A stretch of DNA of 64,000 nucleotides from a virus. The DNA is taken from IMG/VR virus record IMGVR_UViG_3300030101_002520, positions 32,001 through 96,000 of that record. One strand, written 5' to 3'. The position numbers and the translations under genes are program-made. Positions 1 through 64,000 of this stretch are shown in pieces. The stretch's first letter is position 1. Each line of letters begins with the position of its first letter. The notes under the pieces were generated by a model. The model worked only from the letters and a program-made list of their open reading frames with translations. It made no database searches and had not been told where the DNA came from.

Positions 1-2
1 GA

Positions 3-1169
3 TTTAATTACAAAGAAGATAATGTATTAGATTATTTAAACAATCCTGATTTCAGATATTTTGCTGATAGTCAAACAACTACTTTGGATCCTGTTAAACT
101 AGATGGTTTACCTTCAGAAAAAAATATGTCTTTGCAAAAACCTAAACCTTATGAATCTACAGTTACTTTAGAACCTAAAACTTTAGATCAAATAGAAACA
201 GAAAGAGAAGATGAGATAATAAAAAGAAGACCATATGAAGCTCCTGTTACTTTAGATCCAGTAGAATTTAAAGGCTTTTCTGATAAAGAAGAAAGTATAA
301 AAAAATCTAATCCTTATGAATCTGCAATAACTTTAGATAAAAAAGAAATTGAAGAGATTCCTGTAGATGAGAGCTCTTTAATAGAAAGACGTAAGCAAGA
401 AACACCAATTACATTAGATCCTATAAATGTAACTGGTATTGATTCAGATGGAACTATAACAACAGATGCATCAAAACAAAGGTTTGTTCCAAAGCCTGAC
501 ATTCAAACAGATATGCCTGATATAGTTCTTACTCCTGAAATGGAAGAAAAAAGAGATAAAGCTAAAACTGTTGAAGATATTATGGGTAATCTTCAAGATG
601 TTAGAGGTACAACAAAATATGTAAATAAATCTGCAAAGGCTATATTAGATGCAGTAAATAAAGAAGACTATACTGAAAAAGATTTATCAAGAGATTTAGG
701 TATATTTGAAAAATATTATGGTCAAGAAAATTTAGGTTATCTAAAAGATATGTTAGATAAAACACAAGGTCCTAAAGCAAATAAAGGTATAGAAGTTTTA
801 GAAGATGGAAAGTTTGATATAAAGATGAATAGGTTAAATTCTATTATTGATAAGTATGATGCAGATCAAGATCTTTCACCTGCTGAAATGGAATTATTAG
901 AATCTTATGGTTTAATGTCTAAGACAGAACCAGAGGTGGAAGAAGTAAAAGAAACTGATTTAGTTATAGATAATAAGAAGTTTAGTTTAGATGATCAGAT
1001 TTATATTTATAATCAGTATTTAGATAGCGCATTTACAAGTGATGATGAAGAAAAAAGTGGTAATAAAATAGTTGATAAAATAAATAGAGTATATTATAAT
1101 CAAGCTAAGCAAAAAGATATACATGTGTATGACTTATTATTAGCTATGCAAACTGAGATGAGACAATAG
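3..1169 (+). CDS. 5'-truncated acidic virion/internal protein with about five ~28-aa repeats
   Basis: Frame is open from position 3 (FNYKEDNVLDY...), so the TTG at 84 is not the true start. Repeats: SQTTTLDP, PYESTVTLEP, PYEAPVTLDP, PYESAITLDK, QETPITLDP. Confidence 0.7.
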   Translation, partial: FNYKEDNVLDYLNNPDFRYFADSQTTTLDPVKLDGLPSEKNMSLQKPKPYESTVTLEPKTLDQIETEREDEIIKRRPYEAPVTLDPVEFKGFSDKEESIKKSNPYESAITLDKKEIEEIPVDESSLIERRKQETPITLDPINVTGIDSDGTITTDASKQRFVPKPDIQTDMPDIVLTPEMEEKRDKAKTVEDIMGNLQDVRGTTKYVNKSAKAILDAVNKEDYTEKDLSRDLGIFEKYYGQENLGYLKDMLDKTQGPKANKGIEVLEDGKFDIKMNRLNSIIDKYDADQDLSPAEMELLESYGLMSKTEPEVEEVKETDLVIDNKKFSLDDQIYIYNQYLDSAFTSDDEEKSGNKIVDKINRVYYNQAKQKDIHVYDLLLAMQTEMRQ

Positions 1170-1198
1170 CTATAATTAGATTATCTCCTTAATATTTA

Positions 1199-1207
1199 GT
1201 ATATTAT
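1199..1207 (+). promoter_or_regulatory. Putative phage late promoter motif GTATATTAT
   Basis: The identical 9-mer recurs in intergenic gaps 5-33 nt upstream of + strand starts at 1199, 30946, 33279, 34604 and 41310. Confidence 0.6.
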
Positions 1208-1225
1208 TATATAGACTGTATTTTT

Positions 1226-4200
1226 ATGTATAAAAAGTTAAAAAAATATCAAAACGGCACAGGTATTATACCTACAGAGATTGATAAAACTTATGTTGCT
1301 CCTGAATATGCTTTTCCTGGTGCATATAGGGGTGTTGGTTCAGGGGAAAGATCAAAGTCTGAGATTGAACAAATGATGTATAGTATTTTTGGTCCGCCGC
1401 CTTCTACAGCAGAAGAGATGATGCAATTAACGGATGATATAGCTATGACAAACATTGATCTAAAAAGAGACATGAAAGGTGATAATAGTTTAACACGTGG
1501 TACAATTAATCTTTTAAAAGCAATAGGTAAAGGAATTGTTAGTAATCCGTTAGGTGTTTTTGTTGCAGAAAATATAGATGCAATACTTACTGATGAAGGT
1601 CCTACTGATTATCAAAAAGACTTTTTATTTCCTGGTGTATATGATGATAGAACACCAATTATTATGAACTATGGATCTGAGTTACGTAAGGCTCAAGAAG
1701 GTAATATTGAGGATGAACCTTTATATCAAAGTTTAAAAAACTATTTAGATGATCCTGAAAGAGCTAAGTTAGTTGCAGAGAATCCTTTACTACCTGCAGC
1801 TGAAGAATATATTTACGGTAATCTATTAAATCCACCACAGTTTATGGGAGATGATAGTATATCAATTGATTTAATGGCTGGAGATGATGGTGTAATTGAT
1901 GCTAATGACTTAACGCTTATAAAAAATGAATCTCAAAGAAATTTACAAAAAGCAGGTTATAATCCTGATAAGGTAAAAACTTTTAAAGAGTATGGGCAGG
2001 ATGCATTAAGATTTTTAGGCAATGTTGGTAGAGGTGCTAGAACTGCATTTGCTAGAAATCCGCTTGGTTTACTTTTAGCAAATACTGTTGGAGAAGCTTA
2101 TGATTATGCAACAACTGGTGAATTACCAGAGCCAAGTCCTTATATGCAAATGTTAACAGGTACATTTGGTCAGCCAGATGAAAATCAAATATATGCTTAT
2201 GGTGATGAGATTAGAGATCTTGTAACTCCACAAAAAAATCCTAATATACAAAATATATATGAAGGTGATGATAGATTTACTATATCTAAAATGGAAAGAG
2301 AGAAAGAGAAAACAGATAAGCTTTTTCAGGAACAACAAGAGTATTTATATGATGAGTCTGGATTTCTTAATCCAAACTTAGATTTATCTAAAAATCCATT
2401 AAGAAATAAAAAGTATACACTATACAATCCATATAGTGAAGATATGTTTTATGATCCTATGAATCCTACTAAATTATTTACTGAAACAGAGTATGGAGAG
2501 TATCAAGATGATATGACAACTACAAGAACTATAGCAGCTTTAAATCAAAGAGCTGACATGTATCCAGAATTATTTCAAAAGGTAACAGGTTTTGATCCTG
2601 AAACAAAAGAAATAACATATGCAGGAGATAAACTAGAAGGAGATTTATTTAGTGACGCAAATCCTGATTCTGCTTATTTACAATATACTACACCTGAAGG
2701 TGAAGAGTCAGGTAGTTTTACAGGTAGTTTAGTATCTGATGCAGAAGGTGATATAACAGCTCCTGTATATGATCCTTTTGATCAATATGAAAATGATGAA
2801 GGTACATATACTTTCATGGAAGCAGAGGCTAAATACGGTGGTATACCAAAATACCAAAGAGCAGGAACTATAAGGAGAATAATGAATTTTTTTAAAGGTG
2901 CAGATGATGTAGCTGATGTTGCAAAGACAGCTAATACCGGTGTTTCTAAGAATGAAATTTTACAAAAGTTTTTACAACAAGGTGATAATTTAGAGAATTA
3001 TAATGACATGATTACTAGAGGATTTAATATAGATTTAAATTCACCATTAAGTAGACAGGCTATTACAAATTATAAAACTAAGTTTCCTTTAAATTTTGGT
3101 GCATCAGATGAGCTTGCTGCAACTACCAAAGATTCTAAAGAAGTTATTGAGGCTCTTGGTTATGATGCAATAACAAAAAGAGCAAACCTTTTAGATGATT
3201 ATATTGCAAAAAATCCTGGTTACAAAACATCACCAGAAGATTTTACTTATTTAGGTAATAAGAGTGGTAGACAAATAGTATCTGTTGACACTCCTGTTGG
3301 AACACAATATTTTTATAAGTCTTCAGGTCTTGCTGGAAAAAAAGGATCAAAGGATATGTGGGTTCCATTAGAAGGATTTTTAGATGATACTTCAGGAATG
3401 GCAGTAAATAGATTGAAAGGAAATCCTGATTGGTTTATGAAAAGAGGATCAGTGGGAACATATAAAGGACAACCAATTGAAACAATAAGTTTTGCAGATA
3501 AAACTACTAAGGGTGTAAAACAACAGTTAATAGATATGGGTGTTGATCCTAATGAAGCTTTAAGATCTGGAGATCTTATATTAGATAAACCTGGCTGGGA
3601 TTTTGCATATACTACAAATCCTGATTCATTTTATAATAAATTGTCTAATCAGCTAGATAGAATAACACAAGAAAAAGGTTGGGGTGTTCTTGATAAAACA
3701 ACTAGAGCACATGGTGGACCACATACTGAAGAAGAGTGGGAAGAGTGGAGACAACAAAGAGAAAACTATCAACAAAATAATATGTCTAATGAATCCGTTG
3801 GTAATGAATTTAATTATTATGATAGTATAGCACCAGGTTCATATGATTCTAGTGTAATGGATAATATGTATTTTGCTGATCAGTTTCAAGAAAAAATAGA
3901 AGAAGACACTGATGATGAGTTTGAATTTGCTGATCCTAATAAACCAGTTATGAGTGTAAAGGATGAAGAGCGTAAACCAAGAGATTTTAACTTTAAACCA
4001 TTTGAAGCTTTAGTTACAGGATTAGGTGCAGTAAATCAAATGTTAGAAAACAGACCAAAAGATTTTTCTACTAACCAATTAGCAATGAATCAGTTTCAAG
4101 AAGACACAAGAAATAATAGAGGATTTTATGATGTTAATACTGGTATTTTAAATCCAGATAGAAATATTGTAGAAAGACAAGCTGCATATGGAGGTAGAAC

Positions 4201-4309
4201 TGATCAATTAAGAAATAGACAATATGATGATATTGATACTACAATAGAATTAGATGAAGGAACAATACAAGAACTAATAGCTGCTGGAGCAGAAATAGAT
4301 ATATTATAA
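1226..4309 (+). CDS. Modular internal virion (cargo) protein with repeated YGG / K-[AY]-Q-x-G motifs
   Basis: 1027-aa Cys-free ORF upstream of the virion RNAP. Motifs LKKYQNG, NYGSELRKAQEG, AKYGGIPKYQRAG, RAHGG, AAYGG. Confidence 0.6.
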   Translation: MYKKLKKYQNGTGIIPTEIDKTYVAPEYAFPGAYRGVGSGERSKSEIEQMMYSIFGPPPSTAEEMMQLTDDIAMTNIDLKRDMKGDNSLTRGTINLLKAIGKGIVSNPLGVFVAENIDAILTDEGPTDYQKDFLFPGVYDDRTPIIMNYGSELRKAQEGNIEDEPLYQSLKNYLDDPERAKLVAENPLLPAAEEYIYGNLLNPPQFMGDDSISIDLMAGDDGVIDANDLTLIKNESQRNLQKAGYNPDKVKTFKEYGQDALRFLGNVGRGARTAFARNPLGLLLANTVGEAYDYATTGELPEPSPYMQMLTGTFGQPDENQIYAYGDEIRDLVTPQKNPNIQNIYEGDDRFTISKMEREKEKTDKLFQEQQEYLYDESGFLNPNLDLSKNPLRNKKYTLYNPYSEDMFYDPMNPTKLFTETEYGEYQDDMTTTRTIAALNQRADMYPELFQKVTGFDPETKEITYAGDKLEGDLFSDANPDSAYLQYTTPEGEESGSFTGSLVSDAEGDITAPVYDPFDQYENDEGTYTFMEAEAKYGGIPKYQRAGTIRRIMNFFKGADDVADVAKTANTGVSKNEILQKFLQQGDNLENYNDMITRGFNIDLNSPLSRQAITNYKTKFPLNFGASDELAATTKDSKEVIEALGYDAITKRANLLDDYIAKNPGYKTSPEDFTYLGNKSGRQIVSVDTPVGTQYFYKSSGLAGKKGSKDMWVPLEGFLDDTSGMAVNRLKGNPDWFMKRGSVGTYKGQPIETISFADKTTKGVKQQLIDMGVDPNEALRSGDLILDKPGWDFAYTTNPDSFYNKLSNQLDRITQEKGWGVLDKTTRAHGGPHTEEEWEEWRQQRENYQQNNMSNESVGNEFNYYDSIAPGSYDSSVMDNMYFADQFQEKIEEDTDDEFEFADPNKPVMSVKDEERKPRDFNFKPFEALVTGLGAVNQMLENRPKDFSTNQLAMNQFQEDTRNNRGFYDVNTGILNPDRNIVERQAAYGGRTDQLRNRQYDDIDTTIELDEGTIQELIAAGAEIDIL

Positions 4310-4311
4310 TT

Positions 4312-6699
4312 ATGGGAAGAAAAGTAAAAATAAAAAGTTTACCAAAAGGCTTTATACTTAAAGATAATAAAATAATTAAAGAGTATGGAGGTTCTAAAAC
4401 TGGTGACCAAGTAGGATATGGTTTAACTACATTTCCTAAAACTAATGATGCTAATGGTATGGGTGATTCTACTAGCACATTTTTTCCATCTAAAAATGAG
4501 ACTAAATATACATTACAGCCAGATCCTAGAAAAGAATCTAATGTAGAAGCTGAAAAAAATGAAACAGTTCTTACAGATTTAAATTTTGATGGTGATTTTG
4601 AATTCTATAATATTGGAGGTAAAAGGCATAATCAAGGTGGTACACCTTTAAATTTACCAGAACAGTCATTTATATATTCAGATACTAGATCTATGAAGCT
4701 TACAAAAGATGAAATGTCAGAGCTTAATGTAGATTCTAAAAAAAGAATAACGCCAGCTAAAGTATCTAAAAATTTTGAGTTAAATAAATTTACTGAACTT
4801 TTAAATGATCCTTATGCTGATAAAATACAAAAGGATACAGCTGACTATATGTTAGATAAAAATAAAAATAAACTATCTCATTTAGCATTTGTACAAGAAG
4901 CAAAAAAAGATTTTGAAGAGGGTGTTCCTAAAGCAGCCTTTCCTTATTTAAAAAAGAAAGGAATTGATCCTATAAAGTATGCTGATATTATGGAAAAAAT
5001 AAATACACAACAAGAAGCACTAGCAGAAAAGATGGAGATGGGTCCTACAGATCAAGAAAAAACTCAAGTGCTTATGTCTTTTCTTCCAGGTAATGATCAA
5101 GAGTCTGCACCTCAAATGCAACAGCCTGCACCAATGCAACAAAATATGCCTATGAATAATCCTATGACTATGGCACAAGGTGGTACAGAAATAACAGACT
5201 TTGAAAAGAATTGGAATAGTTCTAAGTATGATGATTTAAAAGAAGAGTTTTATGCCCAGTATGCAGCCGTATTAGATAAAGATGAGTTAAGTGATGAAGA
5301 GAAGACAGCAATAGATAAATTGCTAATTCAAGATACTCAGATGAAAACTTTAATGCATGATAATTTTGAAAGTGATTATTTTACAGGAAAAGATTGGGAT
5401 GCAGGGGGTGACCAAAGGAATGCAAGGTATAATGCTGCTGTACAAAAGTTAATTGATGATGGACTATACGAAGGTGAAGCATTAACGGAAGATCAAATTA
5501 AAGAAGTTCAGAATGCACATATTGTTTTAAATAATATGTCTGTTATGCCTGAGTATGAGAAACTTATGACCGATACTGGTTTAAATTTATTAGGCCCTGA
5601 ACAAAAAGGTAATCTTGGTTCTAATCAAACTTTATCTAGATCTGATGGTGTTGCTGGTGATAATTTTATAAATACATTCCCTACAACTAAGACTACTATT
5701 ACACCTGATGAAAATACTCCTAAGATAAATTTACCTGTTGGTGATGAGTATGTTCAGCCAGATCCTGGCTATTGGTTGCAGGATAATATGAACTTATTAG
5801 GATCTATAATGGACAAGTTTACTATTAAGAAAAGAGGTCCTGTATTATCACAATACCAACCTGAGTATATTGATGCAATGTATCTTAGCCCTACAAGACA
5901 GTTTGCAAAGATAGGTGAGATGGCTGCTCAAGCTACAAAAGCAGCTACAACATTTGCTGGTCCTCAAAGAGCTTTAGCAGTAGCTAGTAAAGTTCAAGGA
6001 GAAGCAATGAAGCAACTTGCAAATGTACAAGCTGATACTGATAATAAAAACTTAGCAATATTTACAGATGTAGATGGTAAAAATACTGTTATAAGAAATC
6101 AGTTTGAAGAGATGAATAAAAGAGCATTATCTGATTTCTATGATAAGACACAGTTAACAGAAGAAAATTATGATACTGCTATAAGGAATGCAAATCAAGC
6201 AATTGGTAGACAATTAGTAGCAAGAGAGACTAATAGAGCTATGACTAAGAACCTTAATACTTTATATCCTGCATTTGATATTGATCCTACAAAAGGAGGA
6301 GATATAAATATTCTAGACTATAACATGTTCTTTCCAACTGATGATGCTAGTGAAACAGCATATAATACTAAAGTAAATAGGATAAAACAATTAATTGATG
6401 ATGAAGTAATAGATAAAGTAACGGGTGATAAGTTATTATTAGATTTAATTAATACGGATCTTAATGCTCCTAAAGCAAATCCTTATGAGAATACTATTTT
6501 AAATCAGATGAATTATCCTAGTTATGGTCAGTTTAATCAGTTTACAAATCCTCTTATGCAGCAACTTGCTATGTTGAATCAAATGAATCAACAAAATAGA
6601 AGAAGTCCATATGGGGAAGAAGGTATGGAAGTAGGATATGTGCCAGTTAATCCTTTTACGTTAAGAAGACCTAAGAGAAAATTGGTTGATTTGGATTAA
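4312..6699 (+). CDS. Putative internal virion/cargo protein
   Basis: 795 aa. N-terminal NVEAEKNE...GGKRHNQGGTPL segment resembles a domain recurrent in Bacteroidota phage virion proteins. Q/M-rich linkers, no Cys. Confidence 0.55.
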   Translation: MGRKVKIKSLPKGFILKDNKIIKEYGGSKTGDQVGYGLTTFPKTNDANGMGDSTSTFFPSKNETKYTLQPDPRKESNVEAEKNETVLTDLNFDGDFEFYNIGGKRHNQGGTPLNLPEQSFIYSDTRSMKLTKDEMSELNVDSKKRITPAKVSKNFELNKFTELLNDPYADKIQKDTADYMLDKNKNKLSHLAFVQEAKKDFEEGVPKAAFPYLKKKGIDPIKYADIMEKINTQQEALAEKMEMGPTDQEKTQVLMSFLPGNDQESAPQMQQPAPMQQNMPMNNPMTMAQGGTEITDFEKNWNSSKYDDLKEEFYAQYAAVLDKDELSDEEKTAIDKLLIQDTQMKTLMHDNFESDYFTGKDWDAGGDQRNARYNAAVQKLIDDGLYEGEALTEDQIKEVQNAHIVLNNMSVMPEYEKLMTDTGLNLLGPEQKGNLGSNQTLSRSDGVAGDNFINTFPTTKTTITPDENTPKINLPVGDEYVQPDPGYWLQDNMNLLGSIMDKFTIKKRGPVLSQYQPEYIDAMYLSPTRQFAKIGEMAAQATKAATTFAGPQRALAVASKVQGEAMKQLANVQADTDNKNLAIFTDVDGKNTVIRNQFEEMNKRALSDFYDKTQLTEENYDTAIRNANQAIGRQLVARETNRAMTKNLNTLYPAFDIDPTKGGDINILDYNMFFPTDDASETAYNTKVNRIKQLIDDEVIDKVTGDKLLLDLINTDLNAPKANPYENTILNQMNYPSYGQFNQFTNPLMQQLAMLNQMNQQNRRSPYGEEGMEVGYVPVNPFTLRRPKRKLVDLD

Positions 6700-6700
6700 T

Positions 6701-6719
6701 CTACACTTTAAAAGTGTAG
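6701..6719. terminator. Intergenic inverted repeat (terminator- or operator-like)
   Basis: CTACACTTT-A-AAAGTGTAG directly after the stop at 6699, followed by TTT. A promoter-like GTATTTTT follows at 6751. Confidence 0.35.
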
Positions 6720-6763
6720 TTTAATTAGTTTTAAAACTTAAAAAATTTTAGTATTTTTGATAT

Positions 6764-9700
6764 ATGGCAACTTATTTACCCGGAGTACAACCTTTTCTAC
6801 CACAGACACAAGTTTTTACTCCTGATTATAAATTTTTACAAAACGTTCTATCTGTTAGACAAGACAGGTTTGACACTAACTATAAAGAGATAAATAAGCT
6901 TTATGGGCAAGTTGTCTATGCACCTTTATCTAGAGCTGATAGCAAAGATAAAAGAGACCAATATGCTAATGCTTTAACTAACTCTTTAAAGCAAGTTGCT
7001 GGTATGGATTTATCTTTAGCACAAAACGTTAATACAGCAAAAGCATTATTTAGTCCATTCTATAAAGATCAGGATCTTGTTAGAGATATGTATGCTACAA
7101 AGACATTTCAAAATTCTCAAAAAGAAATTCAAAGATATAAAGATGCAAACAATAGAGATGTATCACGTAATTATTGGCTTGATGGTGAAAAGTTTGTAAA
7201 CTACCGTATGCAAGATTTTATAAATGCAACAGCTGATGATGCAAGAAAATTTAATGTGGGTGATTTAAAGTATGCTAAGAATCCAGATATATTTAATAGA
7301 GCTCAAGAGATATTAACTGAAGAAGGTTTAGAGGCAGAAGATTTCTTTATGCAAGGTGATTATATTTATAAAATTAAAAATGGTCCTGCTTTAACTAATC
7401 AAAAATATCAATATGTAGATGAGAATGGTAAAGTAAAACAAGGTACTAGAAATGCAGCTATGGATTTTGTTGTACAAGCTTTAGCTGATGATCCTAAGAT
7501 TCAAAGAGGTATGAATATAAAATACCAAAATAGAAGAAGAGAATATATAGACAATAATATATCAAACTTTGCTGGTGATAGAAATGCTGCAGGAACTGCA
7601 TTTGATAGAGATATATTAGAAAATACTACACAAAAAGAATTAAAAAAGTATGCTGAGTTAGAAACAGAGTTAAAAGGTGATTCAGCTGCTTTAAACAATT
7701 GGCTAGCTTATAAACAAGAGTATGGTATAATAACTGGATCTAAAGAAGATGAACAATATAAAAAGTTACAGTTTGAAGTAATGCTTAAAAGAAAAGCACA
7801 AAATAAGCTTAGTGAAAGAATACTAACACTAAAAGGACCTGCTAGCAATCAAAAGGTTTTACAAGAGAAAGCAGCTATAGCATTTATATCTGATACAATG
7901 CAAAAAGAATTTTATGACGCATCAGTAGCTTATTCAAATAAAAATTATTCAAGAGATGTTGAAGTAAATTCAGCAGCAGTAGCGGCAAAGAGACTTGCAT
8001 GGGATAAACAAAAATTTAAGATTCAAGAGATGAATAAGTTTTTGCTTGAAGAACAAAAAAAGAAAAATCAAGGTGGTGACTCTCAAACTCAATTAGATAA
8101 TATACTTAATCAAAATGACACTGAACTTAATGTAGATGCTGTAAAAGAAACACAAAATCCATTAAGAAATGTAGGTGATGGTCTTGTAGCAATTGATAAG
8201 ACACAAAGAGAAATGGAAGTTCAAGCTATAATGACGCTTTATAACTATCCAGGATTTAATAAATATTTATCTGGCGGTAGAGTGGGTATGATAAATGTTG
8301 GTACTGATGAAGAACCAAATTATTTACCAGAAGCACAAGCAGGAGATTGGTTAAGAGATCCTGATAATGCAAGTGAGTTGAATAGAATATTTAAAGATGT
8401 AACAGGTAAACTGCAAAGCACTGATTTACAAGATTTTATAGGTGTTTTTGCACCGGGAGATAGTTTTAAAATGACTAAGGATGATCTTAATGTTATACAA
8501 GCTGCTATAAATAATACAATGTTAGAAGAAAGTGGTGATCCTGGTAGTTTATCAGGAATGACACAAGAGTTTTATCATAATTTAAAAGATCAGGAAGCTT
8601 ATTATATTCAAACTAATCCTAATTCTCAATATAGTAATGCGAGAAAATCAGGTTATCCTTCTATTGTAACTTCTCAGGTGCAAGCACAGTTAGAAGAAAT
8701 GGGAGTTCCTGCATATCTTATTGATGCTGGACCTGATGCAGTATTTCCAGAAAACTCTAACAAAGCTGGTGTAAGAGTGTGGGATTATTTAGAAAAGATT
8801 TATTTAGCAAATGGTAATCCTGATGAACTAAAATTAGATGGTAATAATAATGTTATCTATAAGGGTGATAAAAACTTTTATGATTTTAGTAGAAATAGTG
8901 GTTTAGTTATAAGAAATCAAGAAGACTTAGTAAATTCTACTTTATCATCTATGAGAGGTAATAATAACAGCACTATAAAAGGATTAAATCAGTTATATCC
9001 AAATGGTCCAAATGAAGAGTTTGAAAATGATTGGAGATTTAATAAAAATTCTAATTCTGCGTTTAGAGCAAATGCTTTAAGGTGGAACGCACAAGATGGC
9101 TGGTCTATTGATGAGAGTTATGTAAGACAACAACTTATAGGTGGTGAGGGTGCTTTCTATAATAATTGGGTAAACAGTGTTAATGATACGTGGTCAAGAA
9201 CAGATTCTACAGCAGATTCAGGTATACCATATCCTACTGTAATGAGTAAAATATTAGCGCAAGACATAGATCTTGGAACTAATATGATGAATGCTTTTGT
9301 TAGTAGAACGCTTTTAACTAATGAAGCTCCTATGACTGAAGATGCTTTAGTTAACTTTAATGCTGCTTTAAAAGCACTTAATGTAGCTATTCCACAAGGA
9401 GACGGTATGATATTACAAGGTAATTATTTAGGTCAAGAAGCTGGTGATAAAACAGTAAGTGATCCTTTGGCAAAAGCATTTTTTAATGATGTAATAAGAA
9501 AAGAATTAAGAGTTGGTGACACATCTATGGGTTTAACATGGTCTCAACTTTCTCCAACAACATATGAAAATCCTCAAACAGGTGAAACAGAAAATTATTC
9601 TGCTTATGTATTTACATTACCTACTGAGTTTTTAAATAAGCATAAAGATTTTAAACCAACTGGTACAGATACAAAATTAGAAGACTCTGATATGTTTAAA

Positions 9701-10132
9701 GCTCAAACTCTTACAATATTAGTGAAAGAAGAGTTTGATAAGCAATACAATAATAAGCATATGGAAAATCAAATGCCTAGTGCTGCAGAGAGATTATTAT
9801 ATGCAAATGGATATTATAGTCCTCAACCAATAGCAGGTGGCGGCTCACATCATTATTATAGGAATGATCAAGGAATGATTACACAGGAAATCAAACCAGT
9901 TATTTGGGATAGTAATGCAAACGCATATGTACAAGATCCTATATCATATAGAACAACAACTATTGATGCTAATCAGTTACAAAATGTAATAATGTTAACA
10001 CAAGAGTCATTAATAAATAATCAAAGAACTCAATTAGATGTAAAGTCAGGAAATGTTTCAATAGAGGATAAACAAGTTTCTAGTAGTGGCATCTATCAAG
10101 CATATCCTGGAGGTCCTTTCTTACCTAATTAA
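6764..10132 (+). CDS. Putative ejection/cargo protein
   Basis: 1122 aa, helical/coiled-coil N-half, Cys-free, immediately upstream of the virion RNAP as in crAss-like gene order. Confidence 0.55.
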   Translation: MATYLPGVQPFLPQTQVFTPDYKFLQNVLSVRQDRFDTNYKEINKLYGQVVYAPLSRADSKDKRDQYANALTNSLKQVAGMDLSLAQNVNTAKALFSPFYKDQDLVRDMYATKTFQNSQKEIQRYKDANNRDVSRNYWLDGEKFVNYRMQDFINATADDARKFNVGDLKYAKNPDIFNRAQEILTEEGLEAEDFFMQGDYIYKIKNGPALTNQKYQYVDENGKVKQGTRNAAMDFVVQALADDPKIQRGMNIKYQNRRREYIDNNISNFAGDRNAAGTAFDRDILENTTQKELKKYAELETELKGDSAALNNWLAYKQEYGIITGSKEDEQYKKLQFEVMLKRKAQNKLSERILTLKGPASNQKVLQEKAAIAFISDTMQKEFYDASVAYSNKNYSRDVEVNSAAVAAKRLAWDKQKFKIQEMNKFLLEEQKKKNQGGDSQTQLDNILNQNDTELNVDAVKETQNPLRNVGDGLVAIDKTQREMEVQAIMTLYNYPGFNKYLSGGRVGMINVGTDEEPNYLPEAQAGDWLRDPDNASELNRIFKDVTGKLQSTDLQDFIGVFAPGDSFKMTKDDLNVIQAAINNTMLEESGDPGSLSGMTQEFYHNLKDQEAYYIQTNPNSQYSNARKSGYPSIVTSQVQAQLEEMGVPAYLIDAGPDAVFPENSNKAGVRVWDYLEKIYLANGNPDELKLDGNNNVIYKGDKNFYDFSRNSGLVIRNQEDLVNSTLSSMRGNNNSTIKGLNQLYPNGPNEEFENDWRFNKNSNSAFRANALRWNAQDGWSIDESYVRQQLIGGEGAFYNNWVNSVNDTWSRTDSTADSGIPYPTVMSKILAQDIDLGTNMMNAFVSRTLLTNEAPMTEDALVNFNAALKALNVAIPQGDGMILQGNYLGQEAGDKTVSDPLAKAFFNDVIRKELRVGDTSMGLTWSQLSPTTYENPQTGETENYSAYVFTLPTEFLNKHKDFKPTGTDTKLEDSDMFKAQTLTILVKEEFDKQYNNKHMENQMPSAAERLLYANGYYSPQPIAGGGSHHYYRNDQGMITQEIKPVIWDSNANAYVQDPISYRTTTIDANQLQNVIMLTQESLINNQRTQLDVKSGNVSIEDKQVSSSGIYQAYPGGPFLPN

Positions 10133-10142
10133 AAAATAAACC

Positions 10143-13100
10143 ATGGCAGAAAATCCAAATATAGGGAACAATAAATTTATAAATCAAAATTATACACCAC
10201 CGGTAGATATAAACACAGGATCCGTACCTCAAATAAGTTCACAAGAACATCAGGATATTACTGATGCATTAAGAGAATCTACTATTCAATTTGATAGATC
10301 TTCTGAAATAGATCCTATGAGTTTAAAGTTTATAGATCAACAATCTAAAATTATTAATGAGCAAGAAACATTAAACCCTAGTAGATTTACATCCCCTTAT
10401 CCTGGTAATGCAACTCCTAATAGAAATCCATTTGCTTATAATACTGGTCAAAATGATCTTTCAACACAACAGGGTAGAAGAGATTATTTTGGATCTATAT
10501 TAGAAAGAGCTAATGGTATAAGTGATACAAGACCTCATGGTGGTGCTTGGCAAAATCCTATTATATACGGTAAAAGACAAGTTAATGCAGATAGATATTT
10601 AAGTCATCCTAGCTTTGATGATTTGGGTTTCCACCCTTATAGAGATAATGAAACATTCTATAATCAAAATAGTACATGGTATGATGATTTAGGTAGAACT
10701 AGTTCTGCTTTTGTTCAAATGTTTAAACCTGCTTTTACAAGTGGTTGGAGAGCTTTAGGTGATTTTATTAGTGGAGATGGTTTATCACAAGACTATATTG
10801 GAGCTGAAGCAATGCAAGATGCAATGAGAATAGCTTCATCAACTAGAGGTGGTATTACTGGATTTACGAATGATTTATATTTAAATAGTGCATACACATT
10901 TGGTATACTAGGTAGTATATTTGCTGAGGAGGTTGCTCTAGGTTTGGGTACTGTGGCAACTAAAGGTATGAGTTCATCTATTGCTGCACAAAGAACTGCT
11001 GGTAATTTTAAAAGACTATTTGATGCGGCTGATGCAATGAAGACAGGTGCAAGAAATATAGGAAACTTTTCTTACAATGTTATGAGAGATCTTGGTGCTG
11101 TAGACAAAGCAAAAGATTTTTATAACTATGCAAAAGGCAATATGTATGGGGATGAAGTAGGTAGATTTATATCAAACTTCTTTGCTCCAGAAACTACAAG
11201 AGCTCTTCAGACAATGAACTCTACAAAAAATACTGCTAAGAATGTATCTAATCTTTCTAAATTAAATACTACATTTGGTGCATTTTACAGAGATATAAGA
11301 CAATTTAATATTGCGTGGGCAGAATCTAAAATGGAAGGAGGTTTGCGTGAGATAGAAACTTTAGAAGAAGCTTATTTAAAAGCGTTACAAGAGAATGGTG
11401 GCAACCCTCTAACAGAAGAACAATATAATCTTATACATAGTAAATCTAAATCTGCAGGATTAGGAACAGCATTATTAAACTTTCCTATAATATATTTATC
11501 TAACAAGCTTGTATTTGATGGAGCATTAAGAGGATTTAAACCTTTAGCTAGACAACTTGATAATGCTAAATCAGGATTAGGCAGACAAATAATGAGAAAT
11601 ACTAAGGATGGTGTAGTAAATTCTGGCAAAAAAGCTTATGTAAATGTGGGTAGTGGTTTAAAAAGAATGTATAGAGAGGGTGTTGTAAATGGATTAAAAG
11701 CTGCAGGTGTTGCAGGTTTAAGATATAGTACAAGAAATTTTGCAGAAGGTTTTCAAGAATTAGCTCAGGAGCTAGTTAGTGCATCAGTTGGTGATTACTA
11801 TACAGGTTTATTTGATGAAGTTTTATCTGATTCTATGAATGCTAATGCAGCGGAACTTGAAAGTAGAGTTAAAAATGCTGAAGCTAGTATGGCACAAGCA
11901 ATAAGTTCTGGTCTGAATAATGAAGCTGTAGGTTTTAAAACATTTATGTCTGGATTTTTAATGGGTGGATTAGTTCAACCATTTCAAACTGTGATGTTTG
12001 AATATGTGCCTAATACCTATACTTATGTTACTGATAGAAAAAAGTATGATGCATATGCTAAAAAGAAAGAAGATTATATAAATGAGTCTACAAAGACACT
12101 AACTGAAATGTTTGATGATCCTAGAAATCTTTTTAAACTTACCAATTTAAATACACTTACACAAAAGCAACTTAATAAATTTATGTTATTATCATCATAT
12201 AATAATGATATAATGGCATTTAAAGATTCAAAAGATGCTGCAGCATTTCACCATGTGTTAACAATGCTTAGAGTAGGTAAAGCAGAAGACTTTAAAGCTC
12301 ATTTAAATGGTATACTTCAAATGAATGATGCAGATCTTCAAAATGCCTTTAAAGATACAGAAGCATCACCAGCAGAAATTAGAAAAAGATTTACTGGATT
12401 GATTGATAAGGTTGATACCATGAGAGATAGATTCAATAGATTTGATGATAAGTATATTAATCCTTATAATCCAGATAACTTTAAACAAGGTAGTAGACCA
12501 TGGGCTCAAGAAATAATTAGACAATCTGCATTTGAACATGCTAAGATGATGTTTATGTTTACTAATGATACTTATGAAAGATCTGTTGTTAGAATGGAAT
12601 CTATATTAAGTAATTTGTCTGTAAATCCTGTTATAGATAAAATGGCTGCTAATGATATAACTGCATTAACTAGTCAAAAAGGTATGCTTGCAGAGATAAA
12701 CATGCTAAAGGATGAAACATCTGTAGCCCCAGCTAGAAATGCTTCAGTAGAGTTAAAAGAACAATACAAGAATAAACAAGAAAAGTTAAAGATCTTTCAA
12801 GAGTTTTATGATACCTTTTATGCTAAAGATAATTACAAAATACTTAGCAGAACAAAAGATAAAGTTAAGTATGGTAAACTAAAAGTAAGTGGTAAAAATA
12901 AATTAAAGAAAGTATTTATTAAATTACTTGATCATCTTTCTAAAACTACTGGTGGTAGAATACAAGATAATGATGCAATAAATACAGCTTTTGAAATGAT
13001 TATTGATCATGAGTATTTAGCTGGTAGAGCTTCTGATTATTATCAAGCAGCAAGAATACTAGATGATCCATCTATCCTTAATGATTTAGCAGATAGATCT

Positions 13101-16100
13101 GCTGAAGCTATGAATAAAGTTTGGAATGATCAAAGAAAGAAGTTTAAAGTATACGGTAAATTAAAAAATTGGGTTGATAATCAGGAAAGAGCTAAAATAA
13201 TTTCTGATCTAGCAAAGGTAGGAATTTTTGCAGAGTCAGAACAAGCTAAGAATTTTATTGAGACTGGTCAACAACCAACAGAGTTTTTTAGTGAAGAAAG
13301 TAGACTAACAGCTATAACAGCTGAAGAAAATCCTAATGCTTGGAAAACTTTAACAAACATACTGAAAGGGTATCAAAAACAAAAAGAAGCTGAAGCAAGA
13401 GCTGCTAAAGATAAAGCTGGACAAGATCTTGAGATAAATAAAGAAGAGTTTGACAAAGATTCTGATCTTAGTGCTGGTGATGAAATAAATTCAGTTCCAG
13501 AAGTAGAGGAAGAAAGGGGAGCTCAGATATCATCAAACATACAACCAAGAATATACACACTAAAGGATTATCAACAGTTTATAGATCAAGATCCTGATAC
13601 ACAAGCTATACTTAATAAAAAGTATCAAGAGTATGAATATGCTTGGAATAAATTGGGTATAAAAAAATTATCAGGTAAAGAAGGTCAGATCTTAACTAAA
13701 AGTGAATGGGTTAATTCAAAAGAGGGCGGTGGTAAAATTGTTAAAGCAAGACACAGATTGTTTAGAACATACGCAATGCAATCACCTGGTATGAAGAACA
13801 AAACAACATTTGAAGAATATTTAACTAAGAATCAAGATCAACAATTTCTTATAAATGTTGTACAAGGATATGGTCTTAGAGTGGAAGATATACTTGTAGA
13901 TACAGTTATTAATGAGAATATAGCAGTTGAACAAGGTTTAGGTAGCAGAGATACAATAGTAGATACAGATAATGATTACTCTAAAAATAAAATTAAGATA
14001 GTTAGAAGAAGAAGATTTGCAACAGAAGAAGGTGTTGCAAGTGATTTCTTTATGGTTCTAACTCTTAATAATGAAAATACAGTTGATAAGTATGCAGGTC
14101 TTCCTAATGCAAATACTAATTTATCTACAACATATAAAACAGAAGCAGAAGCTATAGCTGCAGCTGATTGGTTAAGTATGAATATACCAGCTGCAAGTAA
14201 TTTTGATTTTACAGTAGAAGGTAAAGCTGAAGATGGATTTACAAGTGGAGAGATTGTTGTTAAAGATGGAAGAAGATATAGTGTAGAAAGTAAAGAGGAA
14301 GATAATAGCATGCTTGTAAAAGATTTAGAATCAGGTCAAGAAGAAACTATAGACGCAGGCAAGTTTGCATCAGAAGGTTGGACAAGATCTAAAGATGAAA
14401 AAATTCAAATAGCTGATATAAAAACTTCAACTAAACTATTTGTTGATAGGGCTTTACAAATACTTCCATTTGATCCAAATGCAGACTCTTATAAAACAAT
14501 GAATGATCCTCAGAAGGAAAAAATATTAAGAGCTCAAGCAAGAAAAGATTTTGAAAAAACATTACAACAATTAACTATTGATGAAATAAACAAATTAAAA
14601 TTTAGTATTGTAAAAGGTGAAGACTTTGAAAAGGTTATAACAAACACAGCTCCGTCTGACAGAGATGTATTTCCAGCTAGTGTTAATTATGATGAGAATA
14701 AACAAATAAGGGTTGGTGCTGCTAAGTATAGAGTTGTAATATACAAAGGAGATGAACCTTTTGCATTATTAGCTAGTCCTTATACAGCTACTATGGTAGA
14801 TTCTAAAGGAGAGAAAATAGATCCTTTAACAATTACACAAAAGCAAGCTGAGACATTATTTATAGGTGCAATAGCTGATCCAAGTGCATATAAAAAGATT
14901 AGAGCTAATTATGCTGCTGCATATGAAATAGAAAAGATATTTGAAGATGCATTAAAAAATTCTAAAGGTGATCAAGCTTTTATGTCTTTTAAAGACCTAC
15001 AAAAGAACAATATAGATATGCAGTTTACACCTGGTTTAATTCTATATAAGTCAGAAGAAGTGGTTAATGGCAAACAAATTAATAATGAATCAAGTATTGA
15101 AGAGTTAGCAAACAATGGCTTTACAGTTGCTGAGGGTGTTGGTACTGACGGTAATCCTTTATTCTTAATAGAAGATAACCAGATTATAGATAGAAAAGAA
15201 GGGGTAAGAGAAGAAGCATCTATTATAACAAATATATCTGTAAAAGATTCAAACACTCTTGATAAACTAAGAGCTGATATTAATGCATCTATGAGGCGTC
15301 AAGGTTTTGATACAAAGACAAAGCTAGGAAGATATGTTGGTTATGTTTATTCACCTGGTCTAGGTGAGTATACTGCCTTTGAATTAAAAGCAAAACCAAA
15401 ATCATTAGAGCAAGTAAATACATTATTTACAGAGTATCTTAATAGAATGGAAGATACTGTTAAAAATAATCTAGATAAAGGTAATGTAAAAGATGAATTG
15501 TATAATAGAGCTTTTAATACAGAAAAAGAACAAGATAATTTTATAGTAGGAAAAGGTAATCAACAATTTTCTATTAGTGTAACAAGTAGAGGTGATCTTA
15601 AATTTAGATATTATAATAGTGGTGTAAGAGGTGTTGGTATAAATATATTTTTAAAAGTAAAAGATGTAAAGAATCTTTTACAGTCAGAAGCTGGTGTTAC
15701 ATCTCTTTTAAAAAATATACAGAAAAAAGTAAACAATAAAATTAAAGCAGATAAGAAGCTGAATGATCTACAAAATCTTTTAATAAATCTTAATGCAGAA
15801 AACTTTAAAGACAGTTTACCAAAAGATATTAACTCTAACAGTAATAAGTATACCATAATAAATACTAAAATGGATGCTGTTATTGGTCCTAATGTAAGAT
15901 CTAAAATTTATGGTAATATAGTATTTAATGATACTTCCGCTATAAATAGTGCAATACAAACAGCATTAGATATACAAAGAGAAGCACCAGTAAAGACTTC
16001 AACTGTTACTGAAAAACCATTATCTAATGTTAGTTTAGAAGATACTGACTATTTTAAAAAACAATCAAAAGAGAAATTTGCAAATATAGATGAGTCTATA

Positions 16101-19100
16101 TTAAAAGAGATAGCTAATAAAATTGTTAAGGATGGTAAAGAAAGTTTAACGGAAAGAGAGAAATTAGCATTACAGAACACACCTAATAGTAGAAGGGTTA
16201 GTGAGTTTATGCTTGAGATTACTAGCAGGCAAGCTAGTTATAAAGCTCAAGAAGAAGCTGAGAACTCAGAAGAACAAAAAGAAGTTGACAGTGAATTAAA
16301 ATTACAAGACCAGTTAAGGGTTTTAAAGAAAGAAAAGTATGATAAATATTATCAAGAGAGATCTGTTGAAACTATAGATGGTCAACGTAATAGTAAGTAT
16401 ATAAAGAAAGAAGGAGAAAGAAGAAGGGCAGCTTTATCAGATGTAAGTCTAGATCCTGAGATACAAGATTTAACAAATAGAATAAATTCTGCACTTAAAG
16501 TAATTGATACAGAGTTTGATGGTAGAGACATAGAAGACATAAATAAATTTGTTACTTGGTTAAAAGCTAATCTACCTGAAGATATAGTAACTATAAAAGA
16601 TATAAATGATCTTTCTGAAAGATTAAAAAACAATGGTACTACTGTAGGAGCTTTTATTATGAGATTAAAAACACTACGTGGTAAGTCTAAAACTGTTGGG
16701 GAGATCTATACATCTAAAGAATCTCCATTTAGATATCATGAAGCATTCCATGCTGCGTTTAGATTATTATTAACTGAAGATCAAATTATAGACTTTTTAA
16801 ATGTAGCAAAGAAAGCTAAAAAAGCAGAACTTAAAAAAGAAGGTAAGAGTTTAGATCAAGCTTTAAAAGAACTTGCATTGCTAAGTCCTACATATTCTGC
16901 TATGAATAAAAAGGAATTAGAAGATACCTTATATGAAGAGTATTTAGCTGATGAGTTTGAAAAGTTTAAACAAAGCCCAACTAGTACAAAGATAGCTCCT
17001 AAAGTAAAAAGTTTCTTTACTAAGTTATTAGAAATGATAACAAAGATTTTTGAAAATGCATTTAAAGTATTTTCAGGATCTGCTTTAGTTGAGCAATCTA
17101 CAGATACTCAACTAAATAAATTATTCCAAGATATTGATTCTGGTAAATTTAAATCTTCTAAAACACAAGAGAACAGGTTTACAGATGCAGTTGCAGAAAC
17201 TAGTGGTGGTGTTTCTAACCCAGTATATGCTATAGTAGCAAAACAAACTGCAATTATACCAGTCACTGTAAGAAGAGCTGGAGAACTTATTACATTAAAT
17301 AGAAAAGTTGTAATACCATTTCCTGCAGAGCAAGTAGATAGTCTTGTAAAAAGAATTGCTGCAACATATACTCAACTTAAAAGTAGATTTGTACCTGCTA
17401 GAGAGACTCCAGCTTTTAGTAAATCTAAAGGTATAAGACAAGCTACTGATATGATTATTCAAATGTATGATCCAGGTAATTCACAATATGATCAGATTAG
17501 CAGTGATATAGAAAAGTTATTTGAATTAGAAGATATATATAATGCTTTAAATAATCCTGATAATAAAAAAGCATTGGCTAATGGTGTAAGAGATTATATT
17601 AATATTGTTGAAGAAGTAGACAATGTTTTAGAAGATAATATGGACGTGGCTAAAAACGAAGAGAGAGATGCTCCATATCAAATTGATGATAAGAGGAATC
17701 AGATGGCTGGTTTTTCTAATCTAAATGAAATGATAAGAATGTTTATTCTTACTACTACAGTTGATGTTCAAGATGATAGATTTGGAAATACTTTTGTAAA
17801 TCCTGATGCAGCTGAAGCAGATAGAATACCATTACAGGAGAGTGTTAACTATATTGAGGTGTTTAATGGATTGTTAAAAGCACTTTCTGGTACTGCTAAT
17901 CCTGCTACATCTCTAAGAAAGATGTCTATATTTGCTGAATCAAATAGAGAGACACAGGCTGTAGTTAACAGATTCTTTATGGAATTTTTTGGAAACAATG
18001 GACCTAAATTAATAAAAGACTTTGTAGAAGGTAGGTCTGAAATACCTACACCACAAGGCGCAAAAGGTGCAGAGTTTTTTCAAAAAACAATGAATGCTTT
18101 TCATCAGTTTAGAGTTGACTATATTGTAGGTCTTAAAGATAAGAAAACTGGTAATACAAGTTTAATTGCTGCAAACAAGAATGATGATACACATTGGCAG
18201 TTACAAAGATGGAGCAATTCATTTGATAACAAAGATTTAAGAAAAGGTACAGTTAGTTATAATACAATAATAGATGACTTAAAGAACTTAGAAACTCTTA
18301 TGACTTCAGGAGAAGTTTTAAGTGATTTAGAAGTTAGAGCAAAAGGGGAAAGTGTTGCGGAAGCTCTTAATAGACATTTAGGTATTGATATTTCACCTAA
18401 GTTTGTAGAGTACAGTTTATTATCTAGTATGGGTTCTTCTACACCTTATCAAAATAATCTATTAAGTTTATTTGAAGAGAGACCTATAACTATAAGTGAT
18501 GAGAATCAAAACTCTGATTTAACAGAAATTATAAAATCTTTACAGAGAGGCGAACAACTATATAATGAAACTAATAAAGAAGATTCTATAGAATCTGAAA
18601 AAGAAACATCAACAAATTATTCAGAGCAAACCTCTACTAATGCTCAGGGTGTATTTTATAGATTACAGAAATGGGCTATAGCTAATGCTGCTTTTGATGA
18701 AAAGGTTGGATCTACTGTAATGTTAGATCCAAAAGGTAATTATATATATACACATCAAACTCCTACATATCATTTAGAGATAGCACAAAAACTTAATTCT
18801 CAAAATGGTATTAATGATTTAATAAGTGAAAGACCTGACTTAGTTGCAAACACACTATTGCAAGATCCTAAGTTCTTAGCTCTTTCAGATGCACGTAAGT
18901 TAAGTATTATTAGAAGTTTAGGTACAAAAACAACAACCTTTACTGTTACAAATGATGGTCAAAAAATAGAGAATAAATCTTTAGATACTAATGATGATGC
19001 AAAAACATATGGTGACTATACTCCAGCTGAATTTTTAGCTGATAGGATAAATCTATATCTTCTTAATTTTAATGATCTAAATGGTAAGGTTGCACAAGAA

Positions 19101-22100
19101 AGTTTTTTTGAAGAAGATAAAGAATCACCTACAGTATTTACATACTCTCCTGTTTTACTTAGGGTAATGAGTGATTCTAATATGGGTGATATGCAAAACA
19201 TGCCTGTAATTAAAGTTCAAAGTAAAAAGAATACATTTGCTAAAGAGTATTTACAACAATGGGCAAATCTAATAAAGGATGATTATACAATTATACAAAC
19301 TAATAGTAAAGAACTAAGAGATGTTACATTATTTCCTGTAAGGAATGTACATAAAGGGTATAATGATATAGAAGCTTCTGATATTGATTTTACAAATGGT
19401 AATTTAAATCCTAATCTTGCAGATCCTAATAAAGCTAGAGGTTTTAAAATGGGTTTAGGTACGGCAGATGTATTAACAATAAGAAAGGTTGGAGAGCAAA
19501 AAGAGTTTGATGAAAGTTTAAAGTTGCATTTAGAAAAAGTAGCAAGAAGTTTTAAACCTGATGGCAGTCAGTATACTATAGAAGAGGCATATAAATCTTT
19601 TGTTAGTACTAAAACTGATGATTCAAGTGAAAGCGCACCAAAAAGAAATGCAGGAAGATTTATACTAGATGCTTTAGAAGCACAGTATAAAAGGTTTGAA
19701 AGTGAGCTAGAGGATTTAGGAGCTGATACTTTAGTTGATAATAGAATAAAAAAAGGTTTAGCAAAAACAGGAAATACAGAATTTAAAAATAATGCAAGAT
19801 TATCTCAAGCATTATTATTTTTAGGTACAGATGAAAGATCAAATCTAAGACAAATATATTTTAATAACTGGTTGCAAACTACACGTATTAATGATGTATA
19901 TCTACCTAATCAAAGCATGTCACTAAAAGATGCAGTAGATGCTATTAAGAGAGCTAAGATGCAAAATGCTGGTGGAGCAAATACAGAATCATATATATCT
20001 GCGCCTGAATTAGGTATAAATAAACCACTTCAAGAATTACATGTACTTATTGGTACTGATCCTTTAGTTAAGAAAAAGTATGATGTAGATGGTGAAGATC
20101 AAAAACCTGGAGAGCAAACAGATGGTCAAGGTTACATGACTACTAAAACTTTTAGAGCAACATGGTTTGGTTTAGGTAAGCTTACTGAGAATCAGGCAGA
20201 TATGTTAAATAAAATAGAAAATAATCAACCAATTACAGAAGAAGAATTTTTTGGTGCTGTAGAAGAAACAGAAGCAGGTTTAAGTAGTTTAGGTTATAAG
20301 GATTATAAATCTCAAATAAACTCTAAGAAGTATGTTTATGGAGACGGTAGTTTGTACTTTAAACTATCTTATACAGTTTTAACACCTGCTTTGGATAGTT
20401 ATGCTGATGGTACACCATTAGAAAGTAGGAGAAGGTTGTATAATTTAAGAACTACTTTGGAAGCCAAAGAAAAAAGGGATGATGTGTTTATGATGTATAT
20501 ACCAGAGTCTGCTTCTAAAATGCGTAAGACAGATATACTTGATAGAGAGACAAGTGAATTATTATTTGATCAAGGTCTTACTATTGGTGAAAGACTTGAA
20601 GGTTCACAAGTTATAACAGATATGGGTAAAAAGCTTGAAGATGCTATAGAAATTGTTCCTGCTAAATATATGAGACTACAACAAATAACTCCATCAAATA
20701 AAATGGAAGTTGTTGATCCTAGACAAATACAAAATCTTATTCTTAATGAGCAGAATGATGATCAAGATATTACTTATATGGGTGAATCCTTGAAAGTAAA
20801 AGATCTTAAAAAAATGTATCAATGGTCTATATCTAATAGAAAACAAATTAACTACTTTAATAGACATAGTTTAGTTTTTGATTTACAACATGGATTACAA
20901 TACTTACAAGAAGCTATTGATGAGAATAAAGTAACACCAGATCTAGATGCATTTGTTGATTATGCACAAAACTCCTTACAAGCATCACAAGCATCTACAT
21001 TATTATTAGAATACTTTTCTAAAGCTAAGAATGGAGAGTCTAGGTATGAATTAAATAATCCGGTTACAATACAAAAGTTTACGGAACTTATTATGAGTTT
21101 CTTTAGTAAGGGTGTAATTGCAGATAGGCAACCTGGTAAGGCTGTTGTGCTTGTATCTGATTATGGAATGGATGTGTATAAAAGGGTTGATGCAGTTGAT
21201 AATAATGGTACTCCTATAGCATGGACAGTGATAACAACAGAGGGTTGGAAACAATCATCTGCTCAACAAAGAGGTGCGTTAGTAGTAGATCCTACAGTAA
21301 ATCCAAATGGAGATGTAATAGGTTTATCTGAAGATCAAGTTTATGTTGATAGGCTAAGACATGATGTAGTTGAATATAAAAGAGATACTAATGGAAAGCT
21401 TATTAGAGAGGATGGGGAGTTAGTTTCTACTGGAGAAGTGTATACAGAGTTTATGTTACCTCCACACTTTAGAGAAGAGATGCAACTAAATCCTGGTGAT
21501 CCTATACCAGATGTAATAGCTAAACAGTTTGCAGTGCGTATACCATCTCAAGATAAACACTCTGCTATTAATTTAAAATTAGTTGATCACCTTCCTGTAT
21601 TCTATGGGTCATCCGGTGTATTTGCAAGAGAGTTATTAGAGATAACAGGATCTGACTTTGATATTGATAAATTTTATGTACATCATAAAGAGTTTTATGA
21701 AAATGAAAATGGTGAACTTGTAGAATATGGTAAAGGCAGAACTGCAGAAGAAAGGTATCAAGAATATCTAATGGCATCAGAGAAGGATATGTCAAAATCA
21801 GGAACAAATATTTTCTATGCATACAAGAAGTGGAGAGAAAGAAAAAGAACAGCTGATAAAGAAAAATACACAGATGTACAAGAAAAAATAAATAAAGAGT
21901 TTAATGAGTTTATACTTACTAGTGAAACAGGATTATTACTTAGTGGTCAAGATCCTAAAACATTAAAAGAAGCTTTTGCAAAAGAAAGAGGATATGATTA
22001 TGATTCAAAAGCTGATGAGTTTTATTTATCTCCTAACGAAGAAATTGGTGTTGAAGAACCAAATAAACAAGCAGCACTATTAGGATCTTTAAAGATTTTA

Positions 22101-25082
22101 AATCTACCGGTTACTATAGAGCAGTATGAACAGTTTAGAGAAGAGAATAAGTTTGTAACAGAAAGTGGTGCTACACTATTTAGAGAACCTTATGCACAAG
22201 CATATAGTAATAATATATTAGATTTTAAAATGTTATTGTTGGGTAATGACTCTATGTCAAAAGCTCAAGGTGGACGTTTACATGCTATAAAGAATGAGCC
22301 TGCTGTAGATAAACCTTTTGTAAATATATGGAATAGTTGGAAAGATAAACTACCAAACTACTATGAAAACAATAGAGTAGACTTAAACTTTAGTGTAAAT
22401 AATATTAATGGTCAAACTAAATATTATAAAGATAGTAAAGAAGGTGCAAGAAATATTGGAGCTGTAGTTCAACCTAATACATACTTAGGATGGCATAAAA
22501 TATTTAAAACAAAACTAAGAGATGGTCAACCAAATGAGAGTGGTATATATATAGGTCCTCCAACACTTAATGGACATACTTATAAAGACTATAATATAAA
22601 CTACTTTATTGATCCTAGTAATGGAAAACAGCTAAAGGATGGTGAAAGAATTCAATATGCTATGTCTGCATTAGTTTCTATTATGGTTGATAATGGAAAA
22701 AATCCATATGCAGCAAAGTTAGGTTTGAATAAACAACTTGTTGTAATGGTTGCAAATGCAATTGCATTAGGTATTAATCTTGAGACAGCATTATTACTTG
22801 TTAATCAACCTATTGTTCAGGATGCATTTAAACAATCTAATATAACAGGTACTAATGCAATCTCAACTCTTCGGTCAGCTTACAATGGATTTATAAAAGG
22901 TGAAAAACCATTAAATACTGTATCTATGGGTACAGAGGTTACAGATGAATTTTTGGAAGATTTAATACGTAAGGCTAAAAGACCTTTAGATAAAGGAACA
23001 AAAAGAAGTGTAGAGAAAGAAATGGCAGGTCTTAGAGAGTTTTTAAATCTTAGTTATATTACTCAAGCAAATAATAACCTAGGAGCTATAGCTGCATTAG
23101 CAGAAAGTATGGGTAGAGATCTAGATGCTGTTGCTAATACTAATAAAAATTTAAATGATTTAGGTTTGTTTTTAGACAAAGAAGATTATTTAGATGCTAG
23201 AGTAATGGGTAATCCAATACCTTTTGAGTATAATTTTGTTAAAGGAATAACAAATATAAATAGTATACCTGGTGTTAACACTAACCTATTTAAACACTTT
23301 ACAGATCTTAGTGTACCGTATTTATTAACTCCAGCAACTGAAGTTTTCATTGGATTAGAAAACTTTTTGACTAGAGGTCTTAAAGGTATGACTCCTAAAA
23401 GAACAGCTGATGCTACATCTAAAATTAGAAAAGATTTATTAAGTTATTTGACAATAAAATCTTATATGCATAATCTTAATCTATTAGGTGAGTCTGGTCA
23501 AGAATCATTAGCTTCATTGAATAACGCATTGATATATAATGAAATGGAGGGCTCTATAAGGATTGACAAAGAAATTGAAAAAGTAAGAGACTTTTTAAAA
23601 GCCACTGATCAAAAGAATGAGTTTATTAATTTATTTATTAGAAATGATAGAACTGGAACTAAAAAGAATAAGACTGGTATTAATAGAGTAAGGACGCAAA
23701 ATCTTGTTAAACTTAGTAACAATAAAGCTAATAGAATTCAAACATCCCTTATATCATTATTAAAAGATAAAACAACTAGAGCTGCTGTAACACACTTGAT
23801 ACACTATGAAATGGTTAAGAATGGATTTCAACAAAAAGCAGGATCATTTTTACAAGTTATAGCACCTGCATTACCAGATATTCAAATGTATTTAGGAGAA
23901 GCTAAAAGAGTTAAAGATCTTTTGTCAACTAAGTTTAAAAATTTAGAAGAGGTAGATGAAGGATTTAAAAATACATTTGGTTTAACACTTGATGAAACAT
24001 TACAAGATTTAAGTCAATGGTTTAGATCATCTAAAGATTCTTATTATATTCCACGAATTGGAAAGGGTGTACAATTTAATACATCAAAAGGAGTGAGATC
24101 ACCAATGTATATAAAAGATAATAAATTTATTGTAGATTACCATCAAGGTACAACTGAGATTACAAAGTATAAATCTAAAGATCCAAATGATAAAAGAATA
24201 AAAATACCAAAACTAGAAATAGATATTGAAAAGAAGTCATATGAAATATTAACAGGAGCAGGTTTTAGACCAAGTGGGTTAGGGTTTATATTTCCACAAG
24301 TTACATCAGTTTCCCAAACTTTAGCAGATGGCACCTCAACAGTAAAATATTATTATTTAAATAGATTATTTTCTCCATATACAAAAGGTAAGACAAATAC
24401 TAATTTATATGCTGCTGAGAAAGTTTCTAATGCTTTAGTTGGTACAACAGCTGAATATATAGAGTTTGATTTATTAGGTAGTAAAGATCAGTGGAAAATG
24501 GGTTTCATGTTTAATATTGCAAAGATTAATGGTAAAACTCAGTTACAACCCACACTTAAAGAGATAGCACAAAAAGAAAGTATGAATCAAACTGATGGAG
24601 CACCAATTCCTCCAAGTGATTATGCAGATCAGTCTTATACTATTCCAGCTAATGTTGAACCTAGGAATACTGTAAATGATACCAACATTAATAGTATAGA
24701 AGCAAACAATGATAAAATAGAATTTAAAAAAGATGATAACGTTGTTGGCTCAACTGAAAATCAAGATCCTCAAACTATTATAAATGCTAATGTTATTGTG
24801 GATAAAAAGAAGGCAGCTCCAGCATCTGCATTTAGTAAAGCTGAAGGAGTGGGTGCAAAGTTTTCTAAAGATAAGTTAGGGCCACAAACAAAAAAAGATA
24901 ATAATTATGTTGATGTAATTAGAGAGTGGTTTCAATCAACACCTGTTGGAGAACTTAATAAAGCTGCAGAAGCTAATTTGCTTACTGGTGCTAGATTAAA
25001 AGACTTTGTAACATATTATGAAAAGAATAGAAATGTTACTAACTTAGATGACTTCATGTATAGACTTAAAAACTGTAAATAA
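10143..25082 (+). CDS. Giant virion-packaged double-psi beta-barrel RNA polymerase polyprotein with zincin-like domain
   Basis: Catalytic GSDFDIDK (~21648-21671), RIPSQDKHS (~21537), TDGQGY and VDNGKNP motifs typical of crAss-like RNAPs (phi14:2 gp66 family). HEAFH...EEYLADEF zincin motif at ~16737. Hydrophobic Gly/Ala-rich helices in the N-terminal ~620 aa. Confidence 0.9.
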   Translation: MAENPNIGNNKFINQNYTPPVDINTGSVPQISSQEHQDITDALRESTIQFDRSSEIDPMSLKFIDQQSKIINEQETLNPSRFTSPYPGNATPNRNPFAYNTGQNDLSTQQGRRDYFGSILERANGISDTRPHGGAWQNPIIYGKRQVNADRYLSHPSFDDLGFHPYRDNETFYNQNSTWYDDLGRTSSAFVQMFKPAFTSGWRALGDFISGDGLSQDYIGAEAMQDAMRIASSTRGGITGFTNDLYLNSAYTFGILGSIFAEEVALGLGTVATKGMSSSIAAQRTAGNFKRLFDAADAMKTGARNIGNFSYNVMRDLGAVDKAKDFYNYAKGNMYGDEVGRFISNFFAPETTRALQTMNSTKNTAKNVSNLSKLNTTFGAFYRDIRQFNIAWAESKMEGGLREIETLEEAYLKALQENGGNPLTEEQYNLIHSKSKSAGLGTALLNFPIIYLSNKLVFDGALRGFKPLARQLDNAKSGLGRQIMRNTKDGVVNSGKKAYVNVGSGLKRMYREGVVNGLKAAGVAGLRYSTRNFAEGFQELAQELVSASVGDYYTGLFDEVLSDSMNANAAELESRVKNAEASMAQAISSGLNNEAVGFKTFMSGFLMGGLVQPFQTVMFEYVPNTYTYVTDRKKYDAYAKKKEDYINESTKTLTEMFDDPRNLFKLTNLNTLTQKQLNKFMLLSSYNNDIMAFKDSKDAAAFHHVLTMLRVGKAEDFKAHLNGILQMNDADLQNAFKDTEASPAEIRKRFTGLIDKVDTMRDRFNRFDDKYINPYNPDNFKQGSRPWAQEIIRQSAFEHAKMMFMFTNDTYERSVVRMESILSNLSVNPVIDKMAANDITALTSQKGMLAEINMLKDETSVAPARNASVELKEQYKNKQEKLKIFQEFYDTFYAKDNYKILSRTKDKVKYGKLKVSGKNKLKKVFIKLLDHLSKTTGGRIQDNDAINTAFEMIIDHEYLAGRASDYYQAARILDDPSILNDLADRSAEAMNKVWNDQRKKFKVYGKLKNWVDNQERAKIISDLAKVGIFAESEQAKNFIETGQQPTEFFSEESRLTAITAEENPNAWKTLTNILKGYQKQKEAEARAAKDKAGQDLEINKEEFDKDSDLSAGDEINSVPEVEEERGAQISSNIQPRIYTLKDYQQFIDQDPDTQAILNKKYQEYEYAWNKLGIKKLSGKEGQILTKSEWVNSKEGGGKIVKARHRLFRTYAMQSPGMKNKTTFEEYLTKNQDQQFLINVVQGYGLRVEDILVDTVINENIAVEQGLGSRDTIVDTDNDYSKNKIKIVRRRRFATEEGVASDFFMVLTLNNENTVDKYAGLPNANTNLSTTYKTEAEAIAAADWLSMNIPAASNFDFTVEGKAEDGFTSGEIVVKDGRRYSVESKEEDNSMLVKDLESGQEETIDAGKFASEGWTRSKDEKIQIADIKTSTKLFVDRALQILPFDPNADSYKTMNDPQKEKILRAQARKDFEKTLQQLTIDEINKLKFSIVKGEDFEKVITNTAPSDRDVFPASVNYDENKQIRVGAAKYRVVIYKGDEPFALLASPYTATMVDSKGEKIDPLTITQKQAETLFIGAIADPSAYKKIRANYAAAYEIEKIFEDALKNSKGDQAFMSFKDLQKNNIDMQFTPGLILYKSEEVVNGKQINNESSIEELANNGFTVAEGVGTDGNPLFLIEDNQIIDRKEGVREEASIITNISVKDSNTLDKLRADINASMRRQGFDTKTKLGRYVGYVYSPGLGEYTAFELKAKPKSLEQVNTLFTEYLNRMEDTVKNNLDKGNVKDELYNRAFNTEKEQDNFIVGKGNQQFSISVTSRGDLKFRYYNSGVRGVGINIFLKVKDVKNLLQSEAGVTSLLKNIQKKVNNKIKADKKLNDLQNLLINLNAENFKDSLPKDINSNSNKYTIINTKMDAVIGPNVRSKIYGNIVFNDTSAINSAIQTALDIQREAPVKTSTVTEKPLSNVSLEDTDYFKKQSKEKFANIDESILKEIANKIVKDGKESLTEREKLALQNTPNSRRVSEFMLEITSRQASYKAQEEAENSEEQKEVDSELKLQDQLRVLKKEKYDKYYQERSVETIDGQRNSKYIKKEGERRRAALSDVSLDPEIQDLTNRINSALKVIDTEFDGRDIEDINKFVTWLKANLPEDIVTIKDINDLSERLKNNGTTVGAFIMRLKTLRGKSKTVGEIYTSKESPFRYHEAFHAAFRLLLTEDQIIDFLNVAKKAKKAELKKEGKSLDQALKELALLSPTYSAMNKKELEDTLYEEYLADEFEKFKQSPTSTKIAPKVKSFFTKLLEMITKIFENAFKVFSGSALVEQSTDTQLNKLFQDIDSGKFKSSKTQENRFTDAVAETSGGVSNPVYAIVAKQTAIIPVTVRRAGELITLNRKVVIPFPAEQVDSLVKRIAATYTQLKSRFVPARETPAFSKSKGIRQATDMIIQMYDPGNSQYDQISSDIEKLFELEDIYNALNNPDNKKALANGVRDYINIVEEVDNVLEDNMDVAKNEERDAPYQIDDKRNQMAGFSNLNEMIRMFILTTTVDVQDDRFGNTFVNPDAAEADRIPLQESVNYIEVFNGLLKALSGTANPATSLRKMSIFAESNRETQAVVNRFFMEFFGNNGPKLIKDFVEGRSEIPTPQGAKGAEFFQKTMNAFHQFRVDYIVGLKDKKTGNTSLIAANKNDDTHWQLQRWSNSFDNKDLRKGTVSYNTIIDDLKNLETLMTSGEVLSDLEVRAKGESVAEALNRHLGIDISPKFVEYSLLSSMGSSTPYQNNLLSLFEERPITISDENQNSDLTEIIKSLQRGEQLYNETNKEDSIESEKETSTNYSEQTSTNAQGVFYRLQKWAIANAAFDEKVGSTVMLDPKGNYIYTHQTPTYHLEIAQKLNSQNGINDLISERPDLVANTLLQDPKFLALSDARKLSIIRSLGTKTTTFTVTNDGQKIENKSLDTNDDAKTYGDYTPAEFLADRINLYLLNFNDLNGKVAQESFFEEDKESPTVFTYSPVLLRVMSDSNMGDMQNMPVIKVQSKKNTFAKEYLQQWANLIKDDYTIIQTNSKELRDVTLFPVRNVHKGYNDIEASDIDFTNGNLNPNLADPNKARGFKMGLGTADVLTIRKVGEQKEFDESLKLHLEKVARSFKPDGSQYTIEEAYKSFVSTKTDDSSESAPKRNAGRFILDALEAQYKRFESELEDLGADTLVDNRIKKGLAKTGNTEFKNNARLSQALLFLGTDERSNLRQIYFNNWLQTTRINDVYLPNQSMSLKDAVDAIKRAKMQNAGGANTESYISAPELGINKPLQELHVLIGTDPLVKKKYDVDGEDQKPGEQTDGQGYMTTKTFRATWFGLGKLTENQADMLNKIENNQPITEEEFFGAVEETEAGLSSLGYKDYKSQINSKKYVYGDGSLYFKLSYTVLTPALDSYADGTPLESRRRLYNLRTTLEAKEKRDDVFMMYIPESASKMRKTDILDRETSELLFDQGLTIGERLEGSQVITDMGKKLEDAIEIVPAKYMRLQQITPSNKMEVVDPRQIQNLILNEQNDDQDITYMGESLKVKDLKKMYQWSISNRKQINYFNRHSLVFDLQHGLQYLQEAIDENKVTPDLDAFVDYAQNSLQASQASTLLLEYFSKAKNGESRYELNNPVTIQKFTELIMSFFSKGVIADRQPGKAVVLVSDYGMDVYKRVDAVDNNGTPIAWTVITTEGWKQSSAQQRGALVVDPTVNPNGDVIGLSEDQVYVDRLRHDVVEYKRDTNGKLIREDGELVSTGEVYTEFMLPPHFREEMQLNPGDPIPDVIAKQFAVRIPSQDKHSAINLKLVDHLPVFYGSSGVFARELLEITGSDFDIDKFYVHHKEFYENENGELVEYGKGRTAEERYQEYLMASEKDMSKSGTNIFYAYKKWRERKRTADKEKYTDVQEKINKEFNEFILTSETGLLLSGQDPKTLKEAFAKERGYDYDSKADEFYLSPNEEIGVEEPNKQAALLGSLKILNLPVTIEQYEQFREENKFVTESGATLFREPYAQAYSNNILDFKMLLLGNDSMSKAQGGRLHAIKNEPAVDKPFVNIWNSWKDKLPNYYENNRVDLNFSVNNINGQTKYYKDSKEGARNIGAVVQPNTYLGWHKIFKTKLRDGQPNESGIYIGPPTLNGHTYKDYNINYFIDPSNGKQLKDGERIQYAMSALVSIMVDNGKNPYAAKLGLNKQLVVMVANAIALGINLETALLLVNQPIVQDAFKQSNITGTNAISTLRSAYNGFIKGEKPLNTVSMGTEVTDEFLEDLIRKAKRPLDKGTKRSVEKEMAGLREFLNLSYITQANNNLGAIAALAESMGRDLDAVANTNKNLNDLGLFLDKEDYLDARVMGNPIPFEYNFVKGITNINSIPGVNTNLFKHFTDLSVPYLLTPATEVFIGLENFLTRGLKGMTPKRTADATSKIRKDLLSYLTIKSYMHNLNLLGESGQESLASLNNALIYNEMEGSIRIDKEIEKVRDFLKATDQKNEFINLFIRNDRTGTKKNKTGINRVRTQNLVKLSNNKANRIQTSLISLLKDKTTRAAVTHLIHYEMVKNGFQQKAGSFLQVIAPALPDIQMYLGEAKRVKDLLSTKFKNLEEVDEGFKNTFGLTLDETLQDLSQWFRSSKDSYYIPRIGKGVQFNTSKGVRSPMYIKDNKFIVDYHQGTTEITKYKSKDPNDKRIKIPKLEIDIEKKSYEILTGAGFRPSGLGFIFPQVTSVSQTLADGTSTVKYYYLNRLFSPYTKGKTNTNLYAAEKVSNALVGTTAEYIEFDLLGSKDQWKMGFMFNIAKINGKTQLQPTLKEIAQKESMNQTDGAPIPPSDYADQSYTIPANVEPRNTVNDTNINSIEANNDKIEFKKDDNVVGSTENQDPQTIINANVIVDKKKAAPASAFSKAEGVGAKFSKDKLGPQTKKDNNYVDVIREWFQSTPVGELNKAAEANLLTGARLKDFVTYYEKNRNVTNLDDFMYRLKNCK

Positions 25083-28000
25083 TGGCAACTTGTTTTAATA
25101 GAAATTTACCTGCATATCAAACACTTTTAGAGAAGTATGATTCTCCTATGTTTGTAGATGGAGTTATTAATGGATGGCAAAAAGTAAATAGATCTGAACT
25201 TATGCCTACTGTACTTGAAGCAGAAGATTTTTTAAAAGATCAAAAAGAAGTTGGTGTTTTAGATAAACAAAATTTAAAACAATCTATTCTTACAAACTTG
25301 GGTGTAAAAGGTAAAGGGTTAATTAGCAGATTTGGTGAATCATATTATATAAATAATACTAATAAAGAAGTAAGAGCAATTAAAGGTGATGTACAAACAT
25401 TAGAAAGAAATAAGAATAGTGTAGAAAGATTATTAGATTGGTGGCAAGTAACACCAGAGGCTGTAACAATAACAAAGACAGACAATTCTTATAGGTTAGA
25501 TATAAATGCTAATCTACTAAATATGCAAGATGTTATAACAGAAACGTCAGATGTAACACATTTGCAAGATATACTTCAACATCTAACAAGATTATTTCCT
25601 GATGTACAAATTCAAGTGATGAGTGAAACTGATGCAAAAAGAATGTATAATTCATTACCTCAATTTACATCAGAGTTTCAAAAGCCCATAGATTTTAAAG
25701 ATATAAAAAGTTTTTATGTAGATGGTCAAGCCATATTAGTTGAAGGTAGAGTAACATCAGAAACAGCAATAGAAGAAGTATTACATCCATTTGTTAATGC
25801 TTTATATGCAGATAAATCAGAGTTGTTTAGAAGATTAAAAACAGAATCAGAACGTTCTTTTCCTAAACTAGCTCAAGAGATAGCTGGTGCATATACAAAG
25901 ACTAAAGGTTTTGATAATATAGATAGAGATAAAGAGTTGGTTACACAAGCAATGGCTAGACACTTTAAGAGAGAGTATGAGCAAAATCCTACAGAAAGTT
26001 TTAGATCTAAGATTAGAGAGTTTATGAGATGGCTGATGGATGTATTTAGAGATCTTAGTAAGTGGGTTGTAGGTAAAGATTTAGTATTAGCACCGGGTAT
26101 GATAGACAATGCTAATAACTTAACAAGTCTTTCTAAAATTTTGAATACAGGTGATTTAAAATTTGGTCTTGATAGAGCTATAAGACAAGATAGGAAAGTT
26201 AGATTTAGTTTAACACCTAAATTTCAAAAGATATACAATAAAGTAAAAGGTAAAGCCACTTCACAAAAACAAATTACTAGGCTTGATGATCTTTATAATG
26301 TAAGCATTAATAGTCAAAAGCCTATAGATGACTTTACTGTTTCTATGTCAAAAAAGAAAAATCATCCTCTAGTAATATTAAATAAAAAAACACACAAATA
26401 CATTAGTGTAGAAAACATTAATGACCCCTTTACAAGTGTAACTACAAAGATAGGAGGTTTTAGTTCTAAAAGCTATTCTATTAAAAAGGGTGATACTATA
26501 GCAAGCATTGCTAAAAGTTTAGGAACAACTATAAAAAAGATTAAAGAGTTAAATCCAATAGGTGATAATTTAAATACGCTTACTAAAGCAAATGGTCAAC
26601 CTATAAAACAATTATATGTGCCACAAGAAGATTTTCAAATCAATATGGATATTGGTAATGATTTTGATTCTATAGTAAGTGCTATTGTATTAGATGAAGG
26701 TATAGACAGTGTAGACTTAAAAGTTGTTAGTAAAGAAGTTGCAGAAGATTTTTATAAAAAGATGAAGAAAGATCTTGCAGTATTAACAAGAAATGGTGGA
26801 ATACTAATACCACAAGTTGTAGTATCAGATAAGCTTAATCAAATAGCTGGTACTATAGATCTTTTATTTATGGATGAGAATGGAGCTTTAGAGATTATAG
26901 ATATTAAAACAAGCAAGGATAGTTTAAATGCTCTTGTCAATGGTAAATTAAAATATGAAGAAACTTATTTTCCTGTTACCTATGGTAGTATTTTTTATGA
27001 TCCTGCTAAGTCTCATGCAGATCAGCAAAAGTTTACTAAAGAGCAAATGCAAGCATTGCAGGTAAATTCTTATGCTCAGATATTAAGAAATCAAGACTAT
27101 GATATTGATTCTACTTTTACCTATCATGTGCATACACCCACAACAGGGAAAGGTATTAATCAAAAATATACACAGAAATTTGTTATTGAGGGTATTAGAA
27201 CACAATCAGAGACTGCTGATGTGCTTATTGGTGATCCAGGTAATAATAACTTTGCTTCTGAAATGATGGTAAAAGATTTTTCAGATCCTACAGCAAATGA
27301 TAAATTATTTACTTTAGATAAAAAAACAGGAGAGAATGAGATAGAGGTAGATGAGTCTGAGATAGATGCAATAGCAGAGAATGTAACTTCTAAGATGATG
27401 TCAACAGAATCTGTACTTGAACAAATAACAGATTTTAGAGTTGCAATGAGTACAAGAAAAGAAAACTATCAAAGAGTAAAAAATCAAATTGCTTTTTTTA
27501 AAGATGGTAAAGATGTTGTTCAAGAGATTGATAGAACGTTAGCAATTATAGATGCTGGTGTTGAAGATGGCAATGTAATTCCATTATTTGAAGAGATTGT
27601 AAAACAATCAATAAAAGAATTAGATGACTTTATTGAATATGTTAACAACCCAGATAGCTATTTACTGGATGATAAATATATATCTAAAGTGTTAAACTAT
27701 TCAAAAATGGTGAGCACATATGAAAGTTTATCAGAAGTAGAAAAAGCAAAAGGTTTAACAAAGGCACAACTACAATTACTAGAAGAGTTAAGGGGAAAAA
27801 TATATACAATTAACGGTAAAAGAGATGGTTTAGGAAATATAATAGAGGGTAAAGAAGGTTTGATTAATACTGCTATAGATAATTTTGCTAAACAATTTAT
27901 AAAAGATAATTCTAAAAGAGATTTTACACAAGAAGATTTAGAGGACATATTAAGGTGGGGTTCAGATATGGGTATGATAGAGTATCAAACAGGCACACTT

Positions 28001-30898
28001 GCCACATCAAGTGATACTATTCTAGCTTTAATGGATAAAATATTTAAAAGAAAAAGACAAGAAATATTAGATAGAGTAGAAGAAAGAAATTCAGAAGTAA
28101 GAAAGCTAGCTTCTAAAATAGAAAAACTATCTCCGGGTAGAAAAGCTAATTTTGATTTTATGATTGTGCTTGGTGATGATGGTCAACCAACTGGAACTTA
28201 TGTTAGAAAAATAGGTGACCAGTATTATAAAATGAAAAGACAAAGAACTGACAAACTTAAAAATGCTGATGGTGATCCTTTAGAATATGTAATTAAAGAT
28301 AAACTTACACCTGAAGAAATTGCTTATAATAAAAAGTTATATAAAGATAGACAGGAGTATAGAGATTTTATGAAAGCAGAAAGAGTTATAGATAATAAAT
28401 TAGAGGAAGGGAAGTATCATAAGTATAGTGATGTGTTTAAAAAAGAAAGATTGAAGTTTATGTTTTTTGATGGTCAACAATGGCAAAAAAGAGACAGAGT
28501 ACCATTAAATGAATATCTAGAGTTTAGAACTAAGTATTATAATCCATCTAGTTTTTTTAGACCAGAGTTTGATAAAGATGGATTTTCAGGTTATTTAAAA
28601 GAAAAGAAACAGGGATGGTTTGTTAAGTCTGAATATGTTGAAATTAAAGATGAGAGTTCAGAAGATTCAGGATCAGTAAATCTTTTAGACTCAAAGTATC
28701 AAAAGATTATGAATCCTACAGATGCATTGGGTAGAGCACAAAAAGAGTTCTATGAAATGTATGTTAAGTATTTTGAAGAAGATCTTCTTACAAAACTTCC
28801 TATGCGTGTTGTGCAACAAATGCACGGTAGATTACCATTAATTAAAGATACACAATATCAACAACTTAAAAATGCTCCTAATATGATGTCTGAGTTATGG
28901 GCTAAAGTTAAAGGTGTTCCGCGTGGTATATATGATTTCTTTGCAACTAAAACTCAAAAGTCAAGAGTAGTTTTAACTGATGAGTATGGTAATTTTACAA
29001 GCACACTTCCAATATTCTATACAGGTAGTATTCAAACTCAGCAAGATCTTCAAGAAATATCTGATAAGATAAGAGCTAAAGAGGATGAAATAATTAGAGC
29101 TAATGGTGATACAAGAACAACACAAACTAAAATTGATAAATTAAAACAGCAGCTTGAAGACCTAAAGGGTAAAAAAAGAAGAATGCAAAATAGACCTGAA
29201 GCAAGAGAATTAAGTAGAGATCTTGCTGATAGTTTGATAAGATTTAGTGCAATGGCTGAAAACTATGAGATTATGTCAGGTGTAGAAGATACTCTTAGTT
29301 CATTAATAAAAGTATTGGAAAGAAGAACCTATGATCCAGCAACTGGTGATGATCTTAAAACTTTTAAAGATGGTGTAATGCAAAAGGCTGGTTTGAAAGG
29401 AAACTCAGGTTTAGAAACACCGTTAATTGTTAGGAGAGCAAAGAAGTGGATGAAGATGGTTTTTTATGATGATGATCAGAAAACAGAGAATGTATTTGAA
29501 AAAATATCTAGAGGTTTAATTAGTTATACATCCTTAACATATGTTGGTCTTAACCCTTGGGGTAATTTGAATAACTATGCTATAGGTAGATTAAATAATT
29601 TAGTAGAGACAGCTGGTGGTAGATGGTTTGATAGAAAAGCTGCTGTAAGAGCAACAAAAGAATTTAATCAAAGAATGATACCAGACTTTATGAAAAGAAT
29701 GGGTGGTAGAACTTTTCTTAATGATGCTATAGGTGTAAGTCCAAGTCAATATGAAAAGTATAAACCAGGTAGTAAGTATGAGGCTCTTGTAGAATTATTT
29801 AGAATGATGGATGATAAAGCAGATATACGAGAGCAAAATAAAACTGCTGGTAAAGAAAGTCCATTAAGAAAAGCTATGAGTTGGGGTTATATGTTGCAAG
29901 ATGCTGCTGAGTATAATGTACAAACCAAGCTAGGTATGGCAATACTAATGTCTACTAAAATATTTAAGAGTGCTGACCCAGATGGAAGTAAAAGTGCTAT
30001 ATCTTTATTTGATGCTTATGAGTACAACCAAGAAACAGGCAAACTATCTCTACAAGAAGGGTATGATACAGTTATAGATTTTCAAACAGGCAAGCAACAA
30101 AAGATGTCTGATAAAGCAAGATATGATATTAGACAATACATACGTGAGGTTAACATACATGTACATGGTAACTATGCCTATGAGGATAGAATGGTATTAC
30201 AGTCTAGCGCATTAGGACAACTAGCTGCACAGTTTCATAAATGGATTGCGCCAGCTGTTAAGGCAAGATATAGATCAGAATATTTTGATGAAAATCTAGG
30301 TTGGATAGAAGGTAGGTATAGAACCTTTTGGAATTTTATGTCTTATACGGCTAAGAATATGACAGATATTAGAACAGCAGCTAAAGACTGGAAAGAGTTG
30401 CAGGGAGAGAAAGCAGAAATGAAAGTTAAAAATCTTCATAGAGTTGCAGGTGAGTTAATGTTATTTATGATGACAGTAATGTTAAGACAGATGTTTGCTG
30501 CAATGTGGGATGATACAGATGAAGATAAAAAAGGAACAATGAAAAGATTTCAAAATGCTTTTATGTATCAAATGGATAGACAAAGAAGAGAACTTATTCA
30601 GTTTGTAAATCCTGTAGATGCATTTATGTTAATGAAGTCTCCAATTAGTTCTGTAAGAATGATGAAAGAGATGTCTGAAGCATTAATGACTGGTGTACAA
30701 ACACCTTTTGTTATTGGATCATATAAACTACGTGGTGAAGGAGATGTAGAATTAGATAAAAGAATATATTATCAAAGAGGTGCTAAGAAAGGAGATCTTA
30801 AACTTTACAAAGAATTTTATGACGCATTCCCAGGTCTCTACGCATTAAACAGATGGATGTCATATGACAATGTAAAAAACTTCTGGGTAGGAGAATAA
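25082..30898 (+). CDS. Large ejection protein: degenerate zincin-like domain, LysM, PD-(D/E)xK nuclease domain, long helical C-terminus
   Basis: AIEEVLHPF...ELVTQA (HExxH-like with H to E). YSIKKGDTIASIAKSLGTTIKKIKELNP...LYVP (LysM). IAGTIDLL...IIDIKTS...QVNSY (PD-(D/E)xK). TAATG coupling to the RNAP gene. Confidence 0.75.
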   Translation: MATCFNRNLPAYQTLLEKYDSPMFVDGVINGWQKVNRSELMPTVLEAEDFLKDQKEVGVLDKQNLKQSILTNLGVKGKGLISRFGESYYINNTNKEVRAIKGDVQTLERNKNSVERLLDWWQVTPEAVTITKTDNSYRLDINANLLNMQDVITETSDVTHLQDILQHLTRLFPDVQIQVMSETDAKRMYNSLPQFTSEFQKPIDFKDIKSFYVDGQAILVEGRVTSETAIEEVLHPFVNALYADKSELFRRLKTESERSFPKLAQEIAGAYTKTKGFDNIDRDKELVTQAMARHFKREYEQNPTESFRSKIREFMRWLMDVFRDLSKWVVGKDLVLAPGMIDNANNLTSLSKILNTGDLKFGLDRAIRQDRKVRFSLTPKFQKIYNKVKGKATSQKQITRLDDLYNVSINSQKPIDDFTVSMSKKKNHPLVILNKKTHKYISVENINDPFTSVTTKIGGFSSKSYSIKKGDTIASIAKSLGTTIKKIKELNPIGDNLNTLTKANGQPIKQLYVPQEDFQINMDIGNDFDSIVSAIVLDEGIDSVDLKVVSKEVAEDFYKKMKKDLAVLTRNGGILIPQVVVSDKLNQIAGTIDLLFMDENGALEIIDIKTSKDSLNALVNGKLKYEETYFPVTYGSIFYDPAKSHADQQKFTKEQMQALQVNSYAQILRNQDYDIDSTFTYHVHTPTTGKGINQKYTQKFVIEGIRTQSETADVLIGDPGNNNFASEMMVKDFSDPTANDKLFTLDKKTGENEIEVDESEIDAIAENVTSKMMSTESVLEQITDFRVAMSTRKENYQRVKNQIAFFKDGKDVVQEIDRTLAIIDAGVEDGNVIPLFEEIVKQSIKELDDFIEYVNNPDSYLLDDKYISKVLNYSKMVSTYESLSEVEKAKGLTKAQLQLLEELRGKIYTINGKRDGLGNIIEGKEGLINTAIDNFAKQFIKDNSKRDFTQEDLEDILRWGSDMGMIEYQTGTLATSSDTILALMDKIFKRKRQEILDRVEERNSEVRKLASKIEKLSPGRKANFDFMIVLGDDGQPTGTYVRKIGDQYYKMKRQRTDKLKNADGDPLEYVIKDKLTPEEIAYNKKLYKDRQEYRDFMKAERVIDNKLEEGKYHKYSDVFKKERLKFMFFDGQQWQKRDRVPLNEYLEFRTKYYNPSSFFRPEFDKDGFSGYLKEKKQGWFVKSEYVEIKDESSEDSGSVNLLDSKYQKIMNPTDALGRAQKEFYEMYVKYFEEDLLTKLPMRVVQQMHGRLPLIKDTQYQQLKNAPNMMSELWAKVKGVPRGIYDFFATKTQKSRVVLTDEYGNFTSTLPIFYTGSIQTQQDLQEISDKIRAKEDEIIRANGDTRTTQTKIDKLKQQLEDLKGKKRRMQNRPEARELSRDLADSLIRFSAMAENYEIMSGVEDTLSSLIKVLERRTYDPATGDDLKTFKDGVMQKAGLKGNSGLETPLIVRRAKKWMKMVFYDDDQKTENVFEKISRGLISYTSLTYVGLNPWGNLNNYAIGRLNNLVETAGGRWFDRKAAVRATKEFNQRMIPDFMKRMGGRTFLNDAIGVSPSQYEKYKPGSKYEALVELFRMMDDKADIREQNKTAGKESPLRKAMSWGYMLQDAAEYNVQTKLGMAILMSTKIFKSADPDGSKSAISLFDAYEYNQETGKLSLQEGYDTVIDFQTGKQQKMSDKARYDIRQYIREVNIHVHGNYAYEDRMVLQSSALGQLAAQFHKWIAPAVKARYRSEYFDENLGWIEGRYRTFWNFMSYTAKNMTDIRTAAKDWKELQGEKAEMKVKNLHRVAGELMLFMMTVMLRQMFAAMWDDTDEDKKGTMKRFQNAFMYQMDRQRRELIQFVNPVDAFMLMKSPISSVRMMKEMSEALMTGVQTPFVIGSYKLRGEGDVELDKRIYYQRGAKKGDLKLYKEFYDAFPGLYALNRWMSYDNVKNFWVGE

Positions 30899-30938
30899 TT
30901 AATATTTCCTTAACAGTTACTTAATATTTACTTAATAT
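30898..30938 (+). promoter_or_regulatory. Four direct repeats with 11-bp period (OmpR/PhoB-type binding array, Pho-box-like)
   Basis: ATTAATAT-ttc-CTTAACAG-tta-CTTAATAT-tta-CTTAATAT, with TTAA at 30899, 30910, 30921 and 30932, abutting GTATATTAT at 30946. Confidence 0.55.
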
Positions 30939-30958
30939 TAGAGTTGTATATTATTAGT

Positions 30959-31033
30959 ATGAGAATAAACGTTACTAATTATATATATATAGCAATAATG
31001 ATCACTGCTTTTGCTTTTGGTCTTTTGTTTTAA
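30959..31033 (+). CDS. 24-aa single-TM membrane microprotein (not in ORF track)
   Basis: MRINVTNYIYIAIMITAFAFGLLF*. ATG 5 nt downstream of the GTATATTAT motif. Confidence 0.5.
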   Translation: MRINVTNYIYIAIMITAFAFGLLF

Positions 31034-31154
31034 AAGGACAATGCTTACAACCACTGTTACAACAGTATCCTCTTTCTAAATGGTATGCTGCAGTCATGAC
31101 TGTATTACCATCTTTATCTTTGTAAAAGTATGGACTAAACTCAGTTGACTTCAC
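31002..31154 (-). CDS. DUF5522-like Cys-rich small protein (not in ORF track)
   Basis: GTG start overlapping the RNR stop. MKSTEFSPYFYKDKDGNTVMTAAYHLERGYCCNSGCKHCPFKTKDQKQKQ, with the RGYCCxxGCxHCP signature. Confidence 0.75.
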   Translation of the reverse strand: MKSTEFSPYFYKDKDGNTVMTAAYHLERGYCCNSGCKHCPFKTKDQKQKQ

Positions 31155-33006
31155 AAGCACCACCAGCACACGCCAGCTCTCCCATTAAATTAGTTTCATC
31201 ATCATCTTCTATAACCTTAGAAAGATCTATATCCATTATTGATGTAACCATTGTATTAAACTTATGCTCATCTATATCTTCAAATGGAGCTTGAGTATAA
31301 GTACCACCATCATAAGGTAGTACAGCTAGTCCATTGTAGTGATCTCTATTATTCCACATCCATTCACCTGCATCATTCCAGTCTTCATCCTTTAAACTAA
31401 TAGTAGCAGAAACATTATGACTGTTAGATCCTGTTCTATGTCCAGGTTTTACCCATTCAGTTGCAACTTTTTTTACTCTTTCTAATAATTGAAAAGCAGA
31501 TTCAGTTCTTAATATAGATCCTCCTGGTGCTTTTTGTGGTATACTTATTACAGCAGTATCATGACCACGGAACACACAGTCTTCTACAAGATCAGGGTGG
31601 TTCTTAGCAAGATATCCATATATAGATTCATTTTTACCAACACGTATTCTTCTTACATAATAATCATTATGCCATGCATGAATCCCGGAACTAGTTCCTA
31701 ATGTTAATGATGTTGTACCAGCAGGTTTTACTGTTGTTGTTCTAGCAGCCTTTCTGATACCAATTAAGTTAGCAACACGTGCATTTTCTTTATTTACAAT
31801 TTTTGCTGCAGCTGTCATGTCTATATAGTCAGCAAGAACTTTTTTAGATCCTATACCTGTCATAGATACACCAATTAGTGCATCTTTTTCTGTAGTCTCT
31901 TGCCATACTGGTCTGAGATAGTGGAAGTTAGTATATCCTGCTTGAAGTGTTCCTATAAATGCAGCAGCTTTAACTCTTGCTTCTAAATCTTCTTGAGCTT
32001 CAACATTACTAACATTAACTTCACAAAGGTTGCAGAACTGAAAAGGTCTTAGTGCTATCTCACAACAAGGATTAGTTCCCCAGTCTTTATCATTATTAAA
32101 GTAAATACCAGGCTCACCAGCTTTACTTAGTTCAACTCTTTTCCATAAGTCCATAAAGAAAGACTTAGTTATCTTATGTCTCATAAGCACAGCAGAGTTA
32201 TTTGCTCTACCACGTTGTGGATTTAGTTCCCACCAAGAACCAGCTTTGCAAGCTATCATTTCATTATCATCTGCGCTAAATAAACTAATTAAAGCAGCAC
32301 GTCTAATACCACCAGCCAATACAGCATCAGCTATGTGACAAACAATATCATGCACTTCTAATGTAGATAGTGCATCACCATCTTCTTTATTTTCTAAAAC
32401 TCCTGTTACTTTTAGTATACATTCTTTTAATGGTTGTGGACCAGGTGCTTTACCACCTGATGTTACAAGTCTAGCACCTTTTGGTCTTATGTCTGAATAG
32501 TCAAATACTATACGTGAACTTTTACCATTTAAATAAGATTTCATTAATATCTTAATAGCATCAGCCCATCCTTCAATTGAATCACTAATTAGATAACGTC
32601 TAGTTCTTTTCTTATATGGTTTATTAATTAATGGAAGTTTTTCAACATGGTGCTGTTGAACCGAATAACCTACACCTGTTCCACCAAGCAACAAGAACAT
32701 GGTTTCACTAAATGCATCTACATGATCTATAGGAAGGTATGCACAATTATATATTCTGTTAGGACTTATCTCTATTGGCTTGCCAGCAAACTGCATAGAT
32801 CTCATAGAAGGTAAAATCTTTTTATCATAAACATAAGTATATGCATCTAGTATATCACTCTTTAATTTAGGATATTTTTTAATATGCATTGCCATATTTC
32901 TTGTTACTAATTCTTCCCAAGTTTCTCTACGTTTTAACTCTGGTAAGTATTTTGCATATTTCATATAGACAGTGATATCACTAAGGATCTTGTTATTCAA
33001 TTCCAT
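31141..33006 (-). CDS. nrdJ: Class II (adenosylcobalamin-dependent) ribonucleotide reductase
   Basis: IYNCAY, TNPCCEI, CNLCEVN, TVKPAGT, C-terminal ACAGGAC. No NrdB partner nearby. Confidence 0.92.
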   Translation of the reverse strand: MELNNKILSDITVYMKYAKYLPELKRRETWEELVTRNMAMHIKKYPKLKSDILDAYTYVYDKKILPSMRSMQFAGKPIEISPNRIYNCAYLPIDHVDAFSETMFLLLGGTGVGYSVQQHHVEKLPLINKPYKKRTRRYLISDSIEGWADAIKILMKSYLNGKSSRIVFDYSDIRPKGARLVTSGGKAPGPQPLKECILKVTGVLENKEDGDALSTLEVHDIVCHIADAVLAGGIRRAALISLFSADDNEMIACKAGSWWELNPQRGRANNSAVLMRHKITKSFFMDLWKRVELSKAGEPGIYFNNDKDWGTNPCCEIALRPFQFCNLCEVNVSNVEAQEDLEARVKAAAFIGTLQAGYTNFHYLRPVWQETTEKDALIGVSMTGIGSKKVLADYIDMTAAAKIVNKENARVANLIGIRKAARTTTVKPAGTTSLTLGTSSGIHAWHNDYYVRRIRVGKNESIYGYLAKNHPDLVEDCVFRGHDTAVISIPQKAPGGSILRTESAFQLLERVKKVATEWVKPGHRTGSNSHNVSATISLKDEDWNDAGEWMWNNRDHYNGLAVLPYDGGTYTQAPFEDIDEHKFNTMVTSIMDIDLSKVIEDDDETNLMGELACAGGACEVN

Positions 33007-33076
33007 TTTTTTGTTATTTAATAGTTAATAAATGTAGACACCTGAGATGAACAGGTAATTATAATATAATTAAAAA

Positions 33077-33256
33077 TTATGACTTAGAATGTAAGTATGT
33101 AAAAGAAATAGTAAAAAATAAAAATCCAAAAGATACTATCATTGCAGGTTCCCATTTCTTAACAAACTGTACCTCACATTGTTGTATGTATATTCCTAAT
33201 AAAGGAGATTCTGAAAGCATCTCAATTCCAAAGCTAAATCTTTTCATATTTGTCAT
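33077..33256 (-). CDS. 59-aa hypothetical protein with hydrophobic C-terminus (not in ORF track)
   Basis: MTNMKRFSFGIEMLSESPLLGIYIQ...IVSFGFLFFTISFTYLHSKS*. Fills the gap upstream of nrdJ, with an A-rich leader and a TATATTTG promoter upstream. Confidence 0.6.
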   Translation of the reverse strand: MTNMKRFSFGIEMLSESPLLGIYIQQCEVQFVKKWEPAMIVSFGFLFFTISFTYLHSKS

Positions 33257-33278
33257 TTTTAATTGGTTATATTTTTTT

Positions 33279-33287
33279 GTATATTAT
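33279..33287 (+). promoter_or_regulatory. Putative late promoter motif GTATATTAT
   Basis: TATTTTTTTGTATATTAT, an 18-mer identical to the one at 41301-41318. Confidence 0.65.
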
Positions 33288-33296
33288 AATAGTATA

Positions 33297-33304
33297 CAAA
33301 TATA
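33297..33304 (-). promoter_or_regulatory. Bacteroidota sigma70 -7 element TATATTTG
   Basis: Matches the TAnnTTTG consensus and points toward ORF 33256 and nrdJ. Confidence 0.6.
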
Positions 33305-33319
33305 ATAAAAATAAATACT

Positions 33320-33631
33320 ATGGCAAATTCACCTTCAGGATTAAATTCAGATCCTAAATTTAAAATGATGATTGATGTCCTGAGAGACACAATGATACAA
33401 GGTTATGCTAAACAAGGAGCAACTTTTATTAATGATACAGCTCAACATACAGCAGGATATTATGCAATACAAGGTATAAGTGCTGCAAAGTTAGATGTTA
33501 GTGACTGTGTTTTTGGTTCTGGTATGACAGACTTTGATGCAGATTTTACTATACCAAATGGAGCAATTATATATGGAAACTTTAGTACACTAAGTTTAGA
33601 AAGTGGTTCATGTATAGCTTATAAAAAATAA
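33320..33631 (+). CDS. Small beta-rich putative virion protein
   Basis: 103 aa, C-terminal TIPNGAIIYGNFSTLSLESGSCIAY, paired with the downstream lectin-like protein. Confidence 0.5.
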   Translation: MANSPSGLNSDPKFKMMIDVLRDTMIQGYAKQGATFINDTAQHTAGYYAIQGISAAKLDVSDCVFGSGMTDFDADFTIPNGAIIYGNFSTLSLESGSCIAYKK

Positions 33632-33633
33632 TT

Positions 33634-34581
33634 ATGATTGGTATAGGTACATCAATATCTAAAGGTCAAGTAATTAATGACCCCTCATCAATATCTGACT
33701 TAGTTGTTTGGTATAATTTTACTGATGTAAGCAGCTTGCGTAAAAATAGAGATGGAACTACTGCTGTAACTACTAACAATGATGTTGTTCATTGGGCACA
33801 AAACCTTGCAAACGGTGATGCAAATGGAATACTAGGAAATTTTATACGCTCAGAGGCAGATGGTTCTCAATATGGTGGTATATTTAAAACTGGTGGAATA
33901 AATGGTCAATCTTATTTACAATTTGCAGAAACTGATTCAGATAACTCACATGGGTTAAGATCTGGTTTTATAGCTGCTGATGCTACAGATGATGGTGGTG
34001 TTGCCTCTGATAAATTTAGTGATGTAAGTTTTAACGTATCTGATCTTACAATTATTCAGGTTTTAAAACATGATGATACTGTTATAGAAGAAGATGATAA
34101 TGCTTTTTTTATACAAGGTTATCCTGCAGTTGGTGGAGATACTAACAGTTTTCAATATGCTGGCTCTAAGAGTCAGTCTACTGAAAAATTTGCTCTAGGA
34201 TATGTAGTTTCTGCTGGAGGAATTGATTTTGAAAGTAATGTAACAAATGATACTCTTGATGCAAGTATACATGCAATGGTTATGAGATCTACACCAGGAG
34301 CAAATAATATGACACTACAAGTTGACGGAGTTGTACAAACAGATACAGATACACCAGATGATAGAACAATGAAATTTGATAGATCAACTGGAGTAACTAC
34401 TAATTTAGCTGGAGCTGCTCTGTTAAGTATAGGTGGTAATTTTACAGGTGGTGCTAATCTAACAAAGTCTTGGAGAGGTGCTATATATGAAACTATAATA
34501 TATAGTAGATTTATAACTGATGAAGAATTAGCAAGTTTAGAGGTGTATTTTGCAGGTAAATATGGAATAACCTTCAGTTAA
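33634..34581 (+). CDS. LamG/concanavalin-A-like putative receptor-binding virion protein
   Basis: MIGIGTSI start, VWYNFTD, LQVDGV, SIGG...WRGAIYETIIYSRFITDEE...YFAGKYGI (LamG-like C-terminal pattern). Confidence 0.65.
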   Translation: MIGIGTSISKGQVINDPSSISDLVVWYNFTDVSSLRKNRDGTTAVTTNNDVVHWAQNLANGDANGILGNFIRSEADGSQYGGIFKTGGINGQSYLQFAETDSDNSHGLRSGFIAADATDDGGVASDKFSDVSFNVSDLTIIQVLKHDDTVIEEDDNAFFIQGYPAVGGDTNSFQYAGSKSQSTEKFALGYVVSAGGIDFESNVTNDTLDASIHAMVMRSTPGANNMTLQVDGVVQTDTDTPDDRTMKFDRSTGVTTNLAGAALLSIGGNFTGGANLTKSWRGAIYETIIYSRFITDEELASLEVYFAGKYGITFS

Positions 34582-34603
34582 TTTTAAAAATCATAAAAAA
34601 TTA

Positions 34604-34612
34604 GTATATTAT
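34604..34612 (+). promoter_or_regulatory. Putative late promoter motif GTATATTAT
   Basis: Intergenic, 18 nt upstream of the ATG at 34631. Confidence 0.6.
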
Positions 34613-34630
34613 AATATAAAGTAATTTATA

Positions 34631-34867
34631 ATGGCAAGTAAAAAAGATATGGAAATGATGGCTGCGAACATGTTTCGTAAGCAACAAGAAGAGTCAATTA
34701 TAGGTACTATTATGGATGAAATGGCAACTGAAAATATACAGTTAAAAAATGCTATTCAACAAATGCAACTCAAAACCTCAAAAGAAAACTTAATAAACCA
34801 AGGTAGAACTAAACCTATAGATCTTAGTGTAAGAAGATCAGGTAAGAGAAAAGGAGGAACAATATAA
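34631..34867 (+). CDS. Small coiled-coil protein ending in RKGGTI
   Basis: 78-aa ORF with a basic GG tail. Confidence 0.55.
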   Translation: MASKKDMEMMAANMFRKQQEESIIGTIMDEMATENIQLKNAIQQMQLKTSKENLINQGRTKPIDLSVRRSGKRKGGTI

Positions 34868-34880
34868 ATAAATATTTAAT

Positions 34881-35288
34881 ATGGCAACTACTACAGCACA
34901 GTTAAAATTAGATAGTGCAGCTGGAAGTTTATTAACTTCTGTATTGGCTATTGATGATACAGCAACACTAACTAAATTAGGAACAGCAACTGGTTTAGAA
35001 AAAACTACCGGTTTAGCTAGGCAAACATTTGCAGCAGCAACTGAAACTCAGTTAATAAACGCTGCTAATTATACAGCAGCTAAAGGACATAAACTGTATA
35101 TAAAAAATACGGATACTTCAGGTACTGATACTGTAAAATTGACATCAGGAACAATAGGTGATGTAAAGTCAATAGGCTATCTAGATCCAGATGATTGGGC
35201 TTTTATACCTTTTGGAGGAGAAAATGATATAAATGTAATATGTACATCTGCAACAACTGTAGTTGAATGGATGTTAATTTTTGAATAA
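34881..35288 (+). CDS. Small beta-sandwich putative virion protein, paralog 1
   Basis: MATTTAQLKL..LYIKN..LDPDDWAFIPF..VEWMLIFE, a pattern shared with 35307, 35709 and 36863. Confidence 0.6.
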   Translation: MATTTAQLKLDSAAGSLLTSVLAIDDTATLTKLGTATGLEKTTGLARQTFAAATETQLINAANYTAAKGHKLYIKNTDTSGTDTVKLTSGTIGDVKSIGYLDPDDWAFIPFGGENDINVICTSATTVVEWMLIFE

Positions 35289-35306
35289 TAAATAAAAAAA
35301 TAAGAT

Positions 35307-35684
35307 ATGGCAACTTTAACCGCGCAAACTAAATTAACAGTATCAGATATAGTAGCTGATGCTATTGCATTAGATGTATCAATGACTCCTACTGTATTAG
35401 CAGGAGGTATTACAAGTAAAACTTTAACATCTGCAAGAGCAACAGGTTCTGCTTTAACTATTGTAGAAGCAACTCACTATAGTGCAGGTACTATAATTTA
35501 TTTAAGAAATATGAGTAGTACAGAAACTATAGATGTAGAATTAACGTCAGGTACAACGCATATTCAATTAAGTCCTTTACAGTTTGCATTGTTTCCTTGG
35601 GAAGCAGCAACTGATATAGAAGTATATTCAACTAATGGAAGTGAAGTTCCTCAGTTAGAAGTAGGGATATTCTCTGCAGCATAA
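35307..35684 (+). CDS. Small beta-sandwich putative virion protein, paralog 2
   Basis: MATLTAQTKL..IYLRN..LSPLQFALFPWEAA..LEVGIFSAA. Confidence 0.6.
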   Translation: MATLTAQTKLTVSDIVADAIALDVSMTPTVLAGGITSKTLTSARATGSALTIVEATHYSAGTIIYLRNMSSTETIDVELTSGTTHIQLSPLQFALFPWEAATDIEVYSTNGSEVPQLEVGIFSAA

Positions 35685-35708
35685 TAATAATTAATAAAAA
35701 GTAATAAT

Positions 35709-36092
35709 ATGGCAACTTTAACAAGTCAAGTAAAATTAGATATTTCAGGAGTAACTTCTGATCCTATTTCAATAGATAAGAGTTTTTCATATACTGCATT
35801 ATCTGGAGGTGTAACTAGTAGATCTATTGATGCTACAGCTCATGGTTCTGCAGAGAAAATTTTAGAATCTAGTGAGTATTCAACAGGATGTGTTGTTTAT
35901 GTAAGAAATAGAGAAGCTGCAGGAGGTAAATCAATAACAATTATGTTATCAGCAGCAGCAAATGGAGAAATAGTATTACAAGGTCAGCAGTGGGCAGTAT
36001 TTCCTTGGCCAGCTGCAGTAGATGTATTAGCCTTTGCTTCATCTGCTACTCCAGGACCTATATTAGAAGTAGGAATATTTTCAGCAGCATAG
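35709..36092 (+). CDS. Small beta-sandwich putative virion protein, paralog 3
   Basis: MATLTSQVKL..VYVRN..LQGQQWAVFPWPAA..LEVGIFSAA, with a C-terminus identical to paralog 2. Confidence 0.6.
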   Translation: MATLTSQVKLDISGVTSDPISIDKSFSYTALSGGVTSRSIDATAHGSAEKILESSEYSTGCVVYVRNREAAGGKSITIMLSAAANGEIVLQGQQWAVFPWPAAVDVLAFASSATPGPILEVGIFSAA

Positions 36093-36095
36093 GTT

Positions 36096-36380
36096 ATGGC
36101 AAAAGAATTATCAGAAGATTCAAAGTTTGAAATAAGTCTAAAGACACTTGGTGGTATAGGTTTTCTAATTACTACACTTGTAAGTATGTGGTTTGTATTA
36201 CAAGCAGATATTGCTGAAGCTAAAGAACTTCCTGTACCCCCTCCGCCTGATGTTACTAGGATGGAGTTTCAGATGAAAGATGAAAACATAAGACTATCAA
36301 TAAAGAACACAGAAGAGAATGTAAAGAAATTGGAGGATAGACTTATAAGGATAGAGGATAAAATAGATGACATGAAATGA
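36096..36380 (+). CDS. Single-TM membrane protein with Pro linker and C-terminal coiled coil
   Basis: TM LGGIGFLITTLVSMWFVL, PVPPPP, heptad-like tail. ATGA overlap with the thioredoxin-like gene. Confidence 0.65.
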   Translation: MAKELSEDSKFEISLKTLGGIGFLITTLVSMWFVLQADIAEAKELPVPPPPDVTRMEFQMKDENIRLSIKNTEENVKKLEDRLIRIEDKIDDMK

Positions 36381-36742
36381 AATGGATAGTTTTAATATGC
36401 CTATTATTTTCTTATATATGTAGTGGGCAAGAAGTGCTGACTGATAAAACATTTAGTGATAGTCAAGAAGGTGTAACAGTTGTAGAATTTTGGGCAGATT
36501 GGAATGCAAAAAATGAATGTGCATGGTTACAAGATTTAGAAGATGCAGAAGTATATAGAATAGATCTTAATACAAATGCTGCTAAAGAAAATAAAATAAC
36601 AGTTTTACCTACTGTTATAGTTTTTGATGATGGAGAAGAGGTTGAAAGGTTTGAAGGAGATATTTCTTTTAGTCTTTGTCCAGAAAAAACACCTAAAAAG
36701 GTACAAAAAGAGATTAATGAATTAGTATTAAATAAATTTTAA
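36377..36742 (+). CDS. Secreted thioredoxin-fold protein lacking CxxC
   Basis: Signal peptide ending SG|Q. VVEFWADWN (WCxxC degenerate), ITVLPTVIVFDDGEEVERFEG (cis-Pro loop). Confidence 0.8.
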   Translation: MKWIVLICLLFSYICSGQEVLTDKTFSDSQEGVTVVEFWADWNAKNECAWLQDLEDAEVYRIDLNTNAAKENKITVLPTVIVFDDGEEVERFEGDISFSLCPEKTPKKVQKEINELVLNKF

Positions 36743-36743
36743 T

Positions 36744-36842
36744 ATGAAAAAATTTTTATGTAAATTATTATGTATAGTTAGTTTTAACTATATATGTTTA
36801 AAATGGTGTGATGACAAATCATGCTGCAAAGACAAGTGTTAA
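36744..36842 (+). CDS. 32-aa Cys-rich microprotein (not in ORF track)
   Basis: MKKFLCKLLCIVSFNYICLKWCDDKSCCKDKC*. Starts 1 nt after the previous stop and fills the gap. Confidence 0.55.
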   Translation: MKKFLCKLLCIVSFNYICLKWCDDKSCCKDKC

Positions 36843-36862
36843 ATTAAATAAATTTAAGAAAT

Positions 36863-37234
36863 ATGGCAACTTTAACGAGTATAATTCAACTTTCTACAAG
36901 TGGTGTAGCAAAAGATAGAGTAAATTTTACATGTTCTAAAATATCAAATGTAAAAAATCCTGCTATCCAAACTGGTACTTTAGATATTTCAACTATTGCT
37001 ACTATAGCTACTGCACCGGCAGGAACAAGTTCAAGTGATGGAATGTACATGTATGTAAGAAATTTAGACCCTACAGCTCATTTAGATCTTACTTTTGATA
37101 GTAACAATACATTAAAAGTAGGACCAGGTGAAATGAGTTTTTTCTGTGTACATGATTCTAGAGTAGTAAAAGGTACTGCTAGTACTGGAACTATAAAGGT
37201 TGAATACGGCACATGGACATTAGATAAGTATTAA
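36863..37234 (+). CDS. Small beta-sandwich putative virion protein, paralog 4
   Basis: MATLTSIIQL..MYVRN..VGPGEMSFF..VEYGTW. Confidence 0.6.
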   Translation: MATLTSIIQLSTSGVAKDRVNFTCSKISNVKNPAIQTGTLDISTIATIATAPAGTSSSDGMYMYVRNLDPTAHLDLTFDSNNTLKVGPGEMSFFCVHDSRVVKGTASTGTIKVEYGTWTLDKY

Positions 37235-37252
37235 AAGTAATACTTATTTAAT

Positions 37253-40234
37253 ATGAGACAACTAATATTCTTTTTATTAGTTCCTTTTCTCTTGTTTTCA
37301 CAAGAGTCTTGGATAAATGTGCAGTTATTAACAGATGATTATCCAGAAGAAACATCTTGGACTATAACTCCTCCAGGTGGATCACCAATTATTGCACAGT
37401 CTGATTCTATAATGCAAGATCAAACTTTGTATGATACAATAGTTGATCTTGGAGGAACTATTATTTTTTCTTTATTTGATGAATATGGAGATGGATTAGG
37501 TGGCTTTAATGGTTCACCAGAAGGATGGCTTTTAGTACAAAATGATTGTCAAGATACTATATTATATGTAGCAGGTGATTTTGGTTTTGATTATATAGAT
37601 ACATTAACCATAGCTCCCTGTGCTCCCCCTCTTGCTGGATGTCTAGATTCTTTAGCAATAAACTTTAATCCTCTTGCAACTGTAGATGATGGCTCATGTG
37701 AGTATCCAGGTTGTGATGGGATTCTTACATCTAATGCATATGATATATGTATAGGTGGAGGAACACAAACACAAATTATATTTGAATGGACATTAGATGA
37801 TTACAATCCTAATTGTGAAGTAACTAATGTTATTGTATCAAATGAAGAAGGTTTAGGTCCTCTAAATCTTCCACCAGCTCCCGTAAATAACTTTGGCTTT
37901 ATAGCAGGTAATGGACAAATGCCACCTAACTGGAGTGTAGAGCACTACTGTGTATTAGAATTTCTAGATGGTTCTATATCTGATACAATAGTTTATACAC
38001 CATCTCCATGTATTGCTGGTTGCACAGATCCCACACAAATAGCTTATAACCCATGGGCAACATTTGATGATGGTACTTGTACAGGAACATCTTGTGATAC
38101 AACATCTCAGTATCAGATTACAATGGAGATTATGTTTGACAACTGGCCAGGTGAAACAGGTTGGACAATGGTAACCAATTCTGGACAAGATATGCAAATG
38201 CCAAATGGGTCATATAACTTTCAAGATATAGGACAAACATATACTTATACATTTTGTGTAGATCAAGTTGCACCATGGGAATTAATTGTTACAGATGATT
38301 ATGGTGATGGTATGGCTGGATCTTCTTCAGGAGGTAATATGGATGGTACAATTGTAGTTTATGATTGTGCTGGAGATACTTTATGGAATATGGATAATCC
38401 TGGTTTTGGTGATGTATTATACTCAGGAGCACAAAATGCAAACCCCTGTCCTACTGTACCAACAATACCCGGTTGTGTAGATGATGATTATGTTGAGTTT
38501 AACCCAGAAGCCAATGAAGATGATGGATCATGTGCTACACTACATACTTATGGTTGTATTAATCCAAATGCTTTTAATTATGATCCTAGCGCAACTATAA
38601 TGGATTTAGTTCCAGACTGCAACTATGAACTATGGATAGGTGATGCAGGTGGTGATGGTTGGGGTAATTCTTACTTGGGAATTATGCAGAATGGTCTCAT
38701 AATAGGTACATATACAATGGGTCCAGGATCTTATGAACAAACATTTGGTCTTATACTAGATCCAGGTGTGCCAGTTGAAGTATATTACTTTGAGGTAGGA
38801 GGGCCACAGCAACCACCTCAAGAAGTAGAGTTTCAAACCTGGCACAATTCATTTAAGCTAACCAATGCTAATGGTGTTGAGCTAATGTATGAAGGTTATA
38901 ATCCATTTGCAGATAATGGTCAAGGTGCTTTACAAAACTTTACATCTCCTTTCTGGACAAAGTATATAGAGATACCCTTTTGTGGGACATACTGTATACC
39001 TACAGTTGTTGGTTGTTTAGATCCAACAGCATATAATTATAATGAAGAAGCTAACACTGATGACGGATCATGTGAACCTATAGTAGAGGGATGTACAAAT
39101 GATTTAGCATTTAACTACAATCCAGAAGCTAATGTAGATGATGATTCTTGTGTAGCTCTTGTAGTTGGATGTACTGATTCTTCTGCTTGGAACTACAATG
39201 CAGATGCAAATGAGGATGACGGTGCTTGTATATACCTAGGTTGCACTGACTCTTCAGCATGTAACTATAATCCAGGTGCAAATGCAGATAGTGGAGGATG
39301 CACTTATCCTGATCAATACTATAATTGCAGTGATGTATGCATAAATGATACTGACTCAGATGGAATTTGTGATGAGCTTGAAATACTAGGGTGTACTAGT
39401 GTAGCTGCTATTAACTATATGCCGGAAGCAACTGATGATGACGGCAGTTGTGTTGGTATAGTATACGGTTGTACAGATCCCACTGCTTTTAATTATGACG
39501 CTACAGCTAATACAGACAATGGTTCATGTGTGCCTGTAATATATGGATGTATAGATAGTACAGCATTCAACTATGATCCAACTGCTAACACAGATAATGG
39601 CACTTGTATAGAATTTGTATATGGTTGCATAGATGAAACAGCTCTTAACTATGATCCACTAGCAAATACTTTAGATAACTCTTGTTGTTATCTTGGAGGT
39701 TGTACTGATGCTACTGCACTAAACTATGATGAAGATGCTTGTTTTGATGATGGTAGTTGTGTAGTTATAATAGAAGGATGTGCTGACCCTAATGCATACA
39801 ACTATGATCCGCTAGTTAACTTACCAGACAATAGTGTTTGTTTATATGATGCTGGTTGCTATGGTGGACCTGGAGAACCTTATTGGTTAAATGATCCTTG
39901 TTATGCTTGGGTTATAGATATAGATGGCTATTGTTGTACTGAACTATGGGATGAAACTTGTCAATCAATGTATAACTACTGTGAAGATGGTTGGCCTGTA
40001 GATCTAGATGAGTTATCAGGTAGTGATATAATTGTTTATCCTAACCCTACAGCAAACACATTTACTATAGAAACAAGATTAAATGTAGATGTAGAACTTT
40101 ATAACATAGTAGGAGAGCTTATACAAACAAATAATATTAAAAGAATAGATTTATCAGATTATCCAAATGGTATGTATAATTTGATTATTACATATGATAA
40201 AATAAGAATAACTAAGAAGATAATTAAACTATAA
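37253..40234 (+). CDS. T9SS type-A sorting-domain cargo protein with 14 Cys-flanked GCxDxxAxNYxxxAxxDDGSC repeats
   Basis: Signal peptide FS|Q. Repeated DxYPxETxW...DxYGDG modules. CTD IIVYPNPT...LYNIVG...IDLSDYPNGMYNLII...TKKIIKL. Confidence 0.88.
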   Translation: MRQLIFFLLVPFLLFSQESWINVQLLTDDYPEETSWTITPPGGSPIIAQSDSIMQDQTLYDTIVDLGGTIIFSLFDEYGDGLGGFNGSPEGWLLVQNDCQDTILYVAGDFGFDYIDTLTIAPCAPPLAGCLDSLAINFNPLATVDDGSCEYPGCDGILTSNAYDICIGGGTQTQIIFEWTLDDYNPNCEVTNVIVSNEEGLGPLNLPPAPVNNFGFIAGNGQMPPNWSVEHYCVLEFLDGSISDTIVYTPSPCIAGCTDPTQIAYNPWATFDDGTCTGTSCDTTSQYQITMEIMFDNWPGETGWTMVTNSGQDMQMPNGSYNFQDIGQTYTYTFCVDQVAPWELIVTDDYGDGMAGSSSGGNMDGTIVVYDCAGDTLWNMDNPGFGDVLYSGAQNANPCPTVPTIPGCVDDDYVEFNPEANEDDGSCATLHTYGCINPNAFNYDPSATIMDLVPDCNYELWIGDAGGDGWGNSYLGIMQNGLIIGTYTMGPGSYEQTFGLILDPGVPVEVYYFEVGGPQQPPQEVEFQTWHNSFKLTNANGVELMYEGYNPFADNGQGALQNFTSPFWTKYIEIPFCGTYCIPTVVGCLDPTAYNYNEEANTDDGSCEPIVEGCTNDLAFNYNPEANVDDDSCVALVVGCTDSSAWNYNADANEDDGACIYLGCTDSSACNYNPGANADSGGCTYPDQYYNCSDVCINDTDSDGICDELEILGCTSVAAINYMPEATDDDGSCVGIVYGCTDPTAFNYDATANTDNGSCVPVIYGCIDSTAFNYDPTANTDNGTCIEFVYGCIDETALNYDPLANTLDNSCCYLGGCTDATALNYDEDACFDDGSCVVIIEGCADPNAYNYDPLVNLPDNSVCLYDAGCYGGPGEPYWLNDPCYAWVIDIDGYCCTELWDETCQSMYNYCEDGWPVDLDELSGSDIIVYPNPTANTFTIETRLNVDVELYNIVGELIQTNNIKRIDLSDYPNGMYNLIITYDKIRITKKIIKL

Positions 40235-41292
40235 TGAGAACAGTTCTTTACATATTACTACTTCTATCATTCACGATAAACGCACAAGAAGAAAATAAAT
40301 TTAAAAAAGAACTTAAAAAAACTTTTAAATTCTCTACATTCTATGCTGCAGTAAACGGTGGTACTTCTATTTCAGATCAGAATACATATTCTATATTAGA
40401 TGGACTTCAAACCGATGTAATAGAAACTCCATTTGATTACGCACTAACTTTAGGTGTAAGAAAGATACAAAGATTTGGATACGAGAACAAGGCTAACACA
40501 TTCAAGGATGGCACAGAGTCTTCATACTCTGATGCCGCTACTATTGGACGAACTAGAGGGTTTGAGTTTTTGTTTGAGGCAGATTACAAAAGACAACAAG
40601 GTGACTCTTATGTAGACCAACATCACTTCTTACGATACCTAGCAGACAAATGGGTTGTTAAGGTAGAGTATCTACAAGACGGTTTTGCTGATGTAGAGTA
40701 TCTAGAAGCATCACAACGATATAGACAAAAGATAGGCAAAAGATTTTCACTTACTGCAGGGGCAGCACAAAGGATATCCGAACCATATGGTTATGATCCT
40801 CTAGCTGAATGGGTATTATCTAACGGAAACATACACTACACAAACCTTGCTTTAGAAGAAGGGTACACCATTGCATTTGACCCAACAGGAATAGAGTATC
40901 TATCTCCTAATGGATCTGTTGCAGCTACAAGTACAGAAGTCTGGGAAGAGGTTGTTATACCTCAAGTTATAGATGACTATGTTAAAGCAAGCAAAGATGC
41001 ACTCCCTGTACAATGGTGTCACTCTCTTGTAGTAGGTCTTGATTATTACTACTACACTAAGAAGATCTGGTTACACTCATGGGCAAATGTGCTCCCTTAT
41101 CACCTCAATACTGGGGGTGAATACTCATATCATAATTTCAATGGTGGTAATTGGATAGATTATTCTGGCGGATTAATCTTTGGATATAAGATTAACAGGA
41201 ACCTTGGAATCTTTATTGAAGGTAAATACAATAAGTATTGGAATAGAGATTGGCATGACTTCAAGTTTGGAATAAATTATATCATTCTTTAA
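40234..41292 (+). CDS. Putative outer-membrane beta-barrel protein
   Basis: Signal peptide INA|Q. Alternating aromatic amphipathic strands, C-terminal FKFGINYIIL. TAATG-coupled to the T9SS cargo. Confidence 0.7.
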   Translation: MRTVLYILLLLSFTINAQEENKFKKELKKTFKFSTFYAAVNGGTSISDQNTYSILDGLQTDVIETPFDYALTLGVRKIQRFGYENKANTFKDGTESSYSDAATIGRTRGFEFLFEADYKRQQGDSYVDQHHFLRYLADKWVVKVEYLQDGFADVEYLEASQRYRQKIGKRFSLTAGAAQRISEPYGYDPLAEWVLSNGNIHYTNLALEEGYTIAFDPTGIEYLSPNGSVAATSTEVWEEVVIPQVIDDYVKASKDALPVQWCHSLVVGLDYYYYTKKIWLHSWANVLPYHLNTGGEYSYHNFNGGNWIDYSGGLIFGYKINRNLGIFIEGKYNKYWNRDWHDFKFGINYIIL

Positions 41293-41309
41293 TTTCTAGG
41301 TATTTTTTT

Positions 41310-41318
41310 GTATATTAT
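41310..41318 (+). promoter_or_regulatory. Putative late promoter motif GTATATTAT
   Basis: Intergenic, upstream of the ATG at 41342. Confidence 0.65.
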
Positions 41319-41341
41319 TATATAACCAAAACCGTATTTAT

Positions 41342-41491
41342 ATGAACTGGATAAACAGTTGGCGTGAGGGAAACAAGAAGAATATTGTTGATCTTACATT
41401 TAGATTTGGGGTATTAACCCTGTTTGAATTAAATTGGAACCCGAAGAAAAGCTTCAGGTTAATAGTATTAAACTTTGGATTTGAAATATAA
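41342..41491 (+). CDS. 49-aa hypothetical protein (not in ORF track)
   Basis: MNWINSWREGNKKNIVDLTFRFGVLTLFELNWNPKKSFRLIVLNFGFEI*, downstream of the promoter motif. Confidence 0.6.
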   Translation: MNWINSWREGNKKNIVDLTFRFGVLTLFELNWNPKKSFRLIVLNFGFEI

Positions 41492-41562
41492 TGTGTGTGT
41501 GCCCAATATGTGTTATAGTAGCAGCTGTTGCTATAGTAAGTTATAAGCTAATTAAAACATAA
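41491..41562 (+). CDS. 23-aa CxCPxC + TM microprotein (not in ORF track)
   Basis: MCVCPICVIVAAVAIVSYKLIKT*. TAATG-coupled to the preceding ORF. Confidence 0.45.
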   Translation: MCVCPICVIVAAVAIVSYKLIKT

Positions 41563-41566
41563 TATT

Positions 41567-41797
41567 ATGATGAAAGGATTAAAAAATGTTATGGTCACTG
41601 ATCAAAGAACTCAGATGACTTTTTGTGCAAGCTGTAAAAGCTGTCCTGCAATTGATATTTCCAAAGACTCAGACAAAGTTATTGTTGGAGGTGATGACGA
41701 AGGTTACACTGAGTTCACCAAAGATCAATTTGCTTTGTTTGTGAAAACAGTTAAGGAAGGTATGTATGATAAGTACCTTCCTGAAACTAAAGATTAA
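41567..41797 (+). CDS. Small Cys-containing protein, possibly DUF397-like
   Basis: CASCKSCPAIDI...VIV...EFTKDQFALFVKTVKEG resembles the DUF397 pattern CVEVA..V.V..L.FT..EW.AF..VK.G. Confidence 0.45.
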   Translation: MMKGLKNVMVTDQRTQMTFCASCKSCPAIDISKDSDKVIVGGDDEGYTEFTKDQFALFVKTVKEGMYDKYLPETKD

Positions 41798-41799
41798 AG

Positions 41800-42060
41800 A
41801 TGGCAAAAAAGTGGATACAGGATGCAATAAAGAAACCGGGATCTTTAACAGCAGCAGCTAAAAGAGAGGGTAAAAGTATTACAGAATATTGTAAGACACC
41901 ACCTTCCACTAAAGCAAAACAAAGGTGTAATTTAGCTAATACCTTAAGAAAAATAGCTAAGAAAAGAAAAAAGAAAGCTTGTGGCGGATCAGTTATGTTT
42001 TGTGGTGGAGAATATCATTCACCAGTTAAACAAGCTGTAGGCCCAAATAAAATTTTATAA
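41800..42060 (+). CDS. Small basic phage protein with CGG motifs and VGPNKIL tail
   Basis: KWIQDAIKKPGSL...RCNLANTL N-domain, and KACGGSVMFCGG...AVGPNKIL. Confidence 0.65.
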   Translation: MAKKWIQDAIKKPGSLTAAAKREGKSITEYCKTPPSTKAKQRCNLANTLRKIAKKRKKKACGGSVMFCGGEYHSPVKQAVGPNKIL

Positions 42061-42062
42061 CT

Positions 42063-42437
42063 ATGGCAGCAAAAGGCCCACTAAGAAATATGTTACTTAG
42101 GCTTTTAGGTAAAAGTAAAAATGTTACTACAAACGTTCCTACAGGCCCTATTAAAGGAAGTCTTGATGAAAGTTTTCAAAAATTTGTTATAAAAAATAAC
42201 ATGTTAAATCAAAAAGGATTTTTTGGACCAGGTGGTTATAGAGGAGGTGTAGATAATTTTCAAAAAAGAATAGATCAATTAAAACTTAATACAAAACCTA
42301 AAATGACTTTGGAGGAGTATCAAAGGAGTATTGATAACTTAAGATTACCAGATAATCCACCAAATTCAGGTAAACAATTGGATTTATTTAAAGATAAAAA
42401 AAAGGGTGGAAGCGTAGGACCAAATGGAGTGTTATGA
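42063..42437 (+). CDS. Small basic protein with KKGGSVGPNGVL tail
   Basis: 124-aa ORF with an amphipathic N-helix. Confidence 0.6.
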   Translation: MAAKGPLRNMLLRLLGKSKNVTTNVPTGPIKGSLDESFQKFVIKNNMLNQKGFFGPGGYRGGVDNFQKRIDQLKLNTKPKMTLEEYQRSIDNLRLPDNPPNSGKQLDLFKDKKKGGSVGPNGVL

Positions 42438-42685
42438 AACTATTTAATAAGTTAAGGAAAAGAAGAATAAGTAATAAGATTAATAAACTTAATCAGGAGA
42501 CTGAAAATCTTCAAGGTAAAGGTTATGGTGTATTTCAACCTGCATGGAATGAAGGTGGTAAACAAATTGTAAAGAATACAAAGAAAGTAATGGATTTACA
42601 AGATAAATTAAAAAAGTTAAGTAAAAAACATTGCGGTGGAGGTATGATGTGTGGAGGTGCTGTAGGACCAAATGGTATATTATGA
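42434..42685 (+). CDS. Small basic protein with CGGGMMCGGAVGPNGIL tail
   Basis: 83-aa ORF with ATGA overlaps at both ends. Confidence 0.6.
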   Translation: MKLFNKLRKRRISNKINKLNQETENLQGKGYGVFQPAWNEGGKQIVKNTKKVMDLQDKLKKLSKKHCGGGMMCGGAVGPNGIL

Positions 42686-43182
42686 AAAAATTAATTACAT
42701 TTTTATTACTAGCACTAACTGCACTAGTTTATGGGCAAGATAAAAATGTAAGACCAATAGATGTAGTAGAGAATATAAGTGTATACTTTGTAGACACAGC
42801 TTATTATAAGTCTTTGACACTTGACTCACTACATATACAAAATGTAACTGAGTTTGTTTATGTATCAAACGCAGTAGCTGACACACTAGTTGTGCCTGTT
42901 ATAGAATTTGTTGAGAGAGTTACAGTTGATACGCTACACATACACGTACCTGAATGCAGAGTAGAATATGTAGAAGTGTATGTAACCGAAGAATTATTGA
43001 TGCAGGATACTATTGTAGAGATAGAATTTAAAAATGCACTTATAAGTTCTAACTCAGGAGTTCAAGAGATTTTAGATAAATCTTTTGGTAATAATATACT
43101 ATATGATCTTCAAGGTAATCAAATAAGAAGACCAATGGGAGTTTATATAGAGAATGGTAAAATAAAGTATATAAAAATTTAA
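42682..43182 (+). CDS. Secreted protein with short T9SS-like C-terminal domain (start revised to 42682)
   Basis: MKKLITFLLLALTALVYG|Q signal peptide. V/D/T-rich beta repeats (DTA, DSL, DTL, DTL, DTI). Tail ILYDLQGNQIRRPMGVYIENGKIKYIKI. Confidence 0.7.
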   Translation: MKKLITFLLLALTALVYGQDKNVRPIDVVENISVYFVDTAYYKSLTLDSLHIQNVTEFVYVSNAVADTLVVPVIEFVERVTVDTLHIHVPECRVEYVEVYVTEELLMQDTIVEIEFKNALISSNSGVQEILDKSFGNNILYDLQGNQIRRPMGVYIENGKIKYIKI

Positions 43183-43193
43183 AATTTAAAGTT

Positions 43194-43916
43194 ATGCCCG
43201 CAAATATGAAAAAATCTGGAATGTCATACAAGAAAGGAGGTTCCAAAAAAATGTACGGAGGTACAATGAAAAAAAAGAAAATGTATGGAGGAACCATGAA
43301 AAAGAAAATGTATGGTGGCTCCAAAAAGAAAATGATGAAGAAAGGTGGAATGATGAAAGCTAATAAAGGTTTAGAGAAATTAGCTGAAGCAAATCCTGAG
43401 CTTACGTATACAAAAAAAATGTATGGTGGTATGGCTAATCCAAACAAAGATGAAATGATGATGTATGGTGGTGCTATGTATAAAAAGATGATGAAGATGG
43501 CAGGTGGTCCAATGATGAATGAAGAAGGAATGAAAGTACCAGGTATGATGAAAGCTGGTGGTGGATTAAGAAAAATGCCAGGTGGTGGTTACATGAGAGA
43601 TATGGATCTACCTAAAGCACAGTCTGGACTTTTTACAAAAGGTCTTAAAGGAATAGCAAAAAAATTGGGAAAAGGTAAAATAACAAATCCAAGCACAATA
43701 GATAATGTGAATGTGAAGAAAACTCTTTTTCAAGGTGTAAATAAGAAAGGTGAACAGGTTTTTAAATTAGGAACAGATGGTAATGTATTTACAAAAAAAG
43801 ATAATGCAATGGCTCCTTTTTTACAGAATAAGGCAAAGATCTTAGAAATATTAAGGGGAAACAATCCTACAAAAAATAAAGTTTATAAAAAAGGAACTTT
43901 ATATGGTCCTAAATAA
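43194..43916 (+). CDS. Met/Lys/Gly-rich low-complexity protein with tandem KMYGG repeats
   Basis: Ten xxGG motifs (five MYGG), then LPKAQSG and a basic C-domain. Confidence 0.7.
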   Translation: MPANMKKSGMSYKKGGSKKMYGGTMKKKKMYGGTMKKKMYGGSKKKMMKKGGMMKANKGLEKLAEANPELTYTKKMYGGMANPNKDEMMMYGGAMYKKMMKMAGGPMMNEEGMKVPGMMKAGGGLRKMPGGGYMRDMDLPKAQSGLFTKGLKGIAKKLGKGKITNPSTIDNVNVKKTLFQGVNKKGEQVFKLGTDGNVFTKKDNAMAPFLQNKAKILEILRGNNPTKNKVYKKGTLYGPK

Positions 43917-43928
43917 AAAAAATAAACT

Positions 43929-44324
43929 ATGAGTATACTAAAAAAGATTTTTTCAGGTGCCGGAAGCAACCTGGTAGAATCAGTTGGCGGTGTGATTGAT
44001 AATTTAGTAACAACAGATGAGGAAAAATTAGAAGCCAAAAGAAAACTAAAAGAACTCATTATGAGTCATGAGGCTCAGATGGAGAAGAACATAACTGACC
44101 GTTGGACAGCAGATATGAACTCTGACTCCTGGCTGAGTAAAAATGTAAGACCCATGGTTCTTATATTTTTAATTGTATGTACTATGCTATTGATCTTTAT
44201 TGATGCTGGTGCACTTACGTTTACAGTAGAAGAGAAGTGGACAGATCTTTTACAATTAGTTTTAATTACAGTAATAGGTGCATATTTTGGTGGCCGTTCT
44301 GTAGAAAAATTTAAAAAGAAATGA
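43929..44324 (+). CDS. Holin, GTA 3TM-holin-like family
   Basis: VGGVIDNLVTTDEEKLEAK...DSWLSKNVRPMVL + TM...VIGAYFGGRSVEK. Confidence 0.8.
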   Translation: MSILKKIFSGAGSNLVESVGGVIDNLVTTDEEKLEAKRKLKELIMSHEAQMEKNITDRWTADMNSDSWLSKNVRPMVLIFLIVCTMLLIFIDAGALTFTVEEKWTDLLQLVLITVIGAYFGGRSVEKFKKK

Positions 44325-44938
44325 GAAAAATAAAAAAAGAATTACCTAAAGCACAGAGAGGTTATCTTGGGAGACAAGTTGCAAAAATTCTTGGTTTTAG
44401 TGATGAAGCTTTAGAAGCAGCTAGAAAAAAACAAGCACAAATAAATAAGAGGAAGCCTACTAATAAGAATACTAATAAAAGTAAAATTAATACAAATAAA
44501 AAGAAGAAGAGTAATAAACAATCTTTTCTTGATAAGCAATTTGAGTTTAAAAGTCCTAGTTTACGTCAACTAAATCCACTTAGGATAATTAACCCAGGAA
44601 TACCAAATACTGCTAGGTTTATTAAAAAAAATCCTCTTGGTACTGGTGCACTTGGCCTTTCTTTAGCGGCATATTTAAGATCAAGACAACCTGGTATTGA
44701 TCCAGTACAACCTATAGAAAATTTTAATATTCCAAGTAACTTTAGTAATGATTTTAATATAAGCAGAAATACTGAAGCTCCAAATGTAAATTTAGATAGT
44801 ATTTTGCGTAGTCAAGACTTGTTAAATTTTGATAAGAAAGGTGGACGTGTTAAAGCTAGAGGTGGTAAAACAGCTCCGGGTATGAGAAAACAAGGTGGTG
44901 GTCTTAAGATAGACCGTAATGGTAAATACTACAGGTAA
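44321..44938 (+). CDS. Basic protein with LPKAQRG N-motif and KKGG/ARGG/KQGGG tail
   Basis: 205-aa ORF with an internal NPLG + hydrophobic helix. Confidence 0.6.
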   Translation: MRKIKKELPKAQRGYLGRQVAKILGFSDEALEAARKKQAQINKRKPTNKNTNKSKINTNKKKKSNKQSFLDKQFEFKSPSLRQLNPLRIINPGIPNTARFIKKNPLGTGALGLSLAAYLRSRQPGIDPVQPIENFNIPSNFSNDFNISRNTEAPNVNLDSILRSQDLLNFDKKGGRVKARGGKTAPGMRKQGGGLKIDRNGKYYR

Positions 44939-45063
44939 TGGCAGCTAGAAACACGTTTACATTTAGAAGCAATGGTGGTAAGAAAAGAAGAGGTGTCCAC
45001 AGTAAAAATGCTAGCAAATCTCAAAATGCCTATAAGAAACCCTATAGAGGGCAAGGAAGATAA
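44938..45063 (+). CDS. 41-aa highly basic peptide ending KKPYRGQGR (not in ORF track)
   Basis: MAARNTFTFRSNGGKKRRGVHSKNASKSQNAYKKPYRGQGR*. TAATG-coupled and ends at the terminator. Confidence 0.65.
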   Translation: MAARNTFTFRSNGGKKRRGVHSKNASKSQNAYKKPYRGQGR

Positions 45064-45096
45064 AAAAGAGGAGACTATTGATCTCCTCTTTCTTTT
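45062..45096. terminator. Bidirectional intrinsic terminator at the convergent module junction
   Basis: AAAGAGGAGA-ctattga-TCTCCTCTTT flanked by A and T runs. Confidence 0.75.
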
Positions 45097-45395
45097 ATAA
45101 GCCCCTCAAGAATTATAAGATAGTTTATGGCATCTCCTATTTTTTCTTCTAACAGTTCATCTGTTGGGACCTCTCCGGGACATTTGCTTATAATGGTTTT
45201 AATACATTCAAAATGTTTGCAAGCATATTCCCAAGCTACACCTTCTGGTGTATCATGAAAAGAAAAACCTACACCATTTTTAAATGATTGGAATACATCT
45301 AGGTCAGTAGCATATTCGTTCATCTTAATAGCATAAGTTTCTCTAGTTTTAGTGAACCTCTGTTCTAGAAGTTCCATGAATTTGTCATAAGTCAT
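45075..45395 (-). CDS. DUF1599/Nmad1-like all-alpha NTP-pyrophosphatase-superfamily protein
   Basis: K(M)NEYA...DVFQSF...KH...EEKIGDAINYLIIL. Confidence 0.65.
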   Translation of the reverse strand: MTYDKFMELLEQRFTKTRETYAIKMNEYATDLDVFQSFKNGVGFSFHDTPEGVAWEYACKHFECIKTIISKCPGEVPTDELLEEKIGDAINYLIILEGLIKERGDQ

Positions 45396-45508
45396 ACTTC
45401 TTTTTCAAGCTTTCTTAAGACTTCAGGATCAACAATTGGCATGCCATCCTCATTCACATTATTAGGAACAGTTGGTTCCTCCATAGAAATCATTTTTTCT
45501 AAATCCAT
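45392..45508 (-). CDS. 38-aa acidic hypothetical peptide (not in ORF track)
   Basis: MDLEKMISMEEPTVPNNVNEDGMPIVDPEVLRKLEKEV*, with ATGA overlap to the next gene. Confidence 0.5.
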   Translation of the reverse strand: MDLEKMISMEEPTVPNNVNEDGMPIVDPEVLRKLEKEV

Positions 45509-45525
45509 AAATAAATAATTAAAAA

Positions 45526-45699
45526 TTAAAGTTCTTCACCAAAACATTTTTTCATTAATCTTGTTAATCTTAACTCAATGCTGGTGATTAATTCAGTTAA
45601 AGTGGTTAAAGCTAATGCTGTAACCCAGAATATTATAATGATAATTAGTAGCATAGAACCGCTAATCATCTTAATGCAATTTAATAAAAATTTTCCCAT
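45526..45699 (-). CDS. 57-aa single-TM membrane protein (not in ORF track)
   Basis: MGKFLLNCIKMISGSMLLIIIIIFWVTALAL...CFGEEL*. Starts 1 nt after the SPL stop. Confidence 0.55.
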   Translation of the reverse strand: MGKFLLNCIKMISGSMLLIIIIIFWVTALALTTLTELITSIELRLTRLMKKCFGEEL

Positions 45700-45700
45700 T

Positions 45701-46579
45701 TTAAAATATATATCTAATTTTATTCCAAGGTATTACGTTATCATGTTCTTTTATAAATGCATCAATAAATTGTTCTTTTAATTTATGTTTATATCTAACG
45801 TTTCTACCTCCATACTGTGATGTTTTACTCTCCTGCAGACTAGGTGTCCACAAATCTATTTCTTGTTTTTCTTTATGATCTATTAAGTTTTTATAATGTT
45901 TATTCTTGTTATGTGTTAAAAATATACACTCAGCATAAACACCTTCTTCATATCTTACATTGTTATTTATTAAAGCAAATAACTCTTCATAGTCATCTAA
46001 CCAGCCTTCATAAACTAATATGGGACTAAAGTTAATATGAACATCATATCCTGCTTCTTTAAACTTATCTATTGCTTGTACTCTTTCTAATATTGTTGAT
46101 GTATTGGGTTCATGTAATGCACGTTTCTTTTCAGGCATCATACTAAACCGTATTCTAATCTTCTTGTTTGGATTGTATTTAAGTAATTCTTTGTTAACAT
46201 ATTTAGTTGCAAAGCTTCCCATTATATCTTCATTATACTTGAAAAAATCAAATATAAATTGCCAATCATGGTATTTACAATGAAGAGCAAAGTCTTCATT
46301 ACAACTAATATCATATGTAATATATTTTGGATGTGTTTGATTTGGTTTTTTTGTTTCTAGTTTTGCAAATATAGAATGGTTGTTTATCTCTGTAAGTATT
46401 TGGTTTGCATTTGTTGCTATTGATAATCCTTCAGGCTTGTGCCTTTTCATATAACAATATGAACAATCATATAAACATCCCCAACCAAAGCTTGGAGATA
46501 TAAAGTCTGTAGATCTACCCGAAGGTCTAATCTTCAGACTTTTTCTAATATCTCTAGTGACTAATGTCATATCTTCCAC
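45701..46579 (-). CDS. Spore photoproduct lyase-like radical SAM enzyme
   Basis: GCLYDCSYC (CxxxCxxC), DISCNED, SFATKY, RIRFSMM, EPNTSTILERVQA...AGYDVHINFSPIL..EGW follow the SplB motif order. Confidence 0.85.
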   Translation of the reverse strand: MEDMTLVTRDIRKSLKIRPSGRSTDFISPSFGWGCLYDCSYCYMKRHKPEGLSIATNANQILTEINNHSIFAKLETKKPNQTHPKYITYDISCNEDFALHCKYHDWQFIFDFFKYNEDIMGSFATKYVNKELLKYNPNKKIRIRFSMMPEKKRALHEPNTSTILERVQAIDKFKEAGYDVHINFSPILVYEGWLDDYEELFALINNNVRYEEGVYAECIFLTHNKNKHYKNLIDHKEKQEIDLWTPSLQESKTSQYGGRNVRYKHKLKEQFIDAFIKEHDNVIPWNKIRYIF

Positions 46580-47403
46580 TCTTCAAATGTGTCATAATCT
46601 TGCGCTTCAAGATCTGCAAATAACCCATCAGTAGTGTCAATTGTAGGTGTAACCCAAGTTGTATCTTTCTGATGTAATCCTGCTTGACTTAATAACTCTG
46701 CAGTCATAAACTCATGAAATCTAACTTGATCACTCATCCAGGTACGTGGATGTGACTTCTTAAAAGAATGTGTAACATGATTGTAAAATGTCCATGCATT
46801 ATTAAGATCAGCTGAATAATGATATGATGGATCTTTCATCTCTGCTTTTATAACAGAAACTTGTGATGCATCAATAATCTCTTCATCTAAGAATAATCTT
46901 CCAACTAGTTCTGCCTGACTCTTTTTAGGTAGAAATATTTGTCTCATCTTATTCTTATCATCAATTAACTTATCAAAGTATTTGTTGGCTGACTTAATTT
47001 GTGAACTTATTTGAGTATGAATGTCATGATCTGCTTTACCTGTATGTTTTCTAGCATAGTTTGCCATGTCTCCACATAACATACCATTGCTACATACATT
47101 TACGAAAGCTCCTACAGCACACTGAAACCGTGTACTTTTATCATAAGAGTTAGTCCAGGCAAACATCATGCCCATTTCTTCATCTTTGGTAGAGGCAAGG
47201 TGATATACACCCTGCGCTACCTTTGCATTCATATTAGCTCTATATAGCTCTTTTGTGATTCTAAATCCATTATTGTCTAATAGAGTTTTAGTTGTCTCTA
47301 TGACATCTTTATGAGGAATAACTGTGTAAGTTTTTCCATGATTAGGTAGTGGAGCTGCCACTAAAAAATCTTTTGTAGTATTTATTGGTCTTGTGTATCC
47401 CAT
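46567..47403 (-). CDS. DUF932-family protein
   Basis: YTVIPH, NSYDKS, GAFVNVCSNGM, RKHTG, AWTFYNHVT. Confidence 0.75.
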   Translation of the reverse strand: MGYTRPINTTKDFLVAAPLPNHGKTYTVIPHKDVIETTKTLLDNNGFRITKELYRANMNAKVAQGVYHLASTKDEEMGMMFAWTNSYDKSTRFQCAVGAFVNVCSNGMLCGDMANYARKHTGKADHDIHTQISSQIKSANKYFDKLIDDKNKMRQIFLPKKSQAELVGRLFLDEEIIDASQVSVIKAEMKDPSYHYSADLNNAWTFYNHVTHSFKKSHPRTWMSDQVRFHEFMTAELLSQAGLHQKDTTWVTPTIDTTDGLFADLEAQDYDTFEEWKI

Positions 47404-47421
47404 AATTTGTTGATTTTAATG

Positions 47422-47464
47422 CCAGAGGGGAGCCGTGCACGAACGAAATCCTTGGCTCCCTTGG
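47422..47464 (-). promoter_or_regulatory. GC-rich stem-loop in the predicted 5' UTR of the DUF932 gene
   Basis: GGGAGCC (47428-47434) pairs with GGCTCCC (47454-47460). No U-run. Lies between the promoter at 47486 and the start at 47403. Confidence 0.5.
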
Positions 47465-47485
47465 ACTTTATGAATTATAACATTA

Positions 47486-47493
47486 CAAATATA
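47486..47493 (-). promoter_or_regulatory. Bacteroidota sigma70 -7 element TATATTTG
   Basis: TAnnTTTG consensus in the intergenic gap after polB. Confidence 0.6.
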
Positions 47494-47503
47494 ATAATAA
47501 AAC

Positions 47504-49408
47504 TTATTGAAACAATAACAATTGGTTATTTTTTACACCAATTATGTTATTTATTTCTTTCTCAATTGCATTTAGATAATATTTCTCATTAATGTCATAG
47601 TCTGACCATTTTTTATTTTCTATCTTATTCATTACAGTTTGGACCCATTGCCCAGACTCTAACTGTATTTCTCTCTTATCATTCTTATTTATCTTGACTA
47701 TCTTACAACCTTTATTTGAAATATAATATCTATTAATTTTTTGCAATTCATCTTGTTTAGCAACACCTTTATCTACATATATAGCATGTTGCCTCCATGC
47801 ACCTTTAGATTTTGCTCCTATACAATAATCAAGAATATTTCTATTATGTTTTATTGTATATTCTGGTAAAGTTCCATCAACAAAGTAGGCATACAATGCT
47901 TTTGGAATGATCAGTTTAGACTTGTTCTTATGAAGTGCTAACCCCTCAAACTCAAATCTACCTTTACATTTAGCTTTACCATTAGTATCCACTGCTATAT
48001 AGTTGTTAACATCAGCTAACACTAGTTTACTATATTGATCATGTTCAAGATTAAGACCGGTTATCTGTTCCCACTCTTTACAAACTTCCATATAAGTATC
48101 TATATACTCACGTGGTATGATAGTTTCTACACCATCAGTATTTTGCATGAGTGCTACAGCATCTGGTATTCTTGTCATAATCATTTCATACAACATCATT
48201 AATGTTAATTGACCATTAACAGTAATAAACATAGTAAACTGAGGATCATATAGAAAAGAGTTCTTATCATTACTTAACCCATAGGTTGAGTTTAAGATAA
48301 TTTTATATACATAGTTCATTGGATCACTCTTTGGTATCTTCTTTCTTTCATCAAAGAACCATTGATATAATTCACAAAACTTTTCTTTAGGTATATGAGC
48401 TGGTGCATACTTATTAACAATAGCTAAGTTAGGATAGAAGCTAGTAACATCCGAAGACATTATAACTCTCTGAGCATCAGACTCATATACTCCAGGTTTA
48501 GTAGCACCATGAGCACCGCCTAATCCAAAGTCAGTCTTTACACCTTTATATATAACAGAAGATTTGAATCCTCCTTTAGTATAATTAGGATTTATTTCTA
48601 CAGTTTTAAACCTTTCTAATAAATTTTTAAACTCAGGTGTTTCAAACTTAACATAGTCTAATATAAGATCCTTAACTTTAATTACATTTCTAAATGTTCT
48701 TAACTTCTTAACTTCATGTCTTGGCATGTCTAGTTCTTTACTAAGATAGTAAGCAAAGATTTCTTTACTTATCCTTGGTTCAGATGCACTAAATAGATTA
48801 ATATCATATCTTTCAGTTAAGTTCTTTCTTAATGCAATTAAAGGTTTACATCTATTAAAAACTTCTTTAGTAGCTTCTACATCATTGATACAGTATTCAA
48901 TAACTAAATCTAACTGATTCTGTGTATTTATCTCTGTATTATGATGTATAGGCATGTCTAATATATTATCCCAGTCCATGGTATATTCTATCCATTTAAG
49001 ACTAGATCTCTTAGCCATATTATCCCAATGATTTAGCTTAAACACATCTATCTGTTTAATGCACATATGCCATTCAGGAAATTCTTGAAACTCATGGTTA
49101 TGTGCTTTCTCTATACATTGTTGCGCATAACTATATATCTCACCGGCAATGTCTTCTCCCTCCATTAAGTCCCATTCTTTGTAATGTTTTATAATATAGT
49201 GAGTGATCTGTGCATCAAATGCTAATCCGTTATAGGATATATGCCACTCTTTATTTTCCGTATTTTCTTTAAGAAACTCTAGGAACTTACTAAAGTCATT
49301 ACGCTGTTTGCATATTGCAAAGACTTTAGTTTCTTCAGTCTTGTAGTGTTTAAATACACCAACAAAACAGTTCACTAGGGTTTCATAATCCATTACCCAG
49401 TGATTCAT
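47504..49408 (-). CDS. polB: Family B DNA polymerase with 3'-5' exonuclease
   Basis: ExoI DYE, ExoII YNGLAFD, ExoIII YCINDV. Pol motifs SDVTSFYPN, KIILNSTYG, NTDG. Confidence 0.92.
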   Translation of the reverse strand: MNHWVMDYETLVNCFVGVFKHYKTEETKVFAICKQRNDFSKFLEFLKENTENKEWHISYNGLAFDAQITHYIIKHYKEWDLMEGEDIAGEIYSYAQQCIEKAHNHEFQEFPEWHMCIKQIDVFKLNHWDNMAKRSSLKWIEYTMDWDNILDMPIHHNTEINTQNQLDLVIEYCINDVEATKEVFNRCKPLIALRKNLTERYDINLFSASEPRISKEIFAYYLSKELDMPRHEVKKLRTFRNVIKVKDLILDYVKFETPEFKNLLERFKTVEINPNYTKGGFKSSVIYKGVKTDFGLGGAHGATKPGVYESDAQRVIMSSDVTSFYPNLAIVNKYAPAHIPKEKFCELYQWFFDERKKIPKSDPMNYVYKIILNSTYGLSNDKNSFLYDPQFTMFITVNGQLTLMMLYEMIMTRIPDAVALMQNTDGVETIIPREYIDTYMEVCKEWEQITGLNLEHDQYSKLVLADVNNYIAVDTNGKAKCKGRFEFEGLALHKNKSKLIIPKALYAYFVDGTLPEYTIKHNRNILDYCIGAKSKGAWRQHAIYVDKGVAKQDELQKINRYYISNKGCKIVKINKNDKREIQLESGQWVQTVMNKIENKKWSDYDINEKYYLNAIEKEINNIIGVKNNQLLLFQ

Positions 49409-49410
49409 AT

Positions 49411-49599
49411 TTAATAGTTTTCATAAATACAAACATTATCATTACATAATGAACTGTTTGTAAAATATAGTTGATTTACATTGTGACCATTATAGTTAGG
49501 ATCAAAGTTTATTGCATCCCAATCACAACAAACTTGATCCTCTAACTCTCTTTCACAACTTGTAAATATTAATAATAAAAGTATTATATATTTATACAT
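49411..49599 (-). CDS. Small lipoprotein with one divergent GCxD..NYD..C repeat (start revised to 49599)
   Basis: MYKYIILLLLIFTS|C lipobox, acidic ERELED, CCDWDAINFDP...NDNVCIY. Confidence 0.65.
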   Translation of the reverse strand: MYKYIILLLLIFTSCERELEDQVCCDWDAINFDPNYNGHNVNQLYFTNSSLCNDNVCIYENY

Positions 49600-49601
49600 A
49601 G

Positions 49602-50312
49602 CTACCAATTTATTGGTTCTTCACCATTATTAATTAAGTTTTCATTTATTTTTTTAAATACATTGTCTGAATCCCATTTGCCACCACGGTATGCAGCAGC
49701 TGCAGGATGTGCAACAAAATGTTTATTGTGATCATTAGGAATCATCTTTGCAAAAGGTTTAGCTTTAGCACCCATAAATACAAACTCAAGTATTTTAGGA
49801 TAATCAGCTAAAGTATGTGCAAAAATAGATGAACTCCAATTTTTCCATATCTTAACATGAGCACCAATGTTATCTACCTCACATGTTAGTGCAGTATTTA
49901 ACATAAGCACGCCTTGCTTAGACCATCTACTTAGATCACAGTCTCTGGTTGCATCTGGATACTGTGTTTGTAGTTCATCAAATATATATCTCAATGATGG
50001 TTGTTCTTTATTAGTCTTTGAACAACTAAATGCTATACCATCAGCAACACCTTCTTGAGGATATGGATCTTGACCAACAATTATAACTTTAAGTTTTTTA
50101 TATGGGCACATCTCATACGCTTTGAGTAGATCACGAAATTTAGGTGTAAACTTCTTGCCATTATCAACTTCTTTAGCTAATTCTAATAGTGGATCAGAAA
50201 ATGCTTTTGAATGTATTGTATTCCAAAGTGTTTCTGCCCAACTTGTATATGGACTTTCAGAAGCATCTGAAAGCTTATTCATAAATTTTTCTTGTATTTC
50301 TTTTATATTCAT
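49602..50312 (-). CDS. ung: Uracil-DNA glycosylase family 1 (start revised to 50312)
   Basis: GQDPY, ADGIAFS, QPSL, QGVLMLNTALT, HPAA. Confidence 0.92.
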   Translation of the reverse strand: MNIKEIQEKFMNKLSDASESPYTSWAETLWNTIHSKAFSDPLLELAKEVDNGKKFTPKFRDLLKAYEMCPYKKLKVIIVGQDPYPQEGVADGIAFSCSKTNKEQPSLRYIFDELQTQYPDATRDCDLSRWSKQGVLMLNTALTCEVDNIGAHVKIWKNWSSSIFAHTLADYPKILEFVFMGAKAKPFAKMIPNDHNKHFVAHPAAAAYRGGKWDSDNVFKKINENLINNGEEPINW

Positions 50313-50328
50313 AATGTGATTTTTGTGT

Positions 50329-50362
50329 AAAAAAAAGGGAGCCGTCACACAAACCAGCTCCC
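50329..50362 (-). terminator. Intrinsic terminator
   Basis: Minus-strand GGGAGC-loop-GCTCCC followed by T8. Confidence 0.65.
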
Positions 50363-50401
50363 TAGAAAACAAAGACAGGACATTTTTAGGCTGTCCTACA
50401 C

Positions 50402-50839
50402 CTATGCCTTTTCAACTATATCAGGTTTTCCAACCGGAATAATTTTATCTTTATCCTCTTTAGGATATAAGAAAGACTTATAATCAAATGTTTTTGAATT
50501 GATTGCAAAAGATTCTACAAATCCTTCAATCTCTTCTGGGGTAAGCAAATAGAATTCTGAAAAAGTATCAACTAATCTTCTTTCTTCCTTGTATTCTTTA
50601 CCATTTGGTCTTTTACTTTTTGCTTTGATAGGATCACCATTGTCATCTAACTTAGCTACCATGTGGTAAGATTGCTTCATTGTTTTAGTGATAACTGCCA
50701 TTACATTATCTTTTTCTGAGTATATACACTCAACAAAAGGACAGCTGTTAGTTACAGGTATCATCTTAAATGCTTTAGCCATACTTTGAAAGTCTGGTGC
50801 ATTTATTAATATCATATTTTTGCCAATTTTTTCGCTCAT
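50402..50839 (-). CDS. Hypothetical protein
   Basis: 145-aa ORF with its own promoter and terminator. Confidence 0.6.
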   Translation of the reverse strand: MSEKIGKNMILINAPDFQSMAKAFKMIPVTNSCPFVECIYSEKDNVMAVITKTMKQSYHMVAKLDDNGDPIKAKSKRPNGKEYKEERRLVDTFSEFYLLTPEEIEGFVESFAINSKTFDYKSFLYPKEDKDKIIPVGKPDIVEKA

Positions 50840-50857
50840 AATATATTATTTAAAAAG

Positions 50858-50865
50858 CAAATATA
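50858..50865 (-). promoter_or_regulatory. Bacteroidota sigma70 -7 element TATATTTG
   Basis: TAnnTTTG, 19 nt upstream of the ATG at 50839. Confidence 0.6.
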
Positions 50866-50870
50866 ATAAA

Positions 50871-51449
50871 TTATTTAAATAATTGAAGTTCTAGTACTTG
50901 TTTTTTAAAATCCTCTTTATCCAAATCCGGTTTATCACATAGCTCTACAGTTTCTATTAACAGAGATACAGGTACATTTAAAATTTCAGAGTAAACATCA
51001 TAATATTTTTCAGGAAATAAATAACTCTCCATATATTTAGATATAGTTCCTATATCACCAAAAAAGTCTAATATAATATCTTTAGTTAACCCAGCAAACT
51101 TTGAATATTTCCCAGCTCTAAACATTTTTATATCATGTTTAAAATAATCTAAATTAAATACAATTATTTCTAAATCATCTGTATGATGTCTTGAGTGGTA
51201 GAATTTATTAGTCTCTAAATACTTTGTAACAAATGCATTAAACTCTTGTTTGGTTCGTACCTCTTCTTCATTCTTAGTTACTTTACTAATTTGATATGCA
51301 CATATTAATACATTTTCAGAATCAATAAGATCATGATTCCAAGTTATATATGTTTCTGCAGGAACAAATCTTATACCCTTTTTAATTCCTAATAAAGGGT
51401 ATAAGAATACTTTGCTCTTTTGAAAATAAGATTTATAAATTTGTTTCAT
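50871..51449 (-). CDS. Hypothetical protein coupled to the exonuclease
   Basis: 192-aa ORF with ATGA overlap. Confidence 0.6.
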   Translation of the reverse strand: MKQIYKSYFQKSKVFLYPLLGIKKGIRFVPAETYITWNHDLIDSENVLICAYQISKVTKNEEEVRTKQEFNAFVTKYLETNKFYHSRHHTDDLEIIVFNLDYFKHDIKMFRAGKYSKFAGLTKDIILDFFGDIGTISKYMESYLFPEKYYDVYSEILNVPVSLLIETVELCDKPDLDKEDFKKQVLELQLFK

Positions 51450-52438
51450 AGTGTTACATTACCGTTTGCAAAATCATATGGCAAGTCATATTTTCTTTCA
51501 CTGTAGTGATAATTTGCTAACTGTAGTGCTCTATTTAATTCATTCATCCATCTTAGTAAGGTTTCTTCTGATACAGGAAATACATAGACTTGATCATACT
51601 TATCTATAACAACAAATTTAAAAATAATTTTGTAATCTTGCTGCTTTTCATCAACATTTTTAATAACAAGTAGTGAATATACAGCTGCTTGTAGCCAATA
51701 ATTGTAAAAATCTACAGTTTCTGCAAAGTTTTCTAATGGTTTTGCAGTAGTTTTAAGATCTACAATAGTTATTGTCTTTGACTCATCATCAACTATATAC
51801 TTATCAACAATACCTTTTAATCCAAATTTATAATCAGATAAATCACATTGTAATTTTTTCTCATTGTATACTTGAATGGTATCCATTTCAAAATCAGTGG
51901 CTTCTTGCATTAGTAACTTAGTTACATCATCATTAGCCCGGATTATAACAACACGATCCATACAACGTGCAAATGTATCCGCATCAATTATAGTTTTACC
52001 TGTTGTTTGTAGAAATTTAAAATACTCCTCACTCTCCTCTGTTATTATTTTATCTAGTCTTTTACTATCTTCCTTAAACGATTGATATAAATTCTCTTCT
52101 TTCAAAGCTTTTAATATCTGATCATCTAAATCTTTTAATTTTATATAATTTTTTGGATCAACAATTTTACTGCTGACATTTCTTAATACTCTTTTTACAG
52201 AATCCGATGGCATCTTTAGTGGTGTCATCACGAATTCTTCATTAAACCTATCTGGTTCTAATAGTAGCAGGTGTATTAGTCTACCTTCTATTAGATGTTT
52301 ATCCATCTTAGTTTCCCTTTCTTTAAGGATATAATCTCTATAAAAGAGTTTGGGTGAGAATAACAATCTGTTCAAGGAAGAGTAGCTGAAGCTAAACTCT
52401 CCCTTATAAAACAGATCTTCTTTGACTTTATCTATCAT
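51446..52438 (-). CDS. PD-(D/E)xK exonuclease (RecE/ExoVIII- or Cas4-like)
   Basis: FSYSSL, GRLIH, YNE, KGIVD, IVDLKT, YWLQAAVY. Confidence 0.8.
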   Translation of the reverse strand: MIDKVKEDLFYKGEFSFSYSSLNRLLFSPKLFYRDYILKERETKMDKHLIEGRLIHLLLLEPDRFNEEFVMTPLKMPSDSVKRVLRNVSSKIVDPKNYIKLKDLDDQILKALKEENLYQSFKEDSKRLDKIITEESEEYFKFLQTTGKTIIDADTFARCMDRVVIIRANDDVTKLLMQEATDFEMDTIQVYNEKKLQCDLSDYKFGLKGIVDKYIVDDESKTITIVDLKTTAKPLENFAETVDFYNYWLQAAVYSLLVIKNVDEKQQDYKIIFKFVVIDKYDQVYVFPVSEETLLRWMNELNRALQLANYHYSERKYDLPYDFANGNVTL

Positions 52439-53697
52439 AATCTATGTGATTCAGTATGCATATCAACAAGATCTTCCATATACTGTAGATCTTCTTGAGT
52501 TGGAATTATCTTCTCTTTAAGTTCCGGTTTTAGTTGGATACTTTCAGGACTGATACTAAATACATTTTTACTATCAATACCCATCTGAGATGACAATACA
52601 TCATCATACATTTTTTGAGCAACTTCTTTCCAAGCAATTTCAGTTAATGCATTATCTTTAATTAGATATTCAATCAAGTAATTATAATTATGACACCAGT
52701 TCCAACCATTCATTTGTATATACTTATCAAACTTTTTCCTCACGGATTTAAAGTTAACAGTATTCCAAACAGATGAATCTCTCATAGAGTCACTTAAGAA
52801 TGAAAATAATAATGCTATATATGTATGAGACTTTTGAATATTACAATTAGCAATGATGCTCAAAGCTAAGTTCATATTCTCTTTGTCCCTAGTACCTTGC
52901 CAACCACAACCACTTTCGGTCTTTTCCCAACCAAGCATAGTTTTAAGTTGTATATACATCTCTTCTGTTAATACTTCAGAGTCTTCTGTAGCAACATCAT
53001 TAATATTACTGTCCCAAACAAGTTTTGATAGATTAGCTTGTATATCATTCCACTGATCTAATGATTCAATGTAATAATGATATTTAGTATTTCTACCTAT
53101 ATCTCTTGCTTTTTCACACATCTTAGAGTATCTATCAATATTACTAGCACCATCGTGGTAATATGAACTAAACCATTCTGATTCATATACAATATGAGCA
53201 TCTGCAGGTATTTTTTTTAGTGCATTTACAACTTCATCAAAAAGATCCTCTTCAAAACAATCTTGATAAATTTGTGCCCAAGAAAGTACATCTGCAGGAT
53301 CTGCTTGTGCAAGCCATCTGCTAACAAATAATCCATCAAAATACTTTTCAGATACAATACCATAGTCTGCCTGGTGAAAATCTCTTTTCAATTTAAGATC
53401 AAACTTTTCTTGTAGTATCTTTACCTTATCTCTTGATAAACTAAGTCTAGGAAATCTATATAATGAATCAGCATTTTTAAGATCATCAGATGTAATAGTT
53501 CCAATACCATTCATTATTTCTTTGATCTTTGTGTTATTACTTTTATTTCTATATCTACCACCACTATCACCTGATTCTATATAATGACCCAATTGTTTTA
53601 CTTTAAGGCAGCCACTTTGCATTATTAAAGCATTATTTATTTTATCCATTTTATTTGGGTCAATATCAATTAACCACAGTTGTTTTAAATCTGTCAT
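52435..53697 (-). CDS. Hypothetical protein, paralog of 53694-54752
   Basis: LYRFPRLSLSRDKVK...KLKRDFHQADYGIV, and LTEEMYIQLKTML...DKENMNLALSIIANCN. Confidence 0.6.
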   Translation of the reverse strand: MTDLKQLWLIDIDPNKMDKINNALIMQSGCLKVKQLGHYIESGDSGGRYRNKSNNTKIKEIMNGIGTITSDDLKNADSLYRFPRLSLSRDKVKILQEKFDLKLKRDFHQADYGIVSEKYFDGLFVSRWLAQADPADVLSWAQIYQDCFEEDLFDEVVNALKKIPADAHIVYESEWFSSYYHDGASNIDRYSKMCEKARDIGRNTKYHYYIESLDQWNDIQANLSKLVWDSNINDVATEDSEVLTEEMYIQLKTMLGWEKTESGCGWQGTRDKENMNLALSIIANCNIQKSHTYIALLFSFLSDSMRDSSVWNTVNFKSVRKKFDKYIQMNGWNWCHNYNYLIEYLIKDNALTEIAWKEVAQKMYDDVLSSQMGIDSKNVFSISPESIQLKPELKEKIIPTQEDLQYMEDLVDMHTESHRL

Positions 53698-54752
53698 TTC
53701 TTAATTTTTAAATATTTTCTATACTCCTCTTTAACTTGTACTTTAAAGGTATATAGTTCTCTATTATTAATACTAATTTCTTTACGAACAATAGGTTCAA
53801 GATACCTAAATGATTCTGCATCAAGACATTCTTCTTCCTCTAATGCTTTAATCATATCCTCAGCACTATGGCGAGCATAAGAATTAAAGTTAGCTTTATC
53901 TGCCCAATAGTTCATATCTTTATCTCTATTAAATCTATACATATAACCATTAACTTCTTTTGCTAGTTTCCATATAAGATGTTTCTTCTTTCTATAGTCA
54001 ATAGCAGGAATCATTTTTTTAACTAGTTCTCTTTCTTCCTCACTACCATGTTGAATCATTCTAATAAGATCATCCAGTAGTTGTTGATCAAGAATTGTTT
54101 TATTTGCTGACTCATTTAAACATGTCTCAGCATATATAACAGGTATTTGTTCATGTCTAATACGATAAGCAATTTGTATAGCTAATGGTGTAATAACCCA
54201 TTTTTCATACAAATCAGCATCATAATCCATAGAGTTTCTACTATATGTTTCTGCCATCTTATCATCAAATACAATTTGAATATTAGGATCTACATTTGGT
54301 TCACCATCTTTATTAGCTAAGTTTTCACTTACACTAATATCCATAGCTTCATAGTTCATGGCCTTAAACATCATGGTGTTAGTTCTAATTGACTCACCAT
54401 CACAATGATATTTACTCCACTCATCATGGGTTACAAAGAAATCAGCTGCACTGTAATCATTTGTTACAGTAATCTTGTGCTCTCTTAATGCTTCCTTTAA
54501 CCTAGGTAATGATACCGGGCATCCTGGAATTATAAAAGCTTTTTTATATTGAGTTAGATCTACTACATCTATCTCATCTTGAAACATATTTCTCATTACT
54601 TTGTAGGTATTGTTCATGTCAGAGAATATGGCTTGACCCATATCCCAACTTTGTCTAGAAAGAGCAACCTGATATACAGGCTGCCCTTCTAAACCAAAGT
54701 CTTCTAACTGCTCTTTAATAGCACCCAAAGTACAATTATAAACTTTACTCAT
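53694..54752 (-). CDS. Hypothetical protein with BRCT-like segment, paralog of 52435-53697
   Basis: AFIIPGCPVSLPRLK...TVTNDYSAADFFV, and LDQQLLDDLIRMI...SEEERELVKKMIPAID. Confidence 0.6.
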   Translation of the reverse strand: MSKVYNCTLGAIKEQLEDFGLEGQPVYQVALSRQSWDMGQAIFSDMNNTYKVMRNMFQDEIDVVDLTQYKKAFIIPGCPVSLPRLKEALREHKITVTNDYSAADFFVTHDEWSKYHCDGESIRTNTMMFKAMNYEAMDISVSENLANKDGEPNVDPNIQIVFDDKMAETYSRNSMDYDADLYEKWVITPLAIQIAYRIRHEQIPVIYAETCLNESANKTILDQQLLDDLIRMIQHGSEEERELVKKMIPAIDYRKKKHLIWKLAKEVNGYMYRFNRDKDMNYWADKANFNSYARHSAEDMIKALEEEECLDAESFRYLEPIVRKEISINNRELYTFKVQVKEEYRKYLKIKK

Positions 54753-54753
54753 T

Positions 54754-56016
54754 TTATTTCATTGTCATTTTGATGATTTCTGGATTCATCATCATTTTGT
54801 TAAACTTAGTTTTATTACCATTAAAAATAGTTCTAACAATAAGATACTTCAGATCATTAGCAAATACATCTTTAGTACATAATGCTATCAATCTTTCATT
54901 AATCTTTGGTGTTACAGTATTTTCATTAGCATAAACAACTGAATAGTTAGCTAGTCTTGTTGCAAGAGTAGATGCAATATCCGCTCTATATGTGTCACCT
55001 TTTCCTAGAACACTATTTAATTCTCCAATAATGTAATCTTGGTTTTCATGTGTTAACATATCTTTAGGTGTGACCAGCTTGTCTAGTTTGTTGTTAATAA
55101 ACGTAGTAAACATAGAAGCAAATGTGTCCCCAACAGAACCTTCACCAATCATTTGGATCATGCTTAGGTCATCTTCAAACTTTTCAAAACTTGAAATAGA
55201 ATTAAAGAATGCTGTGATGGATCTTGCATTAGTTTCTTTATTAACTAACTCAGGATGCAGTAACAGGAAGTTAATACAACGTGTGTCTATGTGCTGCTCT
55301 TCAGCCCATCTTGCCCATACGTTTGCATCAAACTTCAGGTTAGCAGTAATATACCTAGTCTTTTGTGCTGAGTCAACACTATTAACCATATAGTCACCAT
55401 TATCTGGATTACTAGTTAGTATAATATGCCAATCAGCCGGTAAAGACCATGATATATACTGTTGTCTGTCAACCAATTCCATTACTGCTTGAATAAATCT
55501 AACATCTGCACGGTTCCAGTCATCAAGAAGCAAGATACCACCTTTTTTCTTATCAGCAATCCACTCTGGTGCACAGTAAGACATTCTATTCTTACCAGTC
55601 ATCTTCCATCCTTTTCTTAGATACTCTTCAACTGCAAGTTCATCAACCCATTGGCCAATCTTCTTAGTTATAGTAGAGTCTGCAACTTGTGCAGATGCTG
55701 CAGCTTTCTGAGCTACTGTATAAGAAAGATCATCTATCTTCTTAGGAACTTGTTTTTCTCTAAACATTTGAAACTGTCTAACAGGAAAACCAACTAAGTC
55801 ACCTAATTCTTCTATCTGTGCAAGATTAAGCTTAACAAAATCTAATTCATTTTCTTTAGCTAAATCTAGTACAGCAGATGTCTTACCAATACCTGATTCA
55901 CCAACTACTTCTACAGCAACTGGGTTCTTCCCTTGCTCTTGTAAGAATCTATTATTCTTTATTATATGGTTTACAAAACCTTTTAATTCATCAATATTTA
56001 AATTTACTTGTGCCAT
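54754..56016 (-). CDS. MoxR-like AAA+ ATPase
   Basis: GESGIGKT, LLLDDWNRA, ILTSNP, DSAQKTRY, NARS. Confidence 0.85.
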   Translation of the reverse strand: MAQVNLNIDELKGFVNHIIKNNRFLQEQGKNPVAVEVVGESGIGKTSAVLDLAKENELDFVKLNLAQIEELGDLVGFPVRQFQMFREKQVPKKIDDLSYTVAQKAAASAQVADSTITKKIGQWVDELAVEEYLRKGWKMTGKNRMSYCAPEWIADKKKGGILLLDDWNRADVRFIQAVMELVDRQQYISWSLPADWHIILTSNPDNGDYMVNSVDSAQKTRYITANLKFDANVWARWAEEQHIDTRCINFLLLHPELVNKETNARSITAFFNSISSFEKFEDDLSMIQMIGEGSVGDTFASMFTTFINNKLDKLVTPKDMLTHENQDYIIGELNSVLGKGDTYRADIASTLATRLANYSVVYANENTVTPKINERLIALCTKDVFANDLKYLIVRTIFNGNKTKFNKMMMNPEIIKMTMK

Positions 56017-56017
56017 T

Positions 56018-57184
56018 TTAATGTGTGTTTAATTGTATTGTTTTCCCTGGTAAATGATCAGTCCAATTAGATCTTGCACTAAGAACCCACAATGTGTTCT
56101 TTGGACAATCTTCTGGAGCTGGTGCTTCACCATCTGTTAAATATATAAGGGCAGTATATCTACCTCTCATTTCATTGAAGTGGTCAATAACCGGTTGGAA
56201 GCATGTACCTCCTCTACCTTTTATTTGCCAATCCTTTCTACTATTGAAAGGGGATATATCACTAATACCTGTATCACATTGTGCTACAGTTATTTGATGT
56301 CCCGTTTTCTGAACATGAACCATTTCACTCATAAAGTGTTCTAGTTCCTTCGTGTTAACAGATGCAGAAGTATCAACACCAATCAATATATGATTTTTGT
56401 GTTTGATCTTAAGACCTGGATTATCTGTATACCTTTTGTTGAATTTTCTTCTCAACTTCTTTGTGAAAGTAAACACGGAGTTACCCACAAATCTTTTTAA
56501 ATAACCCTTCCAATCAAATGATGGAGGGAGCACGGTTCTTAGTTTACTAATTAATTCAGCTAATTCACCTGGAATAGTTCCTCTTCTCTTTTCAGTTTGC
56601 TCTGCAGTTTCTTTTAGTTGATGTTCAATCTGTCTTTCAACTAGCTTCTTCTCTGCTTCTGTAAGATCTTCAAACTCTTCCCATGTTTTATGATCATATT
56701 GACTGTCACCATCCATCTGATCTAGTATAGATTCTAGTGACTGACAAGGATTATCCTTGCACTCTTGTTCCAATAAATCATAATACTTTTTAGTACCGGC
56801 TTTCTTTGGTAGCTTTAGTTCAGCAAAACTATCTAAAGTCAAACCACCTTCAGGAAGCATGTTTGCATCTATATACTGATTGATCTCAAGATCTGCAGCA
56901 ATATTAAACAACTTCTTGTTAGGATAAGAGTCTCTCATCATAAGATGACCAAATGATACATGCAATAGTTCATGTTTAAGTAAACCTATCTGGTGTTCAT
57001 CTGGTAACTTCATAAAGAAATCCGGGTTAATAGATAGTTGTATACCTATACCATTTTTACTGACACCCGCTGTTGGGACGTCTTTTCTTATTTTCTTGTT
57101 AAGTCCAATAAGAAAGAGCCCATAAAAGGGCTCTCTTAATATTAGTGACTTACAAGCTCTTGCTAATTTATCCTGTATGTCCAT
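56018..57184 (-). CDS. Metallopeptidase (HExxH) + vWA domain protein (DUF2201-like)
   Basis: VPTAGV, HELLH, NIAADLEIN, MIDAS-like DTSAS, GRGGT, YLTDG. Confidence 0.85.
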   Translation of the reverse strand: MDIQDKLARACKSLILREPFYGLFLIGLNKKIRKDVPTAGVSKNGIGIQLSINPDFFMKLPDEHQIGLLKHELLHVSFGHLMMRDSYPNKKLFNIAADLEINQYIDANMLPEGGLTLDSFAELKLPKKAGTKKYYDLLEQECKDNPCQSLESILDQMDGDSQYDHKTWEEFEDLTEAEKKLVERQIEHQLKETAEQTEKRRGTIPGELAELISKLRTVLPPSFDWKGYLKRFVGNSVFTFTKKLRRKFNKRYTDNPGLKIKHKNHILIGVDTSASVNTKELEHFMSEMVHVQKTGHQITVAQCDTGISDISPFNSRKDWQIKGRGGTCFQPVIDHFNEMRGRYTALIYLTDGEAPAPEDCPKNTLWVLSARSNWTDHLPGKTIQLNTH

Positions 57185-57527
57185 TCCAATTTAATTTTAT
57201 ATCAACGTTACTAATAAATGACCAAGTATTTTTAAAGACAGGAAGCATCTGCTCATGTACTTCATATTCTACTATATCTCTTTCAGTATGATGTAAACTT
57301 TTCTTTAAATTTTTAAACATATCATTCCATTCTTTAATAGCATAACTATCTAACTTAAATTTTTCACAAAAGTCTTGTCTTCTACCAAACATTAAAGATT
57401 TAGCAAACATCATTAATACTATATTATTTAGTTTTAGATTTTTTATATTCTCACATGCAACTGTATAATCTTCATCAGATGCATGTAGTAGTTCTCTTAA
57501 TTTTATATATTCTTCTAATTTAATCAT
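57168..57527 (-). CDS. Hypothetical helical protein
   Basis: 119 aa. N-terminal LEEYIKLRELLHASDEDYTVACENI resembles the helical motif of the two downstream paralogs. Confidence 0.55.
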   Translation of the reverse strand: MIKLEEYIKLRELLHASDEDYTVACENIKNLKLNNIVLMMFAKSLMFGRRQDFCEKFKLDSYAIKEWNDMFKNLKKSLHHTERDIVEYEVHEQMLPVFKNTWSFISNVDIKLNWNGHTG

Positions 57528-57867
57528 TGATTTTCATTGTTTTAATCATCCACAAGGGTAGTTTTTTCTTGTGTATGTTATCTAACCATTCTTTGGCAGA
57601 GGGAATGTAGTTATTACAATCCTCTCTTACATGCTGCTCTGCAACATATCTTGTATAAACAGGTTTACCATCTGAATTTGTAAATACTGGCCCGAATTTT
57701 CTTTCACATTCAAATATACCTTCACTATGATGACGAAACATTCTGTGTAAGTGATTGCCCACCCAACTTTTTGTTGCATCTAACCAGTTATGTATATGTA
57801 TGTAATCATCAGGACACCCACCAAACTTCTTTACAGAAGATTTGGCATGAATATTTGGATGTGCCAT
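57520..57867 (-). CDS. DUF6915-like His-rich protein
   Basis: MAHPNIHAKSSVKKFGG..DY..IH.WLD..K..HRMFRHHSEG..EQHVRED. Confidence 0.75.
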   Translation of the reverse strand: MAHPNIHAKSSVKKFGGCPDDYIHIHNWLDATKSWVGNHLHRMFRHHSEGIFECERKFGPVFTNSDGKPVYTRYVAEQHVREDCNNYIPSAKEWLDNIHKKKLPLWMIKTMKIND

Positions 57868-58244
57868 TAAAAGAAATGTTGTTTATTATCAGTACTAAAA
57901 TCTATATCATCATAATAATGATCTTCACAAACACGTTGTGTATGATTAATATTAACTTTCCATGGAGTTTTTGTACAATCAATTATCATTTGACCGTATC
58001 CTCCATCATTATTAATCCAATCCCATTCTATATGCTGACTTAACGTATCATATAATAAGTCATCCCACTCTGCTTCTACTTCACCATCTAATTTAACATC
58101 AATAGTATCACCATTAATGTCTTCATATCTAACTTCATCTAAACATCCGTCATCACCACCACCATTATAATCTACTTCTATTTTTGCTATATTGTGATCT
58201 TTAATCACTTGAACTGCTAGGTTTCTTTTTAACTTTGTTTCCAT
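57867..58244 (-). CDS. DUF6878-like acidic protein
   Basis: VDYNGGGDDG...DWINNDGGYG. Confidence 0.65.
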   Translation of the reverse strand: METKLKRNLAVQVIKDHNIAKIEVDYNGGGDDGCLDEVRYEDINGDTIDVKLDGEVEAEWDDLLYDTLSQHIEWDWINNDGGYGQMIIDCTKTPWKVNINHTQRVCEDHYYDDIDFSTDNKQHFF

Positions 58245-58608
58245 TTTTAATTAACTTAATTTCTACACCGGGGTTTTCCTTATCATATTCATAAGGTTCA
58301 AATACGGGTAGAATGTTTTCACAATTGTCATCATCAATCCAATTATGTTTAACCATATCATCTTGCACTGTCTGTGCAGGATTAATATAATCAAACTTGT
58401 GTTTAGATCCTCTGATGAATTTAAATGATATCTTAACAGGTAACTCAAGTTTAGATAGTTGTTTTCTAAACCCTTTTCTATACATATCATAGTATTTGGC
58501 TGTTGCTTTTCTATACTTAGTTGTTGCTTTGCTGGACACAAAATACCTTCCTGTCCATCTACGTCCATTTTTACTACTTGGTACGTTACCTGGTATAAAC
58601 CATTTCAT
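58201..58608 (-). CDS. RusA-like Holliday junction resolvase
   Basis: PGNVPSSKN, KFDYINP..VQDDM...IDDDN. Confidence 0.75.
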   Translation of the reverse strand: MKWFIPGNVPSSKNGRRWTGRYFVSSKATTKYRKATAKYYDMYRKGFRKQLSKLELPVKISFKFIRGSKHKFDYINPAQTVQDDMVKHNWIDDDNCENILPVFEPYEYDKENPGVEIKLIKNGNKVKKKPSSSSD

Positions 58609-59561
58609 AAAATACTTTTAAGTTTAACTTTTATTTCTTTATGAGCATCATCAAAGCCTTTCTCTTTTACAAGATCAGCAATGTCTTTGCTACTGTCTAA
58701 CCATGTCCCGGATATGTTATACAGCTCTTTATACTTCTTAACTGCATTATGTCCAGCAACATCATTATCAAATAAAGTTACAACTTTTTTATAATTTTTC
58801 TTAAAATTTTCAATCATATAAGGTTTTATTACAGTATTCTCTGAGTCAGGTGCAACAACTTCAATGTTATATCCAAATTGTTTTAAACACATTGCATCTT
58901 TCAAAGAAGAACATATAATAAGATAAGGTTGTTTAAATTCTAATTGATCTAATCCTTGAAGCCAAGGTTTAACTTTAATAAATTTAAACTTCTTATTTCT
59001 TGGTTGATAAATTTTATAAACTTCACCTACACTAGCCCAGTATCCATATATATAAGGTTGTTGTATAGTAATTCTGTCATTCTCTTTAACCATATGATAA
59101 TAATCTATAGCCGTTACATTGTATTTATTTAATATATCTTCACCAATATTAAATTGTAACCAAAACTTCTTATCATATTTATTCCATGCTCTTACTACTA
59201 CACCATCAACTTTATACTTTGCTTCTGGTTTTAATGTAGACTGTGTGTATGCACCTTTATCTGTAATAAACTTGTTATAGTCCTGACCTATTTTAAATAC
59301 AGCTTTAGAATAATCTATATTAAATAACTCTTTGACTAAGTCAATTCTATTACCACCTTTACCTGTAGAAAAATCTTTAAATTTATATTGACCCTTGTCT
59401 ACAAATACCCACATGCTTGGAGTTCTTTCTGATGGGTGAAATACAGATTTAATCTGTACATTCTGCCCATTTAGTCTTTCTGGTAAATCCAAATAGAACT
59501 CAAACACCCATGTACTTGGAACTTTAGATCCATCTAATATGAGATTCTTTGTACTTATCAT
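58605..59561 (-). CDS. DNA primase (DnaG-like TOPRIM, Cys-less N-domain)
   Basis: SVFHPSERTPS..FKDFSTGKGG, ICSSLKDA, LFDNDVAG, KDIAD. Confidence 0.8.
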   Translation of the reverse strand: MISTKNLILDGSKVPSTWVFEFYLDLPERLNGQNVQIKSVFHPSERTPSMWVFVDKGQYKFKDFSTGKGGNRIDLVKELFNIDYSKAVFKIGQDYNKFITDKGAYTQSTLKPEAKYKVDGVVVRAWNKYDKKFWLQFNIGEDILNKYNVTAIDYYHMVKENDRITIQQPYIYGYWASVGEVYKIYQPRNKKFKFIKVKPWLQGLDQLEFKQPYLIICSSLKDAMCLKQFGYNIEVVAPDSENTVIKPYMIENFKKNYKKVVTLFDNDVAGHNAVKKYKELYNISGTWLDSSKDIADLVKEKGFDDAHKEIKVKLKSIL

Positions 59562-59570
59562 AGTTAATAG

Positions 59571-59595
59571 AAAAGGGAGGACGTGCCTCCCCTTT
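59571..59595 (-). terminator. Intrinsic terminator after the SSB gene
   Basis: AAAA-GGGAGG-acgtg-CCTCCC-CTTT. Confidence 0.65.
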
Positions 59596-59622
59596 CAGTG
59601 TTAACTTAATAATAACTAATTA

Positions 59623-60318
59623 TTAAAGCTCAAAATCAGAACCTGATCCTGAGTTTGCTTTAAATGGTGTTTCATCATTAGAAGACTCTTTCTTAACTAA
59701 AGCTTTTACATGCACAGCACGATCAAACTTAAGTAATCTAGAATTTTCTTTGTCTAATGCTTCCATTGCAATTCCATCTTTAGATATACGTGGTAAGTAA
59801 AGATCATTATTTACATAACCTTCTTTGTTTTCCCACTCACGGCCACCAATGCACATATTAATAAGTTTAGAAGCACCCATTAATCTGTCACATTCAGTCA
59901 TAAACTCTTCTATAGTTTGTGCTTCAATAGAATCTAATCCATCTCTCATATCTAATGTTTCAGCAAGAGTAATCATATGCTTTAAGATCTCTTGATCTCT
60001 ACTAATTTCTCTACCACTTGGTAATGTAGTATCTTTAAATGGAAAAGGACTAATCCTTACTCTACCAATTTGACCGTCATATCTACCTTTAGATTGATCA
60101 TTATAGTCTCTAAAGAAACCTTCAAAGCCACCTCCAATAGGTGCAGTTTCTACATGTAAATGTATATTGTATGACTCTGAATCATACGGTGTTTGATCTA
60201 ATGTAATAGAATTAATCTTTACTACATGGTTACCTGGATCTAATACAGGCTTTGTGCGTCCGCTTCCAGCAGACATGTCTTTAGTATTTAGCATAACTTT
60301 ATTTTTTACTTCATTCAT
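59623..60318 (-). CDS. Putative single-stranded DNA-binding protein
   Basis: OB-fold-like (LDPGNHVVKI...GREWENKEG) with acidic/aromatic tail GSDFEL, downstream of the Sak4-like gene. Confidence 0.65.
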   Translation of the reverse strand: MNEVKNKVMLNTKDMSAGSGRTKPVLDPGNHVVKINSITLDQTPYDSESYNIHLHVETAPIGGGFEGFFRDYNDQSKGRYDGQIGRVRISPFPFKDTTLPSGREISRDQEILKHMITLAETLDMRDGLDSIEAQTIEEFMTECDRLMGASKLINMCIGGREWENKEGYVNNDLYLPRISKDGIAMEALDKENSRLLKFDRAVHVKALVKKESSNDETPFKANSGSGSDFEL

Positions 60319-60323
60319 TTTTA

Positions 60324-61007
60324 TTAATTTTCATATTCAATAATAGCATCTTTAACAACTTGTAATGAATTATTTATACGTGCATCAGCAAACATACCGT
60401 CTGGTGACTTACAAGTATTTTCTCCATTATTAACTGTTTCAAATACATAACTTAACTTATCATCTTCTCCTTTGACAACTTTGCCAAATAGAACTATAGA
60501 GAATAGACCTTCCAAAGTTAAAGCATTATCTATCATTTTACCTACAGTTTTTGCTTTTACTTTTCTGTGTCCATTCACATCTGTTGATTCTTCAGAGTGT
60601 GTAAGAAAGAATATATATAAGTCATCTCTCATGTCTTTAGGCATCTTAGCAACTTGTGCAAGATTCTTTGCAATAGAGGTAAACTTATCATAACCTTTCT
60701 CATCAGCTCTATCAAAGTACTCAAAGCTGGACATATACTGCCAGTCATCAATTACTAAATTTTTAATATGAGGCATTTTATCATTAACATGCATCATAGC
60801 TTTCATAATCCCTGCAGCAGTAGCTGTAGCAGCCATATTGCCTTTTGGATTATCTTTACCAATCATTGCATAATTCTTTTTCCATCCTTTAAATGGTAAA
60901 GGTTTATTAGCAATGTTAATTATAAACGTCTCTTTAGGATCTAAATCCCTAATTGATGTTGATTTACCTGACCCGGAGTCAGCTATAACTAATACAGATT
61001 GTGCCAT
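60324..61007 (-). CDS. AAA_24 / Sak4-like ATPase (single-strand annealing)
   Basis: ADSGSGKST, LVIDD, FLTH, KTVGKM, CKSP.GMF. Confidence 0.8.
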   Translation of the reverse strand: MAQSVLVIADSGSGKSTSIRDLDPKETFIINIANKPLPFKGWKKNYAMIGKDNPKGNMAATATAAGIMKAMMHVNDKMPHIKNLVIDDWQYMSSFEYFDRADEKGYDKFTSIAKNLAQVAKMPKDMRDDLYIFFLTHSEESTDVNGHRKVKAKTVGKMIDNALTLEGLFSIVLFGKVVKGEDDKLSYVFETVNNGENTCKSPDGMFADARINNSLQVVKDAIIEYEN

Positions 61008-61008
61008 T

Positions 61009-61482
61009 TTATTTACTTAATTTTTGGTTTATACTTAATAATGCTCTTTCAATTCCTTTAAGAACATCTACTATATCTCTTTCATCTGGATTCTTAATTG
61101 CAACTTTTTCTTCAATTGCACTTGATCTATCAGTTACATCATTAATAACTTTAAGTTCACTTACAGGTACAATATGTCTCTCAAATCCAGAACTACTAAT
61201 AACTTTTTCATATTCTTCAGCCCAATGTTTATTGTGCTTTAGTAAATATAGTGTTCTTTTAGGATCTTCTGATTCATATTCAATACTTACAAATTCAGTA
61301 AATATATCTTTACCTTTTTGAAATTCACTTGGAAAGAATGATACATGTAGTTCATCTTTACCGGATGGCCTGTATGCCATCTTAGGAATATATAATGCAT
61401 TTGTATTATCTGTTCTTTCAAAATAATTTAAATGCTCTTTTTTTAATTCTAATACTTTTGCTTTACGCTCTTGTGGTGTCAT
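61009..61482 (-). CDS. Hypothetical protein
   Basis: 157-aa ORF tightly packed in the replication operon. Confidence 0.6.
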   Translation of the reverse strand: MTPQERKAKVLELKKEHLNYFERTDNTNALYIPKMAYRPSGKDELHVSFFPSEFQKGKDIFTEFVSIEYESEDPKRTLYLLKHNKHWAEEYEKVISSSGFERHIVPVSELKVINDVTDRSSAIEEKVAIKNPDERDIVDVLKGIERALLSINQKLSK

Positions 61483-61485
61483 ATA

Positions 61486-62442
61486 TTATCTTCTTTGTTG
61501 TTGAGGTGGTGTATCCATCTCAGTTATTTGCATTCTTTCAAATTGTGCTTTGAAGAAACTCATACGTGTATCACCATTTCTTGCTTTTAGAAAGTGTAAT
61601 ACAAGAGTTCTATCATCTTCTATTATATATCTATCAGGACCATAATATCTAATCTTTTGTTTAGCAGGCCGGTTGATACCAATTAAAGTATCAGCATGTT
61701 GTAACATTGCATCTGAACCAAATATATCTGATTCTAATACATAGTTACCATACTTACCATCTTGTGCTCTGTCTGGATTATCTATGTTCCTATTTAATTG
61801 TGATAAACATATAAACATACATGGATAGTCTCTTTTACATTGTGTAAAGAACTCACCTAATTCAAATAACATATCTAATCTGTTATTCTGATATGGTGCT
61901 CTCTTTACTAAAATACTATGATCAAGAGTTATAATAGTTTTTTTACCTTGATGTAAATTCATATAGATATCTACTTGATCTCTCATTTGATTTACAGTCA
62001 TTGGTGTAGTAATTATATCTACAGGACTTTTAACTCTATTCTTTGCATACGCATGACATTTGTCAAATGTATCCTTCTGTAAAGTTGTTCCTGCACTACA
62101 TAATTCTTTATATGTTTTACCAGTTAGAGACGAAAATTCTCTTAATGCTGATGTTCTACCAACCATTTCAAAGCTAAATTCTAATACTCTATACTCTTCA
62201 GCTGGATTTAGAATGAAAGATTCTCTTACTATCTGATCCTTGATCAAAGTTTTACCTGATCCAGGTCTTCCCCCAATGACTGTAAGAGTATTCCATTCTA
62301 ATCCATCTGTAATAGCATCATTAAACTTAGGCCATGGAGTTTGTATAGATTTCTCTTTACCACTCTGCCTAGCAAGCATATATTTCAGTGCTTCATTAAA
62401 AGACTGATATTGTCCGTCCCATGCTGGTTTAATTTTGCTCAT
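61486..62442 (-). CDS. dnaB: DnaB-like replicative helicase (C-terminal RecA domain only)
   Basis: GGRPGSGKT, FSFEM, LDH, LSQLNR, SDAMLQHAD, KARNG. Confidence 0.88.
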   Translation of the reverse strand: MSKIKPAWDGQYQSFNEALKYMLARQSGKEKSIQTPWPKFNDAITDGLEWNTLTVIGGRPGSGKTLIKDQIVRESFILNPAEEYRVLEFSFEMVGRTSALREFSSLTGKTYKELCSAGTTLQKDTFDKCHAYAKNRVKSPVDIITTPMTVNQMRDQVDIYMNLHQGKKTIITLDHSILVKRAPYQNNRLDMLFELGEFFTQCKRDYPCMFICLSQLNRNIDNPDRAQDGKYGNYVLESDIFGSDAMLQHADTLIGINRPAKQKIRYYGPDRYIIEDDRTLVLHFLKARNGDTRMSFFKAQFERMQITEMDTPPQQQRR

Positions 62443-63041
62443 ACTACTTTCTCTTTAAAATGATCTTTAGTTTCTGGCTCAACACCATCTCTAACCATAT
62501 CACAATAATCAGCTAACTCTGAATGCTTTACCTTATGTTTATCTGATTTACAAATAAAATATTGACTTGTCTTCATATACATATAATCTTTATCTCTATA
62601 TTCATCTATGTACATTACTGTTGCTTGTGTAACCTCATCCCATGAATAATCATAAGTATCAAAGAACCATCTAAATGCATTTTCTAACGTTTTAACATTC
62701 TGCCTACCTGGTTTACCACTTGGTAATTTACCTGCAGGCCATGCTTCTCTATATAACTTAAGCATATCTGCATAACCTTTACCAAGCAATTGTGTTGTGG
62801 TTCTTTTCTTTGCTACTCTAAAGTACTGATCATATTTAACACATAAACTCTTACCTTTTTTAGTTAAAATTAACTTGTTATCTTTATTATATACTGCTAA
62901 CTCTAAACTAAATATTTGTGATGCATCTTTTGCATTTACTCCATTAGGAAAGAAAGTAATACTATTCTTTATCCCATACAAGAGAAGTAATTGGTTCGGT
63001 GTAAGCTTGTCCTTTAATATCTTCTGGAATAGTTCTAACAT
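62439..63041 (-). CDS. Putative replication initiator/helicase-associated protein
   Basis: N-terminal winged-helix-like segment (LILTKKG) and helical C-domain. ATGA overlap with dnaB. Confidence 0.45.
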   Translation of the reverse strand: MLELFQKILKDKLTPNQLLLLYGIKNSITFFPNGVNAKDASQIFSLELAVYNKDNKLILTKKGKSLCVKYDQYFRVAKKRTTTQLLGKGYADMLKLYREAWPAGKLPSGKPGRQNVKTLENAFRWFFDTYDYSWDEVTQATVMYIDEYRDKDYMYMKTSQYFICKSDKHKVKHSELADYCDMVRDGVEPETKDHFKEKVV

Positions 63042-63513
63042 AATTTCTAATATTTTCTTTTAATTTTTTATAAGCCTGACAAACTATAGGATCACCTATA
63101 TCTAATAAAGTTGTAGCTTGTCTAATGCTATGTAATACACTAGCATGATGTTTATTAATATGAGAACCTGTATATTGTAAAGTAAACCCCATCTTATTAC
63201 ATATATAACAAAATAACTGTTTAAATACTACAAACTCTCTAATTCTACAATCTTTACCTAAAGATCTCCATCCTTTAAAATCAGGATATTGTTCTCTCAT
63301 TGTCTTTAATACTAGTTTTTCTAGTATCTCTATAGTTTTAATCTGATGTGCCTCTTTCATTGCATGTATTTCATCTTCCCATTGTTTGACGTTAAATACA
63401 ACACTAGATTTATCACTGACTAAAATATTCAAATATTTTTTATATTTATTTTCAAATTTTTTTTTGAATGACTGTATATCATTAGTCATTTCAATTATAT
63501 CTTCTTTAAACAT
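62962..63513 (-). CDS. DnaA C-terminal-type HTH DNA-binding protein
   Basis: RIREFVVFKQLFCYIC...TLQYTGSHINKHHASVLHSIRQ. Confidence 0.7.
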   Translation of the reverse strand: MFKEDIIEMTNDIQSFKKKFENKYKKYLNILVSDKSSVVFNVKQWEDEIHAMKEAHQIKTIEILEKLVLKTMREQYPDFKGWRSLGKDCRIREFVVFKQLFCYICNKMGFTLQYTGSHINKHHASVLHSIRQATTLLDIGDPIVCQAYKKLKENIRNYVRTIPEDIKGQAYTEPITSLVWDKE

Positions 63514-63526
63514 AATACGTGGTTTG

Positions 63527-63534
63527 CAAAGATA
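63527..63534 (-). promoter_or_regulatory. Bacteroidota sigma70 -7 element TATCTTTG heading the replication operon
   Basis: TAnnTTTG, 13 nt upstream of the ATG at 63513. Confidence 0.65.
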
Positions 63535-63581
63535 ACAAAAATTGTGTATCTTTAATTATATAATTATAAAAACTTATAGCA

Positions 63582-64000
63582 ATGGCTAAGAAAAAATCAT
63601 CACCAAAGTCAAAGGAAAAAAAAGTATCTAATGTTCCTGATCCAATAGAACTAACTGATAAAGATAGAGAAAAAACAGTTGATAAGATAAAGAAACTTAG
63701 AGGTAGTCAAGTAATGACTCTACCTGATGAAGCTATTGTAAGTATACCTGTATCAGGATCATATCATAAAGCCATAGAAGGTTTATTTTTCTACTTAATG
63801 GAACCTATGAATGCATCTGAAGTTATTGCAACAATGCAACATATTAAAAATAATTTTAAAGATGTACCTGAAGAAAAGATCTCAAATAGACAAAAAGCTA
63901 TTTGGACTATTATGACGTTATTATCTGAAATTCAATGGCAAGCTGATGCTCAAGGAAAATTAGTTAAAACAGAACAAAAAGTTGGTAATCTTATTCAAGA
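63582..64000 (+). CDS. 3'-truncated hypothetical protein
   Basis: MAKKKSSPKSKEKKVSNVPDPIEL..., open to the window end and divergent from the replication operon. Confidence 0.65.
   Translation, partial: MAKKKSSPKSKEKKVSNVPDPIELTDKDREKTVDKIKKLRGSQVMTLPDEAIVSIPVSGSYHKAIEGLFFYLMEPMNASEVIATMQHIKNNFKDVPEEKISNRQKAIWTIMTLLSEIQWQADAQGKLVKTEQKVGNLIQ

Follow-up and report, generated by a model that had tools for sequence, protein, structure and literature searches.

The window analysed here is a 64,000-nucleotide stretch (positions 32,001 to 96,000 of IMG/VR record IMGVR_UViG_3300030101_002520) of a 115-kb marine crAss-like phage. Six consecutive genes in the window encode large proteins that together contain only two cysteines, one on either side of a single gene junction. 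The features are listed below in window coordinates.

3–1169, + strand: first gene of the Cys-free block, of which the window has the 3′ part (388 aa); the full gene (genome 30437–33169) encodes 910 aa with 0 Cys
1226–4309, + strand: 1027-aa Cys-free protein (0 Cys), candidate cargo/ejection protein
4312–6699, + strand: 795-aa Cys-free protein, candidate cargo/ejection protein
6764–10132, + strand: 1122-aa Cys-free protein, candidate cargo/ejection protein
10143–25082, + strand: 4979-aa giant in which a gp47-like zincin module (A) is fused collinearly to a gp50-like virion RNA polymerase (B); lone Cys at residue 4978
16737–16751, + strand: HEAFH, an HExxH zincin motif, residues 2199–2203 of the giant (homolog alignment and hhalign to crAss001 gp47)
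17229–17303, + strand: approximate A/B fusion point, residues ~2363–2387, without Cys (hhalign)
21654–21668, + strand: DFDID catalytic motif of a two-barrel RNAP, residues 3838–3842 (homolog conservation and alignment to gp50; preprint 10.1101/2020.03.07.982082)
24894–25079, + strand: small helical C-terminal domain of the giant, last ~60 aa, ending in K-N-C-K (AF2)
25074–25076, + strand: TGT, Cys4978, the penultimate residue and only Cys of the giant (end RLKNCK)
25082–30898, + strand: 1938-aa gp49-like "RNAP-associated" protein (module C)
25082–26071, + strand: N-terminal 330-aa alpha/beta domain of the 1938-aa protein (AF2)
25091–25093, + strand: TGT for Cys4, with no other Cys in the 1938-aa protein (start MATCFN; motif M-A-x-C-x-N)
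26474–26554, + strand: LysM peptidoglycan-binding motif, residues 465–491 of the 1938-aa protein (PF01476, E 5.3e-7)
29201–30655, + strand: region homologous in sequence to crAss001 gp49 and phi14:2 g065, residues 1374–1858 of the 1938-aa protein

The giant and 1938-aa genes overlap as TAATG, with the stop at 25080–25082 and the start at 25082–25084. A codon count over the six + strand ORFs (84–1169, 1226–4309, 4312–6699, 6764–10132, 10143–25082 and 25082–30898) returned two Cys codons, for exactly residue 4978 of the giant and residue 4 of its neighbour, as the original prediction had claimed. The block comprises 10,249 aa within the window, or 10,771 aa once its first gene is completed, with 2 Cys either way; the protein previously given as 361 aa is the 3′ part of this 910-aa protein, which lacks Cys and is truncated at the edge of the window, read from an internal TTG start. 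Cys makes up 1.75% of the remaining window ORFs, and ~180 Cys would therefore be expected in the block, where two were observed. Because off-frame TGY is plentiful in the identical DNA (frame +2 of the giant gene by itself has 303), the depletion acts on protein. The block proteins are poor in His (0.64 vs 2.09%) and in Trp (0.68 vs 1.67%) too. Other virion proteins encoded in this genome are rich in Cys. For two Cys placed uniformly over the block, we estimate a probability of ~2e-6 that both lie at most 5 residues from one junction on facing sides; the arrangement had been called unlikely by chance, a point that conservation in relatives settled independently.

The giant had been described as an RNAP. 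An RNAP module is present, but it is not the protein's sole identity, as the module is fused to a zincin-type one. By hhalign, the end of crAss001 gp47 falls at ~residue 2387 of the giant and the start of gp50 at ~residue 2363. The HEAFH region matched the C-terminal region of gp47 (probability 95.5%, E 1.4e-8), and Y2198, H2199, E2200, A2201 and H2203 are invariant in homologs. The giant's DFDID aligns with DFDVD of crAss001 gp50, phi14:2 gp66 has DFDID at 1361, and SGADFDIDK is kept in 36 of 38 homologous loci among the matches listed. In the 1938-aa protein, the LysM motif sits within a weakly endolysin-like stretch (phrog_291/2742 endolysin, E ~1e-5), and a fold search with the N-terminal 330-aa domain gave no significant match. 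A PHROG search with the 910-aa first-gene protein gave no match, nor did a family search with the 1027-aa protein, in which no TM-like segment was found. The block proteins are probably injected into the host.

The window thus holds homologs of phi14:2 gp67/gp66/gp65 and crAss001 gp47/gp50/gp49, namely a DFDxD polymerase, a zincin module and a gp49-like protein, and its phage has a crAss-like portal; its relationship to both phages is distant (~25% identity over matched regions). Drobysheva et al. reported the structure of phi14:2 gp66 (preprint 10.1101/2020.03.07.982082). In crAss001 virions, disulfides are present in the tail and at the portal vertex (Bayfield et al., PMC10172136); neither paper mentions these terminal Cys. 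We observed that the terminal-Cys rule holds in phi14:2 and crAss001 as well. Unlike in those two phages, modules A and B of the window are fused in one 4979-aa protein, and for this reason the window has one Cys pair, not two.

We then examined the pair in relatives. In 67 homologous IMG/VR loci, which are not phylogenetically independent and fall into 16 clusters when grouped at 50% identity, each partner retains one Cys, 1–4 residues from the C-end upstream and at residue 3–6 downstream (totals of 68 Cys over 197,397 aa of upstream protein and 69 over 127,892 aa of downstream protein). The pair is co-conserved and specific to the facing termini, the outcome that the original prediction had proposed to look for. 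With genes spaced −1 to +134 nt apart and the Cys codon being TGT in some loci and TGC in others, the constraint acts on protein, not DNA. Among 76 homologs of the 1938-aa protein, ~70 have a lone Cys at residue 3–5 (residue 8 where the called start is longer) and two, with a different N-terminus, have no Cys; C4 and N6 are invariant among 39 aligned homologs. All nine full-length giants (4996–5487 aa) carry one Cys apiece, 2–3 residues from the end. Mean column identity over the C-terminal 200 aa of the giant is 19%, and the Cys is the sole column there conserved at 90% or more.

Next, we compared split and fused architectures in 11 reference phages. Within 10 residues of the end, Cys was present at 33/34 facing ends vs 0/21 free ends, the latter being the N-end of module A and the C-end of module C (Fisher p = 2.6e-14, kinship among these non-independent phages ignored). 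Phages split at the A/B point (crAss001, DAC15, cr128_1, IAS virus and phi14:2) have Cys on both new ends; the three module proteins of phi14:2 total 5,398 aa with 4 Cys, every one terminal. The sole facing end without Cys is the N-terminus of IAS virus gp056, at a junction with overlapping ORFs and ambiguous bases. In three Intestiviridae with B and C fused, the fused protein lacks a C-terminal Cys, and the fused A/B junction of the window giant is likewise without Cys. The proposed loss upon gene fusion is thereby supported, with the pair at split junctions of the RNAP modules and missing from fused ones. The gut phages of this comparison have 1–9 additional internal Cys per protein. Lbo-JY46 encodes an additional protein, of 674 aa, whose lone Cys5 lacks an obvious partner.

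In the AF2 models, each Cys sits at an exposed edge of a folded domain. The giant's last 60 residues (pLDDT 90–96) follow a disordered linker, with the Cys directly behind the final helix; in the N-domain of the 1938-aa protein (mean pLDDT 79.6), residues 1–9 including Cys4 form a coil before helix 10–19. Complex prediction supported the putative link weakly; it scored 0.40 against 0.00 for the best control but gave no contacts, in a range (scores of at most 0.60) where the mark was passed by 7 of 80 solved complexes and by both of the mismatched pairs that passed. Overall, the mark was passed by 58/80 solved complexes and 2/110 mismatched pairs. Agreement between the runs was 25% of contacts or more, and partner pLDDT was 57 or higher.

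A solved counterpart comes from cyanopodophage A4. Cryo-EM of its pre-ejectosome revealed a disulfide between gp27 Cys1715 and gp26 Cys5, with the gp27 C-terminal helix docked into gp26; this bond was shown to stabilise the pre-ejectosome in its packed state (PNAS 2025, PMC12002296). The genes for the large ejection proteins gp27 and gp26 of A4/A-4L are adjacent, like the two window genes, and show the same terminal-Cys signature: in A-4L, the 1717-aa upstream protein carries a lone Cys, 3 residues from its C-end, and the 1114-aa downstream protein a lone Cys at residue 5. The window's giant, like A4 gp27, ends in a helix and then Cys. Since we detected no homology between A4 gp26/gp27 and the window proteins (hhalign probability <1%), the precedent is an analogy. 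A4/A-4L belong to a different family, Saffermanviridae, with a genome of 42 kb; their system involves no virion RNA polymerase and has a single link instead of a chain of at least two. In the A4 paper, the bond is regarded as a local stabiliser, with neither a rule of Cys only at termini nor a connection to gene fission or fusion.

The best explanation overall, and one that we consider likely, is that the terminal Cys pair forms a head-to-tail disulfide in the virion. The virion RNA-polymerase module is encoded as two proteins, the 4979-aa fusion of zincin and DFDID polymerase and the 1938-aa gp49-like protein with LysM. The six proteins are kept Cys-free, probably because they are packed in the capsid and have to exit via the tail and traverse an oxidising periplasm in an at least partly unfolded state; stray thiols would become cross-linked there. 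The two retained Cys, on short flexible tips behind the giant's last helix and in the coil before the neighbour's first helix, would most likely be linked in the assembled virion by one intermolecular disulfide, joining both proteins head to tail in one thread of ~6,900 residues and substituting post-translationally for the peptide bond found at the equivalent place in other lineages. Such a bond may keep stoichiometry or order in packing and ejection, and cytoplasmic reductants could open it to release the parts. Because the host cytoplasm is reducing, the bond could form only inside the capsid or once the cell has lysed. We counted the anoxic habitat of gut crAss phages against a disulfide.

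Four other readings were weighed. The cysteines may not be bonded to each other but may instead engage a third partner (a portal, capsid-interior or tail protein), form giant-giant or neighbour-neighbour dimers or act as non-covalent docking residues. This reading would suit the Cys-rich virion proteins elsewhere in the genome, the disulfides of the crAss001 tail and portal-vertex proteins and the seemingly partnerless Cys5 of Lbo-JY46; however, it predicts neither the loss of both Cys on module fusion nor their restriction to facing ends (0/21 free ends), and the A4 structure has a hetero-bond, so we regard it as unlikely. A bridge of the two thiolates by a metal ion (Zn, Fe or Cu) or another group, which the original prediction had named as an alternative, would leave the head-to-tail topology unchanged. 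It accounts equally for the pairing and for the loss on fusion, and the invariant Asn two residues past the N-terminal Cys (C-x-N) could aid coordination, but one Cys per partner and the depletion of His leave few ligands, and the sole solved case of the signature, A4, is a plain disulfide; we hold such a bridge to be very unlikely.

We give still less credence to the pair as a processing mark, either a site recognised or cleaved by the zincin protease or a remnant of polyprotein cleavage. A zincin HExxH domain does lie ~170 residues ahead of the A|B junction, and Drobysheva et al. proposed cleavage of fused polyproteins, but separate genes need no cleavage, the fused junction in the window lacks Cys, and residues flanking the Cys are poorly conserved. 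As to chance, or Cys avoidance relaxed at termini, which are in general less constrained, the pair is kept through the 16 clusters and across families, is missing from every free terminus and provides the one conserved column of a fast-evolving tail. Conservation in 67 loci, together with 33/34 vs 0/21 ends, effectively refutes this reading.

We found no paper describing the terminal-Cys rule for Crassvirales, whereas Cys suppression in ejection proteins is already known for N4-like phages (PMC11445570). There, the ejection operon of Schitoviridae (N4 gp50/51/52; DEV gp71/72/73) is Cys-suppressed, with passage through a disulfide-forming periplasm as the published rationale, the same one offered in the original prediction. 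In T7, the internal core proteins gp14, gp15 and gp16 leave via the tail, as the block proteins probably do; gp15 and gp16 have no Cys, the sole Cys is residue 2 of gp14, and no facing terminal pair was seen (for gp16, residues 1–1302 of 1318). As in the window, the giant virion RNAP and co-ejected proteins of Schitoviridae are essentially Cys-free (0 Cys in the 4,294 aa of N4 gp50, gp51 and gp52). Unlike the window's polymerase, however, N4 vRNAP is a single chain with 0 Cys, hence without terminal pairs, and is a T7-like single-subunit enzyme unrelated to the two-barrel crAss polymerase.

We confirmed that the six consecutive + strand ORFs named in the original prediction exist and that together they contain exactly two cysteines. 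The first protein, taken there to be 361 aa long, is in fact a 910-aa protein in the whole genome, a record of 115,139 bp rated 98% complete, of which the window covers bases 32001-96000. With this ORF complete, the block comprises 10,771 aa and two cysteines. The features concerned are as follows:

Window 84-30898, + strand: the block of six consecutive ORFs (the Cys-free block), of which the next two are the last
Window 10143-25082, + strand: 4979-aa protein (the giant); its only cysteine is residue 4978 (codon 25074-25076), in the C-terminal end ..RLKNCK
Window 25082-30898, + strand: 1938-aa protein (the neighbour); its only cysteine is residue 4 (codon 25091-25093), in the N-terminal end MATCFN

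The genes of the giant and the neighbour overlap in TAATG. Cysteine made up 0.02% of the residues in the block vs 1.75% in the other ORFs of the window. TGT and TGC were plentiful off-frame in the DNA of the block (303 in one other frame of the giant gene alone), and the scarcity of cysteine is thus not explained by base composition. The two-cysteine pattern is real and strongly selected.

To place the two proteins, we compared them with those of known phages. The portal of the same genome matches those of Leptolyngbya phage Lbo-JY46 (34%), Cellulophaga phages phi17:2/phi4:1 and gut crAss phages. The giant carries the two-barrel RNA polymerase (RNAP) catalytic motif DFDxD as DFDID at residues 3838-3842, and SGADFDIDK is kept in 36 of the 38 homologous loci among those listed. 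The DFDID region aligned by hhalign to crAss001 gp50, a "putative RNA polymerase" (probability 99%, E 3.6e-18, 673 columns), and tblastn matched the giant to crAss genes bearing the same annotation. An invariant zincin motif, HEAFH, occupies giant residues 2199-2203, and hhalign matched it to the C-terminal part of gp47 from crAss001 (probability 95.5%). Since the end of gp47 maps to giant residue ~2387 and the start of gp50 to residue ~2363, the giant is a collinear fusion of a gp47-like module A and a gp50-like RNAP module B. The neighbour is module C: its residues 1374-1858 match crAss001 gp49 (E 7e-26) and phi14:2 g065, and it also has a LysM motif within a weakly endolysin-like stretch. 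Neither the giant nor any of the four smaller proteins had a match in PHROGs or Pfam, and phmmer of PDB sequences gave nothing significant; a 26-sequence profile of the DFDID region likewise gave nothing significant against PDB sequences and did not reach 6VR4. Foldseek of the model of the neighbour's N-terminal 330 aa found no PDB match at E <= 0.001, and its weak zincin-like rows are not evidence.

Virions of phi14:2 were shown to carry gp66, an RNAP that enters the host together with the injected DNA; gp65, gp66 and gp67 are all present in virions and fused in some phages (Drobysheva et al., 10.1101/2020.03.07.982082). Packaging and injection of this module are established by mass spectrometry and transcription assays for phi14:2 and crAss001 only.

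We then examined the conservation of the pair in relatives. A lone cysteine at residue 3-5 (or 8 after a longer called start) was present in about 70 of the 76 homologs of the neighbour, down to an identity of ~30%, and C4 and N6 were invariant in a 39-sequence alignment of this family. The homologs P0065 and P0069 lack cysteine, and their N-termini differ from the rest of the family. Each of the nine full-length giants (4996-5487 aa) has one cysteine, 2-3 residues from its end. Across 67 IMG/VR loci with the junction (16 clusters at 50% identity), we counted 68 cysteines in 197,397 aa of upstream ORFs and 69 in 127,892 aa of downstream proteins, that is, 137 in 325,289 aa, nearly all of them terminal (1-4 residues before the upstream C-terminus and at residue 3-6 downstream). 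Over the final 200 aa of the giant, mean column identity is 19%, and no column other than the cysteine reaches 90% conservation. When the isolated-phage collection was searched by tblastn with the junction flanks, there were almost no matches.

Breaks in the giant ORF of three homologous loci (L026, L048 and L077) were considered as module boundaries and rejected, as they are frameshifts inside conserved domains; that of L077 falls in the SKGV..PG..ALVSD block. No terminal cysteine occurs at these breaks, which therefore look like indel errors and not gene fissions. In the closest IMG/VR relative (L001:5601-5950, 93% aa identity), the reading frame of the gp49-like gene shifts after ~residue 92 and a short stretch is missing, so that either the assembly is faulty or the gene is disrupted.

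The original prediction also proposed to test whether the pair is co-conserved in adjacent genes and lost on gene fusion, and this was borne out across three architectures of the module. Here, facing ends are the termini that meet at a split A|B or B|C junction, and free ends are the other termini.

Architectures of the RNAP module and positions of its terminal cysteines
A, B and C separate (crAss001, DAC15, cr128_1, IAS virus, phi14:2): cysteine at the C-terminus of A, both ends of B and the N-terminus of C
A and B fused, C separate (this window, cr118_1, cr4_1): a single pair, at the B|C junction
A separate, B and C fused (p-crAssphage, cr110_1, cr11_1): a single pair, at the A|B junction; the fused protein has no C-terminal cysteine

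Among 11 phages, a cysteine lay within 10 residues of the end at 33 of the 34 facing ends vs none of the 21 free ends (Fisher p = 2.6e-14, a value that ignores shared ancestry). In phi14:2, the four terminal cysteines are all the cysteines in the 5,398 aa of the three module proteins, and in Lbo-JY46 the e|f junction carries a pair. The only facing end without a cysteine was the gp056 N-terminus in IAS virus, where the ORFs overlap at the junction and bases are ambiguous. The IAS virus RNAP is annotated there as two overlapping ORFs (L089:3698-6211 and 6201-12680), gp055 ("molybdenum carrier") and gp056, and gp055 carries Cys5, the N-terminal cysteine expected of module B. The gp47 and gp50 genes of crAss001 lie on opposite strands, indicating that the cysteines track the module junction and not gene adjacency.

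Internal cysteines numbered 1-9 per module protein in the gut crAss phages (L085-L096), whereas there were none in the window or in the marine and freshwater loci L087 and L088, a contrast that may reflect anoxic vs oxic habitats. In the fused B+C proteins of p-crAssphage (gp44, L086), cr110_1 (gp40, L095) and cr11_1 (gp66, L096), one internal cysteine lies ~790-850 residues past DFDVD. It lies near the expected B|C junction and could be what is left of the pair; blastp did not locate the B|C fusion point in Intestiviridae. Annotation of cr110_1 gp40 probably places its start 14 codons too far upstream, given the MSC that follows. A 674-aa Cys-poor protein of Lbo-JY46 (L088:2299-4323) has residue 5 (MKKKC) as its single cysteine, but a partner with a C-terminal cysteine is not obvious: the preceding 495-aa protein has none, and the 1654-aa protein before it is Cys-rich. 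Thioredoxin-like proteins are annotated a few kb from the RNAP module in p-crAssphage (L086:22863-23141) and cr128_1 (L093:2548-2793), and may simply serve ribonucleotide reductase.

In AF2 models, the neighbour has Cys4 in a coil that precedes the first helix of its N-terminal domain, which is folded with confidence. In the giant, a disordered linker leads into a small C-terminal helical domain, also modelled with confidence, and Cys4978 directly follows its last helix. Both cysteines are exposed and not catalytic. A complex prediction of the two end domains scored 0.40 (best control 0.00). Of 80 solved complexes, 58 attained this mark, as did 2 of 110 mismatched pairs, but scores of 0.60 or under that reached it came from only 7 of the 80 solved complexes and from both passing mismatches. 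The runs agreed in at least 25% of contacts, with a partner pLDDT of at least 57; the prediction weakly favours pairing of the end domains.

We considered other reasons for a cysteine at these positions. Intergenic spacing ranged from a 1-nt overlap to +134 nt across loci and both TGT and TGC codons were used, indicating that the constraint acts on the proteins; the same variation (spacing -1 to +134 nt, TGT/TGC) rules out a translational-coupling motif or hairpin at TAATG. We also rejected a lipoprotein, a CaaX box, an intein and an Ntn nucleophile as explanations. Neither a signal peptide nor a lipobox is present, the cysteine lies at a varying distance from the end (1-9 residues), and no intein-sized sequence lies beside it. 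Recombinant phi14:2 gp66 is active with disordered termini (10.1101/2020.03.07.982082).

A precedent for a head-to-tail disulfide comes from the cryo-EM structure of cyanopodophage A4, in which the C-terminal helix of gp27 is docked in gp26 and stabilised by a disulfide, Cys1715-Cys5 (PMC12002296). Similar to the window, the sole cysteines in A-4L are residue 1715 of a 1717-aa protein and residue 5 of a 1114-aa protein. The window proteins gave no blastp match to A4 gp27 and gp26, and hhalign probabilities of 0.1% and 0.3%. Suppression of cysteine in the ejected proteins of N4-like phages has been published, with the periplasm as the rationale (PMC11445570), and the window block shows the same Schitoviridae-type suppression, kept in its homologs. 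N4 gp50, gp51 and gp52 contain no cysteine, nor do T7 gp15 and gp16 (for gp16, in the first 1302 of 1318 residues). T7 gp14 (gene 14, L099:1229-1819) has a single cysteine, at residue 2.

We think it probable that the giant and the gp49-like neighbour are joined head to tail by a disulfide formed in the virion, equivalent to the peptide bond at this junction in other lineages. We infer the bond itself, and likewise that it helps to order ejection and is opened by reduction inside the host. A broader proposal is tentative, and we consider it rather doubtful that all its parts hold jointly: the virion RNAP module of Crassvirales and their marine relatives would be a redox-cleavable pseudo-polyprotein. 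At both junctions, A|B and B|C, terminal disulfides and peptide bonds would be evolutionarily interchangeable, and a linked thread of about 6,000-7,000 residues would be packed and injected as a single unit. The zincin module, the polymerase and the gp49-like module would then be set free, and possibly activated, by reductants of the host cytoplasm.

The crAss001 atlas (Bayfield et al., PMC10172136) and a 2026 N4 paper both ask how cargo of more than 1 MDa, among it the polymerase with which infection starts, is packed, ordered and injected by crAss-like phages. The atlas describes disulfides in the tail and portal vertex, and a cargo that must partly unfold and whose exit order is unknown (PMC10172136). 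It was the only work found in a literature search on Crassvirales, disulfides and cargo, and the terminal cysteines of the RNAP module are mentioned neither there nor in the gp66 paper (10.1101/2020.03.07.982082). General suppression of cysteine and one structurally proven disulfide, that of A4, are already known; no publication appears to describe the rule across the order for the crAss RNAP module, or the way it is coupled to the fission and fusion of genes. A rule that confines cysteine to facing termini predicts both the physical links among cargo proteins and the order of the linked proteins, would explain how the module splits and fuses freely in evolution, and is directly testable in cultured phi14:2, crAss001 and DAC15. 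If true, it would turn the single A4 disulfide into a general principle for injected protein chains. In uncultured phages, it would help to annotate cargo genes and to tell true gene boundaries from frameshift artefacts.

The composition of the region is unusual in other respects. The block (window 84-30898, +) contains ~threefold less His (0.64 vs 2.09%) and ~threefold less Trp (0.68 vs 1.67%) than the other ORFs of the window. Structural genes on both sides are Cys-rich: a 2979-aa protein just upstream (genome 21498-30437) has 79 cysteines (2.65%), and a 993-aa protein downstream (window 37253-40234, +) has 53 (5.3%). Unlike the cargo block, both are probably tail or fibre proteins on the outside of the virion, with disulfides to stabilise them. 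We also observed a 240-aa ORF of odd composition (window 43194-43916, +), in which 30 residues (12.5%) are Met, whereas Cys, Trp and His are absent.

Follow-up and report, generated by a model that had tools for sequence, protein, structure and literature searches.

What does a phage gain from sending a set of its own proteins into the envelope of its host, one of them under the address tag of a bacterial secretion system? The locus that raises this question lies at positions 36096-43182 of the window, by which we mean the whole 64,000-nucleotide stretch analyzed, and belongs to an uncultured marine crAss-like phage; all open reading frames of the module were confirmed at their coordinates. 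The host phylum is probably Bacteroidota, judging from Gln at position +1 of the exported proteins, from a type IX secretion system (T9SS) CTD on the large protein BIG and from the crAss-like genome. At this locus the phage carries its version of an envelope module that is restricted to phages and conserved over several uncultivated marine Bacteroidota phage lineages. Tentatively, with a probability of about 0.4, we read it as an undescribed, envelope-spanning candidate module that takes part in lysis at the outer-membrane step and has BIG, routed by the T9SS and associated with the barrel, as its surface cargo.

The locus codes for TMcc, a protein with an N-terminal transmembrane (TM) helix and a coiled coil, and for four proteins whose Sec signal peptides are cleaved just ahead of a Gln residue. 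Signal peptides and cleavage sites were read by eye: MKWIVLICLLFSYICSG|Q in the thioredoxin-fold protein Trx, MRQLIFFLLVPFLLFS|Q (ending ...PFLLFS|Q) in BIG, and signals ending ...SFTINA|Q in the barrel and ...ALVYG|Q in the small protein sm167. Relatives keep this feature, with Gln at +1 in 38/38 aligned Trx sequences and, by a simple h-region+Q heuristic, in 68/77 barrels, 56/63 BIG and 56/60 Trx proteins. The four Gln-first export signals noted in a preliminary description of this DNA are hence confirmed. The many D-[ST]-[ALVIT] sites that it mentioned, however, occur in part of the module only: searched as D-[ST]-[AILVMT], they were enriched solely in BIG (9 sites, z 2.2) and sm167 (5 sites, z 7.1), and TMcc, Trx and barrel contained none. 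The genes of TMcc and Trx overlap by 4 nt, those of BIG and barrel by 1 nt. In PHROGs, none of the five module proteins found a match apart from a weak one of TMcc to phrog_12220. Sigma-70-type promoters and terminators did not exceed those in shuffled sequences, except for a bidirectional terminator at 45062-45094.

TMcc (36096..36380, + strand, 94 amino acids) begins with a conserved tail (MAKELxED...) and a single TM helix at about residues 18-37; a Pro-rich linker then leads to the coiled coil at the C-terminus, and the topology is probably N-in/C-out. It matched no Pfam family, and W32, R55, E57, K61 and D62 are invariant in an alignment of 23 sequences (A4). Trx (36377..36742, + strand, 121 amino acids) is an exported protein cleaved before Q18, with an invariant C-terminal Phe. 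It matches PF00085 with 25.6 bits (cut-off 23.5), and its family profile matches solved PDB thioredoxins with an E value of 2.6e-10. Instead of WCxxC, Trx has WNxxN, in which N43 and N46 are invariant in 38 sequences, and it retains the cis-Pro 'PT'. At E<=1e-3 its family comprises 1274 representative clusters (at 50% identity), of which 377 reach E<=1e-10; [WFY]NxxN is found in 98 of the best 150 and WCxxC in 2. By its sequence, Trx is a thioredoxin fold and not an oxidoreductase, and the initial reading as a CxxC-less thioredoxin coupled to a TM coiled-coil protein agrees with the PF00085 match, WNxxN and the 4-nt overlap. A known counterpart is the b' domain of protein disulfide isomerase, a redox-inactive thioredoxin-fold binding domain that likewise has kept the cis-Pro loop and has no catalytic cysteines. 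In analogy, the Trx fold plausibly serves as a binding module rather than as an enzyme, although Trx, unlike the b' domain, is a complete phage protein by itself, located in the periplasm and with WNxxN invariant, and also occurs where no Cys-rich cargo is present.

BIG (37253..40234, + strand) is a secreted Cys-rich protein of 993 amino acids with a signal peptide at residues 1-17; DxYGDG motifs occur in its beta-sandwich domains. It carries about 14 GCTD repeats, at least 11 of them with the strict pattern C-x-[DN]-x-x-A-x-N-[YF], and ends in a type A T9SS CTD that is preceded by a conserved Cys-rich domain. The protein contains 53 Cys, compared with 0-1 in each neighboring giant virion protein. 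The Cys-rich domain (39848..39997, + strand, residues ~866-915; PYWLNDxCYAWVIxVDxYCCxxxWDxxCQxxYxYC) stands just ahead of the tail in all BIG relatives, with C25, W28, C36, C37, W41, D42, C45, Y49 and C52 of alignment A7 invariant. The CTD (40034..40228, + strand, residues 928-992 of 993) occupies the extreme C-terminus of a protein that also bears an N-terminal Sec signal peptide, and it scores above the cut-offs of both TIGR04183 (41.2 bits, 45.2 on the isolated C-terminus; cut-off 23) and PF18962 (42.9 bits; cut-off 27). The TIGR04183 check proposed at the outset was hence positive, and the early description of a 993-residue repeat protein with a type A CTD, coupled to an outer-membrane barrel by the 1-nt overlap, holds. 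BIG would thus probably be routed by this CTD via the host T9SS. Among 47 distinct C-termini (46 BIG proteins and sm167), however, only 17 carry a full CTD that passes TIGR04183, the others a remnant of ~35 residues; the type B model TIGR04131 matched only 2/47 tails (E 0.007). BIG is hypervariable, as among close relatives barrels of 96-98% identity adjoin BIGs of 1151-1337 amino acids that are only 54-68% identical. No function could be read for residues 282-585, because their folds gave only weak beta-sandwich matches (CBM, C2/PLAT; Z <8, 6.9 at most). Phmmer of BIG against the PDB returned only a marginal CTD match, and no tandem repeats were found in BIG at the DNA level.

These properties of BIG could also belong to a surface-display device, an explanation that we consider possible but doubtful. 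BIG and sm167 would be brought to the surface of the infected cell by host Sec, BAM and T9SS, with the barrel as their anchor, and Trx, tethered by TMcc, would act on Cys-rich cargo as a holdase in the periplasm. Such a display might mask receptors, exclude superinfecting phages, keep progeny off debris or mediate adhesion, and a link to lysis would reflect shared late timing only. The canonical type A CTD and the weak CBM/C2-like matches fit such a device, and hypervariability among near-identical phages resembles that of receptor-interaction proteins. Furthermore, a 2979-aa virion structural protein of the same genome shares the GCTD repeats, and BIG could therefore compete with it for the same ligand. 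Phage-borne T9SS cargo has precedent in the type A cargo of 'Cryophage' (Bellas et al. 2020, PMC7468147) and in T9SS sorting domains of gut crAss-like phages (de Jonge et al. 2019, PMC6949934). As here, a secreted phage protein ends in a type A CTD, its gene varies between near-identical phages and the host belongs to Bacteroidota. Those cargos, in contrast, are enzymes or proteins with BACON repeats, described with neither a barrel of their own nor a dead thioredoxin or TM coiled coil; a link to lysis genes is reported in neither case, and in the module family described here the CTD is dispensable. Moreover, most BIG relatives and all spC proteins lack a model-recognized CTD, and display late in infection, minutes ahead of lysis, would have a brief useful life.

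The barrel (40234..41292, + strand, 352 amino acids) is cleaved before Q18 and has an N-terminal helix (17-31) and a large loop insertion (183-259). Its AF2 model (pLDDT 75.7) has 12 strands, and the best fold matches are generic outer-membrane barrels, i.e., EstA (Z 10.5), OmpG, NanC, TamA and FapF, with Z 8.7-10.5 for autotransporter, OmpG, NanC and TamA barrels. The family consensus ends in NYIIF, the copy here in NYIIL. Signal peptide, predicted strands and the C-terminal aromatic beta-signal of the family together mark it as an outer-membrane beta-barrel. In SprB/SprF, a T9SS type B cargo is encoded beside a barrel of the PorP/SprF family, an arrangement that recalls the present one in that a large repeat-rich surface protein lies beside a cognate, co-varying outer-membrane barrel of ~350 residues. 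The module barrel differs, since among 53 barrels none matched PF11751 (PorP/SprF) at E<=1, nor any other Pfam family beyond chance; it is phage-only, and the BIG CTD is of type A, not B. In a comparison with PorV/FadL-like T9SS shuttles, which have a 14-strand fold of the FadL type, 6h3i_F scored Z 8.8, no higher than unrelated barrels, and the model has 12 strands.

In a prediction of the barrel together with the BIG C-terminus, median ipSAE was 0.46 versus 0.01 for the best control, with partner pLDDT >=68 and agreement between runs in >=62% of contacts. In calibration, the mark was reached by 58/80 solved complexes and 2/110 mismatches, and values of 0.60 or under were seen in only 7/80 solved complexes and in both passing mismatches; the model thus lends weak in-silico support to the barrel-cargo contact that had been suggested for modeling, and BIG may touch the barrel with its C-terminus. 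The phylogeny of the barrels also splits by cargo type (3 label changes compared with 43 in shuffles). Both results would suit the envelope-spanning module as well as the display device. The split by cargo type would also suit two independent co-travelling units: TMcc-Trx as a lysis regulator or component, and barrel plus cargo as a separate export pair of two-partner-like type, with the barrel as a dedicated, T9SS-independent translocator or anchor and the BIG CTD as a secondary gain in some lineages. Barrel and cargo indeed adjoin and co-vary, and the nearest folds include autotransporter and FapF translocators, 12-stranded with an N-terminal helix. We nevertheless regard this division as unlikely. 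Conservation across barrel clades is highest at residues 66-105, i.e., strand 2 and the first periplasmic turn, on the predicted periplasmic side, and the large loop 183-259 is unconserved. This suggests a conserved periplasmic partner and not only variable cargo. In addition, in the midpoint-rooted tree full CTDs sit at the base of the BIG-type barrel clade or are spread through it, which does not look like a late add-on, and in six loci the barrel stands directly in order with TMcc-Trx while cargo is absent.

The second cargo, sm167 (42682..43182, + strand, 166 amino acids, true start ATG at 42682), is a truncated member of a family that we define here as spC. A profile of spC, made with 56 proteins encoded next to barrels in other lineages, found sm167 with E 1.7e-19 over profile positions 115-236 (hmmsearch). 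Signal peptide, acidic DT/ET beta-repeat region and the tail YxLxGxxIxxPxGxYIxxGKxKY are kept, and the LDLa-like Cys-rich N-domain of full-length members is missing (alignment A6); Pfam Ldl_recept_a matched 18/27 spC members weakly and sm167 not at all. Conservation within spC is highest in the short tail, as might be expected for the cargo of a two-partner-like pair. A CTD-like tail had been proposed for sm167; this was not upheld, as no CTD model matched sm167 or 27 spC members at E<=0.1 and the likeness is limited to CTD motifs D and E (alignment A3). The spC profile does not detect BIG, and homology between BIG and spC is therefore not established.

The module genes recur with conserved synteny in more than 170 viral contigs, and no copy was found in isolate genomes or cultured phages. 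The 3644 metagenomic barrel relatives lie on phage-sized contigs and lack Pfam domains and informative names throughout, and the nearest ESM Atlas clusters are 100% viral. In 185,579 species genomes, the family gave only 7 matches, all in MAGs of mixed taxonomy, and it occurs only in viral or mis-binned contigs. A tblastn search of cultured/GenBank phages with BIG, barrel, TMcc and the barrel and Trx of a second lineage returned nothing useful. The comparison of phages with host chromosomes, as suggested beforehand, hence shows a phage-borne, conserved set. Together with the even base composition throughout the window, these data rule out host DNA introduced by misassembly. That the proteins are parts of the virion, with BIG for example as a fibre, might be argued from the GCTD repeats of the virion structural protein and from the position among late genes; cleavable Sec signal peptides on four proteins and the T9SS tag, however, do not match cytoplasmic virion assembly, and we hold either origin to be highly improbable.

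About 74 crAss-like loci contain TMcc, Trx, BIG and barrel together, in two gene orders, and TMcc is present in 72/91 crAss-like loci. Of 80 loci from other, smaller phage lineages, all 80 contained Trx, 78 TMcc and 69 the barrel. The conserved core is the trio of barrel, TMcc and Trx, not the T9SS cargo. To this core variable secreted cargo is added, here the hypervariable, disulfide-rich, adhesin-like BIG and sm167. The usual order in the other lineages is barrel-spC-TMcc-Trx-M15 endolysin-holin with overlapping stops and starts; locus L135 fits a cassette of this type, six genes, into 3.6 kb, and L034 reads BIG-barrel-TMcc-Trx-M15-holin. L149, L173, L177 and L179 have the trio without cargo, trios that lack any cargo belong to one barrel clade, and a 100%-complete 61.5-kb phage encodes TMcc-Trx-TMcc2-M15-holin in its lysis cassette without a barrel. 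A cargo-chaperone role as in the display device can therefore not be the core function. The same TMcc-Trx pair, alone with endolysin and holin, would agree with two separate units. Where a locus contains a holin, it lies <=3 kb from the module in 57/60 and 42/46 cases. In the present genome, the nearest recognizable lysis gene is a holin of 131 amino acids in the same late block (43929..44324, + strand; phrog_3427, E 1.4e-32; PF11351 GTA_holin_3TM, 25.1 bits, cut-off 24.8), at 0.7-7.5 kb from the module genes with unrelated small genes between and TMcc at 7.5 kb. The sole endolysin-like gene found in the genome (YkuD-like) is ~35 kb off, outside the window. Both distances speak against the lysis reading. 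The suggested link of the module with lysis comes from gene neighborhood, and as a further point against it, the same late region also carries structural-type genes (pA family, g315). The preliminary description had proposed that the phage hijacks the T9SS for a surface module. Bacteroidota-style export and a bona fide CTD on BIG support it, but the T9SS is not the conserved principle, since only 17/47 C-termini have the CTD and the trio also occurs with CTD-less spC or no cargo. That the set is tied to holin and endolysin in independent lineages likewise goes against the proposal as worded. The speculative roles named there were superinfection exclusion, grazing defence, aggregation with new hosts and nutrient capture.

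For the envelope-spanning module that we favor, we propose that late in infection its proteins are exported through host Sec and that BAM inserts the barrel. TMcc and Trx would then assemble with the periplasmic face of the barrel, which is the conserved one, and this assembly would act at, or time, the last outer-membrane step of lysis, and so would take the place held by two-component spanins in phages of Proteobacteria. The C-terminal tail of the cargo might dock on the variable outer face of the barrel, and cargo would be displayed or released at the surface. Two-component spanins of the lambda Rz/Rz1 type were surveyed by Kongari et al. 2018 (PMC6139136). By inspection, the architecture of TMcc would fit their inner-membrane component, with a predicted coiled coil in the periplasm behind a single N-terminal TM helix. 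The genes of TMcc and its exported partner overlap, as in spanins; that of TMcc lies within or near holin-endolysin cassettes, embedded in relatives and 7.5 kb from the holin here, and with an outer-membrane component TMcc and partner could span the envelope. There is no sequence similarity, however, and a large secreted cargo is attached. The partner of spanins is a small Pro-rich lipoprotein, whereas Trx has a thioredoxin fold and an A/G/S|Q signal-peptidase-I site with neither lipobox nor conserved Cys; the barrel of this copy is not a lipoprotein either, and neither protein is thus a small outer-membrane lipoprotein with lipobox and Cys as expected for an o-spanin. This speaks against the lysis reading, as does the outer-membrane component, a 12-strand barrel that cannot fuse membranes in the manner ascribed to the o-spanin lipoprotein. 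The predicted periplasmic part of TMcc is short (~58 residues), and size and hypervariability of BIG better match host-interaction than lysis proteins.

Bacteroidota are a dominant phylum in ocean and gut, and to our knowledge the outer-membrane breach by their phages is largely unexplained. The module is a concrete candidate for this missing step because it is conserved, abundant, phage-only and located in or beside lysis cassettes. One survey found only unimolecular spanins in Bacteroidetes phages (PMC12596118). We may speculate, with considerable reserve, that barrel, TMcc and dead Trx form a third outer-membrane-disruption machinery besides spanins and cationic disruptins, specific to Bacteroidota phages, in which variable cargo, spC or T9SS-routed BIG, is the surface-side element that destabilizes or marks the outer membrane at lysis. 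The module would also illustrate how a phage can bring along an outer-membrane protein and at the same time borrow the host T9SS. The module is also a marker for recognizing Bacteroidota phages in metagenomes.

Interleaved with the module genes, and outside the module, is pA4 (36863..37234, + strand), which lacks a signal peptide. It belongs to a family of small 'MATLT...' paralogues, as the fourth copy after those at 34881, 35307 and 35709; 135 copies of this family were counted in 63 related loci.

Our analyses showed a layered, phage-only module in which the TM coiled-coil protein TMcc and the redox-dead exported thioredoxin fold Trx form a pair that is accompanied by a barrel and a cargo. 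It lies in the last part of the late block on the + strand, and a bidirectional terminator (45062-45094) closes this block. The source record, a 115,139-bp IMG/VR virus genome rated 98% complete of which the window covers bases 32001-96000, has genes for the portal, the major head protein, several products annotated as 'virion structural' in PHROG, and giant late proteins (4979 and 1938 aa). Ribonucleotide reductase, DNA polymerase and holin genes are likewise present. All ORFs named in the preliminary description were recovered where it had placed them. TMcc (36096-36380, 94 aa) is followed by Trx (36377-36742, 121 aa) and, after an unrelated small paralogue, pA4 (36863-37234, 123 aa), by the secreted Cys-rich cargo BIG (37253-40234, 993 aa) and the barrel (40234-41292, 352 aa). 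Downstream, four small basic proteins (41567-42685), the protein sm167 (42682-43182, 166 aa) and a low-complexity protein (43194-43916, 240 aa) precede the holin (43929-44324, 131 aa). pA4 has three paralogues in the window (34881-35288, 35307-35684 and 35709-36092); all four are ~125 aa long and begin with MAT(L/T)T..Q.KL. This family, without signal peptide and without known family, has 135 copies across 63 related loci and is found near lysis genes in other phage lineages too. Three successive small basic proteins (41800-42685) share the C-terminal tag ...VGPN(G/K)(I/V)L, preceded by a GG motif. On the - strand, the end of the early block holds a radical SAM gene of the spore-photoproduct-lyase family (45701-46579; PF20903, E 5.8e-26), which is kept in 30 related loci.

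Whether the gene set occurs in phages or on host chromosomes had been raised as a check in the preliminary description, and its distribution is that of a conserved phage module. In IMG/VR, 93 barrel relatives were confirmed and 80 kept, and a large protein collection contained 3644 relatives on contigs of up to ~115 kb, none of which bears a Pfam domain or a name that hints at function. In the ESM Atlas, the clusters nearest to the barrel were 100% viral. A scan of 185,579 prokaryote species, one genome each, yielded only seven matches, all of them mis-binned phage contigs in MAGs whose taxonomy is inconsistent (Flavobacteriales, Winogradskyella, Sphingobacteriales, also Rickettsiales and Nitrosopelagicus). 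The barrel occurs together with TMcc, Trx and a BIG-like protein in ~74 related loci, in two gene orders.

Furthermore, the module is recurrently and physically linked to holin and endolysin genes in independent lineages. A profile of the divergent WNxxN thioredoxins retrieved 80 loci, in which genes labelled by HMMs built in this analysis comprised Trx (80 loci), TMcc (78), the barrel (69), a holin (46) and endolysin-like genes (69). The common order was barrel-spC-TMcc-Trx-M15 endolysin-holin, where spC denotes another cargo family, of small secreted proteins rich in Cys, as at 1072-4641 of the related locus L135; six loci from one barrel clade featured the cargo-free order barrel-TMcc-Trx-endolysin-holin. 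L034, one of the crAss-like loci, showed BIG-barrel-TMcc-Trx-M15-holin. L089 belongs to an unrelated phage, which encodes GroEL, PhoH and a terminase of its own; here overlapping genes run TMcc-Trx-second TMcc-M15 endolysin-holin, and the barrel is absent from this 61.5-kb, 100% complete record. Wherever the fetched stretch included a holin (60 and 46 loci in the two sets), it lay at most 3 kb from the module in 57 and 42 of them, respectively. Because of this adjacency to holin and endolysin, our interpretation turned, and the module is here read together with lysis. The trio of barrel, TMcc and Trx would span the envelope and might act at the outer-membrane step of lysis, or time it. Bacteroidetes phages were surveyed as having only unimolecular spanins (PMC12596118), and we found no description of the trio in the literature. 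The only endolysin-like gene found in the window's genome lies outside the window (genome 110303-110932) and encodes a YkuD-like relative of a protein, 'f39', that adjoins the holin of other phages. With ~35 kb between this gene and the holin, the lysis genes of the window's genome are dispersed. Directly 5' of TMcc, several loci (L026, L032, L043 and L047) carry 'f35', a small protein family of ~70 aa that combines a coiled coil at the N-terminus with a TM helix at the C-terminus and is absent from the window.

Trx narrowly exceeded the PF00085 cut-off, and its family profile matched solved thioredoxins with E 2.6e-10. In 38 aligned relatives, WCxxC is replaced by an invariant WNxxN. Equally invariant are the cis-Pro 'PT' and the Gln that directly follows the signal peptide. 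The module proteins carry export signals, and the Gln at +1 after the signal peptide, first noticed in the window's own proteins, proved to be a rule across all three exported families, Trx, BIG and barrel. The WNxxN thioredoxin family comprises 1274 clusters (50% identity, E<=1e-3). By tblastn, one WNxxN thioredoxin weakly matched (30% identity, E 3e-5) NC_073930.1:199-444, where the genome of ssRNA phage SRR5466337_2 begins with a gene for a hypothetical protein.

The barrel had no family match in profile searches including Pfam. Its AF2 model (pLDDT 75.7) features 12 strands, a helix at the N-terminus and a large inserted loop, and resembles generic outer-membrane barrels with Z 8.7-10.5. 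Conservation between the two barrel clades is densest at residues 66-105, i.e., strand 2 and the first periplasmic turn if the usual barrel topology is assumed, and lowest in the big loop (183-259). This pattern would fit a periplasmic partner that is conserved and an outer one that varies. In the barrel homologues of L064, L065, L070 and L045, a lipobox-like signal (…L[IV]AC|S…, then CC[SAG]Q) replaces the plain A|Q site, and these barrels may be lipidated.

As part of the module, the cargo would dock on the barrel. Complex prediction with barrel residues 18-352 and the last 135 residues of BIG gave weak support for a contact, with a median ipSAE of 0.46 (best control 0.01). In calibration, 58 of the 80 solved complexes and 2 of the 110 mismatches passed the mark, and scores of 0.60 or less included only 7 of those 80 complexes and both passing mismatches. 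Partner pLDDT was at least 68 and contact agreement between runs at least 62%. With gene adjacency and co-variation as prior, this modelled contact counts as a modest plus for docking.

The type A T9SS CTD claimed for BIG was borne out, as its extreme C-terminus scored 41.2 bits with TIGR04183 (cut-off 23) and 42.9 bits with PF18962 (cut-off 27); the window's cargo carries a genuine T9SS tag. T9SS-tagged proteins are known from 'Cryophage' (PMC7468147) and from gut crAss-like phages (PMC6949934). For the cargo half of the module, surface display, as originally proposed, is a live rival explanation. A full CTD is found in a minority, with only 17 of 47 distinct C-termini (46 BIG proteins and sm167) passing TIGR04183, and the remainder end in a ~35-aa tail (…ITDLLGRP…LFYIYDDGTVEKKxIK) that aligns to only two CTD strands. 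Judged from these sequences, the tag is dispensable among BIG proteins. Within the BIG clade of the midpoint-rooted barrel tree, full CTDs are basal or scattered, and one derived subclade holds the short tails.

BIG is variable, being 54-68% identical and 1151-1337 aa long in phages with 96-98% identical barrels. Common to all relatives is a core of beta-sandwich domains, GCTD repeats (C-x-[DN]-x-x-A-x-N-[YF]) and a Cys-rich domain. Residues 282-585 were modelled (pLDDT 76.9) as two beta-sandwiches linked by two disulfide knots, with weak PDB similarity to a Ca-dependent CBM (Z 6.9) and to C2/PLAT-like folds (below Z 6). BIG contains 53 Cys versus two in total in five neighbouring giant late proteins (~9,900-10,000 aa; 1226-30898), a sharp divide between exported and cytoplasmic or ejected proteins. 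Four BIG-type GCTD repeats (genome 29247-29520) also occur in a 2979-aa virion structural protein (phrog_37948, phrog_15100) encoded just upstream of the window at genome 21498-30437, corresponding to L100:9498-18437.

The spC cargo consists of a signal peptide, an LDL-receptor-A-like Cys-rich domain (weak Pfam matches in 18 of 27 members), a Pro-rich linker, an acidic DT/ET beta-repeat region and a highly conserved tail, YNLxGQxIxxPxGIYIxxGKIKYK. sm167, for which a CTD-like tail had been suggested, matched no CTD model; it instead aligned with the spC profile (E 1.7e-19) across the repeat region and tail, without the N-terminal domain. The D-S/T-hydrophobic O-glycosylation-type sites reported for the module are enriched in sm167 (z 7.1) and BIG (z 2.2), and in no other module protein. 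Within the crAss-like set, spC is confined to the window's close kin and to L085/L086, two loci that lack BIG and combine a complete spC with a divergent barrel. The barrel tree, midpoint-rooted and with kin sharing labels, is deeply split into spC-partnered and BIG-partnered clades.
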